From: a virus
DNA: 64,000 nt
Direction: 5' to 3' (one strand)
Virus record (IMG/VR): IMGVR_UViG_3300036851_000218
Location: 1 to 64,000 of that record
Below are positions 1 to 64,000 of the stretch, piece after piece. The translations under genes were made by a program, and so were the position numbers. Positions within the stretch are counted from its first letter, which is position 1; every line of letters begins with the position of its first letter. A model generated the notes under the pieces. That model searched no databases, had not been told where the DNA came from, and was given only the letters and a program-made list of their open reading frames with translations.

Positions 1-269
1 TCTGTGCAGCGGTTGACGGCGAAGAAAGTGGTTGGATGCCAAGTGCGCCATCGATCAGTATTCCGGTAGCCGACTTTCCTCCTGGTGGCTGTTATTACGT
101 CTATTTAAACGATGGTAACGGACGATGGCTAATCACGGATTTGGATCATCCTGACGGCATTGTATTACAGCCGGATAATAACGGCTGGCTGGAACTGATC
201 GGCTCACCTGGGCAGGATGAAACCCCCGATCATTATGAGCCTGTACGGTTTGATTGCGGGGCGGGTTAG
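1..269 (+). CDS. hypothetical protein, 5'-partial
   Basis: The frame of ORF 36-269 stays open to the window edge and ends in TAG just before a promoter. Confidence 0.55.
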   Translation, partial: CAAVDGEESGWMPSAPSISIPVADFPPGGCYYVYLNDGNGRWLITDLDHPDGIVLQPDNNGWLELIGSPGQDETPDHYEPVRFDCGAG

Positions 270-276
270 CAAATTC

Positions 277-305
277 TTGACACCGTTTCGAAGCTGTGGT
301 ACACT
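277..305 (+). promoter_or_regulatory. sigma70-type promoter of the tRNA/ncRNA island
   Basis: TTGACA-17 nt-TACACT with TGTGn extended -10. Confidence 0.8.
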
Positions 306-324
306 GGTTTTTGTCTCAGGGAAA

Positions 325-395
325 CATTCATTCGTCTAGTGTTCTAAGACTACTCACATAACCGAGTAACACAGGTTTAAATCCTGTATGAGTGA
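325..395 (+). tRNA. tRNA-like element (Glu-type D-arm), aberrant anticodon loop
   Basis: Acceptor CATTCAT/ATGAGTG, D-stem GTCT/AGAC, stem TACTC/GAGTA closing the 8-nt loop ACATAACC, T-arm ACAGG-TTTAAAT-CCTGT. Confidence 0.6.
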
Positions 396-432
396 GAACT
401 GACACCTATTTATTGTTATAGTTTTAACAGTA

Positions 433-493
433 GGAATTTCGCTCTCTGTAACGGCTGCTATGGTTGCGTAATGCTCGTAACAGCGGAATTCCA
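433..493 (+). ncRNA. closed-stem structured RNA candidate
   Basis: GGAATTTCGCT pairs with AGCGGAATTCC (11 bp, one G-U); intergenic, just upstream of tRNA-Glu. Confidence 0.45.
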
Positions 494-501
494 CCTTATA
501 T

Positions 502-597
502 GTCCCTGTCGTCTAGTGGCTCAGGACGACACCCTCTCAAGGTGTAGACGTAGATGTTTTTATATGACATCTTTGAGTTCGAATCTCACCAGGGACA
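502..597 (+). tRNA. tRNA-Glu(CTC) with 23-nt hairpin insertion in T-stem
   Basis: GTCCCTG/CAGGGAC acceptor, GTCT/GGAC D-stem, ACACC-CTCTCAA-GGTGT, variable loop AGAC, GT[insert 552-574]GAG-TTCGAAT-CTCAC; CCA not encoded. Confidence 0.9.
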
Positions 598-599
598 CT

Positions 600-681
600 G
601 TTACAGTCAGTTGAATTGGACTCCTTATGTGTAGGTTTGGGGAAACCGACAAATTTAAACTCAATTCACTGGCTGTAACCA
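600..681 (+). ncRNA. long hairpin RNA between the two tRNA-Glu genes
   Basis: GTTACAGTCAG/CTGGCTGTAAC plus TGAATTG/CAATTCA, internal GGTTT-GGGG-AAACC hairpin; fills the whole spacer. Confidence 0.55.
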
Positions 682-682
682 C

Positions 683-778
683 GCCCTTATCGTCTAGTGG
701 CTCAGGACGCTGCCCTCTCAAGGCAGAAACGTAGATGTTTTTATATGACATCTTTGAGTTCGAATCTCACTAAGGGCA
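683..778 (+). tRNA. tRNA-Glu(CTC) with the same 23-nt T-stem insertion
   Basis: GCCCTTA/TAAGGGC acceptor, CTGCC-CTCTCAA-GGCAG, variable loop AAAC, GT[insert 733-755]GAG-TTCGAAT-CTCAC. Confidence 0.9.
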
Positions 779-883
779 TAGGTGATTAATACTCACCGAA
801 ACAGATTTGTCTCCTGTTGGTTTGGTTGCTTGTTGCGTTCGTGTTTGGTTGTACGTCGTGAGTGTGGACGCTAAACATACTCA

Positions 884-954
884 GCCCCTATCGTCTAGCG
901 GCAGGACGGCTATCCCTCAGATAGCAGACATCGGTTCGAATCCGGTTAGGGGCA
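884..954 (+). tRNA. tRNA-Glu(CTC), no insertion, C33 variant
   Basis: GCCCCTA/TAGGGGC, GCTAT-CCCTCAG-ATAGC, AGAC, ATCGG-TTCGAAT-CCGGT. Confidence 0.85.
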
Positions 955-982
955 TGTTTTCAATCAATCTATGGAGGCCGTT

Positions 983-1081
983 ATGTCTGAGGCATTGGCA
1001 ATTCTGTTTTTTATTGTGGTTGTCGGTACTGTGTTTGTGTTCGTTTTCGACCTGCTTTTTCACGGACTGCGGCAAAAGTAG
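983..1081 (+). CDS. small single-TM protein (32 aa), not in ORF track
   Basis: GGAGG RBS; MSEALAILFFIVVVGTVFVFVFDLLFHGLRQK. Confidence 0.6.
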   Translation: MSEALAILFFIVVVGTVFVFVFDLLFHGLRQK

Positions 1082-1103
1082 TTTTTATAGTGGGGTTAGT
1101 AAC

Positions 1104-1553
1104 ATGCCTTTTTGTGTAGGTTGTGGAAATTCATTCCCGAACCGAGTTGTAATCGACAATAAAGTAAAAGTTCTCGGCAGTAGAAAGTATTGTCTCGACT
1201 GTTCTCCTTACAACCTACATAATACAACCAACCCATTAATATCGGACGAAGAAAGATTGAGAATTAAGCGCGAAAAGTCCGTTATTGCTGTTAAAAAGCG
1301 GCGTAAAAAATTAATGGATATGTCACGGGAATACAAAGGTGGATCGTGCCAATTGTGCGGTTATAACCGCTGCACAAGGGCTTTGGAATTCCATCACATA
1401 GACCCCGAAATTAAGAGTTTTTCAATAAGTGGTGAAGGGCATACTCGTTCTTGGAGCGAAATAAGAAATGAACTTGACAAATGTATTCTGTTATGCTCCA
1501 ACTGCCATCGAGAAGTAGAATCGGGATTAATAGTTTTACAAGACGATATATAG
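1104..1553 (+). CDS. HNH endonuclease
   Basis: CQLCG...LEFHHIDP...LLCSNCH; N-terminal CVGC/CLDC; start re-set to ATG 1104 because the longer ORF overlaps a tRNA. Confidence 0.85.
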   Translation: MPFCVGCGNSFPNRVVIDNKVKVLGSRKYCLDCSPYNLHNTTNPLISDEERLRIKREKSVIAVKKRRKKLMDMSREYKGGSCQLCGYNRCTRALEFHHIDPEIKSFSISGEGHTRSWSEIRNELDKCILLCSNCHREVESGLIVLQDDI

Positions 1554-1559
1554 CCGTAT

Positions 1560-1632
1560 AGGACGATAGTTTAACTGGATAAAATGCTCGTCTCCAAAAC
1601 GAGTGATACAGGTTCAAATCCTGAGCGTCCTG
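1560..1632 (+). tRNA. tRNA-Trp(CCA)
   Basis: CTCGT-CTCCAAA-ACGAG anticodon arm, CAGG-TTCAAAT-CCTG; mismatches at 7-66 and 49-65. Confidence 0.8.
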
Positions 1633-1641
1633 ATAGACAAT

Positions 1642-1670
1642 TTGACAGGATAGCGCAATCAGTGTACAAT
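1642..1670 (+). promoter_or_regulatory. sigma70-type promoter
   Basis: TTGACA-17 nt-TACAAT. Confidence 0.8.
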
Positions 1671-1696
1671 GCTCTTGCGTGAAACTCACTTGGAAT

Positions 1697-1750
1697 GGTG
1701 GGGGTGTGCGGTGCGCCACACTAGGCGTATAAATCCCAGGATACCCCACT
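1697..1750 (+). ncRNA. structured RNA candidate
   Basis: GGTGGGG(G)TGT/ATACCCCACT enclosing GTGCGCC-ACACTA-GGCGTAT. Confidence 0.4.
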
Positions 1751-1767
1751 CTGTTAAATTGTCTTAC

Positions 1768-1839
1768 GGGAGTATAGTTTAATTGGCAGAACACTTGCGC
1801 CTGAGCAAGAGGTTGTAGGTTCGAATCCTACTACACCCA
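1768..1839 (+). tRNA. tRNA-like element with 6-nt anticodon loop (undetermined)
   Basis: GGGAGTA/TACACCC (one mismatch), GTTT/GAAC D-stem, CTTGC-GCCTGA-GCAAG, GTAGG-TTCGAAT-CCTAC. Confidence 0.7.
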
Positions 1840-1841
1840 CT

Positions 1842-1915
1842 AAGAGACGGGTCGGAGATAATGGGTTATCTTATGGCTAGAAACTTCCCATATCAAGAAT
1901 TTACCCGTCTCTTTT
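1842..1915 (+). ncRNA. closed-stem hairpin RNA / terminator-like
   Basis: AAGAGACGGGT/ACCCGTCTCTT perfect 11 bp, inner ATGGG/CCCAT, ends in a short T-run. Confidence 0.45.
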
Positions 1916-1938
1916 CATGTTTAATCTAAGGAGATATT

Positions 1939-2358
1939 ATGTACAAATTAGGGGATAAAGTATTATACGTACCCAAAGATTCAGACGAAAATATTCAGTT
2001 GGTGGGTGAAGTGGTCGGCGTGTTAAAAGACCTGCGATACCCGCTATATTTTCTTAGCAGCGACAAACATCCGTATTCGGCTGACGCGCTAACGCCTTTA
2101 CCACAGCATTATGAGTTTTGGATTGAGTTGGATACCGAAAATGCTGAGTTTACGGTAGATCGTATTGACTCGGTTAATCAGGCGATTCGCAGTCGGGCAG
2201 AATATCTTAATTCGTTCAAGATTGTGGATGTTAAACCCGAAATTGTGGTTTCGGTGTATTGGTCAACGATTCCTGGTTCAATCCCTAAACGCAGCGTAAA
2301 AGAATACCTGCGTGACGTTGTGTTATCTGGTTCACGTATATCTGAGAGGACAAATTGA
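1939..2358 (+). CDS. hypothetical protein
   Basis: AAGGAG RBS, 139 aa. Confidence 0.7.
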   Translation: MYKLGDKVLYVPKDSDENIQLVGEVVGVLKDLRYPLYFLSSDKHPYSADALTPLPQHYEFWIELDTENAEFTVDRIDSVNQAIRSRAEYLNSFKIVDVKPEIVVSVYWSTIPGSIPKRSVKEYLRDVVLSGSRISERTN

Positions 2359-2621
2359 TGGATTATCCTAACACTTTACGTATTTTAACGCATACTGCAA
2401 AAACAGCCTTTCATCCGGCGGTAAGCAGTATTTATTTTGAAGATAATATGGGCGCGGTATGGAAAGTGACAATCGACACCCGCTTCAAACGTGTCCCTGT
2501 TCCTAAACTGCGGAATGTCACTAAGCACATGCCGGATAATTGGCGTGATTTAAGTGCTGATGAAATCGATTTGGTTATAGCGCAGAAGTTTTTAGATAGC
2601 TTGCCTGTGCGGGAGGATTAG
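2355..2621 (+). CDS. hypothetical protein
   Basis: Coupled to upstream gene, 88 aa. Confidence 0.65.
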   Translation: MMDYPNTLRILTHTAKTAFHPAVSSIYFEDNMGAVWKVTIDTRFKRVPVPKLRNVTKHMPDNWRDLSADEIDLVIAQKFLDSLPVRED

Positions 2622-2628
2622 CAATTTC

Positions 2629-2657
2629 TTGACATTTTCCGCAGTCAGTGGTAACAT
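2629..2657 (+). promoter_or_regulatory. sigma70-type promoter
   Basis: TTGACA-17 nt-TAACAT, TGn. Confidence 0.7.
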
Positions 2658-2728
2658 GAAACTGTGACATCAATTCAGCAACTTTGCAAAAAAATTTAAG
2701 CGCCACTACCACCGAAAGGTACATCTAT

Positions 2729-3010
2729 ATGAATCTTCTAAGCCTGTTGGAAAAGCTGCATGACGCAGCCATTAGTGTGTTCGAACCTAATATGGTTAAG
2801 GCGAACCTGAATGACAAAGTTCGTCCCGTCCGCTTTACTGTCACCGTCTGGAATGTTCCGCTGCGAAAACTGCAAGATGAAAAATATGTTGCAGATATAG
2901 AGCGCGAGTTTCGAGACGCAATCAAATCACTTGGTCTGGAAATCGTATCTAAAACTGTCGGTTACGACATGAAAATGATGCGGTTTGATATTGTTCTTAA
3001 GCCTGTTTAG
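2729..3010 (+). CDS. hypothetical protein
   Basis: AAGG RBS before ATG 2729. Confidence 0.65.
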   Translation: MNLLSLLEKLHDAAISVFEPNMVKANLNDKVRPVRFTVTVWNVPLRKLQDEKYVADIEREFRDAIKSLGLEIVSKTVGYDMKMMRFDIVLKPV

Positions 3011-3022
3011 TCGGGTTTTTTT
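2999..3022 (+). terminator. intrinsic terminator candidate
   Basis: AAGCCTG/CGGGTTT stem plus T-tract. Confidence 0.45.
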
Positions 3023-3051
3023 CGTTCCCCAAATCTAAGGAGTATAATCTA

Positions 3052-3270
3052 ATGATCGACGTTCTAAATTTCGTAATCCCCGCCGCATTTATCCTGTGGT
3101 TGCTGCTGAACCTGGAAGTAACCGAAGAACTTGTTTACACGCCGCCTTTTACCGACATCGATTTTGACGACGTGGACTGGCAGGTAGACGCTGCCCAACT
3201 CAGCCTTGACATTTTCTTCGATCAGATGTTTAATATCTATGATCGACCCGCACCTGCCGGAGTGTTCTAA
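3052..3270 (+). CDS. small acidic membrane protein
   Basis: AAGGAG RBS, N-terminal hydrophobic helix. Confidence 0.6.
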   Translation: MIDVLNFVIPAAFILWLLLNLEVTEELVYTPPFTDIDFDDVDWQVDAAQLSLDIFFDQMFNIYDRPAPAGVF

Positions 3271-3271
3271 A

Positions 3272-4054
3272 ATGTCATACTCACAACAAACACGCTGCCT
3301 GTTTTGCCAATCTTCTGATGGTTTGACCCCTATATACGCTTGTGTTTTAAGCAACGGGCGAGATACTAGAGGACTTTTTAATTTGTGTTTGTCCTGTCGA
3401 TCAGCTATGCCAGCAGGCTGTATTAACTTCGGCGTATTAAATCCAGCATGTGTGTGTGAGGACGGCGCAGGTTTCCCTAATCAGGACACTTTCGAATTTT
3501 TCAGCAATGTATTACTTCGGCGCAGTGGTGCATCCAGTGACGTGTTATATGATCTGGCTGAAAGCGCCTGTTCTGTAAAAGGTTTGGCTAAAGCCTTCCG
3601 CATCTATTGCACCTATGATTGGCGTATCATGGTGGATGATAGCGCCCCCTACCTGGGAGACAAACCGATATTCTTACACAATGTTGATTACGAGTGGCTA
3701 GCACAGCTTTACTACGTCAATCGAGAGTTAGAATCCGACCAAGTTCGTGTAATCCTTTTTCATCACGAAACTGCACGTGCTTATGCACTCATCTTCTCTA
3801 CTGAGCCGGACGACAAAGTTCAAGATACGATTAAGTTCTTATTTGAAAACTGGTCACACCCGATCATTGTGTTTGACGAAATATGGACAGTTCCGCCTAA
3901 AGAAGTTGAATCCTATCTGCACGAGTTGTACATCATTAAAAACAAGTTGGACGATATTGGCGGCATTTTCAGGGTGTACGGTAAGTATGACAGCCGTGAA
4001 GTGCGGGTGTTACCCAAGAACCGACGGTTGATGTACGAACGAGAGAGGGTGTAA
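3272..4054 (+). CDS. paralog family A member with N-terminal CxxC pairs
   Basis: CLFC/CLSC; AFRIYCTYDW...NVDYEWLA shared with 4054, 8087, 8695, 9465. Confidence 0.7.
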   Translation: MSYSQQTRCLFCQSSDGLTPIYACVLSNGRDTRGLFNLCLSCRSAMPAGCINFGVLNPACVCEDGAGFPNQDTFEFFSNVLLRRSGASSDVLYDLAESACSVKGLAKAFRIYCTYDWRIMVDDSAPYLGDKPIFLHNVDYEWLAQLYYVNRELESDQVRVILFHHETARAYALIFSTEPDDKVQDTIKFLFENWSHPIIVFDEIWTVPPKEVESYLHELYIIKNKLDDIGGIFRVYGKYDSREVRVLPKNRRLMYERERV

Positions 4055-4893
4055 TGAGTCAAGTAAGTCTGAAACCAAACATTTGTTTTATATGTGGCGG
4101 CTCATATGGTTCAATACTGGGGGAACTAAAACGGGATATTTACTTCCGAGAACCTGTTTTTTATGGCGACAATCGAGCTAATCCACGTGGAACAAAAGTC
4201 TGCAATCGTTGCTTCGATCTGGTAGCGCAGTCATGGACACCGATCAAGCCCGATGAAATTGTTATAACGTTAGACGAGTTTCCTGATTTGAACACCTATT
4301 TTGCGCTGCAATCGTTGCTGCGTAAGACTTTTAATCAACCAAACTTGCCTGAATACGTTGCGAAAGCGCAGCAGGCTACTGACCTGGATGACTTTACCCG
4401 CTATTTGAAAATGCAAATCAGCGACGACTGGCATCACACCTACATGGCTGATAGCCGTATTGATATAAAAAGTGTCAATTGGAAGATGCTGGCAACCTGC
4501 CTCTATCGCATCACAGGCAAGCAGTTATACCCCGATGTGGTTAAATTTTACTTGATGATTTCTCAAGTAAATCGTTACGGTTTCAGTGGTAAGTTAACAG
4601 ACCATCCAATTCTGCGAGTGCTTATCACCACCGATAAAGACCACTACGACAATACTGGCGCACAAATTGTAGCCGTTCTTAACACAGTGGTGCTGGAAGA
4701 AACCGAATTGATGGTTTCCCGTAACGATCTTCTAATCGCGGAACAGCAGTTAACTGCCCTGGTACTTGATGAATACCTAGGCACTTATAACTTACAAGTC
4801 TATACTAAAATCGGATGCCGTAGCTTTTCGAATGTGGAACGGGTGTTCCGCTACCCCGATGAAAGCACCCGTAAGTATGACCCCGATTGGTAG
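4054..4893 (+). CDS. paralog family A member with N-terminal CxxC pairs
   Basis: CFIC/CNRC; LKMQISDDW...SVNWKMLA...KIGCR. Confidence 0.7.
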   Translation: MSQVSLKPNICFICGGSYGSILGELKRDIYFREPVFYGDNRANPRGTKVCNRCFDLVAQSWTPIKPDEIVITLDEFPDLNTYFALQSLLRKTFNQPNLPEYVAKAQQATDLDDFTRYLKMQISDDWHHTYMADSRIDIKSVNWKMLATCLYRITGKQLYPDVVKFYLMISQVNRYGFSGKLTDHPILRVLITTDKDHYDNTGAQIVAVLNTVVLEETELMVSRNDLLIAEQQLTALVLDEYLGTYNLQVYTKIGCRSFSNVERVFRYPDESTRKYDPDW

Positions 4894-4915
4894 TATTAAT
4901 CTATAATAAACCCCC

Positions 4916-4944
4916 TTGACACCGTTTTCGTCCTGTGCTACACT
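4916..4944 (+). promoter_or_regulatory. sigma70-type promoter
   Basis: TTGACA-17 nt-TACACT, TGTGn; spacer resembles that at 277. Confidence 0.8.
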
Positions 4945-4992
4945 GTTGTCAGTTGGTTTCTCGTCAATCAATACTAAGGAGTTTGCTCTACC

Positions 4993-6306
4993 ATGCCATT
5001 AGTTCTCACTGATAAAATTGTTTACAATCAGCGTTTTCAAGTGTCCACCGACCCAAATGCGATCAGCGATTCCGGCGTTAGTGAAGTTGAAAATTATATC
5101 AAGGGTGTCAGCTTACGTAACCCCGACTGGCGTATGCTGCTGCCACCTGATTATGATCCTTACGATTATAAGAAGGATCGTTTGCCCCAACTACCGGATG
5201 ATTGGGAGTGGACGGCAAAATCAGACGGTAAAAAAGTATTATCCGACGGGAATAAATACTCAGGCCGTTTCACCCGCCGCTATTCGCAGTTCGTGTACAA
5301 GACTACCAAAATCTCTGTGCCTGTAGACTGGCTGGAAAAGATGGGTAATATCGTGGCTTCGCATTCAGAAAAGAATGCAGGTTATTCCATCGATTTCACC
5401 AAAGATTTACACTCGTGGAGGGCGGGGGAGTTTGGGGACGGCGGTTCGTGTTTCTGGCAGAGCCGCGCTAGCGCCCGTGATGTCATGAAAAAACATGATT
5501 GCTTCGCTATTCGGTTCTATATGGGTAACGATCCGGTTAACAAAGTATCTTACGAACGAGGGACAGCCCGTGCCTGGGTTGTACCGAATGTACCGGAGCA
5601 AGGTATGCTGACAGTCTTTAATGGTTACGGGTTTGCTGGTGATCCGACCCGTGTTATTGTTCGGGTGTTAGTGCAGCATTTAGAAAACACCCTGAACATG
5701 AAGAATGCAATCCACTACCGCGAAGTCCGACTGCTTAATAACAATTCAGCCGATGGCAATCTGTACATCAACGGTAGCCGCGCCTTTATTGTGGGTGAGG
5801 CCGAAGTCTGCAAGAAATATACCGAAATTGACTTGAAGTGGAAAGATAACGTCCTGTGCCAGTGTTACGAATGCAATGACAGCATCTATGAAGGTGATGA
5901 TTACCACGAACACAACGGGCGTTATTACTGTGACGATTGTTTCCATGACAACTTCTCAAGCTGCCAACACTGCGACACCTACGTGCCTCAAGAGGACATC
6001 AATGAGTTGACTGTCCAAACCGCTGACGGAACGGATACACAATACCTGTGTGACCGATGCTATGACAACGTATCTGTGACGTGTGGACACTGCGGCGACG
6101 TGGTGCATGAAGATGATGCAATTTATCTGGACGGTGAAACTGAATACGTCTGTGAACAGTGTTACGAAGAAGAGACATCCAGTTGCACCAACTGTAATAA
6201 TCTGTTCTATACACACAATCTAACCGAACACGGCGAAGATGAGCATGGCGACACAATTATACATTGTGCCGTATGTGCTGCCGATCTAGTAGAAGAGGCG
6301 GTATAA
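4993..6306 (+). CDS. multi-zinc-finger protein with N-terminal SC-motif (possibly PcfJ-like) domain
   Basis: Eight CxxC pairs at the C-terminus; GDGGSCFW...GTARAWV in the N-terminal domain. Confidence 0.65.
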   Translation: MPLVLTDKIVYNQRFQVSTDPNAISDSGVSEVENYIKGVSLRNPDWRMLLPPDYDPYDYKKDRLPQLPDDWEWTAKSDGKKVLSDGNKYSGRFTRRYSQFVYKTTKISVPVDWLEKMGNIVASHSEKNAGYSIDFTKDLHSWRAGEFGDGGSCFWQSRASARDVMKKHDCFAIRFYMGNDPVNKVSYERGTARAWVVPNVPEQGMLTVFNGYGFAGDPTRVIVRVLVQHLENTLNMKNAIHYREVRLLNNNSADGNLYINGSRAFIVGEAEVCKKYTEIDLKWKDNVLCQCYECNDSIYEGDDYHEHNGRYYCDDCFHDNFSSCQHCDTYVPQEDINELTVQTADGTDTQYLCDRCYDNVSVTCGHCGDVVHEDDAIYLDGETEYVCEQCYEEETSSCTNCNNLFYTHNLTEHGEDEHGDTIIHCAVCAADLVEEAV

Positions 6307-6308
6307 CG

Positions 6309-8087
6309 ATGAAGAAAATTAAAATCAACGAAGAACAATTACGCGCTCGGTGTTTGCAACCGGAGACGGAGTTCTTTGAACTTGGTGAAGTTGTAACCAC
6401 TCAGGGACGCGGTGTGAATGCCCAGGAATCATTCTATATCTATAAAGATAATGGAGCGAAAGTCCTGGCAGTGGCGCATCTGGACTCAGTTATTATGCCC
6501 GATGAAAACTGGACATTCGAACGGGCGCGGTTAGGCCGCAACGGAGCGAAGCAAAACTATATCTGGAATCCGCAGTTAGATGATCGTCTAGGTGTGTACA
6601 TCATTCTGGATTTGCTGCCATCATTAATCGGTGAAGATCAGTACGATATTCTGCTGACCACCGACGAAGAAATTGGCGCAACTACGGCTGAAAACTTTGT
6701 AGCGCCAGCGGGTAAACAGTATAATTGGATTTTCCAATTTGACCGACGCGGCACAGGTGTAGTGCTTTATAATTATCAAGGCGGTGATTGGACACCCGCT
6801 GTCAGTGAATTTTTAACTGTCCAGCAAGGTTCGTTCTCGGACATTTCACGGCTGGAACACCTGGGTTGTAAGGCTATGAACGTTGGCACAGGCTACCACG
6901 ATGAACACCGTGATATGTGTTATATGATCGTAGAAGAAACCGAAGCCCAAGTCCGTAAGTTTCTGCGGTTCTATTACACCTATCGGGATGTGCATTTCCC
7001 GCACACAAAGGTTGTTACCCGTTACGGTGGCTACAGCCGATGGGACGATGAGGTTTACGAGAATGATTGGGTAAAAAATTATGGCACAGGCGGTTCAGGT
7101 TGGTGGGATGCATCTACTAATACGTGGCAGACAGGTACAAAACCCTCTTCCGGTACGATTAATGCCGACACTATCAGGGGGAAATACCTGACCAACAACA
7201 GCGCCAAGCTGACCCCATCTGAGTGGGTTAAACGACCCGACGTAACCGTTTTCACGATGAAACTGGACGGTCACGACCATAAGATTAAAATGTATAGTGA
7301 TCCGATCACAGGCCGACAGGCAATACACTGCGAGTCCTGCGGTGAAATCGAGCCTGTCGAGTCGATGTACTGGACAAAGCTAGAAGGTTTCCCTGTTTGC
7401 GAATCGTGCTACAATCTGAATAAAATGCCTGAGTTAAAGGCAGCGGATTTTTTGGAACTGAGGAATGAGTGGGGTGCAATCGAAGAGGACGGTACACAGT
7501 GGCATACACCAGACCGTCTGGTTTGGATTGCAGAAGGCGGATGGATCAGGAAATCCGGTTATAGCTGGATCAGGATCACGCCCCGTTGGGATCAGTTATA
7601 CGGTTGCCCCACAGGTTCAGTACCTAAAGCGGTTAGCTGCTCCCGTTGTCAGCAACCTGAATGGCAAGATGCGGCTGTTTTAAAGAAAGGCGCAGGACGT
7701 AAAGGACAGGATGTTTATTACTGCCGTTGGTGTGATGCCCATACTGGCGGCGATACAACCGAAGATGAAGAGGACGATACCGCTTACGGTTATGCTGATG
7801 ATGACGGTATGCGCCAACCCGACTATGCAGGTATCCTTGAGAAAGCTGGACGGGTCTACGATGATACATTAAATAGCCTGGATAACATTTTGTTGCTGCC
7901 TGCTGCTGGTGATACTCAGGAGATGGAAGGAATTGATTTGCAAGAAGATAGTTACGGCATGATGGATAACACCTGGGATCAGGATTGGCACTATACTGTA
8001 ACCGAAGATGGTCGTTCGTTTTGGGTACGTAATGGTCAATACATTCCGGTAGTGAATGACCCAACCGACGGGGAAGGCGCTGTATAA
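6309..8087 (+). CDS. M28/M20-like zinc metallopeptidase with C-terminal Zn fingers
   Basis: AHLDSV, LDDRLG, DEEIG, FDRRG, SFSDI, GYHDEH ligand motifs; CESC/CESC, CSRC/CRWC. Confidence 0.8.
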   Translation: MKKIKINEEQLRARCLQPETEFFELGEVVTTQGRGVNAQESFYIYKDNGAKVLAVAHLDSVIMPDENWTFERARLGRNGAKQNYIWNPQLDDRLGVYIILDLLPSLIGEDQYDILLTTDEEIGATTAENFVAPAGKQYNWIFQFDRRGTGVVLYNYQGGDWTPAVSEFLTVQQGSFSDISRLEHLGCKAMNVGTGYHDEHRDMCYMIVEETEAQVRKFLRFYYTYRDVHFPHTKVVTRYGGYSRWDDEVYENDWVKNYGTGGSGWWDASTNTWQTGTKPSSGTINADTIRGKYLTNNSAKLTPSEWVKRPDVTVFTMKLDGHDHKIKMYSDPITGRQAIHCESCGEIEPVESMYWTKLEGFPVCESCYNLNKMPELKAADFLELRNEWGAIEEDGTQWHTPDRLVWIAEGGWIRKSGYSWIRITPRWDQLYGCPTGSVPKAVSCSRCQQPEWQDAAVLKKGAGRKGQDVYYCRWCDAHTGGDTTEDEEDDTAYGYADDDGMRQPDYAGILEKAGRVYDDTLNSLDNILLLPAAGDTQEMEGIDLQEDSYGMMDNTWDQDWHYTVTEDGRSFWVRNGQYIPVVNDPTDGEGAV

Positions 8088-8686
8088 TGCCTAGAGTTAA
8101 AACTTTGAAACCGCCGTTGACTGAAACCGATGTTGCCATGATGGAGTGGCTAGACACATTTTGGTCAACGACGTTCAAGAACCGCGCCCGTGCTACCATC
8201 CGTTTTGCCGACGGACTCGATGACGCTGTTACCGCTTTTCGTATGGCGGTAACACGCGATTGGTCGGACACAACCTTCACAATATGGGGTAGGCGGTTTT
8301 CTTTCACAGAGGTAAACTTTCGTAACGTAGTAGAGAACTTGTGGTCAAGTTGCCGTCGGGGAAACCAGCGTAAAATGGTACAGGTGTTCATGGTGCAATT
8401 ATCCTCACGTTATCTATCCGTGCCGACACAAGGATACTTTTTTGTGCTGGCAACTGATGACCCGAACTACTATAACCGCGCTTATCGGCACAGCTATAAC
8501 AGCCACAACGTCTTGTCCGAGTTTACTTACCAGCCAGAAACAAAGGCTGGCGCTGTCCAGAAATTGTTAGAACTGCGGGATGCTTTGCGGAGTCAGGGCG
8601 CTCGTATTGAAATGGACGTTAAGATCGGCAACCTGAAACTGGATGGGTATAATCTTCGTCCATATTATATGTACGAAAACATATAG
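8087..8686 (+). CDS. paralog family A member
   Basis: AFRMAVTRDW...EVNFRNVV...KIGN...RPYYMYE. Confidence 0.7.
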   Translation: MPRVKTLKPPLTETDVAMMEWLDTFWSTTFKNRARATIRFADGLDDAVTAFRMAVTRDWSDTTFTIWGRRFSFTEVNFRNVVENLWSSCRRGNQRKMVQVFMVQLSSRYLSVPTQGYFFVLATDDPNYYNRAYRHSYNSHNVLSEFTYQPETKAGAVQKLLELRDALRSQGARIEMDVKIGNLKLDGYNLRPYYMYENI

Positions 8687-8694
8687 GGGGTTGT

Positions 8695-9468
8695 ATGGCT
8701 AGTAACATGGCTAACCTGGATACAATTAGTAACTACGAACAGATGATGTTGCGTAAAAAAGCAGAACAGGAACAGAGGATACAAACTGTACAAGACGAAT
8801 CTAAAGAGATGAATAGGTTTGTTATGCAGTTGCTTGGCAACCATATACCGGACAGCGAAACATTAAACACGATTGAGTACCTGTACAACATGCCAGAAAA
8901 TATGAGCCGGACAATGGTAGAAAAGCATACGTTTTTGGGGTCACTTATTCGCTCCAAGAAAGCCCGTAGAGAGGCATCGAAACAGATGGCGAGTAAATGC
9001 CTTACAGCTAAAGAGTTAAAACAAGCCATGATGATTTGCTGGACAGAAGATTGGCTGTCGCCGCAGAAATATGTGTATGACGCTTTCGATCAAGAGCATT
9101 TGAAAGTTGATATGCGTCATGCTGATTGGCAGTTCATAGCAGACCGTGTATTAGAAATCGATAACATAGTACCAACTTTCCCACGAAATCTTTACATATA
9201 TGGTGTGAGCCGACGCGAATTTACAGGATTGGCATCTCGCTTTGAGGTCTTAGGAACAGATCAAATTGAGACGCTGCGGTTGGCTAACCGTTTGAATAAC
9301 GTAAGTTCTCATTCAATAACATTTTCAACAATGTCTGTACAATCTATGGACGATGTTGAGAGACTGTTCATACAGTATCAATTACGGACACATCCGTACC
9401 TGTTATTAGGATGTCGAGAACTTCGTCCAGGCTATTCACGGCCTATGTATGGAGGGGAAATGCGATGA
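8695..9468 (+). CDS. paralog family A member
   Basis: AMMICWTEDW...HADWQFIA...LGCR...RPMYG. Confidence 0.7.
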   Translation: MASNMANLDTISNYEQMMLRKKAEQEQRIQTVQDESKEMNRFVMQLLGNHIPDSETLNTIEYLYNMPENMSRTMVEKHTFLGSLIRSKKARREASKQMASKCLTAKELKQAMMICWTEDWLSPQKYVYDAFDQEHLKVDMRHADWQFIADRVLEIDNIVPTFPRNLYIYGVSRREFTGLASRFEVLGTDQIETLRLANRLNNVSSHSITFSTMSVQSMDDVERLFIQYQLRTHPYLLLGCRELRPGYSRPMYGGEMR

Positions 9469-10145
9469 GTTACATGTCAAGACTAGCCAAACATGCAGAC
9501 ATGGCGGATTTAATAGCAGGAAAAGTGGACAGTTACACCGCTGCATTCTTAGCGGATTGGAGGAATCATTTGCGGGATGGATCAGCCACAGCAGATTGGT
9601 TAATGGAAGCGACAATATCTTCTATTGATAATGCCATTGTATTTCAGGACGGTTTCAATTCATTCCGTATGTGTGTAACTGATGATTACCTGCGGCGGGA
9701 ACGGTGGGGGTATTTATGGGAAAACATGGACTTAAAGGGGATGTATACCGCATTTTGGGATATGCTACGTAACCCTGACCGTAAGCCAAGAATGTTATAC
9801 ATGGTGGCTTATTCTTACTGGCACAAATGGGATACGTATCTGTCCGAAGAATACCACAACCACTATATTGTACATGACAAACCGGATAGGTTGGCAGAAA
9901 AGGCTGATTACTATAACAGAACCACATTACATGCAGGTTACTGCACTTATGATATAACCCGCGTGGAGGCCGAACTCGGTGAAATTACTGAGGAAACAGT
10001 GATGGATATGTGGAAACTACTATCCCCCTATAATAAAGACATGGATGTGTTGTTAAACTGTTACTTCACTTACGATGTTACTATTGGTAATTATCGCTTT
10101 GACGAAGGCACAACTCGCCCCCGAATATATGGAGAACGACTTTAG
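9465..10145 (+). CDS. paralog family A member
   Basis: SFRMCVTDDY...NMDLKGMY...TIGNY...RPRIYGE; GGAGG RBS, ATGA overlap. Confidence 0.7.
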   Translation: MSYMSRLAKHADMADLIAGKVDSYTAAFLADWRNHLRDGSATADWLMEATISSIDNAIVFQDGFNSFRMCVTDDYLRRERWGYLWENMDLKGMYTAFWDMLRNPDRKPRMLYMVAYSYWHKWDTYLSEEYHNHYIVHDKPDRLAEKADYYNRTTLHAGYCTYDITRVEAELGEITEETVMDMWKLLSPYNKDMDVLLNCYFTYDVTIGNYRFDEGTTRPRIYGERL

Positions 10146-10148
10146 GGA

Positions 10149-10177
10149 TTGACAGATTTCCAATTCTGAGCTATTCT
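10149..10177 (+). promoter_or_regulatory. sigma70-type promoter
   Basis: TTGACA-17 nt-TATTCT. Confidence 0.7.
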
Positions 10178-10205
10178 AGTAAAATCAAAACGAAAGGAAA
10201 CCACT

Positions 10206-11360
10206 ATGTCTTTTACCCTGGTAAATATAATAGAAGTAGATAACAAATGGCTCGTTCCGCCTATCATGCCCAAGTCTAATGGTTATGAGTCTGCTGATAA
10301 ATGGGACGCTTTGGATTGGGCAAGCGCCGAAGCGCATGAATATGAAAAGAAAACAGGTCGGATTAAAATTCCGGTGCTGTCAGATAATACTGTAGTCAAG
10401 CGTTACCGTGTACAGTTAGGGGATAAAGCTGTCAAACGGCTGGAACTGGACACCCGCGAAATTCACCGTCTACCTGTCTATAATATCCGCTTCATTCCCA
10501 TGCCGCCGTCATTGGCACAAGAGAACGGGTTGTCAATTGGATCATCTACAAATTATGGCGTTTATTTCGGCATCGTAATTAGCAGGGGAAAATGGGCATC
10601 GGTGTGTACTTCGCAGGTGCGTAAGACAGAAATGACTGATAACTTATCCTGGTCGAACCATTCGGTGCAGCGCCTTAAGATGCAGTATAATTACCCCAAG
10701 AACCGATACATGCCGGATGATGAACCTACACCGCCGATTGCACCGCAGTCTGAGTCACCTAAACGTACCGCAGACAAATTCAGCGCCTTTTATTCTCCGT
10801 ATAATAAAATGAGCATTACGGCAGAAGAGTTAGGCCAAGCCTTTAGCCGTATCACTGACTCATTATCCAGTATGGCGCTCTCTTCTGCGCCCCGTCCTGA
10901 ACCAATTATAGATGATGCACACCGACGCGAAATGCTTTATGGTCAATTTATTAGGCCAGAACCATCAGTGGAAGATGCTAACCCACGACGGAATGAATCC
11001 TATCAAGAGTGGTTGAACCGACGCTATCCTGAGTTGACTCATCAACCACCGCGACTACACGCATCTTGGGACGATCCTATAACTTTTAATCCGCTGCCGC
11101 GCATTGTGGCTTTCGATCCAGGGGCAAATTCACCGACGGATATTCCAGATCGTTACTTTGGTCAACATAATTGGGTATCCAGTGGAACAATCTCAGGCCA
11201 TTATACACCGCCGCCAATAGCGGAAGAAGATTTTCCTGACAATCCTGTACCGGAAACTGATGGGAATGTGACAGCCGAACTTGATTTCAACAATGATAAT
11301 CCGCACAGCTTTATGGATGGGTTAATTGAGTTGTTAGATGGGGGTGACACCGATGAATAA
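10206..11360 (+). CDS. hypothetical protein, Pro-rich C-terminal half
   Basis: AAGGA RBS, 384 aa. Confidence 0.7.
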   Translation: MSFTLVNIIEVDNKWLVPPIMPKSNGYESADKWDALDWASAEAHEYEKKTGRIKIPVLSDNTVVKRYRVQLGDKAVKRLELDTREIHRLPVYNIRFIPMPPSLAQENGLSIGSSTNYGVYFGIVISRGKWASVCTSQVRKTEMTDNLSWSNHSVQRLKMQYNYPKNRYMPDDEPTPPIAPQSESPKRTADKFSAFYSPYNKMSITAEELGQAFSRITDSLSSMALSSAPRPEPIIDDAHRREMLYGQFIRPEPSVEDANPRRNESYQEWLNRRYPELTHQPPRLHASWDDPITFNPLPRIVAFDPGANSPTDIPDRYFGQHNWVSSGTISGHYTPPPIAEEDFPDNPVPETDGNVTAELDFNNDNPHSFMDGLIELLDGGDTDE

Positions 11361-11739
11361 AAAATATCCGCAGTCGATATTAAATCAAGTAATTCAGAAA
11401 AACCGTAAAGACTTCAACGACGGTTTACAAACTGCTTTTGGTGTGTGGGTTGTCCTCCTAGTCGTAATTGTTTTAACCAATGCGGGTGCGGGACTGGCCT
11501 TTATAGTGGGTACTTTGTCCGGCACGGCTCTTACTCAAGCATTGTTCGGAAAACGTACAGGTATGTATATACAAACCATGTCCCAACAAATCAAGGACAA
11601 CCCCGAACTGGCAATCCGTATTGCAGACGTTATGCAGACGGAGAATAATCCAATCCCGCCGCTGTTTGGTATGGGCGATCAGAAAGAAATAGTAGCGTTT
11701 CGTAAGAAACTAGGTGAAAAATTCCATGACAATTCCTGA
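11353..11739 (+). CDS. membrane protein (2 TM)
   Basis: Two hydrophobic segments. Confidence 0.65.
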   Translation: MNKKYPQSILNQVIQKNRKDFNDGLQTAFGVWVVLLVVIVLTNAGAGLAFIVGTLSGTALTQALFGKRTGMYIQTMSQQIKDNPELAIRIADVMQTENNPIPPLFGMGDQKEIVAFRKKLGEKFHDNS

Positions 11740-12214
11740 TTATGTGCAGGAAGCCTTCGATGCTTATAAGACTGCTGCCGATAACCTCAGAGACTTCCGA
11801 TCTGAGGTCGGTAACATTATAGAAAAAGAAGAAGAGATGACGCGGGAAAAAACGAATGCGCGTCGTGTACTTGACAACTCTGTATTAAAGTATTACAATA
11901 GTGATAGTTCGCAACGATCTTTTTTTGACGATAGTGTTAGTATACACAAAGATATTGTATTAGAGATTGTCGATGAATCCTGGGCGCTACGCGCCATCTT
12001 AGCTTTCTGCGACAACTATCAACAGACATACAGCGTTGATATGCGTACAGCATTCCTGAAAATTCTAGTAGGTTCGCTTAAGGAAAAGTTGTTAGCCGAT
12101 CCTGCGGCCTTCGGACTGGTAGACATTTCGAATGGTGAGCATGACATCCACTGGATCAGCCCAGGTTTCGAAGTCAAAACAGTTGATAAAGTAACAGTAA
12201 CTAATAAGGTATGA
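11726..12214 (+). CDS. hypothetical protein with N-terminal coiled coil
   Basis: ORF coupled to both neighbours. Confidence 0.65.
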   Translation: MTIPDYVQEAFDAYKTAADNLRDFRSEVGNIIEKEEEMTREKTNARRVLDNSVLKYYNSDSSQRSFFDDSVSIHKDIVLEIVDESWALRAILAFCDNYQQTYSVDMRTAFLKILVGSLKEKLLADPAAFGLVDISNGEHDIHWISPGFEVKTVDKVTVTNKV

Positions 12215-12798
12215 GAAGATATATAATACTTGTATACCTACTATGTGCATTTATCGTTTCCTTAACCATAACACTTTCAATAGTAGTCGGTAATAATTCT
12301 AAGCAATTTGATATTAAGCTATACGAAAAGTATATGCCAGGGCAATCTGTGTATTCGTCACAATGCGACAAAGTTATCTGGCACAATACTTATTATAGTC
12401 AACGATTAAATTCCGCACCTGCATTCTCCTGTACTATTTTATTTACCCATAATCCAGTTGTCAGTGTATCCCTTACTATCGAAGACTCGCATATAATAAC
12501 ATATACTATCATAAGTTTTGATCCAGGTCGGGTTCAATTTGACGACATTTTAGATGACTATTCGAATGTTATATTAAAACCATACCGAAAATATGTCATT
12601 GTATATGACAAAAATATATTATCTGCCGTACTTAACTATATGTTACGACCATCTAAAACTTATAACTGGCAGAAAAATATGGGCGTTCTTTTTGTAAGAC
12701 GACCATACATTGTAGTAGCGGATAACATAACTATCTATACAAACTGGAAAAAAGGTACAGACCTATTTGGCGTTTCGCAATTAATTATTAGGAAATAA
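12211..12798 (+). CDS. membrane-anchored/secreted protein
   Basis: N-terminal TM; visibly AT-rich. Confidence 0.6.
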   Translation: MRRYIILVYLLCAFIVSLTITLSIVVGNNSKQFDIKLYEKYMPGQSVYSSQCDKVIWHNTYYSQRLNSAPAFSCTILFTHNPVVSVSLTIEDSHIITYTIISFDPGRVQFDDILDDYSNVILKPYRKYVIVYDKNILSAVLNYMLRPSKTYNWQKNMGVLFVRRPYIVVADNITIYTNWKKGTDLFGVSQLIIRK

Positions 12799-12800
12799 CA

Positions 12801-13127
12801 ATGTTCAATCCAAACAAAATTAAGCCTGGGCAAATCTCACGGACGCAGGCAGTTAAACCATTACCTGTGTTTGCCCCACGTGTTATTCCGGCTGACCCTA
12901 TATGTAATACGGCACAGTGTAAAAATCCAGCAGAGTTTATGATGGCTGGCAGTAAAGGATTTCACTTCGTTTGTACAGGCTGCGCGTTCAACGAGTCGGA
13001 GGCTATGCGCCTATCGGGAAAAAACCCGCACGACTATTTGTTGAAACTGCACACGCTGGAAGAGTTTGAAGAGTTGCGGAAAAAGAACGAAGTGCGAGTG
13101 CCATCTATTACACCTGCGGATGAGTAA
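12801..13127 (+). CDS. small Zn-finger protein
   Basis: CxxxxC...CxxC. Confidence 0.65.
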   Translation: MFNPNKIKPGQISRTQAVKPLPVFAPRVIPADPICNTAQCKNPAEFMMAGSKGFHFVCTGCAFNESEAMRLSGKNPHDYLLKLHTLEEFEELRKKNEVRVPSITPADE

Positions 13128-13131
13128 CCGC

Positions 13132-13160
13132 TTGCCAAAATTTGAAATCTGTGGTAGTCT
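13132..13160 (+). promoter_or_regulatory. sigma70-type promoter
   Basis: TTGCCA-17 nt-TAGTCT, TGTGn. Confidence 0.65.
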
Positions 13161-13176
13161 GTAGTTGTGAGGAAAA

Positions 13177-13659
13177 ATGATCGACCAATTTACTCGACTT
13201 TGTAACGCTTATCAAGCCATGACCGATCACCTGGGAGTACCCTATGAAGGGCATGTATCCGAAATCCTGTATTATAGAAATCTACAGGAGTATAGCGAAA
13301 GCCCAACACCAGAGTCCGCTAGGATTATCTTCTCGTATGCGTCAGACAAAGGACTTATGGCGCAAGGAAAGATGCCCCTACGAGTTCTGGAATACCCCCA
13401 CATAGAACGCTATGCACGGATGTACTTCTATTGGAACAGGACGGTGGTGGACACCTTTGAAATACATATCGATCCACGTCGCCACCGGAAAAATTCGCAC
13501 ATCCGCTACGAGAAAACTGTGTACGATGTGCGAGAGGATTATGATGGGTACATGGAATCGACAGTAGCGCATAGGTTTATAAACTCATACAAGTTACAAA
13601 CGTTCCTAAAAATTGGAGATCGAAACGATCACGAAAACATCCAGCTATGGAATATATAA
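13177..13659 (+). CDS. hypothetical protein (possible divergent family A member)
   Basis: GAGG RBS; C-terminal FLKIGDR. Confidence 0.6.
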   Translation: MIDQFTRLCNAYQAMTDHLGVPYEGHVSEILYYRNLQEYSESPTPESARIIFSYASDKGLMAQGKMPLRVLEYPHIERYARMYFYWNRTVVDTFEIHIDPRRHRKNSHIRYEKTVYDVREDYDGYMESTVAHRFINSYKLQTFLKIGDRNDHENIQLWNI

Positions 13660-13671
13660 GGAGTAAAAATC

Positions 13672-14337
13672 ATGGCAACGAGTTCGTCAGGCATTCGAGA
13701 GCGTTACGAAGCAGAGCAGCGTAACCGACGCATCCAAAACTCCGAACCGCAGCGCCCCATTAACCGAAAGAACGGTAAGCAGCGGGACGGACGTTACGAT
13801 GAACGATATGACGATAGATACGATGATCGGTATGATAGTAGGTATGATGACCGTATACCGGATCGGGGCGGCTCACGCTTCTCCAACTCACCGCAGCGCA
13901 GCCAAGTAATCACGTTGAACCGTCTGGTGATTGAATGGTGGTTCATGGATAATACTATAGAAGTAGAAGAACGTGGCAGGAAGGTGGTGAAAAAAGAGCC
14001 TATCCTTATCCCCATCTTCACCGATATGTACTACTCGGACAAGTTCGGTGGACGGGCTAACCTGCAACACTGGAACGAATGGAAAAGCACCAACCTGCCG
14101 CTGCGGATTGACGGCATTGACTATAACGGAAAAGTGTACAAGCGAACCGATAAGGTCACACGTGAGGTATCGGAACGGGCAGACTTAGCCCACAATCAGA
14201 TGCTTGAGGCGGTGATTGACTTCTGGTTCACACCTAAACCTGATCCGAAAAAAGTCAAGCATTACGCTAGGGGATTTTTCCTGGCATCGTTTCTTATTAA
14301 CCTTGTGCTAATCTTGCACACCATTGGAGTATTTTAA
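13672..14337 (+). CDS. tail-anchored protein with RYDD repeats
   Basis: RYDE-RYDD-RYDD-RYDS-RYDD; C-terminal TM; AAGGAG RBS. Confidence 0.7.
   Translation: MATSSSGIRERYEAEQRNRRIQNSEPQRPINRKNGKQRDGRYDERYDDRYDDRYDSRYDDRIPDRGGSRFSNSPQRSQVITLNRLVIEWWFMDNTIEVEERGRKVVKKEPILIPIFTDMYYSDKFGGRANLQHWNEWKSTNLPLRIDGIDYNGKVYKRTDKVTREVSERADLAHNQMLEAVIDFWFTPKPDPKKVKHYARGFFLASFLINLVLILHTIGVF
13791..13853 (+). repeat. degenerate 12-nt tandem repeat (RYDD x5)
   Basis: Five RYDx units with varied synonymous codons. Confidence 0.7.
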
Positions 14338-14914
14338 ATTAATGAACGTAGGCGAAATTCGGTTAGTAGATGATAGCATAGGAAGGCTTATCAAATTAAC
14401 TGACACCACTGCAATTTTCCTTTGTCTCTCTTTCCCCTACTTCCGATCCATGCGCCTCAGTGACGCTGATAAATGTAAAAAGTTATCAGCGTCACTTGGA
14501 GATTTCCAGCAGTTATTAGACCTCCCCGCTAACAATGCCTGGACACTCACCGCATGGCGGGGAGAGTTAAAACGTTTGACGCAAGCTGCCATAGAAGAGT
14601 ATGAAGATAGTCTGGAAGATTTAGACGACGACGGAGAAACCAGTTTTGCGAGAATGGATTTACTATTGAAGAAAATTATTAAGCAGCAGATAGATGAATC
14701 AGATTGGTTAACTGATCCGGTGGGTCAGGAAAAAGTAATCCAATATTCTATTAACTATTTAGATGTTACACCCGACTTGATTTATAAGTTTGTCAAAGAT
14801 ACAGACCGCCATCGATGGCAGTCAATTAAAAAAGCATCAGCCACCGCACATCTGATGATTGATGTTTACCAGTCAGCTAAACTTAAATTAAAGAACAGCT
14901 TATCTGACTATTAG
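14324..14914 (+). CDS. hypothetical protein
   Basis: ORF track, 196 aa. Confidence 0.6.
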   Translation: MEYFKLMNVGEIRLVDDSIGRLIKLTDTTAIFLCLSFPYFRSMRLSDADKCKKLSASLGDFQQLLDLPANNAWTLTAWRGELKRLTQAAIEEYEDSLEDLDDDGETSFARMDLLLKKIIKQQIDESDWLTDPVGQEKVIQYSINYLDVTPDLIYKFVKDTDRHRWQSIKKASATAHLMIDVYQSAKLKLKNSLSDY

Positions 14915-15009
14915 GAATAGTATTACTTCCTTACATAATGCTTGAAAGTGGTCTTGACTTTTTGGTACTGAAAAACATAATATATAATTATGGTTTTGGA
15001 GACCATAAG

Positions 15010-15033
15010 TTAATAGAACAATTAATAGAACAA
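15010..15033. repeat. tandem direct repeat TTAATAGAACAA x2 in AT-rich intergenic gap
   Basis: Exact 12-nt duplication next to the inverted repeat at 14988-15008. Confidence 0.7.
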
Positions 15034-15090
15034 CACTTAGTTTAGGTCTTACCTGCTTAGCTTTAACATGACCCCCGCGAGGTACATATA

Positions 15091-15369
15091 ATGGACATAC
15101 ATAAGTTTAACAGATTAGAAAAATTGCCATACAGCCCTCTTATTGGATGTGAGACTGAATCAACTAACGGGTGGCACAGATTTGATGCTACTAAAATATT
15201 TTATTATAAGAACGGGTACGTGTTAGGTGTCATCTGGTTGTGGGCGTGGAAAAATAAAGATAGAAAATTTCATGGTTGCATCTATGATATAGAAACACAT
15301 AGACCAATTCACAGCTTTAAATTCAAATACCTACGAACGCTTATGCGATATATAAAACGACTATGTTAG
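15091..15369 (+). CDS. hypothetical protein
   Basis: GAGG RBS. Confidence 0.55.
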   Translation: MDIHKFNRLEKLPYSPLIGCETESTNGWHRFDATKIFYYKNGYVLGVIWLWAWKNKDRKFHGCIYDIETHRPIHSFKFKYLRTLMRYIKRLC

Positions 15370-15734
15370 ATGTATATATTGTACCTGAGTGGCATTTGCT
15401 CGATGACGACGCTAAGAACTATCTGATAGAAAAAGCATTGACAAAATTTTCAAAGTGGTGTACGATGGATTATGAAGCAGGGTACTACTCTGCTCGACAA
15501 CAGTTGGTAGACCACATCGTTGAAACAGACTTTATCCAAGTACAGGCAACTAATGTCTTATCTTATTGGGTTGACTATATGAACACCCTGAAAATAGATT
15601 TATCGGATAATAGTAAAATACGTAGTTTGTGGTACGAAGTGGTTTACTTACTGACCGACCACCATTGGGAGAAAGGGTTGCACCATTTGGTGCGCCGTAT
15701 TATGATTGAAAATTATGCATTACAAATTGGCTGA
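15363..15734 (+). CDS. hypothetical protein
   Basis: Coupled ORF. Confidence 0.6.
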   Translation: MLDVYIVPEWHLLDDDAKNYLIEKALTKFSKWCTMDYEAGYYSARQQLVDHIVETDFIQVQATNVLSYWVDYMNTLKIDLSDNSKIRSLWYEVVYLLTDHHWEKGLHHLVRRIMIENYALQIG

Positions 15735-15966
15735 GTATGAAATAAAACATCTGTTCAGACTTATAGTGGAATTAGATGACTTAGAAAAACATTGGTATGA
15801 ATTAAGCCAAGCAACCTATGGCTTCTCACTCCACCTTGACGCTGTAGAACGACAAATTCAGGACAAAGAACAAACAATACTTGATACTATCCGCGCATTT
15901 AAGTACGTCAATGAGTATCCAGAAGAGGTTAAAAATTACAACAAAGTGGCTCAACCGGAGTGTTAA
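15706..15966 (+). CDS. hypothetical protein
   Basis: Coupled ORF, start uncertain. Confidence 0.55.
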   Translation: MKIMHYKLAEYEIKHLFRLIVELDDLEKHWYELSQATYGFSLHLDAVERQIQDKEQTILDTIRAFKYVNEYPEEVKNYNKVAQPEC

Positions 15967-16174
15967 AGAGGTACACGCTTTAATAAAACAAAACAAACGT
16001 CTAGCGTGTCGAATACATATTGATGGTAAAGACCGTACCGTAATGTTTATCCGCAAAGTTGGCAACAGCTTTGAAGTTACCTATCAGAACAGCGACCTCA
16101 TAGGGGGAACGTCCAAAGATACTGAGATGATCGTATTACACCCATCCGATAATGTTCAAATCAATTTATTATAG
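15911..16174 (+). CDS. hypothetical protein
   Basis: ORF, start uncertain. Confidence 0.5.
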   Translation: MSIQKRLKITTKWLNRSVKEVHALIKQNKRLACRIHIDGKDRTVMFIRKVGNSFEVTYQNSDLIGGTSKDTEMIVLHPSDNVQINLL

Positions 16175-16183
16175 GAGTTTAGA

Positions 16184-16402
16184 ATGACACTACTTGCACG
16201 TGGACGCGGAGATGTTTTGGCTTACTGGCCTACCAGGGGAGAACGTATGATTGAGGTACTTGCTGCCACATCTGACTCACCTCGTTCTGTGTGGATTAAC
16301 CCACTCTGTACCCGCAAAGCACCGAACTTTGAATTGGCGCTACAAGAGGCAAAGGAGCTAGTCAACCAACAAACGGTATATTCAAAATTGCACTTGAAAT
16401 AA
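16184..16402 (+). CDS. hypothetical protein
   Basis: AGGAG RBS. Confidence 0.6.
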   Translation: MTLLARGRGDVLAYWPTRGERMIEVLAATSDSPRSVWINPLCTRKAPNFELALQEAKELVNQQTVYSKLHLK

Positions 16403-16422
16403 TTTTCAACCTGTGGTAAGAT
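16394..16422 (+). promoter_or_regulatory. sigma70-type promoter
   Basis: TTGAAA-17 nt-TAAGAT, TGTGn. Confidence 0.65.
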
Positions 16423-16455
16423 ACAAATTCAAACTATTCAATCTATGGAGAAAAA

Positions 16456-17715
16456 ATGACTACTAACGACCTAGTACATACACCTGATTATTTGATCGAC
16501 ATGCTGGAAACCGAAGCACAGACCGGATCAACCGATCTGTTCCGCAGCGACGACAGCGAACGACTTCCACCAATGCGCCGTATTGAATTCCCGCAGCAGA
16601 ACTCCCGTAAGCACGGTGGGCAAGCGGGTAAGATTTTTATCAGCGGCTTGACGGCTGACCAGGAAGGCGAATACGTAGATTACATCGACCTGCTGTTGGT
16701 TGATCCGCTGGTTATCGGACGTGATGATGCTACCGACTGGATGCAAAAAGACGGCAACATCATGAACCACATGCCTTACGGCGGACGTACTATGTGGGAA
16801 TTTGATGAACAAGGCAAGCGTGTCAGTTCATCCGAAGCACCTGTATGTTCGTCCAATAATGGGCTTGAACCCTGGCGGCAGTATCGTGACAAAGAATATT
16901 TTGACTACCGCACGAAAGAAACTCACCGAATTGGCTGGACGAAAGATGAAGCAGGCGCACCCGTACCAATGCCAAATGCTTGCGTCGGTTGCCCCTTTGC
17001 TCAGGATGTGACTGTACCTGTGGGTGTTGATGCCGAAGGTAAGCCCGTCACCAAATGGTTCAGTTCGATGTGCCGTGAAAGCTATACCTACGTGGTATGG
17101 GATGTGGATCGCAAAGAACTGATGACTTTGAAAGCAGTCAACCTGGGTATGCAATTCGCTCTGACTGGTCGCCGCAACAAAGCTGGACGGCGTTATGATG
17201 GTGAAGAATTTAAAGGAATCCGCCATTACTTCTCACACCTGGGTGGCTTCTGGACTAGCCCTGATACGGGTAAACGTTATCCTACATTCAGCAACCGTCC
17301 ACAAGGTAAGCCCTCAGTGGATAATCCAAATGCTCCCGTCCATCCGGTTCGTATGACTGTGACTTTGAACAACTTTGACCCTAACACCTACGTGCCTAAC
17401 TTCACCGTTCTGGACGGCAAAGGCAACAAGATGATCCTGGGTGTCAATCCTAAAAAGGGCATGGTTGATGGTTCGGTTATGATTGAGGGGGGTGAACGCA
17501 CGATGACACCCGAAGAGTATGTCGCCTATCTGAAAGACCAACAGATGTTCATTCAGGACGACATGAAAAATCGTATGATGGCTATGTATCTGGTTACTCG
17601 TACTGATGTTCCCGCAACTTTCGAACGACAGTTACCGGCTGGTGCAGCCGAAGGCGCTCAACTGCCTGCCACTACACCTGCGGATACAACGGCTGATTAC
17701 GACAATCCGTTTTAA
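16456..17715 (+). CDS. putative ssDNA-binding protein
   Basis: Acidic C-terminal tip DYDNPF; CSSNNG...CVGCP...C; own promoter and terminator; heads the replication module. Confidence 0.55.
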   Translation: MTTNDLVHTPDYLIDMLETEAQTGSTDLFRSDDSERLPPMRRIEFPQQNSRKHGGQAGKIFISGLTADQEGEYVDYIDLLLVDPLVIGRDDATDWMQKDGNIMNHMPYGGRTMWEFDEQGKRVSSSEAPVCSSNNGLEPWRQYRDKEYFDYRTKETHRIGWTKDEAGAPVPMPNACVGCPFAQDVTVPVGVDAEGKPVTKWFSSMCRESYTYVVWDVDRKELMTLKAVNLGMQFALTGRRNKAGRRYDGEEFKGIRHYFSHLGGFWTSPDTGKRYPTFSNRPQGKPSVDNPNAPVHPVRMTVTLNNFDPNTYVPNFTVLDGKGNKMILGVNPKKGMVDGSVMIEGGERTMTPEEYVAYLKDQQMFIQDDMKNRMMAMYLVTRTDVPATFERQLPAGAAEGAQLPATTPADTTADYDNPF

Positions 17716-17720
17716 TAATT

Positions 17721-17750
17721 AGAGGGGGCGTAATTGCCCCCGTCTCTTTT
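17721..17750 (+). terminator. intrinsic terminator
   Basis: AGAGGGGGCG-TAAT-TGCCCCCGTCT-CTTTT. Confidence 0.7.
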
Positions 17751-17763
17751 AATAGGAGGAGCT

Positions 17764-18066
17764 ATGCTGCATGTAATAGCTTTACTCATATCTTTACGCA
17801 TCCTATTTCGGTTTCATTTCCGCCGACTTACGGGGAATACATCTAGCTGGACTACAGCGGTGGTGGCTGACCAACTAAACGAACAGGCAGCTAAACTACA
17901 ACATCATTCTCCTTATTCTACTATCCGGCGTTTAATATATTATTGGATCATATGGAACTCTCGCGTCGTTCACCCCACCCTTGAAGGTTGGAACACTGCA
18001 CAGTGGGTGTTTTGGGCGAACAAATGGTATGCGGAGGTTAAAGCAAATAACAGGGTGGGTTTATGA
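17764..18066 (+). CDS. hypothetical membrane protein
   Basis: GGAGGA RBS; hydrophobic N-terminus. Confidence 0.55.
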   Translation: MLHVIALLISLRILFRFHFRRLTGNTSSWTTAVVADQLNEQAAKLQHHSPYSTIRRLIYYWIIWNSRVVHPTLEGWNTAQWVFWANKWYAEVKANNRVGL

Positions 18067-18557
18067 TTACGATTAATACAATGTTGTCCGGCTCACCTTT
18101 ACACGGGGCGGTGACGATAAACGTATTTGGTGACTTTTATGTAGATGATGAAATTAATTTTTACGCAAACTTAACAGGTTCTAATGTAACCTGGGTAGAC
18201 AGTGAAGTTTATACTGGCTGTGAACTGAGTTCTGATTTTAAATTTCGGGACGGTGAATGGCTGTTAGACGAACTTGGTATCTTTGTTCCATCCACTAACG
18301 ACAGGGCGGCATGGAGTCGTCGGATCGACACCCAAGTTATCCGTGATGAGGATATATCAAAGCAAGATCAACGTATAGTCGAACACCTGCTTAAAAGTAT
18401 CCGTTCAGCAGGAAGACCGGAAACCTTAAAAAAGTTACGAGATGGGGTTATCAAAGATCGCGTGGATGTTTACGCTAGCCGAATCATCACTCTCGAAAAT
18501 GAAATATCAGCGTTAGCACGTAAGCTGACACGGTATCAGGATATGCTTCATGGTTAG
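18063..18557 (+). CDS. hypothetical protein
   Basis: ATGA overlap. Confidence 0.65.
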   Translation: MITINTMLSGSPLHGAVTINVFGDFYVDDEINFYANLTGSNVTWVDSEVYTGCELSSDFKFRDGEWLLDELGIFVPSTNDRAAWSRRIDTQVIRDEDISKQDQRIVEHLLKSIRSAGRPETLKKLRDGVIKDRVDVYASRIITLENEISALARKLTRYQDMLHG

Positions 18558-19245
18558 TAATAATATTGCTCAAATAATCCACATACCAGGAGGTCGAGTT
18601 GCAGCCAATCCGTTTGATTTTTATGACACGCCCAGGCATTTCATATCGGCTGTTCTCGACATACTACCAAGCAGCTTCTCGCCAACGAAGATACTCGATC
18701 CAGGCGCGGGTGGCGGTGGATGGGGATACATGGCGCGTTATAAATGGCCTGCGTCACACATCGAAGGCATTGAAATCCGAGAAGATGTGGTTGCACCACC
18801 GACGGGTATCTACGACGTTTGGCGCACGATGGATTTCCGCCAATACGTTCCTGATTCGTCGTTCGATCTCGTAGTCGGCAACCCGCCCTACAGTATCGTG
18901 GACGGTAAGCGGGATAACCTACTTGCAGAAAAGTTTATACGGACTGGTTTAGAAGCGGTTCGGGAAAATGGATTGGTATTCTACCTGCTTAAGACGGTGT
19001 TTCTGGAAGGTTCGGGGCGTGGATTAGGTTTATTCACTGAGATGCCACCCAACTATATGTTCCAGTCTATCAGCCGTATCCCGTTCCGTCCTGACTTGGG
19101 TAACAAAACAAATGCGGTTGCCTACTGCATGATGCTGTGGCAAAAGGGCAACGTAGCGTCGGAAACAAAAATTAGATGGTTTGATTGGCGGTTGGGTGGT
19201 AAGCTAGAGTATGTACGGGACTACCCTGCCTTAGAATTAAAGTAG
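18550..19245 (+). CDS. DNA amino (N6-adenine) methyltransferase
   Basis: DFYDTP, ILDPGAGGG SAM motif, VVGNPPY catalytic motif. Confidence 0.85.
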   Translation: MVSNNIAQIIHIPGGRVAANPFDFYDTPRHFISAVLDILPSSFSPTKILDPGAGGGGWGYMARYKWPASHIEGIEIREDVVAPPTGIYDVWRTMDFRQYVPDSSFDLVVGNPPYSIVDGKRDNLLAEKFIRTGLEAVRENGLVFYLLKTVFLEGSGRGLGLFTEMPPNYMFQSISRIPFRPDLGNKTNAVAYCMMLWQKGNVASETKIRWFDWRLGGKLEYVRDYPALELK

Positions 19246-19251
19246 ATTTAT

Positions 19252-22200
19252 ATGACAAAAATTGGAAATGTCACTGAACTGCTGACATTATGGCCTGATG
19301 AAGTAGTACCTAAAAGGGCAAGAGACGAAGTACACGTTCCTTGCCCTTTCTGCCCTGTTGTAGATCAATCTGATACGTATTATAAAAATGGTGTATCTTT
19401 CGTTGGTGACGACAGGTTTAAAATTTTCTCTGATGGACATGCGTGGTGCAATGTATGCGGTAGGGAAGGACGAGGCCATAATGGTGTTTATTTATTACCT
19501 GAGATAGCCCAACGTCTTGTTTTTGATGTAGCTGCACAATTTGATATTACACCGCTAGAACGAATTGTTGTACCTTTATCCACCATTGGCGAATTTGATC
19601 TGACACTGGCACATGCGTTGGTGCATCGAGATTACTGGTACAAGTTCGGATGGGATGATGTAACGATTGACTACTTCCGCTTGGGTTATTATGAGATGTA
19701 CCACGTGGATGGTCCGGTTCATGTTATCCCGATGGAAGTCAGAACTGATGAGGATGGTTCGGAAGTTAAATGGTTTCTGGAAGGCCGCAACCCCGATCCA
19801 CAGGAGGGTCAAGCCAAGACTAAGCGATTACGCGGATCAAGCCGTAATTATTTCTGGCACATTAACACCGACCCATCTGATAGGATGGTAGTGCTGGTAG
19901 AAGGTGCGAAGGATGCTGTAAGCGCCTATCATCTAGGTTATAAGAACATCGTAGCTAACCTGGGAACAGGCACATGGACGATGCGTAAGACGGCTTTCCT
20001 GAAACGTTTTGGCTATCAGAAATTTATCATCTTTGGGGATAACGATCCGGCGGGACAGGATTTCAGTCTTAAAGGTTATATATGGGCTGACAGATTGGGG
20101 CTTGACACCCAGGTAATTAAGTGGACAGACGACAAACGTGAGAACTACGACCTTACCAATTTACTGGAAGAAAACGGGGTAGAACAAACCCGCTTATACA
20201 TACAGGATAACCTATATAAACCAAATATATCCCAAGAAGTAACCGCATCCAAACCTGTATTCATCCAAGACTTCCGTGAGGTTGACCCGTTTTACGAGCC
20301 TGAAAAATTAAATCTTATTACGTTAGACGACATTCGTGGTGATGGCGACCTGTCAATGCGCTCCGCTATCCGCCGCTACATAACATCTTATTCATCCCGC
20401 AAACGTAGAGGGCATGGCATCCTGCTGCTGTTAAACGCACCACCTGGGTCGGGTAAAACCCATGTCATGGTAGAGACTGCCGAGCAAGCTGCGTTAGAAT
20501 CAATGCGCCGTAAGGCCGAAGAATGGCAAAAACTCACTGAGGATTATAATGACGCACTTAAAGCAATCGACTTGGCAGACGATCCAGAAGAGAAGGATGT
20601 TAACCGCAAGGTTTCAGAAAATATTAAGAGACGCATCGAAGCGTTCTCCCAGGCCGCTGTACTCTGGTCAACTCAATACAAATCGGGATTTGATAACTCG
20701 GTGGATGTCCCTATAGACCACGAATTGTGGTTCGAATTTGAAGCCCGTAACATTAACAACTGTGCTAACTACGAAGTTGCCACAACGTTAGGACAATTTA
20801 ATCACAATGTCGGGGCATATTGTGCCGTTGCTTGCCCTATGCGGGATGCTTGTAAGAAGCGGGGCTACTTAGCCCAGGACACCGAACGTCGCAGCAAGCC
20901 GATTACGGTGGTACGACACCAGCATTTACGTGACAGTAATATGCTATCAGATTATACTGATCTGGTGTTGATCGATGAGTCGCCACTTGGTATTATCGAC
21001 ACACCGATGTACTTTGAACCAGGGGATTTCCGTCCCCACATCTCCGGTTGGGAGATGGAAGTGGCGGATGGCGAAATGGTACACGCAATTAACCTGTTTG
21101 AAAAGGCGCTGCGTTCTGCTATCCAATCCAATTCTGGTGAGCCGCAGCAGTTTGAAAACAAGCTACCTAATGAACGCTACATGATTAGTGGTTCGAAGTT
21201 CCTGGCGCTGATTGATAGCAATCTGAAAGCCAGCAGCAGCGGGGCATTCGATCTGACACGGGTGGCGACTAAAATTGATCCGAAAATTCTGCATGATATT
21301 TATCAGCCGAGTTTTCTGAATGGTAACATCAATGCTATCCAGCGCCGTTGTATGCCGTTTGTGTTTGATGCCATCCTGAAAGAGTTCGAACATTATAAAG
21401 TCGATCCAGATAATGAATTCCCTTCCGCGCTGCATCTGGTGGCAGGTGTGCTGGAAGTGTACGAGAATGACTCACTTAAGATCAACGCTTCAACGCCTGT
21501 GATGGTAGCCGATGCAACCGCCGATATGCCTGAACTGTATGCAGGCGCATTCAACCGTGAACTGGACATCTATGCGCCAAAGGTTCGGAATGACAACGCC
21601 CACATTGTTGTGGTGACAGGTAGTGATTGGACACGGGGAGAATTGGAACGCAAGATGGGCAGGCAGATACGGGATCGTGCCAACCGTAAGGCTGAATTTG
21701 TTCAGAATATGGCAGGTGAGAAATTCTACCTGCATGATATACCTACCAATCCTAATTTATACGATAATAATAGTCTACTAAAGGATTACGCAGATGCTAT
21801 ATATTCCCTGGTCGAACATCATTCGTCTGTACTCGTTGTCATCCATAAAAAAGTGCGTGATATTCTTGAAGATGTGTTCCGGTATAAATATCCTGCGGCT
21901 AATGCTAAAATATCCTGGGGACATTACGGTGCGCTTCGCGGGACTAACCAGTATAAAAGTTGTGATGCAGTGGTCTTACTTGGAGTCTCAAGAATTCCTT
22001 ATGATGTGGTATGGCGAAAAGTACAAGCCTGGGCAAGTCTACTTCAAATTGACACGCCTATTAAGTATCAGTTCGTTTACAAACCCAGGCCGTATCACGG
22101 TCAATATACAGGTCACTCATTCCGAACATTCGAACATCCATTTGCCCAACGCTATGTAGACATGGTGGAAGAGGGCGAAATGATCCAGTCGATGGAACGT

Positions 22201-22497
22201 ATTCGCCCTCATGCAACCACCGATGAGAAACACATTTATATCTTTGCCAGCCGTCCAGTAGGCCAGCATGTGACCACTGTGACGACTAAGACCCAGGTGC
22301 TTAATCTGTTCCGCAGTGACAGCAGCTTGAACCGTGTTAAAGACTATATGAGCAGCTATTATACTGAGTGTGGTAAGTTCCCAACCAAGCGTGAAGTAAT
22401 GACCGCATTAAAGTGCGGCTACGAAACCTACAAAGAAGCTCGATCCTTGACAGAAAATGAATTAGGGATTAGAATAGTCAGACAACGAAGACGATAA
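19252..22497 (+). CDS. Toprim primase fused to SF2-like helicase
   Basis: CPFC/CNVC Zn finger; VEGAKD, GDNDPAG Toprim; APPGSGKT Walker A; LIDESP Walker B; QSMERIR motif VI. Confidence 0.85.
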   Translation: MTKIGNVTELLTLWPDEVVPKRARDEVHVPCPFCPVVDQSDTYYKNGVSFVGDDRFKIFSDGHAWCNVCGREGRGHNGVYLLPEIAQRLVFDVAAQFDITPLERIVVPLSTIGEFDLTLAHALVHRDYWYKFGWDDVTIDYFRLGYYEMYHVDGPVHVIPMEVRTDEDGSEVKWFLEGRNPDPQEGQAKTKRLRGSSRNYFWHINTDPSDRMVVLVEGAKDAVSAYHLGYKNIVANLGTGTWTMRKTAFLKRFGYQKFIIFGDNDPAGQDFSLKGYIWADRLGLDTQVIKWTDDKRENYDLTNLLEENGVEQTRLYIQDNLYKPNISQEVTASKPVFIQDFREVDPFYEPEKLNLITLDDIRGDGDLSMRSAIRRYITSYSSRKRRGHGILLLLNAPPGSGKTHVMVETAEQAALESMRRKAEEWQKLTEDYNDALKAIDLADDPEEKDVNRKVSENIKRRIEAFSQAAVLWSTQYKSGFDNSVDVPIDHELWFEFEARNINNCANYEVATTLGQFNHNVGAYCAVACPMRDACKKRGYLAQDTERRSKPITVVRHQHLRDSNMLSDYTDLVLIDESPLGIIDTPMYFEPGDFRPHISGWEMEVADGEMVHAINLFEKALRSAIQSNSGEPQQFENKLPNERYMISGSKFLALIDSNLKASSSGAFDLTRVATKIDPKILHDIYQPSFLNGNINAIQRRCMPFVFDAILKEFEHYKVDPDNEFPSALHLVAGVLEVYENDSLKINASTPVMVADATADMPELYAGAFNRELDIYAPKVRNDNAHIVVVTGSDWTRGELERKMGRQIRDRANRKAEFVQNMAGEKFYLHDIPTNPNLYDNNSLLKDYADAIYSLVEHHSSVLVVIHKKVRDILEDVFRYKYPAANAKISWGHYGALRGTNQYKSCDAVVLLGVSRIPYDVVWRKVQAWASLLQIDTPIKYQFVYKPRPYHGQYTGHSFRTFEHPFAQRYVDMVEEGEMIQSMERIRPHATTDEKHIYIFASRPVGQHVTTVTTKTQVLNLFRSDSSLNRVKDYMSSYYTECGKFPTKREVMTALKCGYETYKEARSLTENELGIRIVRQRRR

Positions 22498-22506
22498 GGA
22501 GTTATC

Positions 22507-22776
22507 ATGTTAGTCGATCTAAAATATCAATACAATGTTTATGTGTTCTCTGAATACGACGTTGACCACGAAAATCTTGAAGCCTTTATGCAGTGTTTAG
22601 ATTATGACTCAGTTGAAGATTTCGTCAGCCGAGAAGTCCGTCCGTTTTCCCAGGTGCATATCGTTAATCCAGTAAAATTCCCTGATTTCAAGATTGAGAA
22701 AATACACGACACGCCACCTACCCATATGCAGTATCCATTATTCAACGGATTTCCAATCGTTTACCTCTATAATTAA
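22507..22776 (+). CDS. hypothetical protein
   Basis: AAGGAG RBS. Confidence 0.6.
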   Translation: MLVDLKYQYNVYVFSEYDVDHENLEAFMQCLDYDSVEDFVSREVRPFSQVHIVNPVKFPDFKIEKIHDTPPTHMQYPLFNGFPIVYLYN

Positions 22777-22784
22777 GGACTATA

Positions 22785-23378
22785 ATGTTACCGCCACTCA
22801 ATTCTAGCAAGCAGGATTTGTTCGAAGCAATAGATGGGTTCAGTGATAACGCTAATGTCCTTCGCGTTGGTAGACATATTTACTTCTACGCTGATGTGGA
22901 TACTGACACCGCTTTAGAGTTAACCAAGTTGTTGCGGGAAGTAGATGGCGAAGTTGAGTGGGATAAAACAGCAGGGGCTTTAAAGCCCATAATCCTACAC
23001 ATTCAGTCAAACGGTGGCTACCTATCATCCGCCCTGGCTATAGCTGACATCATTGAGTCCCTTGACACCGCCGTTGTATCAGTCATTGAAGGGTGGGCAG
23101 CTAGTGCATCTACGATCATATCGACAGCCTGCGACAGTCGTAAAATCACCCGCAACTCAATCATGCTCATACATCAGTTCAGTGGATCGTTTTGGGGTAC
23201 ATATGAGCAGTTTAAAGACAACCAGAAATTACATGAAATTCAGATTGAGCAATTACGAAACTTTTATAGAGATCACTGTAAACTTGGAAAGAAAAAAATC
23301 ACTGAGATGCTCAAACATGATTACTGGATGAGCAGCAAAGAATCATTAGAACATGGATTTGTAGATGAGGTTGTATAA
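22785..23378 (+). CDS. clpP: ClpP-family protease
   Basis: LHIQSNGG, AASAS (Ser), MLIHQ (His), HDYWMSSKESLEHGFVD (Asp). Confidence 0.85.
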   Translation: MLPPLNSSKQDLFEAIDGFSDNANVLRVGRHIYFYADVDTDTALELTKLLREVDGEVEWDKTAGALKPIILHIQSNGGYLSSALAIADIIESLDTAVVSVIEGWAASASTIISTACDSRKITRNSIMLIHQFSGSFWGTYEQFKDNQKLHEIQIEQLRNFYRDHCKLGKKKITEMLKHDYWMSSKESLEHGFVDEVV

Positions 23379-23635
23379 TGGACAATGAATTCAGAATCAC
23401 AATCGATGTCGGTACAACCGAAGAGGGATTAGTTAAAATTCTGCTAGAGATGTTAAACTTAGTATCACATGAATATATAGATGCTGACGTATATTTTAGT
23501 TGGGCGGGAGATTGGACTGGTAATTTCATAGGAAGTTTTGATTTTATCCACTCAGGCTCAGTTAGAGAGGAAGCCGACGACATACTAAAAACTGCTGATA
23601 AGTGGTTAACAACTAAGTTGTTGGGGGTAACATGA
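23378..23635 (+). CDS. hypothetical protein
   Basis: TAATG coupling. Confidence 0.6.
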   Translation: MDNEFRITIDVGTTEEGLVKILLEMLNLVSHEYIDADVYFSWAGDWTGNFIGSFDFIHSGSVREEADDILKTADKWLTTKLLGVT

Positions 23636-23859
23636 AACGTTACGTTGTTCGCTGGTTTAAGAATGGTAAATTAGCTGGCATATTGGGTACAGACGATAAA
23701 GATGAAGCCCTAAAAGTTGCCGAAGTATACGCCAGTACCCCAGGAGCATCCAGCCTTGTACTTGACAATGTTGAACATAAAGACATAGCCGAATATTGGT
23801 ATGGAAGAGAACCCAATGAAAACATTTCAGAAAGAAAAGTTGGAGATACAGACGTATAA
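23632..23859 (+). CDS. hypothetical protein
   Basis: ATGA coupling. Confidence 0.6.
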   Translation: MKRYVVRWFKNGKLAGILGTDDKDEALKVAEVYASTPGASSLVLDNVEHKDIAEYWYGREPNENISERKVGDTDV

Positions 23860-23917
23860 AGTAATAGGATTTGTTATCGTCCTTGTAGTATATTTTCTTA
23901 TTAAATTCTATCGATAG
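23816..23917 (+). CDS. small TM protein (33 aa), not in ORF track
   Basis: MKTFQKEKLEIQTYKVIGFVIVLVVYFLIKFYR fills the gap before the helicase. Confidence 0.4.
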   Translation: MKTFQKEKLEIQTYKVIGFVIVLVVYFLIKFYR

Positions 23918-23925
23918 GCGGTAAC

Positions 23926-25884
23926 ATGCCAGTTACATTGCGGGACTACCAAGCGGACACGCTTGATGCTATTCAATTTCAGTGGCAGCGGGGCTACCAT
24001 TCAACACTGGCAGAACTCTTCACCAGCGCGGGTAAGACGGTTATCTTTGTTGAATATGTCAAGCGCCACATTAATCTAACCGACAAGCGGGTGTTGGTAA
24101 TGACACCCGCCCATTTGATCTTACAGACCAAGTTACGTTTCTTGCAATTCTATGCTGAGTTTGAGGGCTACACTAACACAGGCATCACTCAACGCCCGAC
24201 ATTAGGTGTTGAGATGGCAGAGTTTACAGAACCGCAAGCCCGTTTAGTAATTGGTTCTGTGCCGACAGTGATTGATCGTGTACCAAGTGATTTTGAACTC
24301 ATCACGCCGCAGGATTTAACTGTGTTGCCGGATGGCGGCATCGTTAAAAGTGCAACCAGTAAGCGCAAGGTTCTTATATCCAGGCGAGTAGATGAAATTC
24401 TTCGTTACGGCATGATCGATGAAATCATCTTTGATGAAGCCCATCACGCCGTTGCTCCTGGCGGTTTCTTGCTCATCAATCGGTTGTGGGACATCTGCCG
24501 CGCATTAGACAGACCACTGACCCGACTGATTGGCTTCACTGCTACTGCTTTCCGTGATGACGGAGTAGCATTGTCGAACCTTTTCCAGACAATCTGCATA
24601 CGCCGCAATCAGAAGTGGGCAGAAACACACGGTTTTGTCGCACCGCTGAAAGACCCAATCCGTGTTCATGCACAGATACCGATGGGTAAAGAGGACATCT
24701 TAAAGACCGACAATTGGGCTACCAGCATTGTACAGGCGTGGCAGGAGAAAGGTGAGAACCGACCAACCTTCGCTTACCTGCCCAACGTAGCTGCATCCAG
24801 GGCATTGAATGATGCTTTTCGTGATGCAGGTATAGCCAGCGCCCATGTAGACAGTAACACCACAATCGATATTGATGGCAGCGTACATGACAAAGATTAC
24901 CGCGACAACATCTTAAATAAAGTTGTCAAGGGTGAATGTAAAATTGTTAATAATTACGGCGTGTTCCTGGAAGGCACAGATTGCCCACCCGTATCGTGTA
25001 TGATATGGGCGCGAGAAACTGATAACGTCGTCCTGACAACCCAAGCAATCGGTAGAATCATTCGTCTATTTGACGGTAACGACTATCTGCCAGCCAAGCA
25101 GGATGCCCTCATTATCGATGTGACAGCGGGTGACTTAACAGTGTTAACCGCAGGTACATTAGCTGGCTACCGCATCGATCCACTCACAGGTTTGTACCAA
25201 CGGGTGGAAGACGATGAGGCCGAAGTAGAAACACTGGTAGATGGACGCGATATACGGGACACTCAGAAGGGTGTCATAACTTCTTCGGGTTTGATCTACT
25301 CGATTGGCAAACTGATCCGAAAATCGGGTAGTGACTGGTATCATGATGAACGCTTTGATGTTTTATCATTAGGAGTATCTGATAATGAGACACTTATTAT
25401 TGTACCTCCCTTTTACACCCTTGCTACCCTTCTCGGTCAGGTACTTTCTGCCATTGAGGAATCACTCGAAACTTCATTCTCGCAAGAAAAGTATAAAGAG
25501 TATGCCAATGTTGACTTCGCCAAACAAATGTTTGAGAATTACACATTATGGCACTATAAGAAAGGTGAAACCCCGAAAGAATTTGTACACAAAGATGTTT
25601 CCCTTGACCGACTGATGGACTTTGCTGTACCCTATATGAACGACGTAACCGATCTGCGTCAATCGTATGTCAGTAAATCGAGTAGCTGGAAACGCAAACC
25701 AATGTCAGATGCACAAAAGAAATTCTTGACAAACCTGTGCAACCGACATAGAATGGAAATTGACAGTCATTGGACACAAGGAGATGCCAGCCAGATTATT
25801 TCTCACCTGTTGTCTTTTAATGAAAATGTTCGACTCCGTATCGGTCAGATTTATAAATCTATGCAAAGGTACATAAATGGATAG
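23926..25884 (+). CDS. SF2 DEAH-box helicase
   Basis: LRDYQ Q-motif, TSAGKT, DEAHH, TAT, QAIGR. Confidence 0.9.
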   Translation: MPVTLRDYQADTLDAIQFQWQRGYHSTLAELFTSAGKTVIFVEYVKRHINLTDKRVLVMTPAHLILQTKLRFLQFYAEFEGYTNTGITQRPTLGVEMAEFTEPQARLVIGSVPTVIDRVPSDFELITPQDLTVLPDGGIVKSATSKRKVLISRRVDEILRYGMIDEIIFDEAHHAVAPGGFLLINRLWDICRALDRPLTRLIGFTATAFRDDGVALSNLFQTICIRRNQKWAETHGFVAPLKDPIRVHAQIPMGKEDILKTDNWATSIVQAWQEKGENRPTFAYLPNVAASRALNDAFRDAGIASAHVDSNTTIDIDGSVHDKDYRDNILNKVVKGECKIVNNYGVFLEGTDCPPVSCMIWARETDNVVLTTQAIGRIIRLFDGNDYLPAKQDALIIDVTAGDLTVLTAGTLAGYRIDPLTGLYQRVEDDEAEVETLVDGRDIRDTQKGVITSSGLIYSIGKLIRKSGSDWYHDERFDVLSLGVSDNETLIIVPPFYTLATLLGQVLSAIEESLETSFSQEKYKEYANVDFAKQMFENYTLWHYKKGETPKEFVHKDVSLDRLMDFAVPYMNDVTDLRQSYVSKSSSWKRKPMSDAQKKFLTNLCNRHRMEIDSHWTQGDASQIISHLLSFNENVRLRIGQIYKSMQRYING

Positions 25885-25890
25885 GATAAT

Positions 25891-26601
25891 ATGAGGTATC
25901 TCGGCGGAAAAAGTCGTTTATCTGGTAGGATTGTGGAACAGCTTGAAAAGCTACGACATCCTAACCAGATATATTTTGAACCCTTTGTAGGCTCGGCGGC
26001 TGTCGTATCTAAAATGGGCGGAATCAGGATAGCTTCGGATATCAATTCAGACTTAATTAGTTTATGGAGAGCCAATCAGACGGGCTATGAATTTCCTGAA
26101 TGCGTAACTAAAGACGAGTACGACAAAGTTAGGAGCAACCCCTCCGTGTTGGACGATACACCCCATCTACGGGCGTTTTACGGAATCTGTTGTTCATTCG
26201 GGGGTAAGTGGTTCGGCGGGTACGCACAAGGGGGCGGGAGGAATTTTGCAGACGAAGCCAAACGCGGTTTGCAGAGAATTAAAACTGAGATTCAAGATGT
26301 GGCGTTCTTATCTAAGGCTTATGATGCGTTCGCACCAAAAGGGATGCTTATCTACTGCGACCCGCCTTATGCCAACACAACTAAATATGATTTTGCGAAA
26401 GACTTTGACACTTGCAAGTTCTGGAAAACCATGTTAGAGTGGTCAAAAGATAACGTCGTGGTTGTGTCAGAGTACACCTGCCCATTACCCGATACGGAGG
26501 TGCTGGCGGAGTGGGAGACTAAAACGACTGTTTCAAAGAGTCTAAACCTAAATAGCCACCGGATAGATAAACTATTCTTAATAAGGTACATCAATGATTA
26601 A
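25891..26601 (+). CDS. Dam-like D12-class N6-adenine methyltransferase
   Basis: RYLGGKSR, FEPFVGS, YCDPPY. Confidence 0.9.
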   Translation: MRYLGGKSRLSGRIVEQLEKLRHPNQIYFEPFVGSAAVVSKMGGIRIASDINSDLISLWRANQTGYEFPECVTKDEYDKVRSNPSVLDDTPHLRAFYGICCSFGGKWFGGYAQGGGRNFADEAKRGLQRIKTEIQDVAFLSKAYDAFAPKGMLIYCDPPYANTTKYDFAKDFDTCKFWKTMLEWSKDNVVVVSEYTCPLPDTEVLAEWETKTTVSKSLNLNSHRIDKLFLIRYIND

Positions 26602-26824
26602 AATGCAAAAAGTTTTCCTGGCTCTATCTCGCCTACGCATCCCTGATAAAGCCTGTGTGGAAGTAACGGATATAACGGATGGAGTTAGCGTTATCCTTCG
26701 GTTGGGTATAGACCCCATCAATCTGCTTGTACCTGACTACATCTTAAATCTGGATGTGGATCAAATCGTCAATTACATCGGTGCAGAGTGGAATCCACAT
26801 TTCCTAAATCGGGGGGGGGAATAA
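26594..26824 (+). CDS. hypothetical protein
   Basis: Coupled ORF. Confidence 0.55.
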   Translation: MIKMQKVFLALSRLRIPDKACVEVTDITDGVSVILRLGIDPINLLVPDYILNLDVDQIVNYIGAEWNPHFLNRGGE

Positions 26825-27078
26825 TGTTTAAATTAGCTTCTATCGCAGTGGGTGCAATTGTATATGGCTTTGTGGCCTACGCCTTACTCGCATTTCGATT
26901 TCTACCTCAGTGTGAATCATTCTTAGATGTTATCTATGTTGTCTCGATTACTTTTTCTATGTTTGGTGTTATGCTAACTACAACGGCACTTGGAGTGTCT
27001 AAAATAGAGGAAAAAAATGTACATTACAAATCCCGATCAAGCAAGTTGGCTACTAGAAGTTCCCGCATTCTCGGTTGA
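26824..27078 (+). CDS. small membrane protein (2 TM)
   Basis: Two hydrophobic helices; TAATG coupling. Confidence 0.55.
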   Translation: MFKLASIAVGAIVYGFVAYALLAFRFLPQCESFLDVIYVVSITFSMFGVMLTTTALGVSKIEEKNVHYKSRSSKLATRSSRILG

Positions 27079-30013
27079 TATTGAAACCGACACAGAGGAA
27101 TCAGGAGATGCTTGGAAAGGTAAACGCGGTCTGTCGTTCGTGTCAGACATCACCTGGGTATCGTTCTACGCCGACGGATTCGCCCCTGTGGTTTTCGATT
27201 TGGCGCACATCAATCCTGAACGACCCGCCATCATTGAATTTATACGAAAAGTTTTTAGCCGATCTGGATATACTGCAATCGCCCACAACGCCGTGTTCGA
27301 TCTGCGGTCACTTGGAGGTCAGTACGGGTTTAAAATCCCGTTAGGTTCTAAGGTGTGGGACACCCTGACCTTTGCCATTCTGCTGCTGATGGGTGAAGAT
27401 TTTAAAGGCGACATATCCCTTAAGTCACTGGCAACCCGTTATAGTCTATTCAAAGACGTGGAAGAACTTGAGTTCTTAGAGCGCATGAAGTCCAAGCGGG
27501 ATGCCCTGCATTTGCAGGAGAGTGATGATGTAATGCGTTATGTTGTAGCCGATACCGTCATAACGTGGAGATTGTACGAACTGCAAAAAGCTATTATCGC
27601 AACTTCACCTGACCCTACCGTTGAACCTTTTTCATCGGTTACGGAGGGGCAGTTTAAAATTGACATCGGCACACGCCAGAACCGACCCCGTTTTCTGTCA
27701 ACTAAACGCTGGACGAACTTACCAGAACTGGTGGAATGGGAACAGCGTATTAGCCGCTGGTGTTGCAACTCAGCCGCACGGGGTATCAAGCTGGATAAGA
27801 CCGCAGTTGCCCGACACCTTAAAATCCTGGCAGATGAATTCCGTGCTGCGCTCGATCAGGTACAGGCGGATGTCGATCAAGCCCTACGTCCCGATAAGTT
27901 AAACCAGTTATCGTTATTAATATATTATAAACGCTTAATGGATCATACCTATCATGGCAAGCCAAGTCCAAGCGTTGCCCGTTGGACATACTTTAAAGCC
28001 AATGAAGTTTATCCGTTAGAAATACAAGGCTTGTCTATCTATGTTAAGACGGATTACGGCGATCCGCTTGAGATAGCGGATTGGTTGCACAATGCAACGC
28101 CAAAACACAACATCCCGCAGAATGAAATGTACCGTGACAACCCGCCTGTGCTGGATGTAGTGCAGTGGATTGTCGATAATATTATGAGCGAGGACGGTGA
28201 ATGGAACTGTGCCTCAGAGCAGGATGTGTATGAAAAGGCTAAGATCATTTACGAATGGTATGATGCCTTCTTCACCCGCACTACACCGATTGACCCGATG
28301 AAGTTGGCGAACATGAAATTGTTCCAGCCTTTTTATACCTTCATCGTGAAGAACTTTCCGTTCCCCAACAACGAAGATATTGCCCGTCAGCCGTTACTGG
28401 TGACAGACAAGCTGGCGAAGATGGTAGAGGCGGGTGCGGACTTAGATTTTAAAGCCGAAGTTTTTGCCAACTACGGTTGGTCATTCAGCGAAGATGCGAT
28501 CCGCACTTACTGGCCTGACCTGAGTGACGAAGACCCGAATTGGACAGATGATCCGTTCGTGATCTTGTTGCAGCATAAAGCTAAGATGAGCCGCATTGAT
28601 GAGTTCTACCGCCACACCGAACGGGATGGACGTTTGCACTCGATCATTGCCCGTAAGACACGGACAGGCCGCGCTACGTCGGTAACGATGAACCTGCAAA
28701 ACATCGATGTCAAAACCTATAAGGGTTATCTTGTGCCAGATGATGACACCCGTGTGTTGATCGGGATTGACATCTCGAATGCCGAGAACTGGATTTTGGC
28801 TATGACCTTTGGCGACAGCGGCTTGGCAGAAGCCTGTGCCAGCGGTGACTTCCACTCGCAGATGACCAGCATTTACTGGCCTGATTTCTACCGCCAGTTG
28901 ATTGCCGAAGAACGGTGGGATGACTTGAAAGCATTACGCCGTAAATCCAAAGCGGTAACGTTCGGTTCAGCATATGGCGCTGGCGCACGGAAGATCAGCC
29001 GCATGATTGGTACGACACCCGAAGAAGCGAAAGTGCTGTTGGCGAACCGCGATAACCGTTTTATGAATTACTCGCAAGGCCGTATCAAACTGACACAGCG
29101 TATTGAGAAATGCTACCGTGACGGACACCGACCCGCCTTTACTACACTGTGGTCGGGGCGACGGGTAGCCATCCCGATGAAAGAAACCACTCGCCGCTTT
29201 ATGCGGGAAGGTAAGTTCGTGGAAGAACGTCGGGTAGAACTGGCAGCTTATAAAGCCACCAACTACCTGCCACAAGGTGGCGTTGGAGAAATTATCTGGC
29301 GCGGCATTGTCCTGGCGAATGAGCAATTTGAACGGGACGGTATTGATGCCCACATCTGCTTACAGGTGCATGATGAAATCATTGTGGATACACCTGTGGA
29401 TAAAGCCTTTGAAGTGGCATCGATCATTATCAAAATCCTGGCTAGTATCGTGCCGCAGGAATTCATGAACCGGACTGTACCTGCCTGTCGCATCCTGTCT
29501 GCGTTAGGACCTGAGAACGCCAAGAAATGGGGCTTCCAGTATGACCGTGACTACCCGCTGCCCAAGAACAAGTTTGTCAATGAGTGGGGTGTGTTCGATA
29601 TGCCCGAAGGTGAGGTAGAAGCGCCCACGTGGATCGGCCCGTTTCACCAGGGTTATACCCTTGAAAGAGAAATTGCAGCCGCCTATCAAGAGCCGACTGA
29701 TGAGGCCGAAGGGAAAGATACGACTGTAGAGTTAAAGCCTAATGACCAGTGGCGGCAGCTTGAGGACTTGATGACTATTACCCGTCAGACAATGACCGCC
29801 TTAAGTCAGTATCAAAATGTATCGCGGTTGGTGATTGATGGCGAAGATAAAGGGCTGTTCGACTTCGCTAACCGGATGCTTATTCAACAGGACTTAGCCC
29901 ATAAAGGTTATGCCTGCGGGGATGAATACTGGACGGTGTTGAATCAAATCGAACAGCTTGAAGATAATCTAAAACAAATCGTACAATGGAAACAATCAAT
30001 GGGGATCAGATAA
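27017..30013 (+). CDS. polA: family A DNA polymerase
   Basis: Exo motifs DIETD, HNAVFD, YVVAD; TGR, NLQNI, motif A DISNAE, motif B RRKSKAVTFGSAYG, motif C VHDE. Confidence 0.95.
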   Translation: MYITNPDQASWLLEVPAFSVDIETDTEESGDAWKGKRGLSFVSDITWVSFYADGFAPVVFDLAHINPERPAIIEFIRKVFSRSGYTAIAHNAVFDLRSLGGQYGFKIPLGSKVWDTLTFAILLLMGEDFKGDISLKSLATRYSLFKDVEELEFLERMKSKRDALHLQESDDVMRYVVADTVITWRLYELQKAIIATSPDPTVEPFSSVTEGQFKIDIGTRQNRPRFLSTKRWTNLPELVEWEQRISRWCCNSAARGIKLDKTAVARHLKILADEFRAALDQVQADVDQALRPDKLNQLSLLIYYKRLMDHTYHGKPSPSVARWTYFKANEVYPLEIQGLSIYVKTDYGDPLEIADWLHNATPKHNIPQNEMYRDNPPVLDVVQWIVDNIMSEDGEWNCASEQDVYEKAKIIYEWYDAFFTRTTPIDPMKLANMKLFQPFYTFIVKNFPFPNNEDIARQPLLVTDKLAKMVEAGADLDFKAEVFANYGWSFSEDAIRTYWPDLSDEDPNWTDDPFVILLQHKAKMSRIDEFYRHTERDGRLHSIIARKTRTGRATSVTMNLQNIDVKTYKGYLVPDDDTRVLIGIDISNAENWILAMTFGDSGLAEACASGDFHSQMTSIYWPDFYRQLIAEERWDDLKALRRKSKAVTFGSAYGAGARKISRMIGTTPEEAKVLLANRDNRFMNYSQGRIKLTQRIEKCYRDGHRPAFTTLWSGRRVAIPMKETTRRFMREGKFVEERRVELAAYKATNYLPQGGVGEIIWRGIVLANEQFERDGIDAHICLQVHDEIIVDTPVDKAFEVASIIIKILASIVPQEFMNRTVPACRILSALGPENAKKWGFQYDRDYPLPKNKFVNEWGVFDMPEGEVEAPTWIGPFHQGYTLEREIAAAYQEPTDEAEGKDTTVELKPNDQWRQLEDLMTITRQTMTALSQYQNVSRLVIDGEDKGLFDFANRMLIQQDLAHKGYACGDEYWTVLNQIEQLEDNLKQIVQWKQSMGIR

Positions 30014-30228
30014 TGGCGCAAATGCAAAATACAAATCAACTGTTTTTGAAAACTCAGGTGTGGCGAGAGGGCGGTAAGTGGTATGTTAACTTCACTGCAC
30101 CGCGTTGGTTCATTGATGAACTGGAACATGCTACTATCCGTGTAGAGTCGTCCCGTATTCTAGCGGGTGGCACTCAGTTTGATGAGGCTGGATTGCTCAT
30201 TAGTTTTAAACCCGAAGAGAAAGATTAG
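30013..30228 (+). CDS. hypothetical protein
   Basis: TAATG coupling. Confidence 0.6.
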   Translation: MAQMQNTNQLFLKTQVWREGGKWYVNFTAPRWFIDELEHATIRVESSRILAGGTQFDEAGLLISFKPEEKD

Positions 30229-30256
30229 CAATTTCTAAAGTTCCCTGAACAACTCC

Positions 30257-30284
30257 TTGACATTTGTGAATTTTCAGTTAGAAT
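30257..30284 (+). promoter_or_regulatory. sigma70-type promoter
   Basis: TTGACA-16 nt-TAGAAT. Confidence 0.65.
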
Positions 30285-30316
30285 GTAGGTAGTGTTCGGG
30301 GATATATTATATAAGG

Positions 30317-30547
30317 GTGAATCTAATGAGCGAAGAACAGAAGAAAGTAATTCAGTTAGCGTTGGGGGTCAATTCCGGTAGACTAACACTTCTCGATGAT
30401 GACGACTATCGGGTGTTAGGGTTTGATCCAAATAAAATACGTCGTTACGGTGGTCCTACCATTAATGAGGTTAAAGCAGTCTGTGAGGAAGTCCTGACCG
30501 ACCTACTGGTAACGCTGTGGGAAGATATGTACGAGGCAACAGTATAA
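30317..30547 (+). CDS. hypothetical protein
   Basis: ORF after promoter. Confidence 0.6.
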   Translation: MNLMSEEQKKVIQLALGVNSGRLTLLDDDDYRVLGFDPNKIRRYGGPTINEVKAVCEEVLTDLLVTLWEDMYEATV

Positions 30548-31029
30548 TGGACAAGCAAAGCCGTCTTTTGAAAGCCCTTTTAATTCAGAAACGAATGGGA
30601 GGCGCAAGGGCGACTTTGCCCACGCCGAACTACTCGCCTAGGGCAACGTGGGTGTCTCACCACCTGCGCCGTAATTACGGTTTGTACAAACATCTGTGGA
30701 ACGACGACACTCCAACCACCGTAGAGAAACATGCGCTTAAGGATATTATTACGTGGCAGAAAGAGGTATATGTCAGCCAGCTAATTGCTTTAAGCGCCTG
30801 TACGCCTATCGAATTGGAGTCGCTGTTTACAGACCGATCCATTTGCCCCTTCCTGGTTGTGTACGGCAACACAAAAATCCTGTGTGATGGAAATCACCGC
30901 TTCTGGTGGTTGTATAACCTGGGTTACGAAACAGCTTATTTCCACACACTGCACTATGACCCAACCGCACGACCCATTAAAAAAATACAAATACTTGAGA
31001 TGGGGGTTGACAATACGGTGAGAGTGTAA
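30547..31029 (+). CDS. ParB/Srx-like domain protein
   Basis: PFLVV...ILCDGNHR. Confidence 0.65.
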   Translation: MDKQSRLLKALLIQKRMGGARATLPTPNYSPRATWVSHHLRRNYGLYKHLWNDDTPTTVEKHALKDIITWQKEVYVSQLIALSACTPIELESLFTDRSICPFLVVYGNTKILCDGNHRFWWLYNLGYETAYFHTLHYDPTARPIKKIQILEMGVDNTVRV

Positions 31030-31035
31030 TAGAAT
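31007..31035 (+). promoter_or_regulatory. sigma70-type promoter
   Basis: TTGACA-17 nt-TAGAAT. Confidence 0.65.
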
Positions 31036-31042
31036 ATATTAC

Positions 31043-31636
31043 ATGATACCAACACCGGAAGAACCACTTATCTTAATTTACCCTGGTCGCATCCCTGCCA
31101 TGAAAAACTCTATCCAACTGAGCCTGGATAATGAGGGGCATGTGACCAGCGTTGGGAGGAGCAAAGCAGTGCGAATTGCTTTAACGCAATTCGCTGGCAG
31201 TTCCGAACAACAACGTATCCGCCAGGGTTTTGAAGTCATTCCGCTGCCCTGGCGGATTGGGGCGTGGGTGAAACTTGGTTTTTACCTTGCCCCTAAATCA
31301 AAAGCTGTCATCACTAAACAAGATGCAGATAACGCTTACACCACTATTCAGGAAACCTGGGCAGGTGGTGTATGTGAGAATGACCGTCAGGTGTTTGATT
31401 TCCACGTCACTCAAAACCTCATCCGCAATAAAAATTTATTATACTCTGTCGCCTTTGTTTATGCCCTTGACCCTGAGCTACCGTCCCCCACTGATAGTTT
31501 TATTAAACTATATAATAAGTTTAAGGATATGAAGACATGGCAGTTGAGCCAGCAGGCGTATACGCCGGATCGGGTATTGGAGAAATACAAGGATGTAATG
31601 ATCCAGTCATCTCCCATCAGTATGCCCGAAGGTTAG
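31043..31636 (+). CDS. RusA-like Holliday junction resolvase
   Basis: PGRIPAMKNS, QDADN, ENDRQV. Confidence 0.7.
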   Translation: MIPTPEEPLILIYPGRIPAMKNSIQLSLDNEGHVTSVGRSKAVRIALTQFAGSSEQQRIRQGFEVIPLPWRIGAWVKLGFYLAPKSKAVITKQDADNAYTTIQETWAGGVCENDRQVFDFHVTQNLIRNKNLLYSVAFVYALDPELPSPTDSFIKLYNKFKDMKTWQLSQQAYTPDRVLEKYKDVMIQSSPISMPEG

Positions 31637-32442
31637 CCACCCGCGACGAAGATCGTCAGCAGCCCGAAATCTCACAACTTCCTGACAATTTAAAAGCATC
31701 TCACTTCACATTCTCATATGTACAACCCTCTAACAAAGACCTTATTGACAAAGTTAATGCTTTTATAGTACGATATGAATGGTTGGGAAAACCCTCACTA
31801 TATGTCACCCACCGCTTCGTCGCAATGTACAAAGATTTGATCGGCGGTGTGGTGACAATGGATATGCCAATCGCCTTTAGTAAGCTGCTTGGTGAGAATA
31901 CACGAAAAATTGAACGGCTGGTATCCAGGGGTGCAAGCGCATCATGGACACCCAAGAACTTAGCCAGCGCCCATATCATGTGGGCAATCCGTTGGATGGT
32001 ACAGAATACAGACTACAGGATATTCACAGCTTATGCTGATCCAGAAGCCAAAGAACTCGGAACAATTTATCAAGCCTGCAATTTCACCTATCTTGGACAG
32101 CGATACGGAACTACCACCATGCTCCGTGACCCTGCTAATCTTGAACGCGGATGGTTCACTGACCGAACATTACGATCACCATCCTCATTTGCTAGATACG
32201 CTAAAACATTGGGGGTTGATTGGAAACGGGGACAACCCCTCTCTGTTGGACAACGAGATGTATTCAATCAATACGCAAAATTAGTTGAAGCTAAATGTGA
32301 AGTGAAGCGGCAACCCGCTAAACATAAATATATGTACATATTAGGAAAGACGAAAGCTGAAACAAAGAAACTCACTGCCGAATTCCGACGGTTAAATCCT
32401 AAGTTAATAGATTTACCCTATCCGAAAGTAAGAGGCCAGTAA
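31537..32442 (+). CDS. Mom-like GNAT DNA-modification enzyme
   Basis: AYADPEAKELGTIYQACNFTYLG and KHKY signature. Confidence 0.75.
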   Translation: MAVEPAGVYAGSGIGEIQGCNDPVISHQYARRLATRDEDRQQPEISQLPDNLKASHFTFSYVQPSNKDLIDKVNAFIVRYEWLGKPSLYVTHRFVAMYKDLIGGVVTMDMPIAFSKLLGENTRKIERLVSRGASASWTPKNLASAHIMWAIRWMVQNTDYRIFTAYADPEAKELGTIYQACNFTYLGQRYGTTTMLRDPANLERGWFTDRTLRSPSSFARYAKTLGVDWKRGQPLSVGQRDVFNQYAKLVEAKCEVKRQPAKHKYMYILGKTKAETKKLTAEFRRLNPKLIDLPYPKVRGQ

Positions 32443-33614
32443 TGACAAAGAAATCAGCAGAGACTTTTATACCCGAAGAGATTTTAAATGTATTACAAGC
32501 ACTTAAAGCGAAACACAATTGGGTGGATGTATCTCCTTATAACAAATGGCTCAGAGAGAACCGTCCCACCATCCCTAAGAGTACCGTTACCCGCTGGACG
32601 CGCTCGTTCACTACGGGTGCGGCGCATTCTGAGACCCCCACTTGGCACAAACATTACCGTGAAGAGAAGTCACTTGTCCCGTCTCGCTTTTCTGCTCTCA
32701 AAAATGGAGCAATCCAAGCAGCAAGGGCGCAGTGGGAGCGAGATGGACAAATCCGCTACGTAAACATGTCTGATTTTCATCGACCTCTCGGTGACGGGGC
32801 GATACTCACACTCGGTATGAGGATTGTGAGGGACTTTAAACCCAATGCTTTCCCCTGTTTCACTGATTGGTTTGACATGGATCGCTTTAACCAGCACCCA
32901 CCTAAACCTGGGAGTGCGGGGGTGGAGTTCAGTGACGATCCTGAGAACGAAGAAATTGTAATAGAACGTAAGAACAAATTCAGCGAACTGGAAGCCATGT
33001 CGCTTGAGACCATTAACATGGTTAAGGCGGCTGTCCCTGTTGATTGCGTCCTGCTTAATCTGTGGGGCAATCATGAACAGTGGTTGCTGCGTTCGATGTT
33101 AGGCGAACAAATCGATAGCGAATTTGGCGAATATTATATTGACAAATATTTTCAGTTGTTGTACGATAATGATATATTATGGTGTGAAGGAGAAAAGAAC
33201 CATTGGCTACCACTAACGAAACTTTTTTGGGTCGGTCATGGACACCGTTCCCGCAGCGGCTTTGGAAAGACAGCGCAAGGGTATCTAAACTTACTACGTG
33301 CGACTGCGAGTGTTGCGGTGGGACACACTCACCGACAGGAAGTAGTGTATGTACCTGTGCCATACGACGGGCAACGATTCGCCGCTGTTGCGGGTACTAT
33401 GGGGCAAGTACAACCCGTTTATACCAACCGAGAATTTACAGGCCATAGTTGGGGGTTTCAACTGATTGAACACCCATTCCACCATTCCAAAGGCAATCAC
33501 GTTGAAGATGTACGGATTAACTATCAGGATGGTTATTACGTCACCCGTGTATTTGGTAAAGAATATTCGGAGCAAGCCACATTCACCTATGACGAATATA
33601 TGGATTTCATCTAA
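32442..33614 (+). CDS. calcineurin-like metallophosphoesterase
   Basis: SDFH, DWFD, GNHE, GHGH, GHTHR. Confidence 0.85.
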   Translation: MTKKSAETFIPEEILNVLQALKAKHNWVDVSPYNKWLRENRPTIPKSTVTRWTRSFTTGAAHSETPTWHKHYREEKSLVPSRFSALKNGAIQAARAQWERDGQIRYVNMSDFHRPLGDGAILTLGMRIVRDFKPNAFPCFTDWFDMDRFNQHPPKPGSAGVEFSDDPENEEIVIERKNKFSELEAMSLETINMVKAAVPVDCVLLNLWGNHEQWLLRSMLGEQIDSEFGEYYIDKYFQLLYDNDILWCEGEKNHWLPLTKLFWVGHGHRSRSGFGKTAQGYLNLLRATASVAVGHTHRQEVVYVPVPYDGQRFAAVAGTMGQVQPVYTNREFTGHSWGFQLIEHPFHHSKGNHVEDVRINYQDGYYVTRVFGKEYSEQATFTYDEYMDFI

Positions 33615-33838
33615 TGAAGCCCAAGATGTTAACCTGGGAACACCGTTATCAAATCTGGCTATTCAACTACATGAACTGCCACGTAGCACCGCCGGAAGTT
33701 CATCAAAAGTTACATGATCTTGGATGGATTGAACCCCATCCAGACAAACCAAAAGGTCATATTCGTATGACCGTTGAAGGCGCAAAAGCTATACATGCAT
33801 TATGGTTAGGAGAAGTATATGTCAACAAAGACGTTTGA
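33614..33838 (+). CDS. small winged-helix-like protein
   Basis: LHDLGWI...RMTVEG pattern. Confidence 0.55.
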   Translation: MKPKMLTWEHRYQIWLFNYMNCHVAPPEVHQKLHDLGWIEPHPDKPKGHIRMTVEGAKAIHALWLGEVYVNKDV

Positions 33839-34067
33839 GATACGCTTTCCTGACAATGTACTTGACAAAGAACCTGATTTTCTGGATAATGCTTTTCGCA
33901 CAATTCAAGCACAAGGACGGATTGTCCGCATAGAATACCATAAAGTATATTCGTACTGGAAACGTCATAGCGGCTATAGAACATTAGAAACAATGGTGGA
34001 CGAAATACCACTTGTTGAAATAGAAGAACCAATGGGTACTAACAGCATAAGTGTGGAGGTAGTATGA
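33819..34067 (+). CDS. hypothetical protein (paralog of 34532)
   Basis: FP...FLDNA..IQAQGRI.RI.Y. Confidence 0.6.
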   Translation: MSTKTFEIRFPDNVLDKEPDFLDNAFRTIQAQGRIVRIEYHKVYSYWKRHSGYRTLETMVDEIPLVEIEEPMGTNSISVEVV

Positions 34068-34444
34068 CAAAGCAGATGCACGACTTGGCTCAGGAAGACA
34101 AACGCGCTCGTCGGCTAGCTAGACGAACACACGAGGAGCTACAACGTATGGTATCGACCAATAAGCCCGAAGTTGGCGAAGTGTTCCGAGTCATGCCCGA
34201 TGACATTGATGAGTGGATTGTCGTTAATGCTAAGATGGATGGCGGCTCACACGGCGGACGTGGTGGAATGGACAGTGACTACCCCGATGGATGGCATGTG
34301 TTTGCCCGACGGTTAGATGCGGATGGTAACTACGATCCGAAAGGTATTAAGTGGGACTTCTACACCAGTGGATGTTTCAGTAACATGCTTCGTCAAGTGT
34401 GGCTGACAGGTCGCAAGCTAAAAAAGGTGGTTACATTTGAATAA
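34064..34444 (+). CDS. hypothetical protein
   Basis: GGAGG RBS, 126 aa. Confidence 0.65.
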   Translation: MTKQMHDLAQEDKRARRLARRTHEELQRMVSTNKPEVGEVFRVMPDDIDEWIVVNAKMDGGSHGGRGGMDSDYPDGWHVFARRLDADGNYDPKGIKWDFYTSGCFSNMLRQVWLTGRKLKKVVTFE

Positions 34445-34532
34445 AGACATCTCTCCCTACGTAGCGATATGCGTATGCTTAGTTGCCATTTTTATTGTGT
34501 ACGTTGTGTATAAGTTAGCCAGCGGTTGTTAA
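34437..34532 (+). CDS. small TM protein (31 aa, TTG start), not in ORF track
   Basis: Hydrophobic ORF coupled by TAATG to the next gene. Confidence 0.45.
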   Translation: MNKDISPYVAICVCLVAIFIVYVVYKLASGC

Positions 34533-34705
34533 TGAGTAAGCCCGTTGTGCTGACGGTTTGTTTCCCTGGCAGTTGGGAATCTAACACAGCCTTTATTGAC
34601 ACTGCAATTATGATGATCCAAAACCAGGGAACGATCAAACAAATCTATTACGAAGTACACGGCACAGTACATCAATTACAATTTTTTATAAGGAGATTCG
34701 AATAA
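34532..34705 (+). CDS. 57-aa protein, not in ORF track (paralog of 33819)
   Basis: MSKPVVLTVCFPGSWESNTAFIDTAIMMIQNQGTIKQIYY. Confidence 0.6.
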   Translation: MSKPVVLTVCFPGSWESNTAFIDTAIMMIQNQGTIKQIYYEVHGTVHQLQFFIRRFE

Positions 34706-35158
34706 ATGGATAATCCAAGCGGTTTAGTTATTGCTCTATCTATTCTAGTTATCATTGGTGCAGCTGTGTATGTAGCATTTTTCCGTCTGCCAATGAAAGA
34801 TGTTGATCCCTTTGATCGGGCAGTAGATATTTATAATGCTGCTTTATTTCTAACGCCTAGCAACAAACAGTATTTAGACGATAAACTTATTGTCAACCGA
34901 AATGTAGACATAGTAAAAATTATATTGCGCGATAAAAACAGCACGGTTGTATTTGAAGCAGGTGACAGTATGAGTGTCCGAGATGTTTATCGAGGGCAAT
35001 ACAGCATTCCCACTAACATAAATACTCATCGTCCAGGTCAGTGGGTAGACTACTTACTTGACACCGCCGTACCTACTGTCAAGAAACAACGTCAGGAAGA
35101 AGTTCGTAGAAAACGTCGGGAGGCTAATCCGCCAGTTGATGATCGGGATTTGTTCTAA
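34706..35158 (+). CDS. membrane-anchored protein (paralog of 35158)
   Basis: N-terminal TM; HRPGQWVDYL; VDDRDLF. Confidence 0.7.
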   Translation: MDNPSGLVIALSILVIIGAAVYVAFFRLPMKDVDPFDRAVDIYNAALFLTPSNKQYLDDKLIVNRNVDIVKIILRDKNSTVVFEAGDSMSVRDVYRGQYSIPTNINTHRPGQWVDYLLDTAVPTVKKQRQEEVRRKRREANPPVDDRDLF

Positions 35159-35658
35159 TGGAACGTATTATTTTAGACGCGCTTCCAAATTTAATAGTAG
35201 TGACATTGTTCCTTCTTATCTCAGTATTAATTATTAAAGGCGTTCATTGGTGGGTATTTCAGCGTACTCTGAAAGAGAAATTCACTCCTACTAAGCAAGT
35301 CAACTTAGATGACCCCAACATAAAAGCCAAAGAAGTATATGGTATGGCTTGGCGACTTGCATGGCAGGACGCGTATGAAGATGATTTCCTAAAGATTGAA
35401 AAAGACGGGGACGATATAACAATTTACCTTAAGGACGGAGAGAAGCGAATAACTGTTCTCAAAACTAATGGTGTGTCTAATATATACAATAATTCAATCG
35501 AACTGTCCGATCAAGAATTAGTTGAGTTTCATCCAGGGCTTTGGGTAGAACACTTAGTAGAAACTTTTTTAGATTACCATAAAGCCCAGGAAGAAGAAAG
35601 ACGCGCAGCGAAAGCACGGCGCTTTGCCAAGGTCAACGACGCGCATATATTCGATTAA
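35158..35658 (+). CDS. membrane-anchored protein (paralog of 34706)
   Basis: N-terminal TM; FHPGLWVEHL; VNDAHIF. Confidence 0.7.
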   Translation: MERIILDALPNLIVVTLFLLISVLIIKGVHWWVFQRTLKEKFTPTKQVNLDDPNIKAKEVYGMAWRLAWQDAYEDDFLKIEKDGDDITIYLKDGEKRITVLKTNGVSNIYNNSIELSDQELVEFHPGLWVEHLVETFLDYHKAQEEERRAAKARRFAKVNDAHIFD

Positions 35659-35666
35659 ACAATGTC

Positions 35667-35695
35667 TTGACAATTCCCTTACGCTGTGCTATAAT
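35667..35695 (+). promoter_or_regulatory. consensus sigma70 promoter
   Basis: TTGACA-17 nt-TATAAT with TGTGn. Confidence 0.9.
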
Positions 35696-35725
35696 ATGTT
35701 CATATAAATTGTCTAAGGAGACGAA

Positions 35726-36241
35726 ATGGTTAGCGAAAACAACGGAAATATTTTCGACCAACTCGGTCAACGTGGTCTGTCAGCCTTTCTGACAGGTTTT
35801 ATTCTGGTAGTATTGTATCTGATCGCGGCTGCAACAGGCCGTAACCCGCTGGAACTTCCAGTAGCCGAAGACGGCGTGACCGTCATCACCCCTGAGTTTA
35901 TCCTCAGTATGCTCGGCCCTGCCGTAATGCTGGTCTACACGCTGGCGAAACTCTTTAAGAGTATTACCACCCGTGTTGCCCTGCAAGCCCTGGCATCGGC
36001 TCAAGCGATTGATCCAGGCAACGTTATCGCACTGCTGAAAATCCGTGAATTCTGGATTACGGTTGTGACGACTGTGTTTGCTGGACTGATGATGTTCAAC
36101 CTGCGCTTTTGGGAAGAAGGTCAAGAAGCCACCGTCATTGACGTTATTGTAAATATGATTATGGCATTCATGGCTACCCTGCAAAGCAGCTACTCACAGC
36201 GTCCCGCCGGAGCGACTATCCAGATTGTCGAAGCTGATTAG
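35726..36241 (+). CDS. holin-like multi-TM protein
   Basis: About 4 TM segments; IREFWITVV motif. Confidence 0.55.
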   Translation: MVSENNGNIFDQLGQRGLSAFLTGFILVVLYLIAAATGRNPLELPVAEDGVTVITPEFILSMLGPAVMLVYTLAKLFKSITTRVALQALASAQAIDPGNVIALLKIREFWITVVTTVFAGLMMFNLRFWEEGQEATVIDVIVNMIMAFMATLQSSYSQRPAGATIQIVEAD

Positions 36242-36287
36242 TTACTAACAAGTGTTTTACTACTTGATAAGATTATAGGAGAATAAA

Positions 36288-36755
36288 ATGGGAGTTTTAA
36301 AAACGATTCGTGTAACCCCTACCATTACTGCTGGCGCTTACAGCGCGGCGGATGCGGTAGGACAGAGGATGTCCGTGACCCTGCCTTTCGGCGCTCTTGG
36401 GAAATCGGGCTACCTCCGTGCTTTGACGGTCTTCGATAAGGGTAACGTTAAGGCCAATTTGCTTCTGCACCTATTCCGCGACACCTTCACAGGTGCAGTG
36501 GACAACGCAGCGTTCGCTGCAACCGACGCAGAAGTAGTGGCTAAAGGTGTCGGCATTGTGGACATTGCCGTTGCCGATTACAAGTCGAATGGTACGGTGT
36601 ACGCAGTTGCAACCAAAGCCAATCTTGACATCCCGATCACTTTCCCGCGTAGCAAGTCCACCCTGTACATTCAGTTGCAAGCAGTTGCGACCCCGACCTA
36701 CATTTCAACGTCTGACTTGACCCTGCTGTTCGCTTTCGAAACAGCAAACGACTAA
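36288..36755 (+). CDS. putative virion structural/decoration protein
   Basis: Ala/Thr/Val-rich beta-type composition; AGGAG RBS. Confidence 0.5.
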   Translation: MGVLKTIRVTPTITAGAYSAADAVGQRMSVTLPFGALGKSGYLRALTVFDKGNVKANLLLHLFRDTFTGAVDNAAFAATDAEVVAKGVGIVDIAVADYKSNGTVYAVATKANLDIPITFPRSKSTLYIQLQAVATPTYISTSDLTLLFAFETAND

Positions 36756-36788
36756 TTGTAAACACACTTGTTGGTAAAGCAGTAAAAG

Positions 36789-36816
36789 AAAAGCCACTCA
36801 ATTGAGTGGCTTTTTT
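36789..36816. terminator. bidirectional intrinsic terminator
   Basis: AAAAGCCACTC-AATT-GAGTGGCTTTTTT between converging arms. Confidence 0.9.
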
Positions 36817-36821
36817 GTTGC

Positions 36822-37694
36822 CTATTTCAACCCATACAAAGTCATTTGTGAACCCCGTCGCCAATTCGTCGTAGATACCCAACTAATTTGTGTGACTGGA
36901 TGAAAAGTGGCTGCAATACACGCTGCCCAGGCTTGGGACAAATTACGGTTGGCTGTCGTGATTGGGGCTGTACCAATAAAACCTAACTTCCGAGTGTATG
37001 GCATAACACCCGCGTATTTATCGACATCGGCTAATGCATAATTAGGGATAAGACCGTACCCCAACATAGATGAACTAACTTGAAACGTTGTTCCTGCCGC
37101 TGGCGTTATAGCTTCATCTATTAAGGATGATTGTCCAGTAACGCCCGTACCTACAACTGCGGCTGCATCGTAGTTGATACGCCCAACATGGTAATTTGCA
37201 GTCGATACGCCATTTAATCGAAGTCCAGCGGCTACCGACACAGCCGCATCCACTAATCTGGCGGAGAAGGTAAAGAACAGATGTTTGTATGTTTGATCGA
37301 TTCCTGAAATCGATAAAGTAGTGCCACCATCGGCCTCCGCATTGAGAACGCTGTCTAAATACACCCAATCAAGTGATCTATCTTTTTCATAGTATGATAT
37401 AGGAGTCCCCGTTGACACCCCATCTGCCACATCATCAACGGGCAAAAATACATTCTCTATCGCTTCTGTGTCGGGGTCGAACCAGTAAAAAGTTGATCCA
37501 ACTGACGGAGCATTGGTTGATCCAGTCTGTTCCTCCCAGGCCGCAATCAGTTCAGCAGGCGTAGGCTCAGTGGATTGATACAGTACAATTGCCTGCGTTG
37601 ACTCATCAATCGGTTGTAATACAGCTAGCAGATTTGAAATATACTCACATTGTTCTGAGTATGTTGATTCCCACGTTTGCGTTAAACAAGCCAT
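36822..37694 (-). CDS. tail-tip/receptor-binding protein 5
   Basis: Shared anchor module plus C-terminal LRLNG...TLYG domain. Confidence 0.7.
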   Translation of the reverse strand: MACLTQTWESTYSEQCEYISNLLAVLQPIDESTQAIVLYQSTEPTPAELIAAWEEQTGSTNAPSVGSTFYWFDPDTEAIENVFLPVDDVADGVSTGTPISYYEKDRSLDWVYLDSVLNAEADGGTTLSISGIDQTYKHLFFTFSARLVDAAVSVAAGLRLNGVSTANYHVGRINYDAAAVVGTGVTGQSSLIDEAITPAAGTTFQVSSSMLGYGLIPNYALADVDKYAGVMPYTRKLGFIGTAPITTANRNLSQAWAACIAATFHPVTQISWVSTTNWRRGSQMTLYGLK

Positions 37695-39427
37695 TATTCT
37701 TTATCCCATCTAGGTGTACCTGGAAACCCATACCAGCTAATTTTAGAACCGCTAACAAAGTTACCGAGCGCCCCTGCCAATGTCAATTCAATTTGGTTGA
37801 TTGGATCAAGGCTGTTACGTACACCAACACCACTGATCGTATTGTAGTTGGTTGAAGTAGCCACCGTACCGGCTACCGCCGCACCTTCGAAAATTGCTTG
37901 CTTCACATTGTCGTTGGATTGAATGGCGGGTATCCAAATCATATAATTACAAGTAGATTGTCCAGCTAATTGGTTGCCAGGAAAAGGAATAATGATTCCG
38001 CCGGATGTACCAGGGGCTATTTCATTTCGAGTTAAGCCAGCACCAGCAGCACGGAAATACAGTGTATGGTAATTTGCAGCCGCGCTGTCGCCATTAAACT
38101 TTAAGAAGGCTTGATTTAAAACAGCGGAAGTTGCGCCAACGGCCTCTACAATAATCAGAATATGTTCTATATCTGAGGGGATTGCCAGACCCGATAAAGA
38201 CACACCTGCGGTTGTACCTGTCAAGTCATCTTGTTGTAACAGTCGGACATTCCCCGCTGGATCAACATACTGACTAACTTGGTAGACCTTTCCAGTGCTT
38301 TCAAAACCATCAGGAGCGACTGATCGCATAGTGATCGGTCCTGACAATGATGACACTACAACCGTTCCAGTCGAATCAACACTTACATTTTGTGCCTCAG
38401 TTGCGCTGCCGCCTATTCTATTAATCCAAGTACGCGCTGCTTCACTTGAATCATTAGGTACAAGGTAGCTATCTACTGCCTCATACCATACACCTTCATC
38501 TGAACCGTCGGGACGAATTCTGTAATTAGAGAAATAAATCCACTCCCCATCAGGACTCCATGTAGGTCCATGAATACCAGTATTAATTCCAGTTACCGTA
38601 CTCAAAGGAGTTTGATTTGCTCCGTTCGAATCCATAATGTAGATAGTACGATTAACTCCTGTACCCGATAGATAACAAATTTTCGTACCATCAGGAGACA
38701 ACTGCGGTAGACGAGAGGTAGCTCCACCACCTGTAGTCGTCAACCGCGTTCTGCCAGTCCCATCATCATTCATGATGGCAATTTCAAAAGTTACACCGTA
38801 TTCATTTGTCTCATATACTATTCGAGTTCCGCGCCAATGGGGAAAGCTGTCATTAAAAGCATCGTTGGTTAGACGAACAACACCTGTACCATCGACGTTC
38901 ATTTTAGCCAATTCATTTCCGCCGAACTCGCTGGTATTGAACACAATCATTGTACCTGCATCATTCCATGCAGGCTCTTTTCGTATGCCCGTAGAAGGTG
39001 TTAAAGCGGTTTCTTCATTAGCCATCATGTCGGTGACAACAAGTGTGTCGAGTGAGCCCGTCAACAACCGTTGGAAAACAACTTTACGGGTTGTCCAATT
39101 CCAATCGGGATCAGCATCAGTGTATCCGAATACCATCACGTTGGATGCTTGATCTTCAACTGTTCGGAAAACTCCACCAATCTGTAGCCGATCCGTGTCG
39201 TACCACAAAAACTCTACGGATGTGGGGATAGGCAGGACGTTGCCAACCGCTGCTGCCAGCCACGCCGTTTCAAAATCGTCTTGAACAGGTACAGACGATT
39301 GACGTAAAGTAATTGGATTTGCCCCACATAACTCATTTATGACAACCTGTAATGCGTCAAAAAAGGCTTCTTGGTCAACAGGAGTTTCACTGTAGTCACA
39401 AATATCAGGTAGATCACTAAATGCCAT
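37694..39427 (-). CDS. tail-tip protein 4 with TolB-like (PD40) beta-propeller
   Basis: EPAWND, PQLSPDG, PTWSPDG repeats between anchor and C-terminal domain. Confidence 0.75.
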   Translation of the reverse strand: MAFSDLPDICDYSETPVDQEAFFDALQVVINELCGANPITLRQSSVPVQDDFETAWLAAAVGNVLPIPTSVEFLWYDTDRLQIGGVFRTVEDQASNVMVFGYTDADPDWNWTTRKVVFQRLLTGSLDTLVVTDMMANEETALTPSTGIRKEPAWNDAGTMIVFNTSEFGGNELAKMNVDGTGVVRLTNDAFNDSFPHWRGTRIVYETNEYGVTFEIAIMNDDGTGRTRLTTTGGGATSRLPQLSPDGTKICYLSGTGVNRTIYIMDSNGANQTPLSTVTGINTGIHGPTWSPDGEWIYFSNYRIRPDGSDEGVWYEAVDSYLVPNDSSEAARTWINRIGGSATEAQNVSVDSTGTVVVSSLSGPITMRSVAPDGFESTGKVYQVSQYVDPAGNVRLLQQDDLTGTTAGVSLSGLAIPSDIEHILIIVEAVGATSAVLNQAFLKFNGDSAAANYHTLYFRAAGAGLTRNEIAPGTSGGIIIPFPGNQLAGQSTCNYMIWIPAIQSNDNVKQAIFEGAAVAGTVATSTNYNTISGVGVRNSLDPINQIELTLAGALGNFVSGSKISWYGFPGTPRWDKE

Positions 39428-40437
39428 TATACCAACTCCCCTGTCAACCCTTTAAATAAACCATATACCCACACCGCGCTGTCTAAATTATAACCGCCTG
39501 AATCTCTACCAACACGAGGCATATCTTCGCGCATAGGGTACTCATCCGATTTCTGACTAGCCGCTTGTTGTAGAAACAGGTTGTTAGCAGCGAAGGTTGC
39601 ACCGAGCGACGATCCAATATGTAATCCACCAGGGGCAAGTGACACATCCGTAGGCGTATGGACACCACCACTGGTTGTAGTTGCCAATCCATAGCGGTGT
39701 AAAAAGATAACACCTTCACTAAATGCACCCGAATATGCAGATGATAAAGTAATATTAGTAGCAATAGCAGATTTCTCAGTGTCGTCATTGACACCCAAAT
39801 TGGTAGCGGCATTTGTGACTTCAACATAAAAAGCCTTTTGAGCCGCAATAGAATAGTCTTCTTGCCAATCGTCGATGGGGGCAGTAGATCGAAAGAACAG
39901 GGTTAGATCGCCTGCACTTGTATCAAGCACTCTGATTTTATACATAATCATAAATGATTGTAAACCGAGTTGCGCCCATCGGTATAATTGATTCTTATTA
40001 AATATTAATGCGACAAAGTTCTTTGATAGATCAACTGGAACAATAGAAATGCTTTCACCGGATAGAGGATGAGTATGGAGATTGGCCTTCCCCAATAATC
40101 GAATTGAAGGACGATCCCAATCGGTATCCAAATACGGGTACACTGTACCACTGGATGCCTGACCCGCTACTAAGTCATTAGTGGTGACAAAGGATTTTGC
40201 ATCCCCCTTAGACCAATCCACCCATATTAACTTTGTGCCAACGGGTATGGGCAATCCCAATCCAGTTTGAGATACGAAAGCCGTCTCCCATTCGCTTTGA
40301 GTCGGTTCAAGTATTTGTCGCAGGAACACCGCTTGTTTCCTGGCCTGTATATTTTGTACACGTTCGAGTAACAGTTTTGCAAATGATCTTTGTTCGATAT
40401 AATTTATAGGCCACTGAGTATCGTATATATCTGCCAT
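39427..40437 (-). CDS. tail-tip protein 3
   Basis: Shared anchor module; start at TAATG overlap. Confidence 0.7.
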   Translation of the reverse strand: MADIYDTQWPINYIEQRSFAKLLLERVQNIQARKQAVFLRQILEPTQSEWETAFVSQTGLGLPIPVGTKLIWVDWSKGDAKSFVTTNDLVAGQASSGTVYPYLDTDWDRPSIRLLGKANLHTHPLSGESISIVPVDLSKNFVALIFNKNQLYRWAQLGLQSFMIMYKIRVLDTSAGDLTLFFRSTAPIDDWQEDYSIAAQKAFYVEVTNAATNLGVNDDTEKSAIATNITLSSAYSGAFSEGVIFLHRYGLATTTSGGVHTPTDVSLAPGGLHIGSSLGATFAANNLFLQQAASQKSDEYPMREDMPRVGRDSGGYNLDSAVWVYGLFKGLTGELV

Positions 40438-41198
40438 TATTGCACCATTGCTCGAATTGCGAAAGAAGTGACATTGTTCGCCCCGCCCCAAGCTAAGGTG
40501 GGGGCAGTTCCAGGCGCACCAGCAACTCCGAGTAAAGGTTTAACGGTATGAATACCGGCTGGCATATCTTCCAGAACATAGGATACGCTCTGTAAATTTG
40601 TGATAGGTAGGTTTTCAACCAACCCACCATTGGGGGGAACAGCTTGATACTGACTTCCTAGTTTTACGCCATCTAACATAAAGTCAACACCTGACGCAAC
40701 ATTGGTGGTCGTCATAACAAAATTAAAATCTATAAACAGGGTGCAAATCACATCAGTAGTGAAGGTAATCTCAGGCAAGAACGCACCATTGCCCATCAAA
40801 CTAGCTGAGGACGAACGTGCTGTGGCATCATACTCAACATCCGATACAAGGATTGTACCAGGGACATACTCAGCAGTTCGAGACTCAACGGTTGCACTAC
40901 CTGTAATCGTTCCGTACTGCCCACCTAATTGACTGTTAGTTGTGTCATACCACAACAGGGTAGCACTAGCAGGTATAGGAAGTGCGAATCCCGTCTGGAC
41001 AGTGTAAGCTGCCTCCCATTGACCTTGCGTGGGTTCAGTCGCCTGAGATAGTATGACAACGGAACTCAAGTTCGCCTCAACATACTCGCGCAGTTCATTT
41101 AATTTGTCCTGCATGGTTTGAATGAATATTTGTTGGTCGAAACAATCGTCAGGCCAAACACCTAAGTCAGTGAAATCAAGAATTGAACATGAAGCCAT
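40437..41198 (-). CDS. tail-tip protein 2
   Basis: Shared anchor module. Confidence 0.7.
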   Translation of the reverse strand: MASCSILDFTDLGVWPDDCFDQQIFIQTMQDKLNELREYVEANLSSVVILSQATEPTQGQWEAAYTVQTGFALPIPASATLLWYDTTNSQLGGQYGTITGSATVESRTAEYVPGTILVSDVEYDATARSSSASLMGNGAFLPEITFTTDVICTLFIDFNFVMTTTNVASGVDFMLDGVKLGSQYQAVPPNGGLVENLPITNLQSVSYVLEDMPAGIHTVKPLLGVAGAPGTAPTLAWGGANNVTSFAIRAMVQ

Positions 41199-42019
41199 TA
41201 TTGTGCTACCTCTAAAGTATAAAAGCCATAAACTAGGCTAGTGAAATGGGAAGGTCTTAATCCAGCAGAAGCGGACAGAGACGCTTGATAATTTAAACCG
41301 CGTACACCCCCACCTGCACCGCCAGGAGAGAACATGCTAACTCTAAGCTGTAGTGTTGATGGGCCTGTCAAAGTTACGGGATGCGTGTGCCGGATGTACT
41401 GAGGTATCCAGTTGGTGGCAAATGTCCCACCTGAAAATTCTCCGTAGCCGTCGGTATTTGCGGCTGTACCAAATTGAGTGTGATGATAATTCTGAGTAAC
41501 TACGCTGCCTAAGACTGAGTACGACCAACGAATGGCGGCTGCGCTATAAAAAGATAAATAGAACCTTAGTCGGGAAGGGATGCTATCTAATAGAGTTCCA
41601 TTTGAAGGGATGAAAGTTGCAATTGTGTCAGCAAAGTTTGAACCAAGCGCCGTGTTTTCATTAGTGATTGCTAAAAAAGGTACTATTGAGTATATTGTTC
41701 CAGGCTGACGAGTGTAAGTGACGGGTACAACCACTCCACTGATAACTGTAAAGCTACCACCAAACCTAGCATTGCTAGTATCGTACCACAACAAACTTGC
41801 TCCGTCTGTAATAGGTAATGTCTTACCTTGACGCAACCACTCCGATTCCCAAAACCCTTGACCTGGAATTGATGGGCTGTAGATTATAATTTGTGGACGG
41901 ATGTTGTCATTAATATCTGTTTGTAAATCAGATATAACTTCCAGATTGTCCGCCATTAACTCCGGTTGTTCATCACAATCGCATGACCAATCTAATACAA
42001 TGGGTGTTTCAATTGCCAT
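41198..42019 (-). CDS. tail-tip protein 1
   Basis: Shared anchor module. Confidence 0.7.
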   Translation of the reverse strand: MAIETPIVLDWSCDCDEQPELMADNLEVISDLQTDINDNIRPQIIIYSPSIPGQGFWESEWLRQGKTLPITDGASLLWYDTSNARFGGSFTVISGVVVPVTYTRQPGTIYSIVPFLAITNENTALGSNFADTIATFIPSNGTLLDSIPSRLRFYLSFYSAAAIRWSYSVLGSVVTQNYHHTQFGTAANTDGYGEFSGGTFATNWIPQYIRHTHPVTLTGPSTLQLRVSMFSPGGAGGGVRGLNYQASLSASAGLRPSHFTSLVYGFYTLEVAQ

Positions 42020-42022
42020 ATT

Positions 42023-43618
42023 TTATATCCACACAATATGGGTAGTCAAGGTTGCACTATAGGCATTGACCCACCCTACGTTTTTTAAGCCGATTTTCAT
42101 AACTGCATCCCCGCCAAAGACAGGATCACTAACTATCTCAGCAATAACTGTCCCGTCAGGTGATGTTCCGTAGGATGCCCCCACTAAATAAACATTAGTT
42201 GCACCCACTGGCGCAGCAGGAAGGTCTATCGTTACTTGCCGAGCCGTTAAACCATTGCTGAGTTCGTCGTCCGCACCCCCACCCGACACATTCGTAACAA
42301 TTGTAGCAAATACAGGTGTAAATGCAGGGGCATAAACCGCACCTGCGGGTGGAGATTCTCGTTTTGTTTCGTCGTACACACTAACAAACAAATCTTCTTG
42401 TTCTACTAAGGTCGCTCCATCTATTAGATCAAATTCCCAAACAGTTTTATCACCTGAAAAGTCAACCGATAAAGCCGTAACTCGAATATCATCATCTATA
42501 GAAGACTCAACAAATTCTACTTCGTCGGTAAACGGATCAATAATTGGTTGGCGATAAGTTGCATGAACGAATACGGTGTCTCCGACATCAACATATAGAT
42601 TATCCCCAATTGCAGACACCGACACTTCTCGAACATTACTAGAATGGTCTTGAAGGAAAGCCACACCCCGCTGGTACAAAGATAGGGCAGCAGCATTGAT
42701 AGCTGCTAAAGTTGCATTCCCCGATTCTTTGGGGGGTGTATATTGCGTGTAACGTTCAACAGATTGAGAACCCTCTAAAGCTGACACCGAGTTATTATGG
42801 ATATAATATACATAATTGGCTATTTCGGTAACGATGGGGAAATCAGGATCAGCCGACAATGCGGGGTTCGCCACCAGTGAATCCCTCAAAGTGATAGCGC
42901 GGGTTACGCCCAAGTTGTCTTGGACATCTCCACCAATAACTTCAACTGCATTAATAATATCCGTCAAAGTAACACTTTGGTTTATATCAATGATAGCTCC
43001 GTCGCTCTCTAAGAACTCTTGTACTAACTCCCCATCCGGCGGACGGTGAAGTTCGATACCACTCAGTTCTGAAAATGAGCCAACATCGATAGAATGTTTA
43101 CCTGCAACAAAGCCCCCATAACGGAAGAATACACCTGGGATGCCCTCTATTAAAGTTACAATCTGAGGGAGAAGTCGCTTTTCGGAACGTAGGTCAATCG
43201 TCGTAACTTGAGTAGGATTTTCCAGGGTGTTTATTTTATTTAAACGCCATCCAGCCCGTCGTAACAATTCGCCCAAAATAAGCAGAAGTTCCTTACTCTC
43301 GTAGTAGGCTTGGCTGTAAGCCCTGACAGAGTATAGGTCATCCAATCGACCTCTTCCTTGCAAACTCAAAACCAATTCGTTCTTACTCCATTTTTCTGAA
43401 AACTGTTGTAAGACTCCTTCAATCAGCAATTCATTATTGTAATAAATTTCAACATTATTGCCTTCGGCTACGCCTTGAACAGCAAGAACATTTTTAGGAA
43501 ACGACCCACTCCACGATGAACTTTGATTTAAAGTCCACTTTATATTAGCCGACAAAGCGGGAGTGTCGGCTATTACGGTGTCTGTATCAACATCTATAAA
43601 TCTAAATCTAACACTCAT
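42023..43618 (-). CDS. baseplate hub/Tal-like minor tail protein
   Basis: Second gene after tape measure; VDVGDTV motif. Confidence 0.7.
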   Translation of the reverse strand: MSVRFRFIDVDTDTVIADTPALSANIKWTLNQSSSWSGSFPKNVLAVQGVAEGNNVEIYYNNELLIEGVLQQFSEKWSKNELVLSLQGRGRLDDLYSVRAYSQAYYESKELLLILGELLRRAGWRLNKINTLENPTQVTTIDLRSEKRLLPQIVTLIEGIPGVFFRYGGFVAGKHSIDVGSFSELSGIELHRPPDGELVQEFLESDGAIIDINQSVTLTDIINAVEVIGGDVQDNLGVTRAITLRDSLVANPALSADPDFPIVTEIANYVYYIHNNSVSALEGSQSVERYTQYTPPKESGNATLAAINAAALSLYQRGVAFLQDHSSNVREVSVSAIGDNLYVDVGDTVFVHATYRQPIIDPFTDEVEFVESSIDDDIRVTALSVDFSGDKTVWEFDLIDGATLVEQEDLFVSVYDETKRESPPAGAVYAPAFTPVFATIVTNVSGGGADDELSNGLTARQVTIDLPAAPVGATNVYLVGASYGTSPDGTVIAEIVSDPVFGGDAVMKIGLKNVGWVNAYSATLTTHIVWI

Positions 43619-44766
43619 TAGTACAACCCAAAATCATGCAGATAAGCGGCTTCATAATTTAAATCATCAGACAGATATTCTATCTTATTGTAACCACGAC
43701 CTGTCTCTCCTGGATACGCACCAGGGTAGCTCCATCGAGGTCTTACGCCAGAAAGGATTTCACCGCCTCGTATGACGAAGCCAGGGAAAGGTGAAGCATA
43801 GCCTGTTACTATCTGGTCAGTTGTCAACAGACCCCCCAAACCTCCATTTATTAAATCTGTATTTAACTGTGCAAGGTCTAAGGTGCTTTCATCGACAAGG
43901 TTTGATTGACTAAAATAGTTATAATTTCTCGTAACTCGCAGGGTGATAGTTCCGGTGAGGTTACTAAAATTTGTGAAGGAGTACACACTATTTGGACTTG
44001 CGCTCCATCTTTCGGGATCGGAATTAAAACTATGTTCTCCAATGGAAACGTAGTCTGACCCAATGCCACCCATTCGTCCATTTGTATATTTCAACCCCCA
44101 ATACGACGGATCGTACTTTGATAATGTTACCCCCCAACGAAAGAAGTAACCCTTACGGTGTAACTCACTCAATCTGTTTGGCAAAATAAATGTATTACTG
44201 ATCGATCCACTTCGGAGTGTAGGAGACAACGGATTGACAATTTTATCTTTTCGATACTCCCACTCCCAAGAATTTAGTGCTTTCCATTTTGTTCCAAGTA
44301 CCATTGATATAGATACAGGGAAAGTTGACGCTGACCAGGGTTTCTTTGAACTATGATATGAGCTATCTTGTGGTAGCTTTGTTATTATACCATAATTTAC
44401 GATCCAGTCAAGAGTGGTATTACAAGCAGAACAACAAGACCCTTCGGGTACATGCTCACATTCTTCATAATGAAACCCAATAACAGGTGTTAGCGGAATA
44501 CCACCCATTGACAGCAAACGATTAAATAGTGCCTGTGCGGATATTTGATCTTCGTCACAAACAAACATACCTTTTAATTCTAATTTTTGTGACTCACTCA
44601 AAGGGCGACCCAAATCGGAGAACAGATGTTCACCAGATGTTTGTGTGAATTCAGTAGTTGGCGCTTTCCACTCACGATTAGCATCCAGACTAACTTCGCC
44701 GCTATCAAAATTTCTAAGATTAAAGAATAGAGGTAAATCCCCTATCTGATAAATCATCAAACCCAT
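43618..44766 (-). CDS. distal tail (Dit-like) protein
   Basis: Directly after tape measure. Confidence 0.6.
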   Translation of the reverse strand: MGLMIYQIGDLPLFFNLRNFDSGEVSLDANREWKAPTTEFTQTSGEHLFSDLGRPLSESQKLELKGMFVCDEDQISAQALFNRLLSMGGIPLTPVIGFHYEECEHVPEGSCCSACNTTLDWIVNYGIITKLPQDSSYHSSKKPWSASTFPVSISMVLGTKWKALNSWEWEYRKDKIVNPLSPTLRSGSISNTFILPNRLSELHRKGYFFRWGVTLSKYDPSYWGLKYTNGRMGGIGSDYVSIGEHSFNSDPERWSASPNSVYSFTNFSNLTGTITLRVTRNYNYFSQSNLVDESTLDLAQLNTDLINGGLGGLLTTDQIVTGYASPFPGFVIRGGEILSGVRPRWSYPGAYPGETGRGYNKIEYLSDDLNYEAAYLHDFGLY

Positions 44767-47700
44767 TTAACTTCTCCCCGATGTGCGTAAACGTTCACGT
44801 ATTTTAATGTCTCGGTTGCTTTGTTCTTCACGAACTAGGTCACGAACTTGTGCAGCCAGAACTTCGCCTGGAAGATTGTTACCTTGAATGGTTATGTTAA
44901 TATCGCCCTCTTGTATGCTGAATGAATTGCTTCCACTGCCAATTGCTCCATTTGGAACATTTTGTGTGGCTGGAATACCGCCGAAAGTTGGAATACCAGC
45001 GGTTGGTAATGCAGGACGAACCGCACCCCCACCAGGAGATAGTAAGAAAGCGCGTCCATTTTGGAATAGAATTTCTGGTTCGTTCTTTTCCAAAATTTCA
45101 AAGATGCCTGGGAAGACAGGTCCGCCCTCAGCGAGTCCGCCAGCAACACCAGTACCACTGCCGCCTCCTACATCCGATGCGCCGACTGTTGCCAGCTTGC
45201 CCAACACTTCATCCAGTATCACCCTCAAACCTTTTAGTTTGCCGATGACGACTTCCAGACTACGTGCAATCGATGTGCTGCTGTTCATAAAAGCAGTCTG
45301 TAGCAGAACCAGTTGGGCGCTGACTAAAGGATTTATCAACGTTAACGTTGACAGAATTGCACGTAATCCGTCCGGTATCCGACGCAAGCCACCGTTAATG
45401 GTGTTAAGCGAGTTTGTCAGGAAATCGTTTAAGGTTGTCCAGACGGTTTGTATATTAGTAGTTTCAGTTGTGAATGTGCCAGATGTAGTTGTGACAGTCG
45501 TGCTTAATAAATTCAAATTAGTGATGTTGTCATTAATCTTGGTAGCGAATTCATCAAAGGATGTCTTAGCGATTAAAATATTATCATTCAAAGTTTGGAA
45601 GTTTAGAACAAGCGCATCAACGTCCTCTTCGCTTTCAATGCCCACAAAGGTAGGAGCAAGTGGAATTTCAGGGGTGATGGGTTCACTCCCGCCTGCCCCC
45701 GCAATAGCTTCTTCTGCCTTCGTAATAAAGTCATCCTTAGTTTGCGTTGGGTCAGAGAAGATCAAGAACGGGCTGACAGGGACAGTCGGAGTTAGAGGAG
45801 CTTGTTCAGGGCCGAGTATAGCTGCTTCAAGTCCAGAAGTGAAGTCTGCACCACCGCCTTTATTTCCTGGAACGATTTCAACATCGGGGTCAACAATTAA
45901 TGTTTGATCCTGTAGAGCCGCACCCTCATCTACCAATGCTTGATACTTGGCAACAATATCGTTAATTTGCTTGATAGCTGCTTCACGTTGTTCTGCCGAT
46001 AGTTGTCCTTCACCACCAAGCGGCAACAAGTTTAAGATGTTAAGGGCTTCATCACTTGGCAGCGTACCCGCTTGCACTTCGGTGACAATAGCCCCGATGA
46101 TAGCGTTGGCTTGGTCTTGCGTTATAATCCGCTGATCGCCTGGGGCAGCTAACAACGCACCGATTTCAGTAAAGAAACGGTTCTTCAATTCTTGATCGCC
46201 GGACAAAACAATGTTCTTAGCAAAATCGTCAACCGAGCCGGACAGGTCAAGTTGACCTAAGACTTTTCCAAACTCGGTTGTATCAATGAATTGCGTTTCG
46301 TCTACTAAGGACGTTTGTAAAGCCGATAAAATCAAGCCTGCGTTTTTACGAGAGAACCGATCCAAATCATCCTGGGAGATGGTTGAGTCACCGACGGCTG
46401 CACTCAGGTTATCAATACTAAAGGTCTTTGGATCAAATACGGCTGCGGCTTTGAAGAATGGATCATCTTCGGGGTTAGTGCTGCCGATAGTGCGGATACG
46501 TGCGGCTGCATCCGACACTGCAAGTTCGATGTCAGCCCCTAAGATATTCAATTTCAATCCCAAGTCGTTAAATACTTGCGTAAAGAAGGTTGACAGGCTT
46601 TGGCCTACCGCGATAAAGGACGATTTAACTGTGAACACAAGTTGTCCCAGGATTAGTATAAATTCATCTTTGGTTTTACCTGCAATCTCAGTAATGCCGA
46701 AGAACTCAGCAATGGTAAACACTGCGTCTAATACTGTTGACCCAATGAAATCAATGATACTTGAGAATATCCCGCCTAGACTGTCGAAGGTGGCAGTCAA
46801 ATCCAGAGAGATGATCGATCCAATAAGCGAAATGATATTAAAGAATACATCAAACAACTTATCTGCATTGTTAATAGCAGATGCGATTGCCAGTAAGATA
46901 ATTCCAATCGGAACAACTGTACCTGCTAAGAATTTAGCAAAGCTGCCAAGTGCTGTAGCTAATACCGTTACTTTACTAGCCAGCGCACCCGCACCTGCGG
47001 CTGCTGCTCCGCCTCCCACTCCTGCCAACGTACCGATAAAACTGACAACTGTACCAATGCCTGCTAATATAGCTTGACCATTGTACAGAGCTAGTGCAAC
47101 AGCTATCGCTGTGAACACTACTGCAATCTTATCTTTCTTCTCCTGTGGCAGTTCAGCGAAAGATTGTACCGCTTTTATGAACAGAATTACGGGGGAGAAT
47201 ATGATTGTGCCAATTACCGAAATGAACGGTGTGGCAATCTGTATAACTCGATCAATAGTGTCTCGAATGCCTTCAATTACGCCTTTGACACCGTTAATAA
47301 AGTTAATAATTCCATTGCCCACATTCACCAGTAATGTGTCAACACCACCAGCTAGTTTCTCAACAGTGGATCGAACATCGGCTTCGGTTTGTCCAAAGAT
47401 TGTATCGATACCAAACAACCCTAATATGTCAAAAGTGATACCCGTTGCAACAGATAACCCGAAATCTACCAGTTTGCCAGCCGCCGATGCAACATCCAAA
47501 TCAAGCAATGAGTCGATTGCATCCACTAAAATAGCGCCGTTTTCAGCTATGTTTTTAATGGTTAATACAATTGAAGCCAGCCCACCAAATCGTAGCAGGG
47601 AAGATACAACACTGCTTATGCCTGCGGCTACCGCCGGATTGAGTAGAACCAGTGTCCCACCAATACCTGCAATTGCAGCAGCAATAATACCGATCTTATT

Positions 47701-50700
47701 ACTGTCTAGTTCTGATAGCGCCTGAATGAAATCACCAATTCCAGCTAATGGTGCAGTTAAAGTTTCCAGGCCAAGTGAAACCAAGTTGCTAACGAAGTCG
47801 AATATACCTTGCAACACGTCCTGGAAAGTAGCTACGTTTTCTGAGCCTTCTGATAATGTATTACCAGAGAAGATGTCAACAACGGTTTGTATCGCTTCTC
47901 CTATTTTAGAGAAGATCGTACCGATGTTGTCAAAGATGGTCGTTTCATTATCGTTCAGGAAGAAATCGCGGATGTTATCAATCGCTCCCTGGAAGGCGGT
48001 CTTTAATGTCTCCTCCGCGTTGGTTGTATCCAGATTAAGCAGATCACCGATGGTCAAGAAACCATCCATCACTGCATCCGCAAGACCCTGTAGAATGTCA
48101 GTAGCAATACCAGCAAACTTAGCAGCGGGGTTGTCACCTAAGAATTCGCTTATAGCTGTGCCAACACCATTTAAAATTGTTTGGCCTAGAGAAGTAAAGC
48201 TATCAAATCCGAGTAGTCCGGCTATACCATCTAACGCAAAACTCAACAGTCCGCTTATCACTTCGGCAAGCTGTTGGATTATATTGGCGTTAGGGGTTAA
48301 TTTAATATCGAAAACGTTGGCTAGTAAGTCTTGGATGACTTTGCCGATTGTTTCTCCGATGTTTCCCGCTTGATCTAAAGCGCCGGAGAAATCTCCTGCA
48401 AACAATAATCGGAAGAATTCTGCAAATTGAGATACCAAATTACCGACGAAATCAAATATAGACTTGAAATCGATTGATCGGATCAAGTCTCTTAATGGTA
48501 GAATGATGTTGTCGCTTAAGAACTTTAAGCCAGCCGACAATGTGTTCAGAACATTTGTAACAACGTCCAGCAAGTTAAACTCAGCTATGGCTTGCCCCCC
48601 ACCTGGGAATAGGGCTGCGAACAAATCGCCAAACAAACCAACTACGTTACTGACTAAATTGCCAAGCGTTTCAACGAACAGAATGATTGGTTCGACACCT
48701 GATCCGAAAGACTTACGGATTGCAGTAGCTAGATCATCACCTGCCAGTAAATTAAACAGCGTGTCTACTATACCACCGAAGAGGCCAGTGAGTACCCGTT
48801 CGACTTCGCGGAATACGTCACCAATTTCAGTCAAGCCCAGGAAGTCGAACAACGCTGTAGCCAGTTTTCCAGGTGTGAACAGGAAACTGAATAAACTCGT
48901 CAGGAAACTGCTGATGCCTTCACGGTTGTTGAGTATTAAAGTCTTTACGCCTTCAATAGCTCTGCCGATTAAGGAAGCAATTGCTTCACCGATCTTACCA
49001 GCGTCTAATAGTTTTATTTCATTGACCAGATCAACCCCAAACAAACCCTGAATAGTTTGCAGAGCCAATGATCCAATCTTAGAGAAACCAGCCGTCAAGG
49101 ATTGTTGGGCAAAAGCCAGGGCTTGATCGATCCCACCACCGCTTGTTAAGATAGTGAAGAAGCCAGCGGCGGCATTACCGATTTGAGTGAACGCACCTTT
49201 TAACTGATTTAACCCGCTGCGGAGATTCCCAAACAGAACTCTGACGTTATCGCCTGTCGCTTCAAGTCCTGATTTATCTAACAGGAATTTAATCAAGGGG
49301 TTGGCAGCAAAACTGTCTGCGCTCGTTTGACTTAGAATACCGTTCTGGAAGAAGCCAGCGAACAGGCTAATTGCACTGCCCACTCTGTTCAAGTTAGCTG
49401 CAAAAGTTTTAGCAGGGGCGGCTAAGCCATTAAAAATATTACTAAACGTTTGACCAACTGACTCTAAACTGGCATCCCCACCACCAAACACGATACCAAG
49501 TAAATTACTGATAGACGTAGCGACGTTACCAACAGCAGAAAACACTAGCCCCAATGAGTCTTTCAAAGCGGTAAGAGCATCGGATGCTCCACCTACATTA
49601 GTAGAGAATATTTTTATTAAAGATCGGAAACCGGAAGCCAGTGCCGTCAAGATCAACACTAGAGGACCGGCAATCACAGCGAAAGCTGCTAAGCCCCCTA
49701 GAAACGCCAAGAAGCTACCGAGGGCAGTTGCCAATATCGACAAAACTCCGGTAAATGTTAATAGCGGAGTCACAACCCCTAAGATAGCCGCACCGAATGT
49801 TATGAACCCACCTGTTATAACTAACGCCGTTCCAAGTATAGATGCCAAAGCTGCACCGAATGTAGCAGCGGTAGCAGCGGTAGCCAACAGTTCACCGTCA
49901 ATGGTTAATAGGGTATTAACAAACGCCAACATAACATTTGCTAGGGGACGGAAAATCGTATCAATCAGGGGCAGGAATACGTTCTTTAATAGTGTTTCAA
50001 ACGAACCCTTAATCTGGTCAACCGTAGCGCCGAACGTATCTAATAATTGCTGCGCTCGTTCGGCAGCAGTGGGGAAACGTCCAGTCTCATCAATGAAGTT
50101 TTGGATAGCGTCTGTACCTTCACCAATCAGAATGGCAGCACCTTGCTGACCAAATGTTCCAAAGATTGTCTGTATGGCTTCAAAATTTTGTTGCTGTGTA
50201 CGTGTAATTTCTAATGTAATTCGTTCTGCTTCGGATTGGCTTCCTGTAATTTCAGCAATGACAGCAGCGGCGTTGGCTTGAACCTGTGTTAGTTCACCAA
50301 CTTTTGCGTTAGCCTTATCTGTATTGAGTGCGCCAGTTACTAGGCCGTCGTTGTACTGAATAATCTGAGCCGACGCTTTAGCATAGGCTTTAGTGGCTGC
50401 GTCCAGCCGAGTAGATTGTTCGTCGGTCAAATTGCTAGTGCTGATTGTTACTGTTTTAGTTTCAGTAAACGATTTGTTTATATCGTTAATAATATCATTT
50501 AAGCTGCGGAAGTTTCCTTGCTGGTCAACTAGCGAAACACCTAGTTCGTTCAACTTACCTTTGACGGCTTCCGTTGGGCGAGTTAAATTAGACAGCAAAG
50601 AACGTAATTGTGTTCCGGCCTCTGCACCGCGAATTCCACGATCTTCAAATAAACCAAGGACAGCTACCGTCTCTTCCATTGTCAAGCCAAATTGTGTCGC

Positions 50701-52704
50701 CAGAGGACCGACATTGGCTAACCCCGCACCCAGGCTCTCAACTGATGCAGTAGAGTTGTCCGCCGCAGCCGATAAGATGTCTGCTACAACTGCGGTATTA
50801 TCAAAGCTAGAGACCACACCTTCACGAAGTTCCGCAAATGAAGAAACTGCCTGGATAACGATACGACTGATATTTTGAATGTCTCCGCTTTCGCTTAAAG
50901 CCGTCAGATCAGCAATCGGAGACACTGCACCTTGAAGGTCGCCAACACCCAATCCTGCTTTTTGCAAATCAATGATGGCTTTTAAGGCTTCGTTAGCCGA
51001 CAGCGGGTATTTGATACCGATAGCATCTGACAAATCCAGGACGGTCTTTAATTGATCCTCTGACAAATCACCGAACACTTGTGCGCGGTTAGCCAGATCA
51101 TCGAATTCCGTCGCTATAGCGAAACCTTGTGACCCCGTTATTGCATCCAAGCCAAAGCTATTAATCAGGTTCGTCCCGAAACCTGTCAAAGACGATCCAA
51201 TACCTTTAATCTTGGTTACTAAGTTATTCAGAATTTGAGTAACGCGGGTATCGATTGTAACAAAAGTTTGGATGAAACTAGAGGAGAATTTAGCTAACAA
51301 CACCGCCGGATTTAAATCGCCCAGGAATACCCTAGCGATAGTTTTAGCGATTTGTATTTTAAAGAATTCGTCTAGTAGGCTTCTACCGAAATGCGTACCG
51401 ATGCCACCACCAGCTTTACCCGCTTGTTGTTTTAGCGCGTCGAACCCTTGAGAACTAAATATTTGTCCTAAACCTTTAAGTGCATCCGCAGCATTCTTAT
51501 TTACTTTCAAGCCGCTGAGTTCTTTAAAGGCTCGGATAACGTTCCGTAAACTCTCAACCGTTTTATTACTAATCCCGCCGCTAGCTTTTTCATCATCTAT
51601 TTCTGACAGAGATCGGAAGATAGCACCTACGCCTTGAAAGGCTTCGCCCACGCCACCTAAATTAGCACCTCTAATTCCTTTTAGTTGTCGTAGAATATCA
51701 ACTACAAACTTAACTCGATCCGATAAGACTTTCGTTATTGATTTTGATTTTCCAACATTCTTTATATCGATGCCCTTAAATACTGCATCGAACAAAGATG
51801 CTACACCAGAGAACGCAGTACCCAACGCTTTTAGTTTTTCCGTATTACCTGCGAACCGACTAAGAACGTTGAAACCTAAAACCAAACCAGTCAACAGCGC
51901 GGCTAGCTTCTTTGAGTTACCGACATCTATCTTGTCGATATGTCGGAATAGGCCGGACATACCGATACCCAGGCGTTCCAACGTTAGTGACAACTCTCGA
52001 ATAGTGTTGTTACCAGGAAGTCTTTTAGAGATTGCACCAACTAAACCAAGTACCGTTTGTAAGCTGAGTAGGAACGCCCCTAGTTTTGCCGATGATCCGA
52101 GTTTAACTTTACTCAGGCTGTCGAACAACTTTTTAATACCTGCTCCAAGACTACCGATAGCTTTGACAACAGGGGTGACATCTTCAATGGTGCTAAAACG
52201 CGAAAGCTGCGTTAAGCCAGATAATATCTTAGCGAAGTTTGCTTCTTGGACACTGGCAGAACTTAACTTAGAGAATGCTTCCCCTAATTTGGTAAGATTC
52301 TTAATAACTTTACCGACATCTGGCAGCTTACTGCTATCAGACAGAATCGAAAGCGCCTTTGCAATATTATTGAAAGGCTTAATATCAATCGCAGACATTT
52401 TCGCTAGCGCAGCCGATAGCTCAGTGAAGCCTTGGACTGTAGAAGATTTAAAATTAAGCTGCGACAGCTTTTCCAGATTTTCAATTAACTTAGCTATCTG
52501 ATTAATTTTAGCACGGCTAATGACATCCAGCAGCTTGGTTAAATTATCTACACCGTCAAACTTAAATTCAATCTTGGCTGAACGTTTACGAAGTATTTCA
52601 GTTGTGTTTGAAACTTTTGTTAGGCGGGTATCAATCTGCTCGATAACACCGAGGAGTCGTTTAAAGACTTTATCATCAAGCGTTAACTCTGTCTTTTGAG
52701 GCAT
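44767..52704 (-). CDS. tail tape measure protein (TP901-type core)
   Basis: 2645 aa, helical; LANVGPLATQFGLTMEETVAVLGLFEDRGIRGAEAGTQLR. Confidence 0.95.
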   Translation of the reverse strand: MPQKTELTLDDKVFKRLLGVIEQIDTRLTKVSNTTEILRKRSAKIEFKFDGVDNLTKLLDVISRAKINQIAKLIENLEKLSQLNFKSSTVQGFTELSAALAKMSAIDIKPFNNIAKALSILSDSSKLPDVGKVIKNLTKLGEAFSKLSSASVQEANFAKILSGLTQLSRFSTIEDVTPVVKAIGSLGAGIKKLFDSLSKVKLGSSAKLGAFLLSLQTVLGLVGAISKRLPGNNTIRELSLTLERLGIGMSGLFRHIDKIDVGNSKKLAALLTGLVLGFNVLSRFAGNTEKLKALGTAFSGVASLFDAVFKGIDIKNVGKSKSITKVLSDRVKFVVDILRQLKGIRGANLGGVGEAFQGVGAIFRSLSEIDDEKASGGISNKTVESLRNVIRAFKELSGLKVNKNAADALKGLGQIFSSQGFDALKQQAGKAGGGIGTHFGRSLLDEFFKIQIAKTIARVFLGDLNPAVLLAKFSSSFIQTFVTIDTRVTQILNNLVTKIKGIGSSLTGFGTNLINSFGLDAITGSQGFAIATEFDDLANRAQVFGDLSEDQLKTVLDLSDAIGIKYPLSANEALKAIIDLQKAGLGVGDLQGAVSPIADLTALSESGDIQNISRIVIQAVSSFAELREGVVSSFDNTAVVADILSAAADNSTASVESLGAGLANVGPLATQFGLTMEETVAVLGLFEDRGIRGAEAGTQLRSLLSNLTRPTEAVKGKLNELGVSLVDQQGNFRSLNDIINDINKSFTETKTVTISTSNLTDEQSTRLDAATKAYAKASAQIIQYNDGLVTGALNTDKANAKVGELTQVQANAAAVIAEITGSQSEAERITLEITRTQQQNFEAIQTIFGTFGQQGAAILIGEGTDAIQNFIDETGRFPTAAERAQQLLDTFGATVDQIKGSFETLLKNVFLPLIDTIFRPLANVMLAFVNTLLTIDGELLATAATAATFGAALASILGTALVITGGFITFGAAILGVVTPLLTFTGVLSILATALGSFLAFLGGLAAFAVIAGPLVLILTALASGFRSLIKIFSTNVGGASDALTALKDSLGLVFSAVGNVATSISNLLGIVFGGGDASLESVGQTFSNIFNGLAAPAKTFAANLNRVGSAISLFAGFFQNGILSQTSADSFAANPLIKFLLDKSGLEATGDNVRVLFGNLRSGLNQLKGAFTQIGNAAAGFFTILTSGGGIDQALAFAQQSLTAGFSKIGSLALQTIQGLFGVDLVNEIKLLDAGKIGEAIASLIGRAIEGVKTLILNNREGISSFLTSLFSFLFTPGKLATALFDFLGLTEIGDVFREVERVLTGLFGGIVDTLFNLLAGDDLATAIRKSFGSGVEPIILFVETLGNLVSNVVGLFGDLFAALFPGGGQAIAEFNLLDVVTNVLNTLSAGLKFLSDNIILPLRDLIRSIDFKSIFDFVGNLVSQFAEFFRLLFAGDFSGALDQAGNIGETIGKVIQDLLANVFDIKLTPNANIIQQLAEVISGLLSFALDGIAGLLGFDSFTSLGQTILNGVGTAISEFLGDNPAAKFAGIATDILQGLADAVMDGFLTIGDLLNLDTTNAEETLKTAFQGAIDNIRDFFLNDNETTIFDNIGTIFSKIGEAIQTVVDIFSGNTLSEGSENVATFQDVLQGIFDFVSNLVSLGLETLTAPLAGIGDFIQALSELDSNKIGIIAAAIAGIGGTLVLLNPAVAAGISSVVSSLLRFGGLASIVLTIKNIAENGAILVDAIDSLLDLDVASAAGKLVDFGLSVATGITFDILGLFGIDTIFGQTEADVRSTVEKLAGGVDTLLVNVGNGIINFINGVKGVIEGIRDTIDRVIQIATPFISVIGTIIFSPVILFIKAVQSFAELPQEKKDKIAVVFTAIAVALALYNGQAILAGIGTVVSFIGTLAGVGGGAAAAGAGALASKVTVLATALGSFAKFLAGTVVPIGIILLAIASAINNADKLFDVFFNIISLIGSIISLDLTATFDSLGGIFSSIIDFIGSTVLDAVFTIAEFFGITEIAGKTKDEFILILGQLVFTVKSSFIAVGQSLSTFFTQVFNDLGLKLNILGADIELAVSDAAARIRTIGSTNPEDDPFFKAAAVFDPKTFSIDNLSAAVGDSTISQDDLDRFSRKNAGLILSALQTSLVDETQFIDTTEFGKVLGQLDLSGSVDDFAKNIVLSGDQELKNRFFTEIGALLAAPGDQRIITQDQANAIIGAIVTEVQAGTLPSDEALNILNLLPLGGEGQLSAEQREAAIKQINDIVAKYQALVDEGAALQDQTLIVDPDVEIVPGNKGGGADFTSGLEAAILGPEQAPLTPTVPVSPFLIFSDPTQTKDDFITKAEEAIAGAGGSEPITPEIPLAPTFVGIESEEDVDALVLNFQTLNDNILIAKTSFDEFATKINDNITNLNLLSTTVTTTSGTFTTETTNIQTVWTTLNDFLTNSLNTINGGLRRIPDGLRAILSTLTLINPLVSAQLVLLQTAFMNSSTSIARSLEVVIGKLKGLRVILDEVLGKLATVGASDVGGGSGTGVAGGLAEGGPVFPGIFEILEKNEPEILFQNGRAFLLSPGGGAVRPALPTAGIPTFGGIPATQNVPNGAIGSGSNSFSIQEGDINITIQGNNLPGEVLAAQVRDLVREEQSNRDIKIRERLRTSGRS

Positions 52705-53258
52705 TATTGTTGATCCGTTGTTACAATGACAGCAAGACCTTCTTCATTGATTCTCTCTTGGGCGCGGCGGAGTATTTCTTTCGTGAAATTCCTGGGTTCA
52801 ATTCCCCTGCCGATAAAAGGTCTATAAATTACATCTTCGTTAGACCCCGCCATATTAATTTCTGGACTGCCAGGGCGAGTCATAGGGGTATTTCCGTAAT
52901 CAGGTCGTCGGGGAAGATGGATAGGCCATGCTTTCAGTCCGTAATCACTAGCTGCACCGAGAGCATCCATTCCCTCATTCAAAACGTGGAATACCAAATT
53001 GCCACCTTCTCCCTCTTTAGGGACTTGTACGGTGGCTTTATAAACATAGCCGTTGCGAGTTCGTTCAGTTCGCTCTGTCTCAGCCGTGCCTAGAATACCC
53101 GTTATACCTGCACCCGCAGCTTCGTTGAATAATTTTTCGTACTCTTCTTCAACAATCTCCGCAGCACGTTGTACAGCCTCTTCAAAGCTGGCTTGTACGT
53201 AACCCCGCATGAATTCAATTGCACGTTTTCGATCTTTCAGAATATCAATCTTAGCCAC
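52704..53258 (-). CDS. putative tail completion/neck protein
   Basis: Position; VFHVLNEG...GIEPRNF. Confidence 0.5.
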   Translation of the reverse strand: MAKIDILKDRKRAIEFMRGYVQASFEEAVQRAAEIVEEEYEKLFNEAAGAGITGILGTAETERTERTRNGYVYKATVQVPKEGEGGNLVFHVLNEGMDALGAASDYGLKAWPIHLPRRPDYGNTPMTRPGSPEINMAGSNEDVIYRPFIGRGIEPRNFTKEILRRAQERINEEGLAVIVTTDQQ

Positions 53259-53727
53259 TGTGCCGATTCTCCATAGCTTTCACTTTTTGTTTCTGCAAAG
53301 AGTCATGTCGGCCTAGAATTTCTACGATATTCTCAAGATAGCTGTGGGCAATTAGTTTAGCGCGGGTGTGGATTGGCAGGGCTTGAAAAGCATCAAAATC
53401 TTTCCAGTCACCTGCCTTTTTAACAATGGATATGACGTTGTATTCGTCGGGGTATTCTTCTACAATGGACGAACCAAGCAACTCTTCTTTATACCGCTTG
53501 GCTCTATCATCGGTATTACTCAGTAGTTTCGACAGCTTCTCCCACCGGAGTAAGATCGACGCTTTGAATTTTACCCTTCTTCCGCTTAGTGGGTCGGTCT
53601 CCGTCACTGTCGTCAAGGGGGATAACTTTTCCATGTACATCTCCACCAGTTGACTCAGGTGGAAATCCGGTACGCGAATCTTTATCGCCGTCCCCCACTT
53701 CTGACACCAGTTTGGCGAAAGCATCAT
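53251..53727 (-). CDS. tail assembly chaperone T-like ORF
   Basis: Overlaps the upstream chaperone in the +1 frame; alternative own start at 53634. Confidence 0.6.
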   Translation of the reverse strand: MMLSPNWCQKWGTAIKIRVPDFHLSQLVEMYMEKLSPLTTVTETDPLSGRRVKFKASILLRWEKLSKLLSNTDDRAKRYKEELLGSSIVEEYPDEYNVISIVKKAGDWKDFDAFQALPIHTRAKLIAHSYLENIVEILGRHDSLQKQKVKAMENRHSG

Positions 53728-54229
53728 TAATGCGGCTCATCACCTGTTGCTGCAACATAGGGTCAGAGTCTAAGTAATCCATAATCTGTTTTAAACGATA
53801 TTCTGTTTGATTGTTTAGATCATGAACCGGATCAGGGATAATTGTAATACCGCGTGGTACGCGCTGCGGTTCATAGGGGGTTGGTACATTGGTGAATTCA
53901 TTATTCTCCAACAGAGCCAAAATCCAACCATGCTTTTGGGCTTCATATGCCCACTTCTCATAGTACGAAACTGCTTTGCGAATTACTTCGTTACCGTCTT
54001 GTATACGAAACACATTTGCAACCAACAGCGCAATACGATCCGTAACCGGAATGCTGTTGATATTAAAGGGGATATTGCGAGAAGTATGGAGTGCCGACAC
54101 ATACTGGTCAGCAAAGTCGCGGGTATCTTTGTCAAAGAGGATATGTAAGCGAGGAGGGAACATGCCTTCGGGGGCATCTACCCATTCATCAACAATCTTA
54201 GTAACTTCGGGCTTTGTATTTGCAACCAT
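53516..54229 (-). CDS. tail assembly chaperone G-like
   Basis: Between tail tube and tape measure. Confidence 0.6.
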   Translation of the reverse strand: MVANTKPEVTKIVDEWVDAPEGMFPPRLHILFDKDTRDFADQYVSALHTSRNIPFNINSIPVTDRIALLVANVFRIQDGNEVIRKAVSYYEKWAYEAQKHGWILALLENNEFTNVPTPYEPQRVPRGITIIPDPVHDLNNQTEYRLKQIMDYLDSDPMLQQQVMSRINDAFAKLVSEVGDGDKDSRTGFPPESTGGDVHGKVIPLDDSDGDRPTKRKKGKIQSVDLTPVGEAVETTE

Positions 54230-54268
54230 CTTATTTATTAACCTTTAAGTGGAATAATGATTGGTCAT

Positions 54269-54297
54269 ACTATATCACGAAATAAGGATTTTGTCAA
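54269..54297 (-). promoter_or_regulatory. sigma70-type promoter
   Basis: TTGACA-17 nt-TATAGT, TGn. Confidence 0.75.
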
Positions 54298-54305
54298 GAG
54301 GAAAT

Positions 54306-54332
54306 AAAAGAGACACCCGAAGGTGTCCCCCT
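54306..54332 (-). terminator. intrinsic terminator after tail tube gene
   Basis: GGGACACC-TTCG-GGTGTCTC-TTTT. Confidence 0.85.
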
Positions 54333-54355
54333 TATCTAGTTATTATAGATTAATA

Positions 54356-55849
54356 TTAGGCGTTGGGGTAGAACGGTTTACCGAACACCACTTCGCCGTC
54401 ATCAGTCGTAGCCAGGAAGATGTTGAAGTCATCGTCCACATTCATGGTCACGCTGGTGTAGTTGCCCGTAACGGCCTGACCGTTTTCCAGGGTGATAGTG
54501 CTGAATACGAAGTCGGTGAACAAGTCACGTTTGTGCAAACCGTCAACCGTAGCCACGACTGCACGATGTTCATTACCAGCAATACCAACAATCGCTGCCG
54601 ATCCAGGTATCCCTGGTTCAGTCCAGGTAGCTCCACCGTCCAGGCTTTCAGCGTAGTAGCCAGCCGCGCCACCCACAGCAAGGTGGTCTTTGTTGAATAC
54701 GTTTACCGCATTCAGTGCGCCAGGAGCGCCTGGGAGATTGGCACTAATGTCAACCACCTGTACTGCGCTACCGACAAAGCGACCTTTCAGCAACGTACCG
54801 GCTTCGCCAACAACATAGAAGTTGTCGCCTTCGGTGTCCGAAGCAACGGCGGTAAAAGCCGCAGCCGCAGGGAAGGCCGAAGAAGTAACTGTCGTCCACG
54901 ATGTACCATTGTCTTCCGACACATACATTACCGGAGCGCCTGCGGCAGTGCCACCGACGGCGATAATGCTGTTGCCAAAATACTTGATACCGAAAATCGG
55001 AGCAACCACGCCTGCAACAGCAGTGAAGGATGCGCCACGATCCTGGGATACACGCAGCGTACCAGCCGTACCAGTGGCAACGGGGGCATCTGATGTACCA
55101 GCGACAATGACATCATCACGGGTCGCAACCGCATACGCGAAATCGGTAGCAGTGCCACCAATTGTCAACGTGGTTGGTGCAGAACCGAAGCGGTCATCTG
55201 TCAGCAAACCTTCGGGGACAGCCGTGCCGTCGCCACCCGTAACTACGATGTCGAGAGCAATGCCCTCATTACATCCTGGGCAGTCAACAGTCATGAACGC
55301 CGAAGCATACAACTGCTGTACCGGAGTTTCGCCGTTGGTGTAGATAATTTCGTATCCCTGCGCCCATAGGCGCAGTTTTTCGGAAATCGTCAGCACCGAT
55401 GTTGACGAGATGATATTTTCATCATCAATCGTCACCAAGTCCCCTTCTTCAACTGGCTCATCCAACAGGCCATCGGGGAAGATGTCTGCATGGTTGTAGC
55501 GAGTTTCAGCAGGGCATAGATACTTCATGTAGAACGTGCGGCGGCAGTTGCGTTTCAACGCAAGCTGCTGAGCCGGAGTCCACAAAGCACCCGCAGGGAA
55601 GCCGATTGTGTAGGTACGGCTGCGCACTTCGGCAGCACGTTTAACCTTAACAACGGTTTTGATACGTCCGCCGCGCAGTTCAACGCGGGTAACAGTCAGA
55701 GCGTCACTTGAATCGGCGCTTGGGCTTGTTACGGCGTGTCCTAGCAGGGAGACGGGGGTGCTAATAGGGGTGTCACCAGCCATCATGAACAGATAGTCTT
55801 TACTGTCAATACCTTCGGCTGGACCCCAAAATGCGGGAAGATTAGCCAT
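54356..55849 (-). CDS. major tail (tube) protein with C-terminal BNR/Asp-box beta-propeller
   Basis: Position, GGAGG RBS, terminator; SQDRGASF, SEDNGTSW, SLDGGATW. Confidence 0.7.
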   Translation of the reverse strand: MANLPAFWGPAEGIDSKDYLFMMAGDTPISTPVSLLGHAVTSPSADSSDALTVTRVELRGGRIKTVVKVKRAAEVRSRTYTIGFPAGALWTPAQQLALKRNCRRTFYMKYLCPAETRYNHADIFPDGLLDEPVEEGDLVTIDDENIISSTSVLTISEKLRLWAQGYEIIYTNGETPVQQLYASAFMTVDCPGCNEGIALDIVVTGGDGTAVPEGLLTDDRFGSAPTTLTIGGTATDFAYAVATRDDVIVAGTSDAPVATGTAGTLRVSQDRGASFTAVAGVVAPIFGIKYFGNSIIAVGGTAAGAPVMYVSEDNGTSWTTVTSSAFPAAAAFTAVASDTEGDNFYVVGEAGTLLKGRFVGSAVQVVDISANLPGAPGALNAVNVFNKDHLAVGGAAGYYAESLDGGATWTEPGIPGSAAIVGIAGNEHRAVVATVDGLHKRDLFTDFVFSTITLENGQAVTGNYTSVTMNVDDDFNIFLATTDDGEVVFGKPFYPNA

Positions 55850-55864
55850 TTGTTACCTCCACAG

Positions 55865-56497
55865 TTATGGCAATTTATACGGATATGCGCTACTAAATAA
55901 GTTGCGCCGTACCGCACTGTCATTCAAATCTTCTGGTTGCAAGGCCCCCGCCTTCCAGAATGACCGCAGTGCGTTTTGTCGAACAGTCTCGATGTCTGGA
56001 TACAGAAATTCCAACTCCTTCGACCAATCGTAAACAGAACACGCCTTTTCTAACTCTACCAATTGTTCAGCCCTAGTATTCTCAACCTTAGATGTCTCAA
56101 CCAGATAGGCACTAACCGGAGCATCAAGTGTTACCACAAGATAGGCTTCCTTCCCGTCGCATTGATAAACTACGGGGCTTACTAATTTAACGGGGGTCTT
56201 TGGACCGCCGATGGTTGACGATTTATCTTCCTGAGCAATTTGATCTTTAGAGCGTGGATCAGGAAGTCCCTGCTGCGACTTATTGAGAGCCGCTACCTCT
56301 TCATTCAAATAAAACTTCTCTTCTGACTGAGTTTCAGCCATGCTGCCTTCAAAGTTTGAAGCGCCGTCAGTGGCATTGAATGCTTTTTCAGTTGCCTCTC
56401 CAAATTCGTTTGTCGCTTTGTCAGCAGCTTTATCTACATCCGAGTTTGAATTCGAACGTCCAAAAAAACCACTATTGCTACTTTCTTTCTTTGACAT
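55865..56497 (-). CDS. hypothetical protein (tail region)
   Basis: AGGAG RBS. Confidence 0.65.
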   Translation of the reverse strand: MSKKESSNSGFFGRSNSNSDVDKAADKATNEFGEATEKAFNATDGASNFEGSMAETQSEEKFYLNEEVAALNKSQQGLPDPRSKDQIAQEDKSSTIGGPKTPVKLVSPVVYQCDGKEAYLVVTLDAPVSAYLVETSKVENTRAEQLVELEKACSVYDWSKELEFLYPDIETVRQNALRSFWKAGALQPEDLNDSAVRRNLFSSAYPYKLP

Positions 56498-56507
56498 TTT
56501 TATTCTC

Positions 56508-56663
56508 CTATTCCAATCGCAGATCGAACAATAACGCGATACCAGCTACGAAAGCCAGAAATGCTGTGACTGCCGGAGGAATTACAATTCCAGCTAATCC
56601 AGCAGAAGCGATAGCGAATACTATCAAAAACAAGGCCAGGAGTATCTTTGCAAGTTTAGTCAT
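56508..56663 (-). CDS. small 2-TM protein (51 aa), not in ORF track
   Basis: AGGAG RBS; MTKLAKILLALFLIVFAIASAGLAGIVIPPAVTAFLAFVAGIALLFDLRLE. Confidence 0.65.
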   Translation of the reverse strand: MTKLAKILLALFLIVFAIASAGLAGIVIPPAVTAFLAFVAGIALLFDLRLE

Positions 56664-56672
56664 CTTCATCTC

Positions 56673-58079
56673 CTATACTAATGCGAACTTATGTTTCGGA
56701 ACTTTCGAGATAATGTCTGCGTAGGCTTGTTGACCACGCAAATCACCATATCTAAATTGATTGGTTACTGTACCTGTGAGTTGGTTGATGCTGGTTCTAC
56801 CATACATTTCCTGCTGGTAATAAATGAACCCGCGTTTTTCTTTACCGTCGTCCAAGAAACAACCACAATCAATAACGGGCAAATCCGCCGCAGTGCGAAA
56901 CACAATGGCTCGGATAACCTGACTGACAGCTTTTTGTAGTCTCTCAGATAAATAATTAGGGTTGGTTTTATATTTGAAAGTTAGTTTAAAATCGTGGCAA
57001 TTATCGGGAGACAGGCAGCTACATTCACTTGGAACGAGTACCCCTTCATCGTCAAACTTGCCATCGATGCAAAAGCTGACTACGCCATTGGCGGCATCGA
57101 CAATCTTGGTTGTCACCTGATATGTGCCGCTGTCGCAGCAGCAATCAGAGCAATCTTCACAGACGCATGACTTGGTTAACAAACCTTTGGATTCTACTTC
57201 GGTCAAACAGCGAAATTCTATCGTCTCTAGTAACTTATAAAATTCTCCATTAACCAAATTAGTAGTGTTGTTGTAAAATGCAGGATTGACAAGGCTATAG
57301 CTGTAAAGCCAATAGCGGCGAAATCCGCTACCAAGTACCTCATACGGTTTGGCCTGTGGAATAATCTGGTTTGTGCCTGGGTAGACTGGGTATAATTCTC
57401 CATCGTCACATTCATCCGTTTCTGGATCAATGTCCACGAACACATATTTTACATGCTGTACATTTACTTGATCGGCAATGTTGTAAGCAATGGTATCGTT
57501 ATCTAAGGTCACAATCCAATCAGAACCCGATTTGCGGGGTTTTACGGTGTCATCGATGGAGTATGTACCATTATCGCTATTACGTCGCAAAATGATATTG
57601 AGAGGATTGTCTACGAGGCTGTCTGGAATTGTTACTTCGGGTTTTCCAAGAACAATATTGACCGTTGCGTTTAAAAGGACGAATGGACTAATCGCCACTG
57701 CATTTAAACCTGTCACCGTATTCCATTGCGGTTCGACATCCACCGCTTCTATCCCAGGCCATGTGCGCCGACGGGCATCAAAAGGGAAATCCATTTCACG
57801 GGTGTGGTAACGAGTCGATACGTTGTAGCCAAGAAAGTTCTCAGCTTCGTCGGTAACACTTCGTAACGTTGTCCAGAGAGCGTCACGAAGGCAGTGATTA
57901 ATTGTAAAGTCTGACCAGTCTTGTTCATTCGCTTCGCCCGTTAAGACCCCATACAGGCGACCAAAATAATTCGTGTTCGAAGAGAACCGACCATAGGTAA
58001 CGGGTAGCATATTTATAAGATTGTAAACTTCATCGTCTGTCATGTTGGGGTCAAAAACAGCGGGGTTTACGATACTCAT
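56673..58079 (-). CDS. putative head-tail adaptor
   Basis: Position; AENFLGY pattern; GAGG RBS at TAATG overlap. Confidence 0.55.
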   Translation of the reverse strand: MSIVNPAVFDPNMTDDEVYNLINMLPVTYGRFSSNTNYFGRLYGVLTGEANEQDWSDFTINHCLRDALWTTLRSVTDEAENFLGYNVSTRYHTREMDFPFDARRRTWPGIEAVDVEPQWNTVTGLNAVAISPFVLLNATVNIVLGKPEVTIPDSLVDNPLNIILRRNSDNGTYSIDDTVKPRKSGSDWIVTLDNDTIAYNIADQVNVQHVKYVFVDIDPETDECDDGELYPVYPGTNQIIPQAKPYEVLGSGFRRYWLYSYSLVNPAFYNNTTNLVNGEFYKLLETIEFRCLTEVESKGLLTKSCVCEDCSDCCCDSGTYQVTTKIVDAANGVVSFCIDGKFDDEGVLVPSECSCLSPDNCHDFKLTFKYKTNPNYLSERLQKAVSQVIRAIVFRTAADLPVIDCGCFLDDGKEKRGFIYYQQEMYGRTSINQLTGTVTNQFRYGDLRGQQAYADIISKVPKHKFALV

Positions 58080-58315
58080 TAACTGGCCTCTTTTACTGCC
58101 GTGACCGACGGTGACTTTTCTCCGAGAGGGGTAACAGTGACACCTTGCGAACGCCAATAATTAATATTTTCTACGGAGGCTAGAACAGGAACAATATGGG
58201 CGGGGTACGCTTTATTGTCCAGACCAAGTAAAGACTCGGAGCAATCAGAGCATGTCACCAGGATATGACTCAATGTTCCCGTAGTTCTCTTTTTCTTCTG
58301 ACCGCACTTGCACAT
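58079..58315 (-). CDS. small Cys-rich protein
   Basis: MCKCG start. Confidence 0.55.
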   Translation of the reverse strand: MCKCGQKKKRTTGTLSHILVTCSDCSESLLGLDNKAYPAHIVPVLASVENINYWRSQGVTVTPLGEKSPSVTAVKEAS

Positions 58316-58697
58316 AGTCCACCACGATATTTAAAATAGCACTCACAGCAGTGATAGCGAAGTGAGTAACGAACAGATTGAAAAGTCCTTTAGTTTTACC
58401 TGTAACCAGCATATACGCTGTGAACGGTAAGGTTATCCAGAAAGATAAACAAGTCGGGCAAGACCACCGTTCCATTTTCCGTTCGTCAATGATCCACGTA
58501 TCATCGTGTATCGAGTAAGGGTTTAATGTAAATCTGCGTACCCAATCAAATAAGGTGACAGGTTGTACATGGCCTGTAGCTTCTCGGTAGGTTGATTTTT
58601 CAGTAGATGGGAACGGACCGTAATGGGACTCTTTTTCTTGATACAGGAGAATTTTCGTCAGATAAAATACAGCCAAGCAAACTTTTATAAGTAACAT
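58245..58697 (-). CDS. membrane protein with CPxCxSxW motif (DUF1360-like)
   Basis: GPF...FDWVR...SCPTCLSFW plus TM segments. Confidence 0.6.
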   Translation of the reverse strand: MLLIKVCLAVFYLTKILLYQEKESHYGPFPSTEKSTYREATGHVQPVTLFDWVRRFTLNPYSIHDDTWIIDERKMERWSCPTCLSFWITLPFTAYMLVTGKTKGLFNLFVTHFAITAVSAILNIVVDYVQVRSEEKENYGNIESYPGDML

Positions 58698-58704
58698 GAT
58701 TGAA

Positions 58705-58726
58705 GGGGCAAGATTGCTCCCGCCCC
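58705..58726 (-). terminator. GC hairpin/terminator
   Basis: GGGGCGGGA-GCAA-TCTTGCCCC, weak U-tract. Confidence 0.55.
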
Positions 58727-58736
58727 AACCTTTCTA

Positions 58737-59390
58737 TTACGCACCTGCAACCAGGGCAGTTTGGGTGTAGAAACGAACACCAGCGCGACCTACGATAATT
58801 TGAGTAATCGTGAAAGTAGCATTGGTATCATAGACATGAGCGCCTGGGACTTCTCCCACGCTGTACTCACCGTCACCCCAATCCCAAACCCAAGCCAGGA
58901 TGTCGCCAGTCGATGTATCCGTCACAACGATAGACGGGTCGCCAGCGATATTGACCGTGAAGCCACCTACCAGATCAATCGCGGCGGCGGGATCGTCGTC
59001 GTAATTAGTCTGTTGAGCGACAATGGGACGGATAACGCGCAGCAGATCGATGATAAACTGCCATTCGGTATCGGCGTAGGGCGGTCCTGCGTATGACTTA
59101 GCATACATAGCCGCAGCCAAAACCGCACCATACACGGGACGCATCTGAGCGTTCACACCGCGAACTGCGTGTTGCGATTCCAGGATTTTGGTAACAAGCT
59201 GAGTGTCAACCAGTTCATCGTAAGTCAGATAAACGGTTTCACTGAGCGCCGACGTAAACTCAATTTTGATATTGCTGTTGGGCGTAGGAAATGTTTCCAC
59301 GTCCGAAACGCGGGTAAGCGGGCCGTAAGGCGCAACGACTGCTGCGGCTGCGGCATCCACTTGGGCGTTTGTTTTTGTTGCTAAGGCCAT
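58737..59390 (-). CDS. PKD-domain virion (head decoration-like) protein
   Basis: TDTSTGDILAWVWDWGDG...HVY. Confidence 0.75.
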   Translation of the reverse strand: MALATKTNAQVDAAAAAVVAPYGPLTRVSDVETFPTPNSNIKIEFTSALSETVYLTYDELVDTQLVTKILESQHAVRGVNAQMRPVYGAVLAAAMYAKSYAGPPYADTEWQFIIDLLRVIRPIVAQQTNYDDDPAAAIDLVGGFTVNIAGDPSIVVTDTSTGDILAWVWDWGDGEYSVGEVPGAHVYDTNATFTITQIIVGRAGVRFYTQTALVAGA

Positions 59391-59402
59391 TTATGTCTCT
59401 CC

Positions 59403-60020
59403 TTATTTTCCTTTAGGGGCGATAATTTCATCTACGAGTTCTTTATCGCGTGGGGGTCGTCCAGGCTTATTTTTGGGCGACTCCGTCTCTTTCTCTACTG
59501 GCTTATCAGAGTTGTCTTCGGCTGGCTCAGCTACAAGTTGTGGTTTAGATTTAGCGTCAGCTACATCTGCATCCGAAACCGGAATGTAAGACACCGCAAG
59601 ATCGGCGGAAGCGCGTTTAGCTTCTAAAGCAGCTTCCAACTCAGAGATCGACATTTCAGCCACAACTGCTTCTTTGCTTGGCTGTCCTGCCAATGCTAGG
59701 GCTTGTTCTAAGGTCATCCGTGCGGACACAGATTTAGCCCGTCCTTGTTCTGCCAACTTGCGTACCTGAGCGCCAATCTGAGCGTCCAGAGTGAATGTCT
59801 CAAAGAAACCTTCATTCCGGCGGTACACACGGGACTTGTCGATGATAGCTTTAGCGTCGTGTTCATTGACCATCATAACGCCACCGATTTTCAAGTGACC
59901 TTTTTCATCACGCTCCGGCTGATAAATCCGGCTTTTGACATTGAAAGTCAATGATTTTGTTGGGTGATAATGGATACCAATAAAGTACAACGGTATCATC
60001 CGTTCTGTTTTTTCTGCCAT
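59403..60020 (-). CDS. hypothetical head-region protein
   Basis: AAGGAG RBS; KPGRPP near the C-terminus. Confidence 0.65.
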   Translation of the reverse strand: MAEKTERMIPLYFIGIHYHPTKSLTFNVKSRIYQPERDEKGHLKIGGVMMVNEHDAKAIIDKSRVYRRNEGFFETFTLDAQIGAQVRKLAEQGRAKSVSARMTLEQALALAGQPSKEAVVAEMSISELEAALEAKRASADLAVSYIPVSDADVADAKSKPQLVAEPAEDNSDKPVEKETESPKNKPGRPPRDKELVDEIIAPKGK

Positions 60021-60079
60021 TGAATAACTTACTCCTTTAAGTATATGTTATGCCAGATTTCATATGTCTAGCATAACAT

Positions 60080-60108
60080 ATTATACACTATATTCTATCT
60101 TTTGTAAA
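60080..60108 (-). promoter_or_regulatory. sigma70-type promoter
   Basis: TTTACA-17 nt-TATAAT, followed by the inverted repeat 60043-60081. Confidence 0.65.
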
Positions 60109-60117
60109 TAGCGAGTA

Positions 60118-61542
60118 TTACAGCGGCGTTAGCAGCGGTGTACCGCTACCACCCTGAATACCGTCATAAGCGTAGAAATCTGGCGACCAGAAGTTCGCGC
60201 CTTCATTTTCCGCCGACAGCAGGGTAGCTACTGCAACGTTGTTGATACGAGCCTGGAACGGCTGTGCGTAGGAGGCCAAGCGACCACGCGCCTCAGCATA
60301 GTATTGGAAGCACTTGTTGTTTTCCATCAGCCAGCCAGCACGGACGAGGCCACCATTGACGGTGAACACATCTTCTGTACCGTTGGTTGGGTAATCCAGA
60401 GCGCCCCAATTGACGTACTGTTGTTCCAGCAGGGTGATGCCATTAGCACGGCGGGTCAGGATAAAGATGTCACCGGCTACGCCGCCAGCTTCTTCGTCCG
60501 TACCTGGGTTGATGGTGGCATTGTTGCCCATATTTTCGTCAGGGACAACCGCAATCGGCGTACCGTCAACGTCAATGAAGCCGTATCCGATTCCACCTTG
60601 CATAATCCGGCTGCGTTCCGCCAAGAAATCACGGTAGGTCATCTGACCAGCGAAGTTGTTGGTCACAAAGCCGACGTTCCCGCCCGAAGCGTGAGCATCA
60701 GCAATGTAGCTCCACATACCCGCAGGCATAACCACAACCATGTCGTTCTGAGCAACGCCCCAACGACGAGCCTGCAAACGAGCGCGCAGTTTACGAACCA
60801 CTGCACGGATCAATGTCAGGATAGCCACCGGATCAGTAACACCAGCACCATTCACAACCAGCGGGTTAGCCCAATGTGGAACGCCAGGACCGACCAAGTG
60901 AGACTGAACATATCCTGGGGCAATAACGGTATCCAGACCGTCGTACTCCATAACAGAGTTTGAACGATCACCGTTAACAATCAGGTAGTTCATGTGCTGC
61001 TGCATAACCATCAACGCACGGGCAACAGCCCAATCTGCGTCATTGTCGAGAACTGCGCCCAAGCTGTTACCGCGAACGGTGTAGATGGGTGAATTCTCAT
61101 AGTCGCGCATTCCGAAGTCATCAACATGGAGTTTCGGGCTGGTAAAGCTCCACTGGCCTTCCTCGGTCTGGTATTCGAAACCTGACCAAACAGCCGAAGG
61201 ACCGTAACCGCATTCCGAAATGTCGATGGTGCGCAGGTATTCCGCATAGGTGTCTGAACCGTCAAACCCTTCGGGAGCAACCCATTCCAGGTGGGCTACC
61301 GTCGGGAAACGGAAATCAACAGCACGGGTGGGAATCCACTGCAACAGGGGTGAGCCTGTATCGACTGCCATGCTGATAATATCATCAGCGATAAGCGAAA
61401 ACGGGCCGTTCTGATACAGAAGGCCGGATGTTGGGTGATCTCCTTGCAGGGTATCTTTAGCGTGAAATGCAAGTTTAGCCTTGATTTCGTCTACCGACAC
61501 ACCAGCTTTATCAGCCAACATTTTTAAATACTGTTCATTCAT
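60118..61542 (-). CDS. major capsid protein
   Basis: Follows prohead protease, 474 aa; IVNGD...EYDGL pattern. Confidence 0.75.
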   Translation of the reverse strand: MNEQYLKMLADKAGVSVDEIKAKLAFHAKDTLQGDHPTSGLLYQNGPFSLIADDIISMAVDTGSPLLQWIPTRAVDFRFPTVAHLEWVAPEGFDGSDTYAEYLRTIDISECGYGPSAVWSGFEYQTEEGQWSFTSPKLHVDDFGMRDYENSPIYTVRGNSLGAVLDNDADWAVARALMVMQQHMNYLIVNGDRSNSVMEYDGLDTVIAPGYVQSHLVGPGVPHWANPLVVNGAGVTDPVAILTLIRAVVRKLRARLQARRWGVAQNDMVVVMPAGMWSYIADAHASGGNVGFVTNNFAGQMTYRDFLAERSRIMQGGIGYGFIDVDGTPIAVVPDENMGNNATINPGTDEEAGGVAGDIFILTRRANGITLLEQQYVNWGALDYPTNGTEDVFTVNGGLVRAGWLMENNKCFQYYAEARGRLASYAQPFQARINNVAVATLLSAENEGANFWSPDFYAYDGIQGGSGTPLLTPL

Positions 61543-61548
61543 TTTTAA

Positions 61549-62532
61549 TTAGCTCCTTTTCCCTGGTGCATGTGCAGGGACACCACTTTTAGTTCTGCGG
61601 ATATTCCGTGCATCTTCTTCCGCGTCACGCTCTTCCTCAGTCTGACGGGCAAGGTCGTCGGCAATAACTTGGGCTTCGATTTTCAGCTTAGCCGCTACGT
61701 GGGTTGAAAATGATTTCAAACCGTTATTGACATTGGCAATACCAGTAGCCAATACACGATGTTCCTCCACCGATTTAGCCTGATTGTCTGTAACCAGCGC
61801 AGTCAGGGTAGCAACTTCGGCTTTCAAGGCTTTCACCAAGTCCAAAACTGCTTTGATTTCACCGGACAGACCTTCGCTAACCAACTCTTCCTGGTCAGCT
61901 TCACCTTCATTGAACAGTTCATCGATGTCACCTGAATTGTCAGCACCGATCAGTTCTTCCAGTGACGGAAGTTCTTCTTCGGTGTTTTCCTGATTTTCAC
62001 CCAGGTCTTCATCTTCGAGTTTAAAGTTCTTCATAACTTCTGCTACCGCCTTTGGGTTAGCGGGAGTAGTCGTCAACGAGATTTCCGCTGGCATCCATTG
62101 TTTAATGAGGCCAGTTGCTCCGTCGATTTCTACTGCCGTTTGAACAGGTTGCGAACTTGCACCTAGCAGATTTTTCTCTGCCAACGCTGCCAACATATCG
62201 TGGTAGCGATAGGCGCGGCGCACTTCAATATCCCACAACTGACCATCATCCGTATCCTGGTAGAATTTAGCATAGCCTAACAGTTTCTTTCCTACCCGAT
62301 CATTCAGAGCATGGTCGTAGAAAGCGTAAATTGTGTCAACCACAACTTCACCGTTTTCATTCTTACCATAGTCAGTCGCAGACTTATCAAAGCGTTCACC
62401 TTGCAAGTCCACACCCCCTAAGTAATCCGGCCCACCATAAGGAATGCCTACGACACGAAACGTTGTAGCGTCATCGGTCTGTTTGACAATCTTGGCATTG
62501 GGCGTAAAGATTCTAGGAAGTGTTTCTTTCAT
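61549..62532 (-). CDS. HK97-type prohead protease with scaffold-like coiled coil
   Basis: DLQGERF, FYDH, GASS, EISLTTTPANPKA. Confidence 0.85.
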   Translation of the reverse strand: MKETLPRIFTPNAKIVKQTDDATTFRVVGIPYGGPDYLGGVDLQGERFDKSATDYGKNENGEVVVDTIYAFYDHALNDRVGKKLLGYAKFYQDTDDGQLWDIEVRRAYRYHDMLAALAEKNLLGASSQPVQTAVEIDGATGLIKQWMPAEISLTTTPANPKAVAEVMKNFKLEDEDLGENQENTEEELPSLEELIGADNSGDIDELFNEGEADQEELVSEGLSGEIKAVLDLVKALKAEVATLTALVTDNQAKSVEEHRVLATGIANVNNGLKSFSTHVAAKLKIEAQVIADDLARQTEEERDAEEDARNIRRTKSGVPAHAPGKRS

Positions 62533-62579
62533 TTACCGATCCTTTCTTAATTTGAACTATTAACAAGCCCCGTAGCTTG

Positions 62580-63998
62580 TTACACAGGAGTGAGTTTATC
62601 TGCCATGAAATCGCAAATTGTCTGCTCGTCAAGGGTTAGCGGCTGATCGGATACGACCTTATTTAGTGCCGTTTCTATTTGGTCAGGGGTATACAACGGC
62701 ATTTCCCCACTGTATTGTGCGATCAGTTCTCTTTTGAAACCAAAAAAGTTTTTTAGGGTATTACGATTATTCAGTTGTACTTGAGCATTTGCGGCTTCGT
62801 AGGCATCTTCATCACTGACTTGGGGTTCATCTTCGACCTCCATCTTAGATAATTTTTCATTTAGAATAGCTTTATAGGTGGTAAAGACTTTAAATCGGCG
62901 TTCCCGTATGTTTCCATGACTATCGACTGATACTTCATCGTAATCTGGTACGGGTTCGGAATATGCGGATTTCGATGGCGATTCTTGCGGGGGCTGAGAA
63001 CCGTTCTCTATTTCCTCACCTTCCTTGGGGACAGGGAATACAGCTAGGCTTTCTGCACTAGCCATATCCGAAGTGCCTGTACCTGTGGCAATCAATTCCA
63101 GGTCATTTGGTAGCACATGGATCGACTGCATCCAGGACAGGAGGGCTTCTAAACTCAATCCGGCTTGAAATACGGTGGCGACTTTTTCGAGCGCCTCGGT
63201 TGTCAACTTGAGGACTTGGGCGTTGGCAACCATACTGCTGGTATCGACTTCTTCAATAAAATTGAATTGAAGTCGGCTGCGTCCACTGGAAAACGGTTTG
63301 AGGATGCCGGATTGGTTAATTTGCCGTTCTTCACTGCGGACGTATGAGGATGGCCCTTTTTGCAACTGTCGCTGTTCCTGAATTTCTTCAAGGGCGCGGT
63401 TCGTTGTTCTTTCGGAGTTCCAGAAATGCCGGAGAGATAACCCCAACGCGGCTGAAATCTGGTTCACATAATCGAACACAAATTCTTCGCGTTCAAAGCC
63501 TTCCGGTATTTTAGAAAGTCCGAGCGTTGTGATTTGATCTTCAACGCTAGTGCCAGTCAGGTTGTTCATTTCTACAATCGGGATACCGACTTTTGAGGGG
63601 TCTTCTCCTGAGTGGAGAGCAATTTGGGTCAGCACAGCCTCTTCAATCGAGGCGGCTAAGTCGGAACTTCCAACGATGATAATATCGCGGATACGTCTGC
63701 CATCAGTAGATGCCATATCGTGTTCGCGGATTAACCAAGCAAGGTTGGCGGTTGGCATAACGTAGGCTATCGGGGAAATAAATAAGCCTGAACCACCGAG
63801 GGGCAGAGTGTGGTTTAAATACACATCTCCCGCCCTGAACTTACGCATGTCACCCGTATACGTCCAAACCTTATCCGTCGGACGAACTTCACCATTACGC
63901 TCTGGACGGGTGAATTGCAACATAGTGGGGTCAAGATATTCCAGGAAACCATTCGGTTCAGCCTTGGTTTTACCCGTTACTGTGAATGATGTTCTACC
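62580..63998 (-). CDS. portal protein, 5'-partial
   Basis: Frame is open to the window edge; position upstream of protease; YLDP motif. Confidence 0.65.
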   Translation of the reverse strand, partial: GRTSFTVTGKTKAEPNGFLEYLDPTMLQFTRPERNGEVRPTDKVWTYTGDMRKFRAGDVYLNHTLPLGGSGLFISPIAYVMPTANLAWLIREHDMASTDGRRIRDIIIVGSSDLAASIEEAVLTQIALHSGEDPSKVGIPIVEMNNLTGTSVEDQITTLGLSKIPEGFEREEFVFDYVNQISAALGLSLRHFWNSERTTNRALEEIQEQRQLQKGPSSYVRSEERQINQSGILKPFSSGRSRLQFNFIEEVDTSSMVANAQVLKLTTEALEKVATVFQAGLSLEALLSWMQSIHVLPNDLELIATGTGTSDMASAESLAVFPVPKEGEEIENGSQPPQESPSKSAYSEPVPDYDEVSVDSHGNIRERRFKVFTTYKAILNEKLSKMEVEDEPQVSDEDAYEAANAQVQLNNRNTLKNFFGFKRELIAQYSGEMPLYTPDQIETALNKVVSDQPLTLDEQTICDFMADKLTPV

Positions 63999-64000
63999 CA

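What the first reader, a model, noticed from the sequence alone, without database searches (positions are those of the whole stretch)
502..778. Two tRNA-Glu(CTC) genes with an identical 23-nt hairpin inserted into the T-stem
Seen: both genes have a normal 4-nt variable loop (AGAC/AAAC). The 5' T-stem strand GTGAG is then split by AGATGTTTTTATATGACATCTTT, which folds as AGATGTT/GACATCT. Acceptor and anticodon stems differ between the copies by fully compensatory changes, while the insert and T-arm are identical, and a third copy (884) lacks it. Known: tRNA-Glu is class I with no long extra arm. GluRS identity elements (G1-C72, U11-A24, U13-G22, A46, missing 47, anticodon) are intact here. Pairs 49-65 to 51-63 are the EF-Tu contact. 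Inference: a five-armed tRNA that may be chargeable but excluded from EF-Tu. It could be a non-ribosomal Glu donor, a decoy for tRNA-targeting defences, a protein-docking tRNA, or carry a novel mini-intron.
Basis: partly seen in the sequence, partly recalled or inferred. Interest (0 to 1): 0.88.

Follow-up and report, generated by a model that had tools for sequence, protein, structure and literature searches.

The report
Phage glutamate tRNAs with extra hairpin
A soil phage carries two intact glutamate tRNA genes that each hold the same extra 21-base hairpin where the variable loop meets the T-stem, an arm position not seen in any other sequence searched and of unknown function.

Summary
ARAGORN and Rfam call tRNA-Glu(CUC) at 502-598 and 683-778. 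Both carry the same 23-nt insert (552-574, 733-755), which folds as a 7-bp, 7-nt-loop hairpin. The copies differ at 13 positions: 12 form six compensatory pairs and none lies in the insert.

"Inserted in the T-stem" is one of two readings. The bases before and after the insert rebuild a 5-bp T-stem. RNAfold and Rfam instead place the arm in the central junction with a 4-bp T-stem.

The arm is a singleton. Exact and pattern scans of IMG/VR, JGI metagenomes, GTDB genomes and GenBank phages found no second case. The nearest relative phage (DNA polymerase 42% identical) has a normal 74-nt tRNA-Glu(CUC), so the arm is derived.

Extra arms on class-I tRNAs do occur in phage-like tRNA arrays, including six tRNA-Glu(UUC). 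There the arm replaces the variable loop and an intact 5-bp T-stem follows.

Best reading: working, arm-retaining tRNA-Glu isodecoders with a displaced variable-type arm under sequence constraint. EF-Tu exclusion, decoy and non-ribosomal roles are untested; an intron is unlikely. No RNA data exist. The scan had noted extra-arm phage tRNAs before on other DNA. New variant of a known kind; interest 0.55.

The parts
277..305 (+). Sigma-70-type promoter-like site (TTGACA, 17 nt, TACACT, with TG before the second hexamer) heading the tRNA operon
   Evidence: 10 of 12 consensus matches. This is a consensus match only, not shown to be active.
325..395 (+). Degenerate, hybrid tRNA-like gene (t0). It has a Glu-type D arm, an 8-nt anticodon loop and a 2-nt variable region. 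ARAGORN and Rfam both miss it.
   Evidence: Read. It shares TCGTCTAGTG with t1-t3 (D5). Its 3' half is 85% identical to tRNA-Trp bases 1597-1623 (D7). Its acceptor stem pairs in alignment A1.
433..490 (+). Rod-like spacer hairpin upstream of t1
   Evidence: the fold of 411-501 gives -28.1 kcal/mol and z = -3.4.
502..598 (+). tRNA-Glu(CUC) copy 1 (t1) with the extra arm
   Evidence: ARAGORN. Rfam 49.5 bits. Fold.
552..574 (+). 23-nt insert of t1: arm 552-558 pairs with 566-572, loop 559-565, tail TT 573-574
600..679 (+). Rod-like spacer hairpin between t1 and t2
   Evidence: -31.1 kcal/mol, z = -5.15, with 0 of 200 shuffles as stable., I10.
683..778 (+). tRNA-Glu(CUC) copy 2 (t2) with the same extra arm
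   Evidence: ARAGORN. Rfam 51.1 bits. Fold.
733..755 (+). 23-nt insert of t2, identical to that of t1
   Evidence: D1.
884..954 (+). tRNA-Glu(CUC) copy 3 (t3). It has no insert. Its anticodon loop CCCTCAG has C at position 33.
   Evidence: (53.1 bits).
1104..1553 (+). HNH endonuclease gene inside the tRNA operon
   Evidence: PF01844, E = 1.6e-5, 25.4 bits, above the cut-off.
1559..1633 (+). tRNA-Trp(CCA) with mismatches at the junction of acceptor and T stems
   Evidence: 52.2 bits, non-standard pairs marked.
1642..1670 (+). Second promoter-like site (TTGACA, 17 nt, TACAAT)
   Evidence: 11 of 12 consensus matches.
1768..1840 (+). tRNA with a 6-nt anticodon loop (ARAGORN reports a two-base anticodon 'ct')
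   Evidence: (58.2 bits).
1842..1913 (+). Long perfect-stemmed hairpin followed by a T run, probably the end of the operon
   Evidence: I11: 11-nt arms, 100% complementary. Sequence. The simple terminator scan did not list it.

Best explanation
The two genes encode working tRNA-Glu(CUC) isodecoders that keep the hairpin in the mature RNA.

Origin (inferred). A 23-nt near-palindromic insertion entered an ordinary class-I tRNA-Glu(CUC) at the start of the T-stem, after base 49 or 50. The gene then duplicated, or the segment was copied between copies.

Structure (inferred). The 4-nt variable loop (AGAC or AAAC) still builds the normal Glu-type core, which GluRS is said to recognise. The arm leaves the body one or two base pairs further on than a class-II variable arm does, so it acts as a displaced variable arm.

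Function (inferred). The tRNA is transcribed early from the sigma-70-type promoter at 277-305. It is cut out of a polycistronic precursor, given CCA by the host (no CCA is encoded), charged with Glu and used to read GAG.

Constraint (shown). The arm's sequence has stayed fixed while the neighbouring stems turned over.

Benefit (my best guess, not shown). The arm makes the phage's tRNA-Glu differ in shape from the host's, so that a host factor acting on tRNA-Glu fails on it. This would parallel the anticodon-loop changes proposed for other phage tRNAs.
For: Shown:
- Both are full cloverleaves above Rfam's tRNA threshold.
- All stems are standard pairs. Six pairs differ between the copies by changes on both sides. 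Across the four paralogues 96.8% of cells pair, against 79.6% in shuffles (0 of 500 shuffles as high) and 30-49% for slid partners.
- Homology between the copies stops exactly at the tRNA ends, and the spacers are unrelated (D1).
- The insert has 0 of 23 changed bases, against 12 of 24 in the acceptor and anticodon stems (Fisher p = 8e-5). Arm pairs changed in 0 of 7 cases, against 6 of 12 (p = 0.04).
- The bases flanking the insert rebuild a 5-bp T stem, and the variable loop keeps A46 and C48.
- A related phage has a 74-nt tRNA-Glu(CUC) with the same anticodon loop and a near-identical anticodon stem. That phage, G001, shares 32 of 76 ORFs, and its DNA polymerase is 42% identical. The isoacceptor is therefore kept in this clade and the arm is derived.

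From print:
- tRNAs with aptamer hairpins on the V-arm stay translationally active (PMC7590224, abstract and passages).
- A natural tRNA-Cys with a bulge at 51a in its T stem is described (PMC7609411, passage). The primary paper carries a section headed 'selC* tRNACys functions in translation' (PMC5389517, passage).
Against: - There is no expression or processing evidence of any kind. No RNA run holds the stretch.
- No homologue carries the arm, so the arm helix has no covariation (n = 2 identical copies).
- The identity of the arm could also come from gene conversion between tandem copies rather than from selection.
- GAG is the minor Glu codon of the phage (355 GAG against 959 GAA, 27%). It is also minor in the relative (28%). 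Three CUC genes are therefore not explained by codon supply alone.
- The arm sits at or next to the three T-stem pairs that set EF-Tu affinity (PMC11231383). In the minimum-energy fold the 49:65 pair is lost. Either feature could impair delivery to the ribosome.
- Every tRNA of this operon is irregular in some way. That also fits a decaying cluster.
- The host and its GluRS are unknown.
- C34 replaces U34, which is a strong determinant in E. coli.
Confidence: 0.45

Rival explanations
1. Shield or decoy. The arm serves mainly in a conflict with the host. Either it blocks a host tRNA-targeting defence nuclease or toxin from cutting or modifying the phage's tRNA-Glu, or the RNA soaks up such a factor. 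Decoding would be secondary or lost.
For: - None of the three tRNA-Glu(CUC) genes is canonical: two carry the arm and one has C33.
- The three anticodon stems are all different.
- They serve the phage's minor Glu codon.
- The arm sequence is frozen.
- Phage tRNAs that escape or neutralise tRNA-cutting defences are in print: PMC10264068 (abstract in the listing; my word search of its text found none of my terms), PMC11464382 and PMC11555353 (listing abstracts only), and PMC13056530 (abstract and passages).
Against: - No defence known to me from these papers targets tRNA-Glu(CUC) or reads the T-stem and variable region.
- All published escapes seen here are anticodon-loop or anticodon-arm matters.
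- The host is unknown, and nothing was tested.
Confidence: 0.2
2. Tolerated mutation kept alike by gene conversion. A template-switch type insertion made a palindrome in a tRNA gene. It is neutral or mildly harmful, and its identity in the two copies reflects recent copying between tandem genes. The genes may be drifting towards pseudogenes.
For: - The insert is a near-perfect inverted repeat.
- It is a singleton lineage feature, absent from the relative phage and from all collections scanned.
- The operon holds other defective-looking tRNAs: t0 with an 8-nt loop, a 6-nt loop at 1768-1840, and mismatches in tRNA-Trp.
- The contig covering the shared 42-nt segment has 30x word depth against 9x for the flanks, so copy number there may vary.
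Against: - Conversion would need three separate identical tracts (8-27, 31-41, 47-88) interleaved with stems that differ only by compensatory pairs.
- All 28 pairs of both copies are intact.
- The spacers have no detectable likeness.
Confidence: 0.15
3. Non-ribosomal glutamate donor. The arm keeps Glu-tRNA away from EF-Tu and hands it to a phage enzyme that uses aminoacyl-tRNA.
For: - The arm lies at or beside pairs 49:65 to 51:63, the EF-Tu affinity determinants (PMC11231383).
- The GluRS body elements are intact.
- The codon served is minor.
Against: - No family that uses aminoacyl-tRNA was found by Pfam in the 40 ORFs scanned (39 distinct), nor by PHROGs in the 10 ORFs, of which 6 were scanned in no other library. 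Many ORFs have no family at all.
- PDB sequence searches of the two neighbouring large ORFs gave nothing below E = 0.07.
- That gene pair is far from the tRNAs in the relative phage.
Confidence: 0.07
4. Mini-intron. The 23 nt are cut out and the halves rejoined to give a standard 73-nt tRNA-Glu.
For: Taking the 23 nt away leaves a canonical class-I tRNA-Glu, as read. I did not build the deleted sequence.
Against: [quoted passage not shown] Short introns need the archaeal or eukaryotic splicing endonuclease (PMC4033280, passages).
- The hairpin is a plain 7-bp helix without the two 3-nt bulges of a bulge-helix-bulge motif.
- The phage looks bacterial: sigma-70-type promoters, Dam, ClpP and SH3 domains.
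- No RNA ligase, RtcB or kinase-phosphatase family was found in the ORFs scanned.
Confidence: 0.03

Closest known systems
Class II tRNAs (bacterial tRNA-Leu, Ser, Tyr, Sec) with a long variable arm
   Same: [quoted passage not shown] Rfam's tRNA model aligns the insert as a variable-region insertion, and the minimum-energy fold puts the arm in the central junction.
   Different: - The identity here is Glu.
- The normal 4-nt class-I variable loop is kept in front of the arm.
- Six bases precede the arm, one follows it, and only a 4-bp T stem follows. Read the other way, the arm sits inside a 5-bp T stem.
- The loop has 7 nt. The phage-array arms seen here have mostly 3-5 nt, and one has 7.
   Same: tRNAs of amino acids that normally lack a long arm carry one. 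Six tRNA-Glu(UUC) with a 4-6 bp arm were found, and their arms covary between loci. The contigs look like phage: PHROG hits, and an HNH gene inside the array.
   Different: In all 17 such tRNAs the arm replaces the variable loop. It starts 0-2 nt after the anticodon stem, and 2-7 nt plus a T stem of 5-6 bp (4 bp in one) follow. Here the variable loop is kept and the arm is shifted into the T-stem position. There is no detectable homology of the arm. By the review, nev-tRNAs are charged according to their arm (Leu), which is not indicated here.
selC* tRNA-Cys and minor 8/4 tRNA-Sec with a bulged base at 51a in the T stem (PMC7609411 passage; PMC5389517 passages)
   Same: These are natural tRNAs whose 5' T-stem strand is interrupted at about position 51. 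The primary paper has a section headed 'selC* tRNACys functions in translation'.
   Different: The interruption there is one base in an 8/4 tRNA. Here it is a 23-nt hairpin in a 7/5 tRNA. An 8/4 or 9/3 reading fails here because base 8 cannot pair with base 65 (read).
Engineered tRNAs tagged with a hairpin aptamer on the V-arm (PMC7590224, abstract and passages)
   Same: A small hairpin added to a tRNA body can leave it translationally active. It can also serve as a handle, or 'pseudo-anticodon', for a protein.
   Different: Those are synthetic, built on allo-tRNA 9/3 chassis, with the hairpin at the tip of an existing V-arm.
Phage tRNAs that escape tRNA-cutting host defences (PMC10264068; PMC11464382; PMC11555353)
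   Same: These are phage-encoded isoacceptors that deviate from the host form. Here, three non-canonical isodecoders serve one minor codon.
   Different: The published deviations are in the anticodon loop or concern which tRNA is supplied. No extra arm is mentioned in what I read: abstracts, plus a word search of PMC10264068 that found none of my terms.

Membership tests
tRNA (Rfam RF00005) | Score over the curated threshold, with acceptor, D, anticodon and T helices | tested here: met
   49.5 and 51.1 bits against a gathering score of 29. One non-standard pair is marked at 49:65 in that alignment. ARAGORN calls both.
tRNA (Rfam RF00005) | Helices kept by compensatory change | tested here: met
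   13 of 28 pairs change on both sides among the four paralogues (0 of 500 shuffles as high). Six of these changes lie between t1 and t2. The extra arm itself never varies (7 of 7 pairs invariant, n = 2).
tRNA-Glu (E. coli GluRS identity set as listed in PMC9976931) | U11-A24, U13-G22 with A46, and no residue 47 | tested here: inconclusive
   U11-A24, U13-G22 and A46 are read. 'No residue 47' holds only if the arm lies beyond the 4-nt loop (models B and C). It fails in the minimum-energy model A.
tRNA-Glu (E. coli GluRS identity set as listed in PMC9976931) | Anticodon-loop determinants U34, U35, C36, A37 | tested here: not met
   The loop CTCTCAA has C34, U35, C36 and A37. U34 is replaced by C. 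This is the natural CUC isoacceptor, so the E. coli rule may not apply in the unknown host.
tRNA-Glu (E. coli GluRS identity set as listed in PMC9976931) | G1-C72 and U2-A71 (weak determinants) | tested here: inconclusive
   G1-C72 is present in both copies. U2-A71 is present in t1, while t2 has C2-G71.
tRNA-Glu (E. coli GluRS identity set as listed in PMC9976931) | Charged with glutamate by GluRS | not testable with these tools
   This needs an aminoacylation assay, and the host is unknown.
Class II tRNA | Long arm placed directly after bases 44-45, replacing the short variable loop, and followed by 1-2 bases and a 5-bp T stem | tested here: not met
   six bases precede the arm, one follows it, and the T stem has 4 bp (or is split). 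Compare the 17 class-II-like phage tRNAs.
Class II tRNA | Leu, Ser, Tyr or Sec anticodon | tested here: not met
   The anticodon is CTC.
allo-tRNA / 8/4 or 9/3 tRNAs (PMC5389517) | Acceptor stem of 8 or 9 bp with a T stem of 4 or 3 bp | tested here: not met
   Base 8 (T) faces base 65 (C), so no eighth pair forms (read). The acceptor stem has 7 bp.
Group I intron in a bacterial tRNA | Catalytic core of roughly 100 nt, usually located in the anticodon loop | tested here: not met
   The insert is 23 nt and lies at the T stem. The Rfam scan of 1-6000 lists no intron family. The criterion is from PMC4033280.
Archaeal/eukaryal protein-spliced tRNA intron | Bulge-helix-bulge motif at the splice sites, and a splicing endonuclease in the host | tested here: not met
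   The arm is an uninterrupted 7-bp helix without 3-nt bulges. The phage features are bacterial. The shape of the motif is recalled, not taken from a call.

The most novel reading that the evidence does not exclude
The hairpin is a sequence-specific handle, and the phage has built a private tRNA-Glu. Its 23 bases stayed frozen while six neighbouring stem pairs were replaced. It sits on the face of the acceptor/T helix that sets EF-Tu affinity, and it leaves the GluRS-recognised core untouched.

On this reading the arm-bearing Glu-tRNA(CUC) is charged normally but is then told apart from host tRNA-Glu. Either it is protected from a host effector that disables tRNA-Glu, or it is taken out of the EF-Tu pool and handed to a phage protein. 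A sub-variant notes that the 7-nt loop (U, U, UAU, A, U) has the outline of an anticodon loop and could be read by an enzyme that recognises anticodon arms.

This would be the first natural tRNA with a functional arm inside the T-stem.
Probability: 0.2. Interest if true: 0.8.

Novelty: new variant of a known kind. Interest (0 to 1): 0.55.

Why it matters
tRNA shape is among the most conserved in biology, and the 12-bp acceptor/T helix is the part read by EF-Tu, RNase P and the CCA-adding enzyme. A tRNA that keeps a 21-nt hairpin at that helix and still works would show how much this surface tolerates. It would also offer a natural site for tagging tRNAs.

If the arm is adaptive, it extends the known ways in which phages alter their tRNAs in conflicts with hosts, from anticodon-loop changes to changes of body shape.

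The survey made on the way is also of interest. Phage-like tRNA arrays were found in which Glu, Gln, Lys, Met, Cys, Gly, Asp and Asn tRNAs carry class-II-type arms. This practice looks common among phages, yet my eight literature searches did not find it described.

If the arm is only a tolerated mutation, the finding is a curiosity.

Tried and rejected
Searches for a second case that found none:
- The exact 40-nt insert plus T arm in IMG/VR: 0 hits.
- D-arm to T-loop pattern with a normal gap in IMG/VR: 15 hits, all spanning 50-52 nt, which is ordinary length.
- The same pattern with a long gap in IMG/VR: 16 hits. As I read the printed sequences, 15 carry their extra bases in or in place of the anticodon arm, and 1 (L023) is a normal tRNA followed by a second T-arm copy. 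None resembles this case.
- JGI metagenomes, pattern requiring an intact Glu anticodon arm plus 14-44 extra bases before the T loop: 11 hits. Six have class-II-type arms. Five are normal tRNAs followed by a second T-loop word.
- GTDB genomes, same pattern: 2 hits, both artefacts.
- GenBank phages: megablast of 1-6000 gave no match. blastn of t1 matched 32 records, 0 of which cover the insert.

Relatives of the phage:
- Single-protein scans of IMG/VR with ORF 4993-6306 and with the DNA polymerase found no relative.
- ORF 4993-6306 has only 2 relatives among 5.8 billion proteins, both on contigs of 2.6 and 3.6 kb.
- The polymerase has 11 relatives, three of them on contigs of 60-82 kb from Logan assemblies (P0006, P0009, P0012).

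RNA evidence: no RNA holder was listed. Only one DNA run, probably the source sample, holds the stretch. The contigs laid on it show no variant, indel or joint.

The word depths of 30x for 548-589 and 15x for 560-758, against 9x for the flanks, are unexplained.

Ideas considered and dropped:
- 8/4 or 9/3 allo-tRNA fold: base 8 does not pair with base 65.
- Repeated mobile palindrome: the arm occurs only twice in the genome at up to 3 mismatches.
- Functional link to the 4993/6264 gene pair: in G001 the pair lies about 53 kb from the tRNAs.
- Intrinsic terminator inside the tRNA: the stem is weak and AU-rich, and the scan did not list it.
- Arm loop as an anticodon mimic: it fits the Y32-U33...R37 outline, but an AU-rich 7-nt loop would often do so by chance. 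This is kept only as a sub-variant of the novel case.

Not done:
- I built no covariance model, because only session-held DNA could be searched with it and the pattern scans had already covered the collections.
- I did not use structure prediction, fold search, complex prediction, the protein-atlas search or the search of protein representatives.
- Supplementary files were not opened. Supplementary Figure S2 of PMC5389517 (phage tRNA clusters) might show related odd phage tRNAs.
Full report
**What is there**

The window is the first 64 kb of an 81,401-b IMG/VR virus record, rated 99% complete. Its GC content is 44.8%. By the one sequencing run that holds it, it comes from soil.

Bases 277-1913 form a compact tRNA operon. 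In order it holds:
- a sigma-70-type promoter-like site (277-305);
- a degenerate tRNA-like gene (325-395);
- a rod-like hairpin;
- tRNA-Glu(CUC) t1 (502-598);
- a second rod-like hairpin (600-679);
- tRNA-Glu(CUC) t2 (683-778);
- tRNA-Glu(CUC) t3 (884-954);
- a 32-codon hydrophobic ORF;
- an HNH endonuclease gene (1104-1553);
- tRNA-Trp (1559-1633);
- a second promoter-like site (1642-1670);
- a tRNA with a 6-nt anticodon loop (1768-1840);
- a long perfect hairpin followed by a T run (1842-1913).

No further tRNA lies in the remaining 17.4 kb of the record.

**Checking the observation**

ARAGORN and Rfam both accept t1 and t2 as tRNAs, at 49.5 and 51.1 bits against a threshold of 29. Each carries the same 23 nt (552-574 and 733-755) between the variable loop and the last three bases of the 5' T-stem strand.

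The 21-nt hairpin part occurs exactly twice in the genome at up to 3 mismatches, and none of 100 shuffles gave two matches. RNAfold predicts a cloverleaf plus a 7-bp, 7-nt-loop arm for both copies.

The copies differ at 13 of 96 positions. Twelve of these are six compensatory pairs, three in the acceptor stem and three in the anticodon stem. One is in the variable loop. Bases 47-88 are identical. The direct repeat ends at the tRNA borders, and the spacers are unrelated.

Logan's separate assembly of the probable source run shows the same sequence. Its contigs link each insert to copy-specific flanks. This is the same sample, so it excludes an assembler artefact but is not independent confirmation.

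**Where the arm sits**

- For it: the GT before the insert and the GAG after it rebuild GTGAG opposite CTCAC, and the 4-nt loop AGAC/AAAC is a normal Glu-type variable loop.
- Against it: nearest-neighbour energies prefer the arm in the central junction with a 4-bp T stem and an unpaired base 65 (-29.5 against -24.2 to -25.1 kcal/mol). Rfam's alignment does the same.

Multiloop energies are crude and ignore tertiary contacts. I therefore regard the two forms as unresolved. The continuous 12-bp acceptor/T stack that every tRNA-handling protein expects argues for the split-stem form (inference).

Either way the arm leaves the body one or two pairs later than a class-II variable arm does.

**Is it found elsewhere?**

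No second case was found.
- Exact and degenerate pattern scans of IMG/VR, JGI metagenomes and one genome per GTDB species found none.
- BLAST against GenBank phages found none either.

The phage itself is isolated. Its polymerase is at most 23-31% identical to those of named phages.

With an alignment of 9 polymerase relatives I reached 8 IMG/VR loci. I searched five of those records for tRNAs, and two have any.
- The nearest, G001, is 82.5 kb with direct terminal repeats. Its polymerase is 42% identical, and 32 of 76 ORFs are shared at 27-59% identity.
- G001 has tRNA-Thr, tRNA-Ala and a 74-nt tRNA-Glu(CUC). That tRNA-Glu shares the anticodon loop of t1, and its anticodon stem differs from t1's by one pair. 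It has no insert.

So tRNA-Glu(CUC) is a shared trait of the clade, and the arm is a derived feature of this lineage. The G001 cluster lies at a different place in the genome map.

**Context: extra arms on class-I tRNAs**

The metagenome scan returned six tRNA-Glu(UUC) genes with a 4-6 bp arm in the classical class-II position. The arms covary between loci: a 5-bp stem with a GAAA loop in L040, and a 6-bp stem with an AAA loop in L042.

These genes lie in dense tRNA arrays of 3-19 genes per locus. The arrays are on contigs with PHROG matches, and one has an HNH gene between the tRNAs. In the same arrays Lys, Gln, Met, Cys, Gly, Asp and Asn tRNAs of 85-90 nt also carry short extra hairpins.

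I ran ARAGORN on the window and all loci held at that point.
- It gave 228 tRNA calls. Of these, 42 are 82 nt or longer, and 24 of the 42 are not Leu, Ser, Tyr or Sec.
- In the minimum-energy fold, 17 of the 24 have a hairpin that starts 0-2 nt after the anticodon stem. It is followed by 2-7 nt and a T stem of 5-6 bp (4 bp in one).
- Only t1 and t2 have six bases before the arm, one after it and a 4-bp T stem.
- The sample is biased, because the loci came from patterns that demanded an intact T-loop word.

Earlier notes of this scan describe phage tRNA-Asn with such an arm 'in hundreds of phages'. They also describe phage tRNAs with spare anticodon-like arms. I used these notes as leads only.

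**Constraint on the arm**

Zero of the 23 insert bases differ between the copies, against 12 of 24 bases in the acceptor and anticodon stems (Fisher p = 8e-5). Zero of 7 arm pairs changed, against 6 of 12 stem pairs (p = 0.04). The flanking spacers show no likeness at all.

This argues for constraint on the arm's sequence, as for the D and T loops. The alternative is gene conversion, which would need three identical tracts interleaved with diverged stems. With two copies there can be no covariation evidence for the arm helix itself.

**What it is for**

Codon supply is a weak explanation. In 76 ORFs GAA outnumbers GAG by 959 to 355, so GAG is 27% of Glu codons. In G001 GAG is 28%. Yet all three Glu genes read GAG only.

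None of the three is canonical. Two carry the arm. The third has C33 and a possible sixth stem pair.

I found no tRNA-handling enzyme in the phage.
- Pfam scans of 40 ORFs, 39 of them distinct, gave HNH, ClpP, two DNA methylases, Mom, PAS, SH3 and a sigma-70 region 4 domain. They gave no RNA ligase, synthetase, Fem/L-F-type transferase or LanB.
- PHROGs scans of 10 ORFs gave replication proteins and a phosphoesterase.
- Many ORFs match nothing, so this is weak negative evidence.

The gene pair at 4993-8087, which another first-stage note linked to the tRNAs, is conserved in G001. There it lies about 53 kb from the tRNAs.

**Verdict on mechanism**

I commit to working, arm-retaining tRNA-Glu(CUC) isodecoders in which the hairpin behaves as a displaced variable arm (confidence 0.45). 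My best guess for its benefit is a change of body shape that protects the phage's tRNA-Glu from a host factor. That step is inferred, not shown.

The rivals, with my odds, are:
- shield or decoy without decoding, 0.2;
- a tolerated palindromic insertion kept alike by conversion, 0.15;
- a non-ribosomal Glu donor, 0.07;
- a mini-intron, 0.03.

The intron reading is disfavoured for two reasons. The review read in passages assigns only group I introns to bacterial tRNAs (PMC4033280). The hairpin also has no bulge-helix-bulge shape.

**Comparison with what is known**

The closest kinds are:
- class II tRNAs;
- the class-I-with-arm tRNAs of phage arrays, and nematode nev-tRNAs;
- tRNAs with a bulge at 51a in the T stem (PMC7609411);
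- engineered hairpin-tagged tRNAs (PMC7590224).

It fails the strict class II placement test and the 8/4 and 9/3 tests. It meets the tRNA test.

My eight literature searches found no description of a hairpin at the V-loop/T-stem border, nor of class-I tRNAs with long arms in phages. The library lacks most subscription journals, so this is not proof of absence.

**Scores**

The feature is real, clean and unusual. It is also a singleton without expression data, and it is a positional variant of a phenomenon that appears common in phages. Interest 0.55; new variant of a known kind.

Noticed in passing
window 325-395: A tRNA-like gene missed by ARAGORN and Rfam. Its 5' half resembles the tRNA-Glu genes (shared TCGTCTAGTG). 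Its 3' half is 85% identical to tRNA-Trp 1597-1623. It has an 8-nt anticodon loop and a 2-nt variable region. It looks like a recombinant or decaying hybrid.
   Followed up: partly
window 884-954: The third tRNA-Glu(CUC) has C at position 33, and C32 can pair with G38. RNAfold gives a 6-bp stem with a 5-nt loop.
   Followed up: partly
window 1768-1840 and 1559-1633: One tRNA has a 6-nt anticodon loop (GCCTGA) and an A-A mismatch at 4:69. tRNA-Trp has non-standard pairs at the junction of acceptor and T stems. Every tRNA of this operon is irregular in some way.
   Followed up: no
window 433-490 and 600-679: Rod-like hairpins of about 20 bp fill the spacers before and after t1 (z = -3.4 and -5.15). 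They share a CTGTAAC/GTTACAG motif. They may be double-strand-specific processing sites of the precursor.
   Followed up: partly
L035, L036, L037, L040, L041, L042 (JGI and other metagenome contigs): These are phage-like tRNA arrays in which Glu, Gln, Lys, Met, Cys, Gly and Asp tRNAs of 85-89 nt carry class-II-type extra arms, many with encoded CCA. The tRNA-Glu arms covary between loci. I found no description of this in eight literature searches.
   Followed up: partly
L018, L020, L026, L027, L028 (IMG/VR contigs of 355-371 kb and one of 8 kb): tRNA-Glu-like genes of giant phages keep normal acceptor, D and T arms. A conserved segment of about 60 nt replaces the anticodon arm. ARAGORN does not call them.
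   Followed up: no
L039:2234-2308 and L043:1552-1623: tRNA-Glu genes are followed at once by a second copy of their T arm and 3' acceptor strand. This is the pattern left by an element that integrated into the tRNA gene.
   Followed up: no
window 548-589 and 560-758: In Logan's contigs of the soil run, the 42-nt segment shared by t1 and t2 has word depth 30 and the contig spanning t1, spacer and t2 has depth 15. The flanks have depth 9. This may mean copy-number variation of the tandem unit or a second strain. It cannot be resolved from contigs.
   Followed up: no
window 4993-8087 and G001 14844-18205: The gene pair beside the tRNA island (437 and 607 aa, no family) is conserved as a pair in the relative phage at 29-31% identity. 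There it lies about 53 kb from the tRNAs, which speaks against a functional link with them.
   Followed up: partly
window 31537-32442: The ORF matches the Mom protein family (PF25680, E = 4e-10). This hints at DNA base modification, alongside a Dam-type methylase (25891-26601) and a second methylase (18550-19245).
   Followed up: no
L047:2015-2824 (record 66015-66824), minus strand: A 269-aa protein in the lysis region has a PAS domain (PF13426, E = 1e-7). This agrees with another first-stage note.
   Followed up: no
L059:1500-1573 (G001 72063-72135): The relative phage's tRNA-Glu(CUC) has an odd T loop (TGCAACT, with G where U55 normally stands) and a D loop without the usual GG. So this clade's tRNA-Glu is unusual at the elbow as well.
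   Followed up: no
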